The notes under the pieces: model-generated
Database searches by the model: none
What the model saw: only the letters and a program-made list of their open reading frames with translations
What the model was told of the DNA's origin: nothing
Shown: positions 1-25,848 of the stretch, in pieces
How positions within the stretch are numbered: position 1 is the stretch's first letter
Layout: each line of letters begins with the position of its first letter
Made by a program: the position numbers and the translations under genes
Source of the DNA: Candidatus Zixiibacteriota bacterium
Lineage (GTDB): Bacteria > Zixibacteria > MSB-5A5 > CAIYYT01
Direction of reading: 5' to 3'
Assembly (NCBI GenBank): GCA_040235515.1
Contig: JBECKX010000089.1
Location: forward strand, 1 to 25,848
Length of the DNA: 25,848 nt

Positions 1-2
1 TT

Positions 3-86
3 CCGGTTCCATCGATTGGTCCGACGCTTGATCGCTGTTATGTGGCTTTGCGCAAGATCCTGCGGAAGGAGTTAAATGATTTTTAG
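3..86 (+). CDS. 3' end of an ECF-type RNA polymerase sigma factor (region 4), truncated by window edge
   Basis: Frame starting at nt 3 reads PVPSIGPTLDRCYVALRKILRKELNDF-stop(TAG 84-86). This resembles the 'P.GSIGPT..RC...LR' region-4 end of ECF sigmas I recall from CHAT-gene neighbourhoods. Not in the ORF track. Confidence 0.75.
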   Translation, partial: PVPSIGPTLDRCYVALRKILRKELNDF

Positions 87-121
87 GTATTTTTTTCAGA
101 TCCCAGCCCTCTCAATAAGTA
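85..121 (+). promoter_or_regulatory. Candidate ECF-sigma promoter, copy 1 (AGGTAT-N18-CTCT-N4-AAGTA)
   Basis: AGGTAT 85-90, CTCT 109-112, AAGTA 117-121. Same elements and same 18-nt spacer recur at 5039-5074. Lies between the sigma stop and the RBS (GGGAG ~125-129) of the next gene. Confidence 0.55.
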
Positions 122-137
122 AACGGGAGTTATCACT

Positions 138-776
138 ATGACCGAAAAACGCCGGGATGGTGGGAGCCAAGTCGAGGAGTTAATCCGACTGGCTCAGGAT
201 CAACTTGACCCGTCGAGCAAGGAAGCACTGCAAAAGAGGCTAGCGCAGGATAAAGACCTTCAGGCACTTTATGAAATTGTCCTGAGCATGTATCAAAGGC
301 GAAAAGAGGAGCTCGACGAGATTCTGCGGGAGGCGCAGGATGCAGTGGTTTCGAAGGAGACTGCTGAGTCGGCCATGCGCCAGGGCTTGCGGATATTCGA
401 CGACTTGCGGTTGCGCAGAAAGGATCCGACGAGGCTGCGCGGGATAGCCGTGACTGATTCAGCGGATACGCCGACTCCTGCGGGTGTGCGGAAGTCTGCG
501 GTTGATACGCGTCGATTGAAATACCGCCTGCCGGAGGGCGAGGTGCATCTGGAGCTATTGCCGGTATCGTTCGAAAGCTACGATATGACCGGAATCGTGA
601 CCCACAAGACTCATTCCGGACCTTTCAATATTGCGTTGCGCACCGGCAAGCGAGTCCGCAAGACCACTACCGATGAAGTCAATCTCTTTCAGCTGGCCCG
701 AGTTGCCAGCGGTCGACACGAGATCGAACTTTTCTTTGGTGCCGAGTTGATCGGAACGATCACTCTGGAGATATAG
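138..776 (+). CDS. Putative cytoplasmic anti-sigma factor / CHAT-associated protein
   Basis: Directly follows the sigma gene. N-terminal helical segment resembles an anti-sigma domain without Zn ligands (ELIRLAQDQLDPSSKEALQKRL). Central DS...PAGVR...RRL.Y segment, then a beta-rich C-terminal domain. No TM helix. Confidence 0.6.
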   Translation: MTEKRRDGGSQVEELIRLAQDQLDPSSKEALQKRLAQDKDLQALYEIVLSMYQRRKEELDEILREAQDAVVSKETAESAMRQGLRIFDDLRLRRKDPTRLRGIAVTDSADTPTPAGVRKSAVDTRRLKYRLPEGEVHLELLPVSFESYDMTGIVTHKTHSGPFNIALRTGKRVRKTTTDEVNLFQLARVASGRHEIELFFGAELIGTITLEI

Positions 777-786
777 AAGCAAGAAA

Positions 787-3555
787 ATGATCGATTTTCA
801 GCAGATAAAGAGCATCACAGGTTCCGTGAAGAGCCAGGCTGATCTCGCAGCCTACCTGGCGAAGGAGTATGCGGGGGATGTGGAAGCGTTCATGGATGCT
901 ATCGATGAGGGTCTCAACGAGCTGCTGAAAACTGACAGAGCCAGGGCGGAGGAATTCGTAGCGGTCGCACAACCGCTGGCGGATTTGCTCGCGCCTGAGT
1001 GGCAACCGCGTTTTGTTTCGTTGCGCGCTCGGCTTGCGCTCAACGCCGGCAGAGCAGCGGAGGCACGCGATCTCTATTTGCGGGCGCTTGGGCTTTTCAA
1101 TAAGCACAGGAACTTTGCCTCGGCAGCGCGCCTGCGCAAGGGCCTGGTGGAAGCGTACAAGTTGCTCGGTGAGACTGATGCTGCGATCACCGAGGGCAAG
1201 AAGGCACTCGCCTACTTCCGGCGTAAGGGCTGGCAGGTTGATGAGGCGAAGATGTTGACCAACCTCGGTAACATCTACCACCACAAGGATCAGAATCGGC
1301 AGGCGTTGCGATACTATGAGAAGGCGCGGGAAGTGTTCGCCCGGGAGGGCGGACTGCCGGTCGCGATCGTCGAATTCAACCTCGCGAACATCTATACGAA
1401 CTTAAATGATCTCCAGCGGGCAAAGAAACTCTACGCCAGTTCACTCGCGTTCTATGAGCAGAGCGGATTCGAGATCTATGCTGCGCAGGCGCGATATTCG
1501 CTGGCTTACCTGGCATTCCTGGAGAGCCACTATGCGCTGGCGCTTGAAGGATTCGAGAATGTCTACGATACGTTTGTCAGGCTGAAAGATCGCGTTTCAG
1601 CGGCGACGACGCTGCTCGATTTAGTCGAGCTGGAGGTTCACCTGCATCTGTTCGGTTCGGCAGTGCATCTGGGCCTGCATGTGATCGAGGAACTGCGAGC
1701 GATGAATCTCTCCTACGAGGAGGGCAAAGCCAACTACTTCGTCGCCGCCGCCATGATTGAGCTTCAGGAGAAACGCGAGGCGAGAAAGTACCTCAAGCGC
1801 GCTAGATCGATATTTGAAGCATCCGGGAACAATCTCTGGTTGGGGATGGTGTTGCTTGCCAGCGCCCGGCTCTCGCTTCAGGAGAAGCGCATCCCGGCGG
1901 CATTGGATCTCACGCGGGAAGCGGAGGCCTTTTTTGCCAGAAGCGGTGACAAGCGCAGGATGAATGATGCACGCCTGCTGCGGCTCGAAACGATAGCGCG
2001 CAGTGAAGAAGCGAGCCGGCTGTTGAGCGGGGCGGTAAAACAGCTCCGAGCGGCGGGTCTGGTCAAGTATCAACAATATCAACTCGCTACCACGCTGGGT
2101 GATTACTACATGCGGCGCAAGAAGCATGGAGATGCAGTTCGGGAATACCGTGCCGCGCTGAAGAATGCCGAAGAGATGTTGTACGGGCTCAATCAGGATG
2201 AGATTCGGGTCTTGTTTGCATCGGATGTTACGGAGTCCTACAATCGTCTGGCGCAGGCGTACCTGGCGGAGAAGAAGGACCGCAGCGCGTTGATCGAGGT
2301 GTTGCGCGGTATGGCGGTGTTGAACCTGCAGAGTACTCGAATCAGCGCCAATGCACCGCGCGGGAGCTTGCACAAGCAGATTGATTCGTTGCGAAGCCAG
2401 ATCGCGATGTTGCACCGGCTGAAGGAGGGAGGAGGCAGCCGCGAGGTGGCCGCTTCTCGTTACCGTGACCTGGAACAGAAGCTGTGGCGCCTGCAGAGAA
2501 GCGCACGCGGCCACATCACGCGTGGCGATGACCCGACCAACGTAACCGTATCCGACATCGAAGAGATTCTCGACAAGCTTGGTGACAGAACGCTGGTGCA
2601 TTATCACCGGGTTGGCGATCAGATTGGCGCTTTCGTGGCGGATTCTTCCGGCGTCAGGTACTCACGATTACAGATTTCATTCTCGGAATTTCAGACGGCG
2701 TTGCGTAAGACCTACTTCCTGCTTGAGCAGGGTATCACGCGCAGGAGTGGATCGGCTGCCGCGACGAAGGCGCTGACTCATTACCGCCGCCTCTTGTATG
2801 ATCAGATTGTCGCACCGCTTTTTGCTGAGATATCAACGGCACCGGAGACGATCCTGGCTGTTGATCGCGAGTTCCTGCAGGTGCCGTTTGCGACTCTTCT
2901 CGATGAGGCCGGGGTCGTTCTGCAGGACAAGCTGGAATTCAGCGTGATCGTGAATCCGCTCGACATCAAACGCAGCGGTGCCAGCTGGAACCCACGTGGG
3001 ACCAGTGCCATCATCGGAGTCGACTCAGAGAGCCTGCCACTGGTTCGGAATGAGTGTCAGGCGATCAGATCGAACTATAGGGATGCTGAGTACTTCATGG
3101 GTGAGGCGGCGACTACCACCTCGGTTGGAGAGGCGCTCAGGAAATGCAGCGGCTTTGTGCACATTGCAGCGCATGCCTCGCGGGCATCGGAGAATCCGCT
3201 CTTTTCGAGGATCCTGCTAGCGGACGGCCCGCTGTTCCCATTTGAGGTTAACGGCACGATCAGGGCTGGATTGGTGACGCTTTCAGGTTGCCAAACTGCA
3301 GCTCCGGGTCTATATTACGGTAATTCCTTTAGCCTGGCGAAGGCATTCTACCAGGCCGGCGGCCGCGCAGTTTTAGCCTCACAATGGTCGGTTGCCGATG
3401 ATGTAACAATGGAATTCATGACAGAGTTTTACAAAGTTCTGGGCGCTACGAAATCAATCAGGAAAGCATTCCTGCGAGCAGTATCGAAAATTCGAATGCT
3501 AACAGACAATCCGGCTCACTGGGGAGCATTTGTCCTGTTAGGTGGAGTAACATAA
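787..3555 (+). CDS. TPR-repeat + CHAT (caspase HetF-associated) cysteine protease
   Basis: Long TPR array (e.g. LTNLGNIYHHKDQNRQALRYYEKA). C-terminal CHAT motifs LQVPFATL, FVHIAAH(796)A, VTLSGC(835)QT, VLASQWSVAD, NPAHWGAFVLLG. His/Cys dyad intact. Confidence 0.93.
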   Translation: MIDFQQIKSITGSVKSQADLAAYLAKEYAGDVEAFMDAIDEGLNELLKTDRARAEEFVAVAQPLADLLAPEWQPRFVSLRARLALNAGRAAEARDLYLRALGLFNKHRNFASAARLRKGLVEAYKLLGETDAAITEGKKALAYFRRKGWQVDEAKMLTNLGNIYHHKDQNRQALRYYEKAREVFAREGGLPVAIVEFNLANIYTNLNDLQRAKKLYASSLAFYEQSGFEIYAAQARYSLAYLAFLESHYALALEGFENVYDTFVRLKDRVSAATTLLDLVELEVHLHLFGSAVHLGLHVIEELRAMNLSYEEGKANYFVAAAMIELQEKREARKYLKRARSIFEASGNNLWLGMVLLASARLSLQEKRIPAALDLTREAEAFFARSGDKRRMNDARLLRLETIARSEEASRLLSGAVKQLRAAGLVKYQQYQLATTLGDYYMRRKKHGDAVREYRAALKNAEEMLYGLNQDEIRVLFASDVTESYNRLAQAYLAEKKDRSALIEVLRGMAVLNLQSTRISANAPRGSLHKQIDSLRSQIAMLHRLKEGGGSREVAASRYRDLEQKLWRLQRSARGHITRGDDPTNVTVSDIEEILDKLGDRTLVHYHRVGDQIGAFVADSSGVRYSRLQISFSEFQTALRKTYFLLEQGITRRSGSAAATKALTHYRRLLYDQIVAPLFAEISTAPETILAVDREFLQVPFATLLDEAGVVLQDKLEFSVIVNPLDIKRSGASWNPRGTSAIIGVDSESLPLVRNECQAIRSNYRDAEYFMGEAATTTSVGEALRKCSGFVHIAAHASRASENPLFSRILLADGPLFPFEVNGTIRAGLVTLSGCQTAAPGLYYGNSFSLAKAFYQAGGRAVLASQWSVADDVTMEFMTEFYKVLGATKSIRKAFLRAVSKIRMLTDNPAHWGAFVLLGGVT

Positions 3556-3577
3556 CGCGAAGAAGGATAAGGTTGAG

Positions 3578-4822
3578 ATGAGTTCCCGACGCTTCCCCCA
3601 AATTACAGCACTTGCACTTTTGCTCCTCGTGGCAGTGCTCGCTTCTGTAAGTTTGTCTGTGAATAGCGCGACCCTCGCAGCCTCACAGGCCACTTCAGAG
3701 CACATGATCATCATGACTCAAGGACGGATGAAGGCCAGTACCCTGATGACTCCGGCCGGTGGTAAAGTAGTGAGCAGCATACCCGGGCAGAATATTTATG
3801 AGGTTGAATTGCCCAAGGGTGCCAACATCACGGACTTGGCCCTGCAGTATCAGAGACATCCCGAGATTGTTTTTGCCCACAAGGATCAAAAAACGGAACT
3901 CCCGGAATTGTACCAGGTGAGTCAAGGTTTCCCGGATCAGAAAGATACAGTGTTTATTTCCGGCGTGAGCCCGCAATCTTATTACGGGCAGGCTGGAGTA
4001 TATGCGACAGGTGTGGACTCGGCGCAATCGTATGCGACCGGATCAGGCGTCAAGGTTGCTGTCATCGACAATGGGCTGGATTATTCTCAGTGCCTGATCG
4101 CGACGGCGGATATTTTACCCGGCTATGATTTCGTCGACAACGACACGATACCGGCGGAAGAAGAGGGTGAGATGCAGAGCCATGGAACCTTCGTGACGAG
4201 CCTGATCCTGCTTACCGCGCCAGATTGCTCGATTCTCCCGATCCGTGTTTTTGACGGAGATGGCATCGGCACGCAGTATGATATCGCGCAGGGGATTTAC
4301 TATGCAATCGGGCAGCAGGTGGATGTGATCAACCTGAGCTTCGGATGCGAAACCGCTACACCGGTTTTGATCGGTGCGGTTCAGGCGGCTCTGAATAGCG
4401 GGATCGTCGTCGTGGCTGCTTCCGGAAACAATGGCGAAGACCTTGATCTTTATCCCGCCCGCGAAGATTACGTAATCGCGGTTGGGGCGATTGATACGAC
4501 CGAGGTCAGGGCAGGCTTCTCCAACTACGGTAACTACCTGACCGTCTGTGCTCCCGGAGTGGATGTACACGGTGCATTCTTCCATCCTCAGTATGACTGG
4601 GGCATCTGGAGTGGAACCTCATTCTCCACCCCGATCGTGACCGGAACCGCCGCGCTGGTTAGAGAACTTCAGAGCGGCTATGATTCGGATGATGTGCGGA
4701 CGCTGTTGATTCAGTCTGCACGCACCGAACTGACTTGGGGAACGCTGAGTACTCCGGATCTCGAGTATGGATATGGGCTACTCAATGCCCTCGATGCAGT
4801 CCTGGAGGCGAGCGGCAACTAG
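3578..4822 (+). CDS. Secreted S8 family (subtilisin-like) serine peptidase
   Basis: Signal peptide and propeptide-like segment. Triad VAVID(164)NG, SH(202)GTFV, SGTS(348)FSTP; oxyanion AASGN. Confidence 0.95.
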   Translation: MSSRRFPQITALALLLLVAVLASVSLSVNSATLAASQATSEHMIIMTQGRMKASTLMTPAGGKVVSSIPGQNIYEVELPKGANITDLALQYQRHPEIVFAHKDQKTELPELYQVSQGFPDQKDTVFISGVSPQSYYGQAGVYATGVDSAQSYATGSGVKVAVIDNGLDYSQCLIATADILPGYDFVDNDTIPAEEEGEMQSHGTFVTSLILLTAPDCSILPIRVFDGDGIGTQYDIAQGIYYAIGQQVDVINLSFGCETATPVLIGAVQAALNSGIVVVAASGNNGEDLDLYPAREDYVIAVGAIDTTEVRAGFSNYGNYLTVCAPGVDVHGAFFHPQYDWGIWSGTSFSTPIVTGTAALVRELQSGYDSDDVRTLLIQSARTELTWGTLSTPDLEYGYGLLNALDAVLEASGN

Positions 4823-4886
4823 CGACAGATTCGCCCCCGGATATCGCTTTGAGACGATGATTTGAGGCGACGATTCGATCTATGAC

Positions 4887-4919
4887 AGGCCATGAGTTTT
4901 CAACTCATGGCCTTTTTTT
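4887..4919 (+). terminator. Rho-independent terminator of the CHAT-S8 operon
   Basis: Perfect 12-bp stem AGGCCATGAGTT-TTC-AACTCATGGCCT followed by a T run. Confidence 0.9.
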
Positions 4920-5038
4920 GAACGGCGCATCGTGAGCTTCAGGATGTGCGAGCGATCGCGTGGGAGCTTGCGAGATCGGATTTCGATTGAGAGGGGGATG
5001 AGTTGAGAGTTGTTTTCAAGAAAAAAGATCGAAGCTGA

Positions 5039-5074
5039 AGGTATCAAAAGTAGTTCTTATTACTCTTGAAAGTA
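5039..5074 (+). promoter_or_regulatory. Candidate ECF-sigma promoter, copy 2 (AGGTAT-N18-CTCT-N3-AAGTA)
   Basis: AGGTAT 5039-5044, CTCT 5063-5066, AAGTA 5070-5074; matches the copy at 85-121. Confidence 0.5.
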
Positions 5075-5545
5075 GAGCTGGGAAGTACAGGGAGTTGTTC
5101 CCGGCTTGAGTGTGGTTGAACAATCCCTTGGTTTTAGAAGATCCGAGGAGCCTCAAGCCATTATCATGCCTTTATCGGCTTGAGGCTGTCCCTGTCCCGG
5201 TGCAGTGGAGCAGAGCACTGCACCGGGAAAAATCTGACCTGAACTCCTTTGAACAAGTGATCGGCTCACACCATTTATTCTCGGAGGACGGGGGCTTCCC
5301 CCACGAAAACTTAATGGTGCATCCGATCACTTGTTGTTTAGAGACGGGCGGTCCAGCCGGGTTCGGTTGCCGTCGACCAGTTTTCCTGCTTTTCGGGTAG
5401 TCTCCCGATCAGATCCAGTCATACCATTCTGAGTGCCTAATTGTGTGTCGGCACGATTGGTGAATAGTATATTAAAGGGGAAAGCAAATCCTGATCGGGA
5501 GCGTGAGAGACCTAGCAGCGGCTCTTGCGCTACGTAACAATTACG
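5075..5545 (+). ncRNA. Large structured non-coding RNA or long structured 5' leader of tamA (family not recognised)
   Basis: Consecutive stems: 5087-93/5189-95, 5095-100/5118-23, 5126-31/5143-48, 5149-59/5177-87 (11 bp), 5195-207/5216-28 (13 bp), 5252-64/5323-35 (13 bp, with inner stems), 5354-59/5364-69, 5402-12/5491-501 (11 bp, with inner stems), 5501-09/5522-30. Strand is inferred from the promoter; G-U evidence is mixed. Confidence 0.6.
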
Positions 5546-5548
5546 CAT

Positions 5549-7426
5549 ATGACATTACAGCCAACCGCGCCGCATTCCCAGCTAAAGAAGCGGATTCACC
5601 ATATCCTGATACTTCCCCCCCTGTTGGTCATACTTCTCGGAGCATGGTCTTCGCTGCAGGCACAGTCGGGTTACAGTGTCGCGGGAATCGAGATAGATGG
5701 AAATCAGGCATTCGATGATGGTGAATTGCGGGAGATCATGGTGCTCAAGACGGCCTCGTGGTTCAAACGAGTCTTTCTCGGGCGGGACCGCTCAGAGTTC
5801 GATGAGACAAGCTTAAGAAACGACCTGCAGCGTATCAAGCGCTATTACCAGCGTCGTGGCTTTCTCAACGCGAACGTCATGTTGAGTGAACTGCAGAGCA
5901 ATGATAAGAACGAGACGGTCACGATCAAGATCAGGGTGGAGGAGAACGCTCCGATACTGAACGGGGCAATAAGCTACAGTTTCGCGGAGAATGCCGCTGA
6001 TTCCTCGGCGTTGATGGGTTTGGTGCCGGCTAACGCTATCCGCGGACAGATTCCACGCGGGGAGCCGTTTCGCGATGCTGACGTCACGAATGTCCGAACC
6101 GGATTGATGGATGCGTTTGCAAATGCGGGGTATCCATACGTTGACGTCAAAGCCAATCTTGATATCGACACCGCTGCGAACGTCGTTGATATCAATTTCG
6201 CCGTAGACCCCGGACCACTCTCGTACTTCGGTGAGGTCTCAATCAGCGGTCGCGATCGAGTTGGCGAGAAGCTTATCATTAACCAGATGCGGTTGAAGAC
6301 GGGAGGGCGCTATTCCCAGAAACTGCTGCGCGATTCGCAGCGGCAGATATTCTCCCTGCAGGTGTTTGAGGTCGTTACCGTGCGGGCGAAGCTGTCGGAA
6401 GCACGCGATAGCATCATTCCCGTACAGGTGAACCTCAGTGAAGCCGCGCAGTGGTCATCCAAGATAGGTGTCGGCTATGGGCGTGAGGATGAATTCAGAG
6501 CGTTCACCGAGATGCAGTTGTTATCTTTCATGGGAGGGGCACGGCGCCTTACCCTTTATGCCAAACACTCGGGTCTGGAACCGTACCACGTCAATCTTGA
6601 GCTGGTCCAGCCGGCATTTCTCGGACCTCGCAACGAGCTATCGATCAATCCGTTTGTGCGCAAGCAGGAGGAACCGGGATACACGGTCCGACGTTACGGG
6701 TCACATTTTTCATTTTCGCGGAGATTCAATCTCTTTCTCAGCGGAACGGCGACCTACACTTTCGAGCAGGTGCGACTCGACACGAACTCGGTTGCGGAGC
6801 AAGCCACCACCGATCTCTCCAACCTTGATCTCTACAACAAGTCGGCGATCCAGCTGAGTTTCACGTGGGATGATTCATATCCGGCGTTCTCGCCGGAGCG
6901 TGGCTGGTTCGGGATTATCTCGGTCAAGTATAGCGGGCTCGATCTCGGCAGCCGGTTCAACTACGCCAAAACTTTGTTCGACCTGCGCCATTACGTCGAT
7001 CTCGGTGGCGTCGTGCTCGCGTTGCGGGGAAAGATTGGTGGGATCAAGTCATTTGACAGCGAACCATTCGTGCCGGTCGAAGACCGCTATTTCTCCGGCG
7101 GTAGTACCTCAAATCGCGGCTGGGCGCGTGGCGGGTTGGGACCGACTGATGACGAGGGCAAGCCGATTGGCGGTAACAGCTTGTTTGAGGGTAATGTGGA
7201 GTTGCGCTATCCGATCATCGGGGTGTTGTCGGGCGTCATATTCTACGACTTCGGCAACGTCTGGATTGAATCGTACGATTATAGGCCGCGAGATTTGCGC
7301 TATGCGACCGGATTGGGTTTGCGTCTCCGCACACCCATTGGCCCGGTGAGGTTCGATGCCGGGCGGCCGGTCTTCGATGATGAGACAACGATCCAGCTTC
7401 ACCTGAGTGTCGGTCAGGCATTCTAA
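5549..7426 (+). CDS. tamA: Omp85-family outer membrane protein, TamA/BamA-like (POTRA domains + beta-barrel)
   Basis: Signal-like hydrophobic N-terminus, about three POTRA-like repeats, barrel motifs RYFSGGSTSNRGW, FYDFGNVW, GLRLRTPIGPVRFD, terminal GQAF. Adjacent to tamB. ATG 5549 preferred to TTG 5525. Confidence 0.88.
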   Translation: MTLQPTAPHSQLKKRIHHILILPPLLVILLGAWSSLQAQSGYSVAGIEIDGNQAFDDGELREIMVLKTASWFKRVFLGRDRSEFDETSLRNDLQRIKRYYQRRGFLNANVMLSELQSNDKNETVTIKIRVEENAPILNGAISYSFAENAADSSALMGLVPANAIRGQIPRGEPFRDADVTNVRTGLMDAFANAGYPYVDVKANLDIDTAANVVDINFAVDPGPLSYFGEVSISGRDRVGEKLIINQMRLKTGGRYSQKLLRDSQRQIFSLQVFEVVTVRAKLSEARDSIIPVQVNLSEAAQWSSKIGVGYGREDEFRAFTEMQLLSFMGGARRLTLYAKHSGLEPYHVNLELVQPAFLGPRNELSINPFVRKQEEPGYTVRRYGSHFSFSRRFNLFLSGTATYTFEQVRLDTNSVAEQATTDLSNLDLYNKSAIQLSFTWDDSYPAFSPERGWFGIISVKYSGLDLGSRFNYAKTLFDLRHYVDLGGVVLALRGKIGGIKSFDSEPFVPVEDRYFSGGSTSNRGWARGGLGPTDDEGKPIGGNSLFEGNVELRYPIIGVLSGVIFYDFGNVWIESYDYRPRDLRYATGLGLRLRTPIGPVRFDAGRPVFDDETTIQLHLSVGQAF

Positions 7427-7451
7427 GGAATTGCCGTAGATTGAGGAGCAG

Positions 7452-10400
7452 ATGACAGATTCTGAAGTAACAGAAGCAACGCAGGGGACCAGGCGCGGTC
7501 GCTGGTGGAAGATTCCACTCGTGGTGTTGGCCTCGCTGGTCGTGTTGCTGTTACTCGCTGTAGCAGCCACTCAGACCGGCTGGTTTCGCAACTGGGTTAA
7601 GGGCTACGTGACCGGCGCAGCGAACGAGAGCCTGAATGGCCGCCTGAGCATAGAATCGCTCGACGGGAATCTCTACTCCTCGCTCACGCTGACCGGTGTG
7701 GCGCTGACGCAGGGGCAGGATACGCTTATCTACGTCCCTCGAATCGATGTTAACTACGATTTGTGGGAGGCGCTTCATCATCGTATCGCGATCGAGTCGG
7801 TCGTCGTCGATCGCCCTCTGGCCCGGTTGGTGCAGAATGACGACTCGACCTGGAACCTGATGCAGTTGGTGGTCGAGCCCGCCGAACAGGAAGCTGGGCC
7901 GTCAGAGTTTGAGTATACGATCGACATTGCCGTAGCCCGTGTGCAAGATGGTCGCATCGAAATTGCGGCAAAAGATACACTGATCCCATCTGTGATTGAC
8001 AGTCTGCAAATGGAGTTCGCCGGCGCATACTCATCGGAGGAGCAACAGCTTGACCTGAGAAAGCTGGTGTTAACCACCGATGCCCCCGGATTTTCGCTGA
8101 TCGATCTTGCGCTGAAGCTGACCAGTGACGGTGACACCATGCAGGTTACCGACCTCAAGATCAGGACCGGGCAGAATCGTTTCACGGGTAAGGCTGTGGT
8201 GCCACTCGACGATCCGGCAAAGGTTACGGCTGAGCTGGAGTGCGGTTCGTTCAATCTCGAAGAGTATGCGCACTTTCTTCCCGAGTACGAGTTGGTTGCC
8301 TACCCGTCGATCAGCTTTGTCGCACGACTCAGCGCCGACACTGTGACCGCAGATATCGTCGTCGCCCACGAGGATCAGCGCGTGAATGCGACAGTTCAAC
8401 TCGCTGACGTTCTTGCCCTGGCCGAGGACACCACCTGGAACCGTGTCAGCTACCAGTTAGCCGCTCAGTTTGACAAGGTTGTTCCGGGCTACTGGGTGGA
8501 GGATGAGTCACTGAACGACGCATTGAGTGGCGAGATTCGTCTTAAGGGGCGGGGCGTCGATCCGGAGGCGCTCGAGGTTGCCTGCGAACTGCAACTCAAG
8601 CCGGGGAGGATTTATGGCTACAACATGCAGGTGGTTACGCTAGCCGGTGAATATCAGGGTGGGGCCGCCAGCGCGACAGCAAAGCTACGGGGTGACTTCG
8701 GCAGCGGGTCGGTCAAGGCGAATCTGAGCAACCTGCTTGATACACCTTATTACTCGCTGAGAGCTGAGATGAGCAACTTCGACCTGGCAGCCATTACCGG
8801 GGATGACAGTCTGGCATCCGATCTGAATTTCACGACAGACTTATCGGGTTCCGGCGATGAGGTGGCAAACCTGAGGTTGAAGGGGAGTCTCTCGCTCAGA
8901 AGGTCGAGTCTTGTTGGTTTCGAGATCGATACCGCATTCGCACAACTGCAGTTCGCCGGTGAGTTTCTTACAATCGACACGGCTGTCGTATCGATGCCGA
9001 TCGCTGATTTCAACCTGGGTGGCGGGCTGGGGATGGACAAAGCCGGCAGTGTTCACTTCGAAGCGGACACCAGAGACTTGAGTGACCTGGCGACCTACCT
9101 GGAGCTTGATACTCTAGCGTTCGAGGGAAATATTCGTGGTGAAGTGCAGGGCTCCTTTACGGACTTTGCGGCCCGGCTCAACCTGCGAATGCGAGAGGTT
9201 GTCTACGATGCTATGCGGGCCGACTCAGTGTATGGCAACATCAGTCTCACAGTTGTCGACAGCAGCCTGGCAACACTCACAGGTGATCTGGCTGCCGCTG
9301 CGCCGTCATTTGAGGATTACAATGCGAAGTCACTGCAGGTCAGCGGAGAGCGTGTCGGCGAAATCATGCGCTTCAATGCGAGTCTGATCGCGACCGATCA
9401 ATCACGACTCGATGTCGTGAGTGAACTGGCTATCGATACGCTGCTACAGCTATCACCGGTTGAACTGACTGTTCATCTCCCCAATCAAACCTGGAGTGGG
9501 AATGCACGCGGATTGGTCGTCGATGCGGTAAATGAAAGCTATTCGATTGATAGTTTACGCCTGGGAACAACCGCGGAGAACGACACTGTGGAGCAGCAGA
9601 TGACTATTGACGGCACATTCTCACTGCTCGGCAATGAAGACTTACGGATAACGGCGAGGGAACTGTCACTGGCGGCCATCGCCGAGTTGATGCAATACTC
9701 GCAGCCGGCCACCGGCAGGCTGAATCTTGAAGCGAATCTGAAGGGCACCGCGGCGGAACCTGAGTTTACGGCGAATCTCGATGTTCGCGACGGGAGCGTG
9801 GGCGAGTACTCATTCAAGCATCTCTCTGGACTGGCCGACTACGCCGCCGATAGCCTGAACCTGTCACTCGACCTGATCGCAACCGAGACTGACACCTTTG
9901 CGATCGATGCTCACTTCCCGGTCAACCTCTCGCTGCTCGATTCGGGAGAAGTCTTCTCGTACGATCGTCCGTTCAACCTTACAGCCAGAGCGCGCCGGTT
10001 GCCGCTGGCATCATTCAAAGCATTCGTACCCAATATCGAGCGAGCCACCGGCTTTCTCTCGTTTGAGCTGTCCGCAAGCAATACACTGCGCGATCCGCGC
10101 GCGACGGGGAGTTTGACGGTGAGCAATGCCTCCCTGAAGATGCCCGAGTATGGGATTGACTACGACAAGATAGGGGTCGACATAAAGCTGGAATCAAACT
10201 TGATCAAGATCAAAGATATCTCAGCGCATCGCGGTTCGGGCAGAGTGCAGATTACGGGAGAGCTGCAATATGACTCGACCATAGTGGCCGGTGAGATTCG
10301 TTCGACCGACTTTGATCTGACGGCGCACGATTTCTACGTGACGCGGCACAAGAACTATGAGGTTCAAGTTAATGCCGGCACCGACCTGTCGGGTCCGCTC

Positions 10401-11399
10401 AACTCCGCCACCTTCGGCGGAAAGGTGACGGTGTTGCGCTCTCGCATTTATCTACCCGCATTCACTGACGAAGCAGATGCGGCGGAACTGGCAGGCGAGC
10501 CGCCGATGCTGGTTCTGGCTACTAGGCCGAATAGCGGTGACACGCCCGACACGATGAGAGCGTCGGTTGAGGCGCAGCCGGAGCTGGCCGAGGAGCGCTC
10601 GGAGTTTTACGACAACTTGCGCGGACGAATGGAAATCGACATCCCGCGCAACACCTGGCTTCGCAGCCCGGAACTGAAAATGGAGATATCCGGTAAGGTG
10701 GAGGTGGTCAAGGAGGGTCCCGAGCCGGAGTTGTTCGGCACGATTTCGGTCGTGCGCGGGCACTATGATGTTTATGGCAAGCGCTTCGTAGTGGATGAGG
10801 GCACTTTCAACTTCCAGGGTGGAGTTGAAATGAACCCTGTCATCAATATCAGGGCGCGCCATGAACTCAGGACCGCCGGCAGGGAGAAGAAGAAGCTCAC
10901 TATTGCTGCTACCGGAACTGCCGAAGAACCACAGTTGAAATTTGCGCTGGATGGAACGGAGATATCGGAAGGGGACGCAGCTTCCTACCTGGCATTCGGG
11001 CGGAGCCTGGATCAACTCACTTACGGTGAGCGCACCGAACTGTCGGGCGCCGGGAGTAGCGGAGGGGAGAGCAGCCTTGCCTCCGGTTTGCTGGCGAGCG
11101 TCGTCTCCTCTCAGATAACGAGGGCCCTCGGAAACAACCTGAGTGTGGATGTCTTCGATGTAAAGGCCCAGAGCGACTGGAAGGCAGCTACTTTCGTGGT
11201 TGGAAAGTACATCACCAATGATCTGTTCGTGAGCTATGAGCGCGCGATCGGTGACGTTGAGGATGATGACATCGCCCAGCAGGTCGTTACCCTCGAGTAC
11301 GAGTTGACCCGCATAATCTATCTACAGTTAATCGAGGGGGATGCCAAGGCCAGCGGGTTCGATATCATTTTCAAGTGGGACAACCAGAAGGCGTTTTGA
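7452..11399 (+). CDS. tamB: Translocation and assembly module TamB (AsmA-like, C-terminal DUF490)
   Basis: N-terminal signal anchor, long amphipathic beta repeats, DUF490-type C-terminus (YLAFGRS, VGKYITNDLFVSYE, LEYELTR). Confidence 0.9.
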   Translation: MTDSEVTEATQGTRRGRWWKIPLVVLASLVVLLLLAVAATQTGWFRNWVKGYVTGAANESLNGRLSIESLDGNLYSSLTLTGVALTQGQDTLIYVPRIDVNYDLWEALHHRIAIESVVVDRPLARLVQNDDSTWNLMQLVVEPAEQEAGPSEFEYTIDIAVARVQDGRIEIAAKDTLIPSVIDSLQMEFAGAYSSEEQQLDLRKLVLTTDAPGFSLIDLALKLTSDGDTMQVTDLKIRTGQNRFTGKAVVPLDDPAKVTAELECGSFNLEEYAHFLPEYELVAYPSISFVARLSADTVTADIVVAHEDQRVNATVQLADVLALAEDTTWNRVSYQLAAQFDKVVPGYWVEDESLNDALSGEIRLKGRGVDPEALEVACELQLKPGRIYGYNMQVVTLAGEYQGGAASATAKLRGDFGSGSVKANLSNLLDTPYYSLRAEMSNFDLAAITGDDSLASDLNFTTDLSGSGDEVANLRLKGSLSLRRSSLVGFEIDTAFAQLQFAGEFLTIDTAVVSMPIADFNLGGGLGMDKAGSVHFEADTRDLSDLATYLELDTLAFEGNIRGEVQGSFTDFAARLNLRMREVVYDAMRADSVYGNISLTVVDSSLATLTGDLAAAAPSFEDYNAKSLQVSGERVGEIMRFNASLIATDQSRLDVVSELAIDTLLQLSPVELTVHLPNQTWSGNARGLVVDAVNESYSIDSLRLGTTAENDTVEQQMTIDGTFSLLGNEDLRITARELSLAAIAELMQYSQPATGRLNLEANLKGTAAEPEFTANLDVRDGSVGEYSFKHLSGLADYAADSLNLSLDLIATETDTFAIDAHFPVNLSLLDSGEVFSYDRPFNLTARARRLPLASFKAFVPNIERATGFLSFELSASNTLRDPRATGSLTVSNASLKMPEYGIDYDKIGVDIKLESNLIKIKDISAHRGSGRVQITGELQYDSTIVAGEIRSTDFDLTAHDFYVTRHKNYEVQVNAGTDLSGPLNSATFGGKVTVLRSRIYLPAFTDEADAAELAGEPPMLVLATRPNSGDTPDTMRASVEAQPELAEERSEFYDNLRGRMEIDIPRNTWLRSPELKMEISGKVEVVKEGPEPELFGTISVVRGHYDVYGKRFVVDEGTFNFQGGVEMNPVINIRARHELRTAGREKKKLTIAATGTAEEPQLKFALDGTEISEGDAASYLAFGRSLDQLTYGERTELSGAGSSGGESSLASGLLASVVSSQITRALGNNLSVDVFDVKAQSDWKAATFVVGKYITNDLFVSYERAIGDVEDDDIAQQVVTLEYELTRIIYLQLIEGDAKASGFDIIFKWDNQKAF

Positions 11400-11405
11400 G
11401 TCCGG

Positions 11406-12800
11406 CTACTGCAGGGTAAAGGCCTCGGCCAGATTGAAGTTGCCCCCGGTCACCTCAAAACCGGTAACGTTGGTGGAGGAGACCAGTTTGTTGTTCTCGT
11501 CGAAGAAGAGTATCTCCAGATCGTAAGTACCCGGCTCCACCTCGAAGTCCCCCACGTAAATCTTTCCGGGCAGAAGGTAGCTGCAGCGCAGGTCGGCGTT
11601 CTCAGTGATATCCGAGGTCACATCAACGGCCGCCTTGAGCAGCCAGCCGCCGATGCCGTCATCCTTGACTTCCTCTTTCAGCTCATGCGTGGCCAGACCT
11701 TTGGCGAGCGCACGCGCCAGGGTCTTGACAAAGATCAACGTCTTGCGTGCCTCGAACACATCGCGCGAGACCGCGCCAATATCCTCGATCAGTTGCAGGT
11801 GCCCGAGTCGCCGACCATTACTCCACACGCCGATGCTGGCGACTTCGCTTGGAGTCTCCTTGAGCTCCGGGATGGCGAATTTGAAGTAGTAGTCGGCATT
11901 CACATCGGCCGGGAACTGCCAGTAGACCTGGTCATCCTCACCGGTGCCGTCGATGAGAATCTGCACGATGTCGAGTTGCTTGTCGGTGCGCAGCCGCAGC
12001 TTGAAGTCACGTTTGACCGGAGCACTCCCCGCCAGAGCCACCACGCTGATGATCGCTTTGTCGGATTGGTATTGTACCTCAGGTGGTTCGAAACCGTAGA
12101 TCTGAGGTTGGGTGAGGAACGCTTCCCGGAGTAGCCGTTCATCGATTGCAGCGTCGTCGTAGTTGCCGGTCGCCGCGTACATGTGCATGCTGAGGTAGCG
12201 GGCGAAGGCGGAGTTGCTGAAGCGAATCTGTTTATCCTCCAGCGGGATTTTCACTTTTGCGGAGTCGGTATTGAGCTGGTTGCGGAGGAAGCGAGCCTCT
12301 TCGAAATGCTTCTGCTCGAGCTGCTGGAGCTTGAGGTTCGCGCGCCTGATCTCCACGAACGCGGCCTCGAAGTCGTCCAGTTCGAGGTAGTTGAGTGCCT
12401 TGAAGAGATTCGTGTAGAGGACTTCGTAATCCTCCCCGCGATACTCGATAGCGTTGTCGTTGAGCAGGAGGGAGAGGGCGCCCTGGGAGATGCTCTTAGC
12501 GTAGAGGTCATCGTTGGTCTGTTCCGCCGAGCTGAGGCGGACAATGCTGCTGTCGTACTCGCGCGCGTAGTGGTATGCCAGTCCGGCGTCGAGGTAGTAG
12601 AGAAAGCGGTCTTTGCCCGCGTACTTGTTCTCAGTGCGTGCCTTTTCGATCGCGGCAACTGCAGCGGCGTAGTTGCCTTCATAGAGATCTGCGCGGATCG
12701 GCTCGTAGAACTGGGTGCGAGTCATGACCGACGCGCACCCAACGAGCAGGCATAGTGCGGCGATGACCGCCGCGGAACTCTTGAGTCTGAACAGATTCAC
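11406..12800 (-). CDS. COG3014-like TPR lipoprotein
   Basis: GTG start, lipobox LLVGC, TPR-like N-terminus, LLNDNAIEYRGEDYE and ADLRC..LP motifs. Adjacent to an LpoB-like gene, a known pairing. Confidence 0.8.
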   Translation of the reverse strand: MNLFRLKSSAAVIAALCLLVGCASVMTRTQFYEPIRADLYEGNYAAAVAAIEKARTENKYAGKDRFLYYLDAGLAYHYAREYDSSIVRLSSAEQTNDDLYAKSISQGALSLLLNDNAIEYRGEDYEVLYTNLFKALNYLELDDFEAAFVEIRRANLKLQQLEQKHFEEARFLRNQLNTDSAKVKIPLEDKQIRFSNSAFARYLSMHMYAATGNYDDAAIDERLLREAFLTQPQIYGFEPPEVQYQSDKAIISVVALAGSAPVKRDFKLRLRTDKQLDIVQILIDGTGEDDQVYWQFPADVNADYYFKFAIPELKETPSEVASIGVWSNGRRLGHLQLIEDIGAVSRDVFEARKTLIFVKTLARALAKGLATHELKEEVKDDGIGGWLLKAAVDVTSDITENADLRCSYLLPGKIYVGDFEVEPGTYDLEILFFDENNKLVSSTNVTGFEVTGGNFNLAEAFTLQ

Positions 12801-12863
12801 CGTGGTTACCGGAGGCTGTGTGGCATCGACTGACTCGACACGACAGAGCCAGCAGCTACTAAT

Positions 12864-13472
12864 CTACCACTTCGTGCTGCCGCGAGAGATACCCTTCTTG
12901 ATCTTCTTGTTGCCGATCCAGACCTTCTCGTTGCTTTCGATATTGATCAACTCGAGATCGGTGGTGTAGAAGATGACCTGCTTGTCACCCTCCTGATCGA
13001 CGATCGAAGAGATCGAGCCGAGCAGGATGAAATCCGCGCCCAGTTCCTCGCGCAGCATCTTCTTGGTCTCTTCGGAGGCCCAGTCCGCCTGGTCCTGGCG
13101 TTCGGAACGAACATCCATTCTTTGTTCCGGGGCGGCGACAAAGCGAATCTGACCCGAGTTAAGCAATTCGCGCTCGAAGTCTTTGGTGAAGGTCTCGGTG
13201 TCGATATGCTCAGAGCTGTTGTTGCGGATACGACCAACGGTCACGACCGGCCGGCGACCCTGTTCCTCGCGGAAAATCCCGAGCCAGGGGCGCGACATTG
13301 CATCATCGATCATCTCCTCGGCGACCAGCCGCGAATCAGTATCGTTCCAATTTCCACTCAGATCGGTCTGAGTTCCGGGTTCAAGCCGGGTAACTTCCTT
13401 GCTCGCGCTGCAGCCAACGACAAAGGCTGCGATCAACAACAGTGCTGCTATCTGCTTCATTTTTCGTTTCAT
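12864..13472 (-). CDS. lpoB: LpoB-like (penicillin-binding protein activator family) lipoprotein
   Basis: Lipobox VVGC; motifs DLSGNWNDTD, IRNNSSEHIDT, GADFILLGSI, KVWIGNKKIKK. Confidence 0.82.
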   Translation of the reverse strand: MKRKMKQIAALLLIAAFVVGCSASKEVTRLEPGTQTDLSGNWNDTDSRLVAEEMIDDAMSRPWLGIFREEQGRRPVVTVGRIRNNSSEHIDTETFTKDFERELLNSGQIRFVAAPEQRMDVRSERQDQADWASEETKKMLREELGADFILLGSISSIVDQEGDKQVIFYTTDLELINIESNEKVWIGNKKIKKGISRGSTKW

Positions 13473-13837
13473 TATTCATGATCTCCTTATTCTGGTCCGT
13501 TTGTTTTCACGTCCGCTCACGCGATTTGTGCGCCTGTGTGCAACGATGCACTACGTTCGCTACTTCCGCTACGTTCGCCAATTCTACACTCTTGAACAGA
13601 GGTAGGACAATTGAATTTTTACGGAGCGAGTGAAGAGTTGTTGCGACCGACAGTTAACTGCTTGTACGACAGCGGCAGTTTCCTCAGATAACTGCGCAAG
13701 GATTTAACCTGTTGATTAACAGTGAGATATGGCCGCTGCCGGCGCGACTGATTTGCAGTTTGCGGGACGGCCGGCAACGGGCACAAATGCTGTTGGGCCG
13801 GAAGGGATTAGCGTGGCATCGCCTTACAGGTTCAAGA

Positions 13838-13865
13838 TTGACAATTCCGACGATTGTGGTAACTT
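13838..13865 (+). promoter_or_regulatory. Candidate sigma70 promoter for the deiminase gene
   Basis: TTGACA (13838-43), 16-nt spacer ending in TGn, TAACTT (13860-65). Confidence 0.5.
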
Positions 13866-13928
13866 GATTATACAATATTGTACAATCCGATTCCAAGACC
13901 TACACAACCCATGATTCTGAGGCCGTCC

Positions 13929-15782
13929 ATGAAGCTCTTGATATCGCTGTTGATCCTCGTAACCCTGACATTATCCATCTTTGCTCCAGCCATCGCAATG
14001 GCTGAAGAGGAAGAGGAGTTCCTCCCGATCGGTTTGACGGAGGAAGAAAAGACACGACTTGATGAAATCGGTATCGCGTTCCAGCGCAGTGCACCGCCCA
14101 GCGGGGTGATGCGGACCTGCGCGGAGTGGGAGCATTGCGAGCGGGTGTTGATCCGTTGGCCTCTCGGGATTCCGGTCAGCCTGATTGCGGAAATGTCAGA
14201 GGATGTTCTGGTGACGACGCTGGTCGGCAGCGCTTCGCAACAAACTTCGGCCACCAATACCTACATCGCCGGCGGTGTGAATATGGCGAACACCGAGTTT
14301 ATCATCGCTGCGACCAATTCGATCTGGACGCGCGACTACGGTCCCTGGACGATGTTTGATGACAACGGAAATGTTGGCTTCATCGACCACATCTATAATC
14401 GTCCGCGACCGCTCGACGATGTTATCCCGCAAACTCTCGGGTCGATCTGGGGAATACCGGTGTATGGGTTGCCGGTGATTCACACGGGTGGCAACCACAT
14501 GGCGGATGGTGAAGCGATGTCGATGTCGACCCGGCTGGTTTATGACGAGAACCCGTCGCTCACGCCTGCTCAGGTTGACTCCTACATGCAGCAGTATCTC
14601 GGGAATCAGTACACCGTACTTGAGTATATCGAGACGGGCGGCATTCACCACATCGACTGCTGGGCCAAGCTCCTCAACCCGACCACGGTTCTGGTGAAGC
14701 AGGTTTCCACCGGCGCCTACAATTACCAGTGGCTGGAGGATCGTGCCGAACTGTTGTCGCAGACGATGTCACCGTGGGGTAAGCCATACACGGTAGTGCG
14801 GGTCTATTGCCCTAGCGGTGAGGCCTACACGAACTCACTTATTCTGAACAAGAAGGTGTTTGTCCCGACGTTTAATTCCGTCTGGGACGGTGATGCGATC
14901 CATGTTTATCAGGCAGCGATGCCGGGCTATGAAGTGATCGGCTTCAACGGTTCGTGGCTTTCCGACGATGCAATCCATTGTCGCGCGATGGGAATTATGG
15001 ATCGCGATATGCTCTATGTCGATCATATCCCGCTGCAGACGACGGCGGACACGCTGAACGACTACGAGGTGAAGGCATTCATTTATTCGCACGCGCATGC
15101 CACGCTGTTGATGGATTCATTGCGGGTATACTATAGTGTTGATGGCGGACCTTTCTCACATGTTCAGATGGCAGCCACCGCACACCCGGACTCTTTTGTG
15201 GGTTACATTCCGGCCCAGCCGGGGGGAAGTGATATCCGGTACTTCGTCAAAGGTATGGACCTGGCGCTGCATTCCGCGACGCATCCATACATCGGCGAGC
15301 CGTGGGCGCATGAATTTAACGTCAATATGGCGCCGCAGATCACATCCCAGTCAAGCTACCTCGTGCAGACAGGTTCACTCTTCGAGTTCGCGCCAGAGTT
15401 TACGGACAACGATGATACCGAGCACACTATCGGCTACTTAGACCTTCCGGGCTGGTTGTCCGCTGCGGGGGATTCGGTCAGCGGTACTCTCCCGGCAAGT
15501 CCCGTCGATGACAGCTTCACTGTTACGGTTGCTGATCAGTTCAGCACCGATTCGCTGCTTGTGGAAGTTCGCAGTTACCTTTGTGGTGACGCTGACGGCG
15601 GCGGCGCAATATCGATCGGTGACGCGGTGTACGTTATCAACTTCATTTTCGGAGGTGGTCCGGCGCCTGATCCGCTGGTCGCCGCTGATGCCGACTGCAG
15701 TGGCGCGGTTTCGATCGGCGATGCCGTCTACATCATCAACTTCATCTTTGGTGGTGGCCCGGCGCCGTGTGATTGCGAATAG
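13929..15782 (+). CDS. Secreted agmatine/peptidyl-arginine deiminase family protein with Ig-like domains and C-terminal dockerin-like domain
   Basis: Signal peptide MKLLISLLILV...AIAMA; motifs WTRDYGP, GGN, HHIDCW, DAIHCR (catalytic Cys). Start 13929 chosen for the GAGG upstream; the ORF track starts at TTG 13878. Confidence 0.9.
   Translation: MKLLISLLILVTLTLSIFAPAIAMAEEEEEFLPIGLTEEEKTRLDEIGIAFQRSAPPSGVMRTCAEWEHCERVLIRWPLGIPVSLIAEMSEDVLVTTLVGSASQQTSATNTYIAGGVNMANTEFIIAATNSIWTRDYGPWTMFDDNGNVGFIDHIYNRPRPLDDVIPQTLGSIWGIPVYGLPVIHTGGNHMADGEAMSMSTRLVYDENPSLTPAQVDSYMQQYLGNQYTVLEYIETGGIHHIDCWAKLLNPTTVLVKQVSTGAYNYQWLEDRAELLSQTMSPWGKPYTVVRVYCPSGEAYTNSLILNKKVFVPTFNSVWDGDAIHVYQAAMPGYEVIGFNGSWLSDDAIHCRAMGIMDRDMLYVDHIPLQTTADTLNDYEVKAFIYSHAHATLLMDSLRVYYSVDGGPFSHVQMAATAHPDSFVGYIPAQPGGSDIRYFVKGMDLALHSATHPYIGEPWAHEFNVNMAPQITSQSSYLVQTGSLFEFAPEFTDNDDTEHTIGYLDLPGWLSAAGDSVSGTLPASPVDDSFTVTVADQFSTDSLLVEVRSYLCGDADGGGAISIGDAVYVINFIFGGGPAPDPLVAADADCSGAVSIGDAVYIINFIFGGGPAPCDCE
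15582..15779 (+). repeat. Duplicated dockerin-type Ca-binding repeat within the deiminase C-terminus
   Basis: CGDADGGGAISIGDAVYVINFIFGGGPAP and AADADCSGAVSIGDAVYIINFIFGGGPAPC. Confidence 0.88.
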
Positions 15783-15822
15783 CGCGCCTCGGGATTGGTC
15801 GCTGCAATATGTTGTCAGGCGG

Positions 15823-16521
15823 TTATTCGTTCGTGACGAGCCGCAGACCCTTGCCGTGGATACTCATGATTTCCACGCTCTGGTCAGCTTTCAGATACTT
15901 GCGCAGCTTGGAGACGAAAACATCCATGCTGCGCCCACTGAAATAGCTGTCCTCCCCCCAGATCTGTTCGAGCGCGTGCCCTCGTTCCAGAGTTTGGTTC
16001 TTGTGAAGGCAGAGGAGCCGCAACAGATCAGCCTCTTTGGGTGTGAGTCGTTGTTCCTCTTTGCCGAGAGTCAGTAACTGGCGGGTGTAGTCGAAGTGGA
16101 AGTTACCCACGGTGAATTCCGTCGGTGGTTCTTCCCTGGCCTGCTGCCGGCTTCTGCGCAGAACGGCGTTGATGCGAAGCAGCAGCTCTTCCATGCTGAA
16201 CGGCTTGGTGAGGTAGTCGTCACAACCAAGCTTGAATCCTTCAATCTTGTCTTCCTTCAATGACTTTGCCGTAAGAAAGATCAGTGGGGTTTCCTGATCG
16301 GCCTGACGCACTTCCCTGGCGAAGGTGAAGCCATCTTTACGCGGCATCATAACGTCAACGAGACAGAGTGTGAACTGCTCCCGCTTGAAGGCATCGAGTC
16401 CCTCGACTCCGTTGCGGCAGCGAAGGACATCGAATCCCTGCATCTGCAGGTGTTCCTCCAGGATCGAGCCGAGGTTTTCGTCATCTTCAAGCAGTAATAC
16501 GCGCTGCGATTTCATCATCAT
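15823..16521 (-). CDS. OmpR/PhoB-family response regulator
   Basis: LLLEDD, phospho-acceptor LVDVMMP, FLTAK, DDYLTKPF, winged helix MDVFVSKLRKYL...HGKG. Start overlaps the kinase stop (ATGA). Confidence 0.95.
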   Translation of the reverse strand: MMMKSQRVLLLEDDENLGSILEEHLQMQGFDVLRCRNGVEGLDAFKREQFTLCLVDVMMPRKDGFTFAREVRQADQETPLIFLTAKSLKEDKIEGFKLGCDDYLTKPFSMEELLLRINAVLRRSRQQAREEPPTEFTVGNFHFDYTRQLLTLGKEEQRLTPKEADLLRLLCLHKNQTLERGHALEQIWGEDSYFSGRSMDVFVSKLRKYLKADQSVEIMSIHGKGLRLVTNE

Positions 16522-18239
16522 CGTTCATCCTCGATCAGCGGTAACTCGATTGTGACCGTTGTGCCTCGACCCAACTCGCTATCGAGGGCAACGGATCCGC
16601 CGTGTGCTTCCACAATCAGTTTTACGTATGTCAACCCCAGACCGAACCCTTTTACGTTGTGAAGATTTCCGGAGGAGACGCGGTAGTACTTATCGAACAC
16701 GGAATGAACATCCTCCTTCGAGAGACCGATGCCCTTGTCGGAGATTGAGAGCCGAAACTTTCTGCTGCGCTGATCTGAGGAGAGCGATGTGGTAACGGTG
16801 ATTTCGGGCGCATCCTCCGAATACTTGAGCGCGTTGTCGAGCACGTTATTTATCACATTGGAGATGTGGGTTTCATCGGCTGCAACCCGGTCTCGCTGTG
16901 CGCCGAGGGCTACCTCCACCGAGCCGTGACGGGGTTCGACCTGGAGTCTGAAACTTGCCACGAGTTTGCTGATGATTTCATGGAGGTGCAGAGGCTTCAG
17001 GTTGAGTTCCGACTTACCCTCTTCCAGCACGGCCATTTGCAGAATCTTTTCGACCTGGCTGCGCATCCTCATGCTTTCATCCTTGATCATACTACCGTAG
17101 CGATCCACGCGTGCTTTGTCACCCGCCGTGTCGCCGCGCAGGAGTGCCTCACAGGCAAGCAACACCGTCGAAATCGGCGTTTTGAACTCGTGTGTCATGT
17201 TATTGATGAAGTCTACCAATCTTCCCGCGAAGCGCTGCTGAGTCACGATCACGCGAATCGTATAGGCAAAGCAGAAGGCTATCAGCGATACGAAGAGGAT
17301 CGTGAGCGCCAGCAATGGGCCGAGCTGTTTCCAGATATACACCTGCCGATCGGGGAAGTAGACGCGCAGATCATTCCGGGCGGCGAAAAGATCGCTGGGG
17401 AAGAGGCGCGTGGTAAATTTGCTGTCTCGCAGTTGCGAGACAAACGCCGCATTGCTGACCAATTGCAACGAGTCCTCACCTTCAGTGGTCACGGCATACT
17501 CGGCGTTGATGTCGATGCCGGAGTGGGAAAAACTCTCATCCAGCAGAGAATCGAGATTGATCCGGGAGAGCCGTTGTTCGATCGGTTCGAATTCGCCGAC
17601 CACCCAGTTCGTGACGAGCCGCTGGGCCAGTAGCCCTTTGGGACTGCTCGAAATCCAGCTCTGGAGATGCGGGAGGTTGTCATCGGCGGAGAACGCATAG
17701 ACCGTCGACATGGAGTCGCTCTGAAAGGTGAAGTACGGCATCAGCCCCATAGTCGGCGTATCCTTGATATCGATTTCATGCGTCCCGGCGGTTCGCACCG
17801 TGTCAACCAGAACCTGCTCCTTACCCGATACCGGGTCGAGCATTCTGATCGTCACATGCTGAGGGTGGGAGAGAGAGAAGCAGAGCTTTTGATCATCGAT
17901 GAAGATGGGGGAGTGAGTCGTATCGAGGTGATCAAGCACCAAAGCAACAGCCCGCAGACTATCTTTTTGCGGCAGGTTACCACGTTTGACGATGCTCTCA
18001 TGTTCGAAGCGCCGCTCCCCTTCGGCGATAACATCAAGGGTATAGGTTGCGGCTTCCGTCGCCTCCAGCTTTCTGGTCACCGAGCTGAGGGCAGCCCAGA
18101 CGTTGCGCTGGAAGGCCTGGTCGCGCTGCTCGTAGGCATTCTTGAGCAGATAACCCTGCAGGACCGACAGTCCGGTGAGCGCCGTGACAATCAGCACAGC
18201 AACGATAATTATGGCGCGTCTGGAACGGTTCATCGTCAT
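16518..18239 (-). CDS. Membrane sensor histidine kinase
   Basis: Two TM helices flanking a large periplasmic region; H-box NMTHEFKTP, N-box DNALKYS, DKGIG, GFGLGL. Start uncertain (18233, 18239 or 18242). Confidence 0.95.
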   Translation of the reverse strand: MTMNRSRRAIIIVAVLIVTALTGLSVLQGYLLKNAYEQRDQAFQRNVWAALSSVTRKLEATEAATYTLDVIAEGERRFEHESIVKRGNLPQKDSLRAVALVLDHLDTTHSPIFIDDQKLCFSLSHPQHVTIRMLDPVSGKEQVLVDTVRTAGTHEIDIKDTPTMGLMPYFTFQSDSMSTVYAFSADDNLPHLQSWISSSPKGLLAQRLVTNWVVGEFEPIEQRLSRINLDSLLDESFSHSGIDINAEYAVTTEGEDSLQLVSNAAFVSQLRDSKFTTRLFPSDLFAARNDLRVYFPDRQVYIWKQLGPLLALTILFVSLIAFCFAYTIRVIVTQQRFAGRLVDFINNMTHEFKTPISTVLLACEALLRGDTAGDKARVDRYGSMIKDESMRMRSQVEKILQMAVLEEGKSELNLKPLHLHEIISKLVASFRLQVEPRHGSVEVALGAQRDRVAADETHISNVINNVLDNALKYSEDAPEITVTTSLSSDQRSRKFRLSISDKGIGLSKEDVHSVFDKYYRVSSGNLHNVKGFGLGLTYVKLIVEAHGGSVALDSELGRGTTVTIELPLIEDER

Positions 18240-18270
18240 CAATATACGTCACTTCGGTAGTTCAAAACCA

Positions 18271-18310
18271 CTACTTAACAGTCATTAACAAACCATAACA
18301 GCTATTAACT
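18271..18310. promoter_or_regulatory. Four tandem 10-bp direct repeats, likely OmpR-family binding boxes
   Basis: CTACTTAACA GTCATTAACA AACCATAACA GCTATTAACT, exact 10-bp period, in the divergent intergenic region. Confidence 0.75.
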
Positions 18311-18440
18311 GGGGGGAAAGCAACCCGCCATCTATAGTTACCGTACGAGAACCCACAAGTGCCACGAGTGGGCGAGTGACCCGGTTGTGCATAGAAATGT
18401 GGCTTGAACACAAATCCTGAATCTTGCAGAGGTGCCGAAA

Positions 18441-19259
18441 ATGAAAACGCTGGTAACATCAATCCTGCTGGCCATCGGGCTGGCGGTGGTCGTCTCCCTG
18501 ATTACCGATTCGCTTCTTGCGGCGGAATGGAAAACCCAAACCAAGACACTCAATGCCGGCGAGGTTTTCATCCTGCCGGAACTTGGATCTGTCATCCTGT
18601 CCAAAGACGACGCACTGGTAGTGGACCTGTCGGGACATCCGGAGAAGCTGCCGAAAGTATATCGTGATGTTGATCTGCGCGAGGGGGACAAGATCATCAT
18701 GCTCAACGGCTCGCGGGTGAAAACGATCAAGGAGCTTGAGAATGGTTACGCCGTCATCACCCCGAACGAGACGGTAAAAATCGGGATCAGCCGGGACGGT
18801 CAAATGATGATGGTCTCATTCCCGAAGGGTGATCCTGATAAGCTGCCGGTTCGCAGAATGATCGTTGCCAATCAGGGCGAGGGGGGCGAAGTCTCGGTGC
18901 TGGGTGGCGGTTCGGACAAGATGCTGGAGCTCGACGCCTCCGATGCAGCGGTGATTGCGGACGCGGGGCTGATCGTGGCGTTGATCGAAGAGAAACTGAC
19001 CATCAGCTCAATCCTTCCAAATGCCAACGAGATCAAGGGTCTTGAAGACGTGCAGGTCGGGGATGTCGTCGACAAGGTCAACGGTGTGCATTTCCTCACC
19101 ACACAGGATCTGGCGGACTTCTGGAATGAAATCAAGGTTGGCGAAGAAGTGAGCCTTACTCTGCTGCGTGACGGCGCGAGCCACACGGCCAAGTTCCAGA
19201 AGCAGGAGGTTCAGAACGAGATGCCGATGATCATTCGCTCGAAAGCGAAGAACGACTGA
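18441..19259 (+). CDS. Exported protein with two PDZ-like domains
   Basis: Signal peptide; LREGDKIIMLNG and VQVGDVVDKVNG...VSLTLLRDG PDZ signatures; no protease domain seen. GAGGT RBS before ATG 18441. Confidence 0.8.
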   Translation: MKTLVTSILLAIGLAVVVSLITDSLLAAEWKTQTKTLNAGEVFILPELGSVILSKDDALVVDLSGHPEKLPKVYRDVDLREGDKIIMLNGSRVKTIKELENGYAVITPNETVKIGISRDGQMMMVSFPKGDPDKLPVRRMIVANQGEGGEVSVLGGGSDKMLELDASDAAVIADAGLIVALIEEKLTISSILPNANEIKGLEDVQVGDVVDKVNGVHFLTTQDLADFWNEIKVGEEVSLTLLRDGASHTAKFQKQEVQNEMPMIIRSKAKND

Positions 19260-19300
19260 TTCACTGTAGCTTTGTCACCCGATTCAGGAGCTGATGATCA

Positions 19301-20836
19301 ATGCGCGCTTTCCCTTCAATAAACCTGCACTCAGGCCGAATCGGCATTCGTGAAGCGGTTCTGCTCGTCGTAACCCTGATGATCGCCTGGAACGCGGCGC
19401 TCGCACAGCTCGGGTCGCCGTTTAACGAGCGCGATGACAAGTATCGCATACTCGGTCTGAAACGTGCGAAGGAAGCGTATGACGTAGCCAAGAGCGACTA
19501 TGCACGTCAGCAGGAGTTGCACCGCAAGGGACTGATCACCGATGTGGAACTGGAACGGGCGCGCAGTGTATTCGCGGACGCCGAAGTCAACTACCAGCAG
19601 TCGTTGCTGGCAGTGTTATTCGAACAGCAGTATATCACGGTCAAGAGCGCGGTGAAATCATATGCCGAGGATGGTTCGAGGCACGTCAAGCTGACCGTTG
19701 CCAACACCAGCCAGGGGGGTGCGGAGTATGAGCAATTGCTGGATGCGGGTGATGAATTGTTGCGTGCGCTTCACCCCGATGTCATACACAATGTCTACGT
19801 TTCCCTGCTGAATGAATCGGGGGAGATCATCAGCCAGCCGTACGAGGCCAAGATCCAACAGCTCCGTTATGGCGAACCGCAGACAATCGACTTCACCCTG
19901 CTGCAGGATCTCGATGCCGTGACGGTGTTTATCGTCTATGCCAACGGTAGCACGCGCAGTATGAGTATCTACCTCCAGAAGGATGCTTCCCGCAACCGTG
20001 TCGCGATGCAGTCGGAGCAGTTCTCGCAGGAGGTAGAACTCGGAAAGTCTGCGAGCTACGACCTGACACTGGAACTCTTCAGTGGGGATGCCAACCAGTT
20101 TGCCCTCGATGTTGTCGGGTTGCCACGACAGATAAGCCGCTATTTCAAGGACTCCGGCAGCCAGGCCCGGCTGAGTCAGGTCAAGTTTACCGAATCGATA
20201 AACACCAAGAAGGCGACGTTGGAGATCACGCTCCCCGATCGGGCCAGCGACGATGTTCGCACCGATCAACCGATTTCGTTCTTCGCGATCGTGTATCCCC
20301 GGAGCGCGGCGGAAGTCGTCGAGCGGCTCAATACAGATTCCCTGACCGAGAAAGCCCTTCAGGCTGCTGATATCGGCTATGTCCGCCTCGAGCTGGTTCC
20401 GCGCGGCAAGGGTGAATTGCGTGTCCGCGCCCCCCAACTCTATCACGCGATCGATGATGACGAAACTGTGGAGATGTATGTGGACCTGGTCAACGAGGGG
20501 AGTCACCGCATCGACAATCTCGAGATCAAGGCTGATATGCCGCTTGGCTGGACACGCGAGATCGACCCGGAAGTCGTGGACCAGCTCAACGTAGGCGGGG
20601 AGCACAGGATCAACCTGCGTTTCACGCCGACTGAGGATGTTGCGGTCGGAAAATACGAAGTGCGCCTGCGCACCAGCGGGATCAGTGATGGTCAGCCGGT
20701 GCTGGGCGAGGACAAGACGATCACGGTTGAGGTGCTGCAGCGAGCGAATCTCTTCGGCACGCTTGCGCTGGTGATCTTCATCCTCGGCATCGTCGGAGGC
20801 ATAGTGGTGTTCGGTGTTAAGATGTCACGTCGGTAA
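19301..20836 (+). CDS. C-terminally membrane-anchored exported protein: alpha-helical hairpin + Ig-like / NPCBM-associated NEW3 (COG1470-like) domains
   Basis: Signal peptide; AKSDYARQQELHRKGLITDVELERAR hairpin; LVNEGS...MPLGW...PTEDVAVGKYEVRL NEW3-like domain; C-terminal TM followed by KMSRR. Confidence 0.75.
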   Translation: MRAFPSINLHSGRIGIREAVLLVVTLMIAWNAALAQLGSPFNERDDKYRILGLKRAKEAYDVAKSDYARQQELHRKGLITDVELERARSVFADAEVNYQQSLLAVLFEQQYITVKSAVKSYAEDGSRHVKLTVANTSQGGAEYEQLLDAGDELLRALHPDVIHNVYVSLLNESGEIISQPYEAKIQQLRYGEPQTIDFTLLQDLDAVTVFIVYANGSTRSMSIYLQKDASRNRVAMQSEQFSQEVELGKSASYDLTLELFSGDANQFALDVVGLPRQISRYFKDSGSQARLSQVKFTESINTKKATLEITLPDRASDDVRTDQPISFFAIVYPRSAAEVVERLNTDSLTEKALQAADIGYVRLELVPRGKGELRVRAPQLYHAIDDDETVEMYVDLVNEGSHRIDNLEIKADMPLGWTREIDPEVVDQLNVGGEHRINLRFTPTEDVAVGKYEVRLRTSGISDGQPVLGEDKTITVEVLQRANLFGTLALVIFILGIVGGIVVFGVKMSRR

Positions 20837-20892
20837 ACCGGGAGATGATGCAGTGAAAATTCGTTTGATCAATGAAGACAGGAGCCACGGAG

Positions 20893-21663
20893 ATGAATGA
20901 GAGCAATGCTGCGGGTTCGCGTCCGATCCTGGAAGCGGATGCACTTACCAAACGGTATGAAGATGGATTGCTGGCCCTCGATGCGGTGTCGTTCACGGTG
21001 TCGGAGGCACAGGTCTTCGCCATGCTGGGCGGCAACGGCGCCGGAAAGACGACGACGATCAATCTATTCCTCAACCTGATTGAGCCAACTTCCGGCGAAG
21101 CACGCATCAATGGCATCGTGACCCACAAAGAGCCATTGGAGGCGAAAAAGCATGTCGCCTTTGTTTCTGAGAACGTGATGCTTTACGGCAACTTCACGGC
21201 AATCCAGAACCTCGACTTCTTTGCCCGCCTCGGCGGGAAGACCGGGTATACTCGGGATGATTATCACGCCGTCCTGAATCGGGTGGGGCTTGATGAGAAG
21301 TTTCACAACAAGCCGTTGAGGGGATTCTCGAAGGGGATGCGGCAGAAGTGTGGTATCGCGATTGCGATATTGAAGGACTCCCCTGCAATCCTGCTCGATG
21401 AGCCAACATCGGGTCTCGATCCGAAGGCAGGCCACGAGTTCATTCATCTACTGGCGTCATTGCGTGAAGAGGGGAAGGCTATTCTGATGTCGACGCACGA
21501 CATATTCCGCGCGCGTGAACTGGCGGACGTGATCGGCATCATGAATGGCGGCAAGCTGTTGATGCAGAAGACCGCAGCCGAGTTGGAGGGTTACGACCTG
21601 GAGAGCCTCTACATGGATTACATGGCTGGGGAGTATGCGGCCACATCACGAGTCGGGGGCTAG
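20893..21663 (+). CDS. ABC-2 type transporter ATP-binding protein
   Basis: Walker A GGNGAGKTT, signature FSKGMRQ, Walker B ILLDEP, H-loop STH. Alternative start 20872. Confidence 0.95.
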   Translation: MNESNAAGSRPILEADALTKRYEDGLLALDAVSFTVSEAQVFAMLGGNGAGKTTTINLFLNLIEPTSGEARINGIVTHKEPLEAKKHVAFVSENVMLYGNFTAIQNLDFFARLGGKTGYTRDDYHAVLNRVGLDEKFHNKPLRGFSKGMRQKCGIAIAILKDSPAILLDEPTSGLDPKAGHEFIHLLASLREEGKAILMSTHDIFRARELADVIGIMNGGKLLMQKTAAELEGYDLESLYMDYMAGEYAATSRVGG

Positions 21664-21666
21664 TCT

Positions 21667-23085
21667 ATGCTCTTTACACTTGTCGAAAAAGAAGCACGCG
21701 ACCTGATTGGCTCGACTAAGTTTGTCGTACTGCTGGCGGTTGTAGTGCTGCTGGTGCTGGCATCCTTCTACGTGGGCGCGGAATCATACAAACTCAACCT
21801 CGCGCAATACAAAGCTGCAAAGGCGGAGAACCTCAGGCAGTTCGAGGGGCTCACCGACTGGATGCGTGTCCGGCAACATCGCGTCTTTCTCGATCCGCAA
21901 CCCCTCTGGTCACTGGTGAGCGGGGTGAGCAACGACCTGGGCCGCACCACCGAGATTCAGGGTCGCGGCGAGTTGACCGCGTACGACAGCAAGTTCAACG
22001 AGGATCCGATATTCGCCGTCTTCCGGTTTCTCGACCTTGAGTTTCTCTTCCAGATTGTCCTGTCGCTTTTTGCCGTGCTGCTCGGATATGACGCCATCTG
22101 CGGGGAGAAGGAGCGGGGCACATTACGACTGACTTTCGCCAACTCGGTATCGCGTGTCAAATTCTTACTCGGAAAGCTGCTGGGGGGTGTCGTGGCGATG
22201 GCGGTGCCATTATTGCTGGCGCTGGCATTGGGTGTGCTGTTGCTCCCCCTCATGGGTGTGCCGCTCTCCTCCTCCGATTGGATTCGCCTTGCGTTGATAA
22301 TCTTCTCCGGCATGCTCTACTTCGGAGCCTTCCTCACGATCTCCCTGTTTGTCTCCAGCCTGACGCATAAGAGCGCTAATGCGTTCCTGGTGTTGCTGGC
22401 TATCTGGGTGGTCTCTGTTCTGATTATACCTCGCGCGGCGGTGACCCTGGCGGGTCGCGCGGTTGATGTGCCCTCGGTCGATGAACTGGCGATGAAGAAA
22501 GGCGCGTATCGTTCGCAGTTGTTTCAGGAGGACAGGAAGAACTGGTCCAACTTCAAGCCATCCGGCTCGAAGGAACCGGACGTGATGATGAAGGAACTCA
22601 ACGATTTCATGAACCAGCAAGCCGAGGAACGCGAGAACAAGCTGAAGGAGTTTTCCGGACGGCTTAACGAACAGCGCCTCAACGCGCAGCGCGAGCAGGA
22701 GAACCTGGCGATATCGCTGGCGCGGATATCACCGGCCGCGAACTTCACGCTGGCCGCCACCGAGCTTGCCGGCTCCTCCCCGGAGTTGAAGTCCAGTTAT
22801 CAGGATGATGTTGCCAACTACCAGAAGGTGTATGGCGAGTTCATGCTGGAAAAAACCGGGATGAATCCGGGTGGTGGAATGATGTTCGTGACAATGAAAT
22901 CCGGGGAGGATGGCGAGGAGCCGGAACCGATTGATCCGCACGAGTTACCCGAGTTTCATTCCACTCCGGTTGCGACGGCCGGTGCCGTATCCGCGGCGAT
23001 GCCGAGTATCGCGATCCTGGTGCTGTATAACCTGCTTGCTCTCGCTGGCGCGTTTGTCGCGATCCAGCGATACGATCTGCGCTGA
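21667..23085 (+). CDS. ABC-2 type permease with large extracytoplasmic domains (paralog 1)
   Basis: Multiple TM helices; YDAICGEKERGTLRLTFANSVSR motif; terminal RYDLR. Confidence 0.9.
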   Translation: MLFTLVEKEARDLIGSTKFVVLLAVVVLLVLASFYVGAESYKLNLAQYKAAKAENLRQFEGLTDWMRVRQHRVFLDPQPLWSLVSGVSNDLGRTTEIQGRGELTAYDSKFNEDPIFAVFRFLDLEFLFQIVLSLFAVLLGYDAICGEKERGTLRLTFANSVSRVKFLLGKLLGGVVAMAVPLLLALALGVLLLPLMGVPLSSSDWIRLALIIFSGMLYFGAFLTISLFVSSLTHKSANAFLVLLAIWVVSVLIIPRAAVTLAGRAVDVPSVDELAMKKGAYRSQLFQEDRKNWSNFKPSGSKEPDVMMKELNDFMNQQAEERENKLKEFSGRLNEQRLNAQREQENLAISLARISPAANFTLAATELAGSSPELKSSYQDDVANYQKVYGEFMLEKTGMNPGGGMMFVTMKSGEDGEEPEPIDPHELPEFHSTPVATAGAVSAAMPSIAILVLYNLLALAGAFVAIQRYDLR

Positions 23086-23096
23086 GAGGTGACCCA

Positions 23097-24545
23097 ATGC
23101 TAAGACTATTGATCTTGAAGGATATCAGGGAGATGCTGCGTTCTCCCAAGTTCATAGCCACCTTCGCAATCTGTTCGATCCTGATATTGCTGAGTATCTA
23201 CATCGGAATCAGCGAGTACTTCGCCGGTGTCGATCAGTACCGGGCAGCAACGGAGCTTGCGGACCAGCGCGCGCGCGAGGCGACCTCGTGGCGGGCCCTC
23301 TGGTACAAAGCCTACCGTCAACCTGATCCGATGATGGTATTCGTGTCGGGGCTCAACTATGATGTCGGGCGCTGGTCGGCGATTACGCAGGACGAGCTAC
23401 CGCGTCTGCGGAACAGCGTCTACCTGGAGGATCCGATTTTCGCGATTTTCCGCTTCGTCGACTTCGCATTCATCGTCCAGGTCGTTCTGACTCTGTTCGC
23501 GCTGGTGTTTACCTACAATGCGATCAACGGCGAGCGCGAACAGGGAACGCTGCGGCTGGTGTTTTCGAACTCGGTCCCGCGGGCAAAATATATCATCGGC
23601 AAGATCTGTGGATCGTGGCTGGCGCTGGTGATCCCCCTCTCGATTCCGGTTCTGCTGGGAGTCTTGATGGTCGTCGTGCTGCGAGTACCCTTCTCGGCAA
23701 ACGACTGGGCACGGTTTGTCGTGCTGATCGGCATATCGCTGCTGCTCTTCACGTTCTTCCTCGTGCTGGGCGTGCTGGTGTCTACCTTGACGCGCAGGTC
23801 ATCGGTGTCGTTCCTTCTCTCGCTCGTCATCTGGCTCGTTGTGGTGTTGATCATCCCGCGCAGTGGGGTTGTCGCTGCGGGGCAGGCGATCGATGTCCCC
23901 AGTGTCGCCGAGGTTGAAGGCCAGCAGGAGGCGTACGCCAAGCAACGCTGGGAGGAGCACTGGAATGCGCAGGAGAAAATCTGGACCGAGCGCAACGAGG
24001 GACGCGATCCGGAAGAGGGGATCGACGACGACCAGTTGTGGCAGTATATGGAAGAGGATGAAGCCAGGCGCAAGGAGGTGGAGGCCGACATCACCGCATA
24101 CGAGCAACGCCTCTACGAAGACCTGCGGCGGCGTAAATCGGAGCAGGAACGCCTCGGTCTCTCCCTGGCGCGTGTCTCGCCGGTGGCGACCTACCAGCTG
24201 GCGGCGATGGATCTCTCCGGTACTGATATCGAGCTTAAGGCTCGTTATGAGGACGCGATGCAGCGCTACCGCGGCGAGTTTGTCGATTTCGTGGACTCCA
24301 AGTCTGCTTCCGAGGGCGCTGGCGGGATGTTCACGATCAGTCTCGATACGGAGACAGGTTTGAAAATCGGTGGCTCGAACGATGACGGCATCGACATCAG
24401 CGAGTTGCCCCATTTTACACCTCCGGCGCAGCAGTTCGATACCGTGCTGGCCGGTGTGCTACCGGATGCCGGTCTGCTTGTGCTTTACTCGATCGCTGCA
24501 TTCGCGGCAACACTGCTGGTGTTCCGCAGATCAGATTTGCGCTAG
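23097..24545 (+). CDS. ABC-2 type permease with large extracytoplasmic domains (paralog 2)
   Basis: YNAINGEREQGTLRLVFSNSVPR motif; same architecture as the previous gene; terminal RSDLR. Confidence 0.9.
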   Translation: MLRLLILKDIREMLRSPKFIATFAICSILILLSIYIGISEYFAGVDQYRAATELADQRAREATSWRALWYKAYRQPDPMMVFVSGLNYDVGRWSAITQDELPRLRNSVYLEDPIFAIFRFVDFAFIVQVVLTLFALVFTYNAINGEREQGTLRLVFSNSVPRAKYIIGKICGSWLALVIPLSIPVLLGVLMVVVLRVPFSANDWARFVVLIGISLLLFTFFLVLGVLVSTLTRRSSVSFLLSLVIWLVVVLIIPRSGVVAAGQAIDVPSVAEVEGQQEAYAKQRWEEHWNAQEKIWTERNEGRDPEEGIDDDQLWQYMEEDEARRKEVEADITAYEQRLYEDLRRRKSEQERLGLSLARVSPVATYQLAAMDLSGTDIELKARYEDAMQRYRGEFVDFVDSKSASEGAGGMFTISLDTETGLKIGGSNDDGIDISELPHFTPPAQQFDTVLAGVLPDAGLLVLYSIAAFAATLLVFRRSDLR

Positions 24546-24699
24546 CCGGACTGCATTCACCACGGCAGATGCTATCAGCAGCCTGCTGACGAGGGTTGCA
24601 GCCGGGTTTGAAAATCTTACTATTCGTTACGGCGCGACTTTGCTGTCAGAGAGCAGTCGCGCCTGATGCTGATAGCCAATTTCAACCCGGATGCCATAG

Positions 24700-25455
24700 A
24701 TGAAGTTTCCTGCCATCGCCGCGCACATCGTTCTCATCGTACTGCTCGGATTTTCGATTTCACTCGCCCAGGTCAATGTCGAGGACAAGCGCCTTTCGCG
24801 CGATGATTCCGGCTTGAGCGGCAGCATCAATCTCTCGCTTGAACTGCAGCGCGGTAACTCGGAGTTGACGAAGATCGGGGTCAAGCCGCGATTTGTTTAC
24901 CGCGCCGGTCCGAGCCAGTGGTTCATGCTCAATTCCTATTCCTTCGTCGACACGAAACAGGGGAGTATCGTCAATGAGGGATTCTCTCACCTGCGCTACA
25001 ACTACAGTGTGAGTAAACGGGTGATCATCGAAGCGCTAACGCAGGTGCAATACAACCGGGAACAGGACCTGCGCCAGCGCTTGCTTCTGGGTGCAGGTCT
25101 GCGTTTTCTGCTGGTTGACCGCGAGAACGCGAGCCTGGCGCTTGGAATCACAGGGATGTATGAATACGAAGAGCTGGTGACCGACGAAATTTTGCGAACT
25201 CCGCGCAACAGCGATTACGTCGCGGTGCGTTGGAAAGCGAACCAGATCGTGACCTTGAGCAATACAATCTATCTTCAACCGGCATTCGACGATCTTGGGG
25301 ATGTGAGGGTGCTCGACGATCTTGATGCTTCAATCGCGCTATCCTCCTGACTGGCGACCAGCATCTCGCTCGAGTACCGTTACGATGCGGAGCCGCCAAG
25401 CGATATCAGGCAATATGATCTGACCCTGAAGAATGGGCTCACCGTGAAGTTCTGA
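24700..25455 (+). pseudogene. DUF481-like outer-membrane beta-barrel interrupted by in-frame TGA (25348-25350)
   Basis: Signal peptide, GNSE motif, amphipathic strands. After the TGA the same frame continues LATSISLEYRYDAEPPSDIRQYDLTLKNGLTVKF to a stop at 25453-55, ending in the expected terminal Phe. Confidence 0.8.
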
Positions 25456-25680
25456 ACGTTCCTCAGGATGACTTGACGAGGCCGTGACGCTGGCGGAAGT
25501 TGGAACCGAGAGAGGAGCAGCGGCACTTGAGAAGGGGGAACGAATCAATGCCCAAACACTGAACCAGCGGGAAACGCGAACCCCGAAGAGCTATTGCCAG
25601 TAGCCAGTATGCGGATTAAGTTTTAAGCAGGAGCGGGATACTTTGTTTGAAGACGCACGGGGGGGTGTCCGAATTCCACG

Positions 25681-25710
25681 AAAAGAAAAACGCCCGTGGT
25701 GCACGGGCGT
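25681..25710 (-). terminator. Rho-independent terminator on the minus strand
   Basis: 9-bp stem ACGCCCGTG/CACGGGCGT (25690-98/25702-10) preceded on + by an A-rich tract, i.e. a U tract on minus. Confidence 0.8.
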
Positions 25711-25759
25711 GGGGTCCCCGTAGGGACTACCCTACGAGACGATTGCCTCTTACTATAGG

Positions 25760-25788
25760 TTGACAGACAATCGCCGCTCAAGTACATT
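25760..25788 (+). promoter_or_regulatory. sigma70 promoter (plus strand) pointing out of the window
   Basis: TTGACA (25760-65)-N17-TACATT (25783-88). Confidence 0.65.
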
Positions 25789-25796
25789 GAGCCTCA

Positions 25797-25825
25797 AAAC
25801 TACTCATTTCATGTGTTATTGTCAA
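25797..25825 (-). promoter_or_regulatory. sigma70 promoter (minus strand)
   Basis: TTGACA (25825-25820)-N17-TAGTTT (25802-25797). Confidence 0.7.
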
Positions 25826-25848
25826 GTGCATTCATAGCATGAAAGGAC

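Follow-up and report, generated by a model that had tools for sequence, protein, structure and literature searches.

A four-gene module of an ECF sigma factor, a candidate anti-sigma factor, a TPR-CHAT protease and a subtilase in Candidatus Zixiibacteriota, with a predicted sigma-dependent small RNA

The locus and its distribution

The DNA analysed here (the window, 25,848 nt) comes from contig JBECKX010000089.1 of assembly GCA_040235515.1, a Candidatus Zixiibacteriota bacterium. It begins with a module of four genes on a single strand, in the order ECF sigma factor, ORF138, TPR-CHAT protease and S8 subtilase, with an internal promoter.

The sigma gene enters the window with its 3' end (3..86, plus strand), a frame of 27 aa to the stop codon that contains the region-4 SIGPT helix and has the terminus ...ELNDF*. 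This tail aligns with the region-4 end of the sigma factors of 13 out of 13 relatives. An initial annotation had taken the frame for the end of a sigma factor and had proposed to extend the contig leftwards; the remaining gene, with its 5' part, is indeed found at the end of another contig of the same assembly (C98), which joins window base 1 by an exact overlap of 16 nt. On C98, the two genes upstream of the sigma gene are syntenic with those of a congeneric genome (G001; 87% and 68% identity). The sigma part on C98 scores 58.7 bits against TIGR02937 (cut-off 42.9) and matches the Pfam sigma regions 2 and 4, both under their cut-offs. By the TIGR02937 score and the alignment with relatives the protein is an ECF sigma factor, with sigma2 and sigma4 as its only domains. 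We also searched three DNA contig sets for an extension of the locus and found neither loose ends nor an extension.

The subtilase gene (3578..4822, plus strand; PF00082, E = 1.6e-43) encodes the D164/H202/S348 motifs and a hydrophobic, signal-peptide-like N-terminus, which is followed by a prodomain. The operon ends with an intrinsic terminator-like hairpin (4887..4920, plus strand) that has a 12-bp stem and a T run. The earlier description of a secreted S8 protease with an intact triad and a terminator behind it is thus confirmed. The neighbouring gene (5525..7426, plus strand) belongs to the tamA/BamA family by homology, and the neighbourhood survey places it outside the module.

In this survey, 45 of 49 evaluable loci carry the full four-gene set, as the initial annotation had expected of a real module. 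The sigma, ORF138 and CHAT genes are together in all 13 loci retrieved via ORF138; S8 is also present in 12 of them, and the contig ends in the remaining one. The distribution of the module is patchy (10 of 61 genomes). The nearest relative loci come from Zixiibacteriota or from uncultured MAGs labelled as Ignavibacteria, and Zixiibacteriota are the commonest members of the top Atlas cluster. Apparent fusions of anti-sigma and CHAT or of sigma and anti-sigma (L087, L064) are artefacts of N-gaps, and two plasmid sigma matches are without the module. The window had been remarked before to be free of Cas genes, and in the genome (completeness 100, 218 contigs) we found no Cas1 or RAMP gene.

ORF138 and the TPR-CHAT protease

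ORF138 (138..776, plus strand, 212 aa) is a soluble anti-sigma candidate according to profiles, a co-fold and a structural model. It has no hydrophobic segment (maximum KD19 0.73) and no cysteine, and it consists of a zinc-free, anti-sigma-like helical N-terminal domain, a DS..P.GVR linker and a transthyretin/carboxypeptidase-regulatory-like beta-sandwich, modelled as an Ig-like sandwich at the C-terminus. The matches of the family profile to anti-sigma factors span E = 3.5e-5 to 1.3e-3 and include DdvA-N (3.5e-5), RslA (1.7e-4) and ChrR (1.2e-3). A Foldseek search with the N-terminal domain finds RslA at only E = 0.63; fold searches with the whole protein gave generic Ig-like sandwiches only. 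The zinc ligands are wholly lost in ORF138, and an HxxxCxxC-type motif is kept in 19 of 139 homologues. PF13620 is found in 21 of 52 family members; the window protein alone is without a match.

The co-fold of sigma and ORF138, which had been suggested as a check, was run on the congener pair, not the window pair. It gave 0.65, compared with 0.00 for the best control; the runs share at least 94% of the contacts and the partner pLDDT is at least 82. The mark that this co-fold passes is reached by 116 of 157 solved pairs and by 2 of 215 mismatched pairs, and the pass may be owed to likeness to solved ECF/anti-sigma complexes. Together with the profile matches, this result upholds the earlier proposal of ORF138 as an anti-sigma candidate. 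As modelled on the congener pair, ORF138 very probably binds the sigma factor, and it is likely that it holds it inactive.

The TPR-CHAT gene (787..3555, plus strand) encodes a cytoplasmic clan CD protease with PF12770 (E = 3e-37) and TPRs. The dyad H796/C835, previously described as intact, is present in the window protein. H796, C835, E756 and W867 occur in 65 of 65 cases and D871 in 63 of 65. E756, W867 and D871 are candidate residues of the S1 pocket: by a topological reading, the acidic residues and the aromatic one would be placed like the S1 determinants that clan CD enzymes with Arg specificity have in alpha1/L5, as given in the available part of PMC4357240. The nearest solved relatives of the domain include Csx29 (E = 1.7e-5 to 3e-3) and the Myxococcus DdvA TPR-CHAT 8rot (E = 2.9e-5); the equivalent of D871 is absent from Csx29, and a specificity for arginine does not follow from the nearest TPR-CHAT structures.

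The likely P1 residue for CHAT is R118 of ORF138 (codon 489..491, plus strand). It is invariant in 139 of 139 homologues (54 of 55 in a second count) and lies in a coil of the model, just beyond the modelled interface. The three pocket residues and this invariant arginine together suggest that CHAT would be a protease with Arg as P1, and we lean towards a cleavage of ORF138 by CHAT after R118.

Docking or inhibition would also account for an invariant R118. R118 could then sit in a bait or docking loop with which ORF138 binds and restrains CHAT, or merely tethers itself to it, and the real substrate could be the sigma factor or another protein. In the available parts of the sources there are precedents: the gingipain prodomain has an inhibitory loop that places an Arg in S1 (PMC4357240), PCaspase is inhibited by PCi and yet cleaves it, and cleaves the sigma too (bioRxiv 2023.06.23.546230), and ECF54 sigmas have been suggested to be under proteolytic control with no anti-sigma involved (PMC8999054). 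However, the anti-sigma-type domain of ORF138 and its co-fold with sigma make a sigma-release route available, and Csx29/Csx30 is a precedent for cutting the inhibitor. We consider the docking loop unlikely.

Two promoters and a folded element after the subtilase

There are two predicted sigma-dependent promoters on the plus strand with an identical -35 to -10 spacing of 22 nt. P1 (87..113; GTATTTT and CTCTC) directly abuts the sigma stop codon and faces the ORF138-CHAT-S8 operon, while P2 (5041..5067; GTATCAA and ACTCTT) precedes a folded region. That both places share a promoter-like motif had been noticed earlier and is corroborated by a matrix trained solely on 13 sites of relatives, one of them from a close congener: P1 ranks first and P2 third among 7,161,814 genome positions. 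With a refined matrix, in which the GTATTTT subtype is dominant, P1 keeps rank 1 and P2 falls to rank 19. The P2 box is retained in the congener, yet scores low there (5.2-7.1); a near-identical box follows S8 in a locus of another family (L038).

In held-out loci, the matrix matches at the sigma/ORF138 junction in 27 of 40 cases and after S8 in 28 of 44 on the plus strand; for the latter, the minus strand gives 3 of 44 and shuffles give 6.9%. A looser pattern gave 36 of 52 and 34 of 55, with a single minus-strand match in 55, but since it was written after the data had been seen, the held-out counts are the cleaner test. The consensus of the motif family, GTAT(TTT or CAA) for -35 and (A/T)CTC(T/C) for -10, is related, though not identical, to the ECF54 motif GTATCAG/CTCC. 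We are fairly sure that the shared motif is the promoter of the module's own sigma factor. Genome-wide motif counts are at or below those of shuffles, and hence no wider regulon is visible in the genome.

The region after S8 (4823-5545) has a fold z of -5.95 on the plus and -8.77 on the minus strand, so that the fold is no weaker on the latter. Only 5075-5340 carries the signal (z -6.7, with -0.45 and -1.24 in the flanks), and the fold is conserved in the congener, in line with the structured non-coding region described initially. Between the two genomes, 53 pairs include 11 compensatory and 6 one-sided G-U changes and none is broken, although this count is partly circular since the structure was derived from the same two sequences. 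The core is 0.68 identical to the congener, the flanks 0.45-0.51 and the S8 gene 0.64. From fold z and covariation we propose a candidate small RNA of ~265 nt (5075..5340, plus strand, with inferred ends), having hairpins at 5144-5194, 5196-5227 and 5253-5334; two motifs that are unpaired and rich in pyrimidines (5164-5173 and 5241-5249) are conserved. We see no strong terminator at its 3' end and no Hfq in any of four genomes. P2 probably yields a stand-alone RNA.

Alternatively, the folded region might be a long 5' leader of tamA, so that the sigma factor would induce tamAB, an output that the initial annotation had considered. The gene is on the same strand, there is no strong terminator between 5340 and 5525, tamA is also next in the congener, and relatives have leaders of 100-250 nt before genes of secreted proteins. 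On the other hand, of 78 loci only that of the congener has tamA/tamB behind the module, and the 190 nt past the core are neither conserved (identity 0.49) nor structured (z -1.2 and +1.0). Moreover, the congener alignment shows a conserved sigma70-like -10 hexamer before tamA (5468..5473, plus strand; TATATT/TATACT) which is separate from P2 and suggests that tamAB has its own promoter. We find a tamA leader improbable. Of the initial interpretation, the tamAB output is not supported, while the sigma factor, the anti-sigma candidate, the co-occurrence, the motif and the structured element have stood.

The window RNA is known from two distinct sequences only: BLAST in 101 genomes and a covariance model in 121 genomes and 79 loci found just the congener. 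A pattern scan of metagenome contigs gave 14 matches, of which one is the congener sequence and the other 13 are weak, with no module gene nearby. Rfam 15 has no match in the window at gathering score. A tmRNA is found elsewhere in the genome, and neither a tmRNA nor a 6S identity is supported for the element. RF00013 detects no 6S RNA in the window, this genome or five kin, so that a divergent 6S may escape it.

We doubt strongly that the RNA is a decoy in which unpaired ACUCC/ACUCU looks like the non-template strand of the -10 and ties up the holoenzyme in a 6S-like feedback; -10-like letters do occur in the unpaired linker 5241-5249 and in the seed of the commonest family found at this position in relatives, but the same letters are equally anti-Shine-Dalgarno-like, and the fold has three hairpins rather than the 6S rod and no RF00013 match. 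A short peptide gene, or the remnant of a decayed small-gene cassette, is just as improbable in place of a functional RNA: a frame ending in MPLS(A/I)* is open in both genomes, but the two have neither a start codon nor a ribosome site in common, most codon changes are non-synonymous and accounted for by stem covariation, a TGA breaks the 96-aa ORF (5110-5400) in the congener, no minus-strand promoter faces the region (best score 6.0), and the core is more conserved than its flanks.

The candidate RNA could repress mRNAs via its unpaired CCUU motifs, to which we give slightly less than even odds. We were not able to find a conserved mRNA target. Exact complements of the two unpaired motifs occur at the start regions of 0 and 3 of 3092 crude gene calls, which is no enrichment, and the module leaders hold none.

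In relatives, the promoter after S8 precedes genes of secreted proteins and/or at least five unrelated non-coding elements. The genes after the last motif have signal-peptide-like starts in 22 of 23 cases; in 10 of 33 loci the next 330 nt are free of genes. Rfam finds only a tRNA in 10 relative loci. One family (A), of short hairpin-seed-terminator elements, occupies the slot in 7 loci and has no other strong match among 80 sources; over 151 genomes, the strong matches of its model are the two training sequences only, and nine weaker ones that we inspected are without seed and promoter. A match between the family-A seed and the sigma leader of the same locus is seen in only 2 of 7 loci. Relatives appear to fill the slot with several unrelated RNAs. 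In the survey of the four genes plus the downstream RNA that had been proposed initially, the genes recur, and the window RNA was found in the congener only.

A possible circuit and its relation to known systems

The explanation that we favour, with a probability of roughly 55% for the whole, is that ORF138 inhibits sigma, CHAT cuts it at R118 and freed sigma fires P1 and P2. The soluble ORF138 would keep the ECF sigma inactive until the cytoplasmic TPR-CHAT cuts it after R118. From P1, the freed sigma would then express the anti-sigma/CHAT/subtilase operon, and from P2 the ~265-nt folded transcript, likely a small regulatory RNA. As the sigma gene is apparently not autoregulated, P1 would resupply inhibitor and protease and so reset the switch. 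The output of relatives would be an export programme, with secreted proteins as its coding and short RNAs as its non-coding arm; sigma-E-dependent small RNAs such as MicA and RybB are known as a 'non-coding arm'. For the trigger we can offer a pure guess, a peptide or protein ligand of the TPRs that the exported subtilase possibly generates.

More tentative, and to our mind the less probable, is a wider generalisation: a CRISPR-free, Arg-specific caspase-like protease would gate a soluble anti-sigma factor at a single invariant residue. After the subtilase, the freed sigma would have a dedicated, interchangeable RNA slot, in which one promoter has acquired at least 5-6 unrelated families, the 265-nt RNA included, to repress as part of a secretion programme and, in some lineages, to feed back on the sigma's own leader.

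The ECF54 group and its gene context were reportedly described by Huang et al. in 2015. In the supplement of PMC7826278, as far as available, this context comprises a carboxypeptidase-regulatory-like protein at +1, a subtilase and a TPR-CHAT, with the predicted promoter GTATCAG/CTCC. The group is described as 100% Actinobacteria and without an anti-sigma (Casas-Pastor et al. 2021, PMC7826278; PMC8999054), and the available part of its description names no studied member (PMC7826278). In our locus, too, a sigma factor, a carboxypeptidase-regulatory-like +1 protein, a subtilase and a TPR-CHAT lie within three genes. Our profiles find an actinobacterial locus of the published ECF54 layout, with E = 4.5e-45 for the sigma and E = 2.3e-10 for the +1 protein. 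Besides a CHAT, an S8 and the sigma, it has a GTATCAG site and a homologue at +1 that contains DS...R. By context, promoter likeness and profile likeness to this one locus, the window sigma would be of ECF54 type. The four-gene module is real, and its gene set, already catalogued as an ECF54-type neighbourhood, is not new. There are differences: the host is Zixibacteria-like and not actinobacterial, the +1 protein carries an anti-sigma-type domain, the order is sigma-anti-CHAT-S8 on one strand with an internal promoter, and there is a downstream RNA slot, which is absent from the available group description.

In type III-E CASP, according to the accessible part of PMC10028731, the TPR-CHAT Csx29 cuts the soluble sigma inhibitor Csx30, and the sigma has sites within its own locus. 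Our locus likewise combines a TPR-CHAT with a soluble sigma-inhibitor candidate and an ECF-like sigma with predicted sites inside the locus. However, we found no Cas7-11, Cas1 or RAMP here, the predicted output is exported proteins and RNAs, and we detected no likeness of ORF138 to Csx30 (no Csx30 chain is among the PDB matches of its profiles). The analogy drawn initially is a functional one only.

Other systems share parts of the design, so far as the excerpts at hand describe them. Myxococcus DdvA, a transmembrane anti-sigma with a TPR-CHAT in the same chain, controls a CBASS/CRISPR island (PMC11506125); DdvA/DdvS has an ECF sigma, a zinc-type anti-sigma domain (our best anti-sigma match) and a TPR-CHAT, whereas here anti-sigma and TPR-CHAT are separate soluble proteins and the dyad is intact. 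The SAVED-CHAT/PCaspase/PC-sigma/PCi system also places a clan CD protease cascade beside a sigma factor (bioRxiv 2023.06.23.546230); it is activated by cyclic oligoadenylate via SAVED, and we saw no SAVED or cyclase here. FoxI is a small RNA driven by an ECF promoter in a host without Hfq (bioRxiv 2022.07.29.501972), but it has shown targets, while the present RNA adjoins the module and its place is taken by unrelated RNAs in relatives. We found no matching system in the available parts of the CATRA and TRADD-N literature, and no paper on the phylum that joins small RNAs with sigma factors.

We think it very unlikely that the module is an anti-phage system akin to its CRISPR- and CBASS-linked cousins: CHAT/sigma pairs are described in defence (type III-E, type III-B, Myxococcus DdvA/DdvS, in the source parts available) and the distribution is patchy, but no Cas1 or RAMP was found in the genome, the outputs are secreted proteins, and PADLOC, run on the first 330 aa of 148 neighbour representatives (of 223 clusters), gave 9 scattered matches to generic domains, with no Cas core or cyclase model among them.

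For the favoured circuit, the locus gives a complete set of named parts: the inhibitor domain, R118, C835, two promoters and a candidate RNA. If true, it would show a role for stand-alone TPR-CHAT proteases outside CRISPR and CBASS, and several RNA families not described so far would join it as a non-coding arm.

Gene order and the candidate anti-sigma factor

The initial annotation had proposed that an ECF sigma factor, a soluble protein, a TPR-CHAT caspase, a secreted subtilase, a terminator and a structured non-coding region follow each other here without any CRISPR genes, and this order is borne out in the window. Frame 3-86 of the plus strand encodes the final helix of an ECF sigma, as aligned with the sigmas of relatives. 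The remainder of the gene forms the end of C98, a contig of the same assembly that shares an exact overlap of 16 nt with C213, the contig whose start is the window. The C98 genes upstream of the sigma match those of the congener, a close relative with an intact locus, at 87% and 68% identity, and the sigma part on C98 scores above the TIGR02937 cut-off, so that the upstream ORF can be accepted as an ECF sigma. It is followed by ORF138 (138-776; 212 aa, with neither a membrane segment nor a cysteine), the TPR-CHAT protein with its H796/C835 dyad, an S8 subtilase with triad motifs and a signal-peptide-like N-terminus, a terminator at 4887-4920 and, after 700 non-coding bases, tamA/tamB. Neither Cas1 nor RAMP genes were found in the genome (completeness 100, 218 contigs), in line with the CRISPR-free reading; a type III-E identity was rejected on the same grounds.

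A profile of 52 ORF138 sequences matches the anti-sigma domains of DdvA (E 3.5e-5), RslA (1.7e-4) and ChrR (1.2e-3), and also the transthyretin-like NOMO2; PF13620 occurs in 21 of these 52 members and zf-HC2 in 5. Zinc ligands are kept by 19 of 139 homologues, and the ORF138 of the window has none. In the AlphaFold model of the congener's ORF138 (mean pLDDT 85), three N-terminal helices and one strand are followed by a coil (97-112) and a beta-sandwich; Foldseek returned RslA as the top, if weak, match of the N-domain (E 0.63). The predicted complex of the congener's sigma and anti-sigma passed the co-folding check proposed earlier, with 0.65 vs 0.00 for the best control (contact agreement at least 94%, partner pLDDT at least 82), a pass that may come from likeness to solved complexes, because similar ones are already available. 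Of the solved pairs, 116 of 157 score at or above the pass mark of this check, as do 2 of 215 mismatched ones. The modelled sigma interface involves mainly ORF138 residues 8-100. The assignment of ORF138 as an anti-sigma factor is thus supported, and the protein contains a candidate cut site.

This site is R118 (R106 in the congener), which sits in the coil and is the same in all 139 sequences (138 of 149 search matches, 150-230 aa long, plus the ORF138 of the window); in the locus set it is found in 54 of 55. A rival explanation is that the arginine acts as a bait. On the side of the protease, CHAT E756 and W867 are present in 65 of 65 sequences and D871 in 63 of 65. According to the available part of PMC4357240, the S1 pocket of Arg-specific clan CD peptidases consists of acidic alpha1 and L5 residues together with an L5 aromatic residue, and we infer that E756, W867 and D871 map onto this pocket.

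Conservation of the module

In all 13 fetched loci we see sigma, ORF138 and CHAT, with S8 in 12, the remaining contig stopping short. Scanning species genomes with the CHAT domain gave 78 loci from the best 80 of 480 matches, with mostly Zixiibacteriota in the titles. All four genes are present in 45 of the 49 loci with sufficient flank, and the expected co-occurrence in related genomes was therefore found. Every full-length CHAT (65 of 65) keeps the H/C dyad, and the S8 triad motifs are seen in 60 of 60 cases. The distribution of the module is patchy, with an ORF138 homologue in 10 of 61 genomes (that of the window counted) and in 2 of the 20 genomes of its family.

It could also be asked whether the module is a phage defence system. 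PADLOC, applied to 148 neighbour representatives (of 223 clusters), gave 9 scattered matches to generic domains and no match to Cas core or cyclase models. A secreted-protein family (L038:8877-10304 and homologues; 23 proteins), without a PADLOC match, lies beside the module in 22 loci.

The genome of the window (G000) contains a second, paralogous module, split over contigs C59 (L114) and C31 (L028:1-4650), which overlap by 17 nt. Here the anti-sigma has retained the zinc ligands, and GGAATC stands in place of GGTAT at both the junction and the post-S8 site, a sequence difference that suggests insulated promoter specificity of the two modules. A third sigma on contig C151 (L116:1-1726 and 3964-7104), followed by a 300-aa anti-sigma-like protein and with a convergent TPR-CHAT nearby, is of a different subtype. 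Elsewhere in the window, two minus-strand genes at 11406-13472, convergent with tamAB, encode a lipoprotein of the LpoB family and a lipoprotein-like product of 464 aa that has no Pfam match. Further on lie the gene for a secreted protein of the peptidyl-arginine-deiminase family with a dockerin-like tail (13878-15782) and, going by the ORF list only, genes for a response regulator paired with a sensor kinase, then for a PDZ-like protein and a set of ABC exporter components (15823-24545).

Predicted promoters and the non-coding region

The 13 relatives carry a GTAT...CTC-type motif on or close to the stop codon of the sigma gene. A matrix trained on these sites, with the window excluded, ranks position 87 before ORF138-CHAT-S8 (P1) first and position 5041 after S8 (P2) third among 7,161,814 positions, which agrees with the earlier impression that the structured non-coding region carries the same promoter-like motif. 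In a held-out test of this matrix with 12 duplicate loci removed, 27 of 40 loci have a match at the sigma/ORF138 junction and 28 of 44 have one within 400 nt past S8, vs 3 of 44 on the opposite strand and 6.9% in shuffles. A refined matrix in which the GTATTTT subtype predominates is less favourable to P2 and puts 5041 at rank 19, and the congener's copy of P2 scores only 5.2-7.1. The GTATCAA subtype is seen again all the same, 4 times at a junction and 4 times past S8. Because the search detected no site ahead of the sigma gene on C98 (best score 7.7) and genome-wide motif counts are not above shuffles, the visible regulon here consists of P1 and P2. A good GTATCAA...CACTCTT site (L115:621-650, contig C36 of G000) precedes a glutathione-peroxidase-like gene with a hydrophobic N-terminus; this gene is a possible third member, the site lying within the genome-wide background.

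The fold signal behind P2 is restricted to 5075-5340 (z -6.7; congener -5.3). This core is 68% identical to that of the congener, more than the flanks (45-51%) or the S8 gene (64%); the structured region noticed earlier is real and conserved. Its consensus fold has 53 pairs with 11 two-sided changes, 6 changes to or from G-U (plus strand) and 0 broken pairs, a pattern equalled by 1 of 500 shuffles. As the fold was itself deduced from these two sequences, the pattern exaggerates the covariation support, and folding of the minus strand is equally good or better. Two pyrimidine-rich motifs that stay unpaired in the fold are identical in both sequences. Rfam gave no match for the window RNA, and no third distinct sequence was found in relative genomes, module loci or metagenome contigs. 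A search with the motif complements found no mRNA targets, and Hfq was found in none of the 4 genomes searched.

Other readings of this region are a tamA leader, a sigma decoy, and a peptide gene or remnant. As to the first, tamA/tamB follow the module in 1 of 78 loci (best 80 of 480 CHAT matches), that of the congener, and this count also speaks against the earlier proposal of tamAB as an output of the sigma. As to RNAs of the 6S type, RF00013 has no match in 6 of 6 family genomes (G000, G001, G002, G003, G006 and G007), where a divergent 6S may still be present.

What follows the post-S8 motif in relatives varies. A gene starts at most 330 nt past the last motif in 23 of 33 loci and none in 10; 22 of the 23 begin signal-peptide-like by a crude rule. 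Reading the sequences of relatives by eye, we also found recurrent non-coding elements directly past the motif. Family A (~80 nt; hairpin, conserved unpaired seed and terminator) has 7 loci, of which six trained the model and the seventh was retrieved with it. All 7 copies among 80 sources lie in the post-S8 slot, and the model-fitted alignment shows double changes at 7 of 17 pairs. Family B has 3 loci (double changes at 5 of 41 pairs), and families C (BLAST cluster), D (~350 nt) and F (by eye only) have 2 each. By a hand tally in which kin are not independent, candidate slot RNAs occur in 17 of 55 evaluable loci, the congener counted. Rfam matched nothing in 10 relative loci except one tRNA, and these families do not resemble the window RNA. 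As judged from sequence, a conserved RNA-like element sits in a slot that other candidate RNAs fill in relatives.

In two paralogous modules of G035 (L081:4576-4605 and L083:4486-4515), the family-A seed perfectly complements the region upstream of its own sigma over 10 and 11 nt, and not that of the other module; control windows equal this in about 1%, and the remaining 5 family-A loci show no such complementarity. In L056 (10371-10400), ~11 nt in the leader of the secreted gene further on complement the seed of the family-A RNA that immediately precedes it, a match not conserved in the close locus L058. A strong Shine-Dalgarno-like motif, RGGRGGTRR, is found well upstream of the secreted gene in 11 of 33 post-S8 leaders (L055, L056, L057, L059, L061, L067, L073, L074, L078, L093 and L095), followed by no consistent start codon; it is reminiscent of mRNA-stabilising STAB-SD elements.

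Proposed mechanism and relation to ECF54

In the most likely scheme, transcription of the sigma gene starts at a separate promoter and ORF138 keeps the protein inactive. A ligand at the TPRs would switch on the CHAT protease, which would cut after R118 and part the sigma-binding half from the beta-sandwich. Further degradation would perhaps be needed, as with Csx30 and RseA (PMC10028731, available part). The freed sigma would fire P1, to raise the supply of inhibitor, protease and exported subtilase, and also P2, to yield the window RNA and, in relatives, secreted proteins as well. MicA and RybB are small RNAs of sigma-E responses. By analogy with the non-coding arm of sigma-E responses, for which FoxI offers a comparison (bioRxiv 2022.07.29.501972, part of the text), the window RNA would most likely pair with mRNAs and so repress them. 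We give this whole chain a probability slightly above one half (about 0.55).

The module works like, and is related to, ECF54, as judged by gene layout, profiles and promoter. In the available part of PMC7826278, ECF54 sigmas are accompanied by a carboxypeptidase-regulatory-like protein at position +1, a subtilase and a TPR-CHAT, have no anti-sigma and a GTATCAG/CTCC promoter, and occur in Actinobacteria only; a review proposes proteolytic control without an anti-sigma (PMC8999054). A Nonomuraea locus of this layout carries a GTATCAG site and is matched by our profiles of the sigma, the +1 protein and the CHAT. In contrast to ECF54 as described there, the window module is found outside Actinobacteria and has a predicted anti-sigma. 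In the literature covered, with subscription journals mostly outside, we found no paper that puts this module to the test, gives its anti-sigma or the arginine a role, or reports an RNA slot. The gene set is thus already known as an ECF54-type neighbourhood, and what the locus contributes beyond it is the supported anti-sigma assignment, the candidate cut site, the two predicted promoter copies and the conserved RNA-like element.
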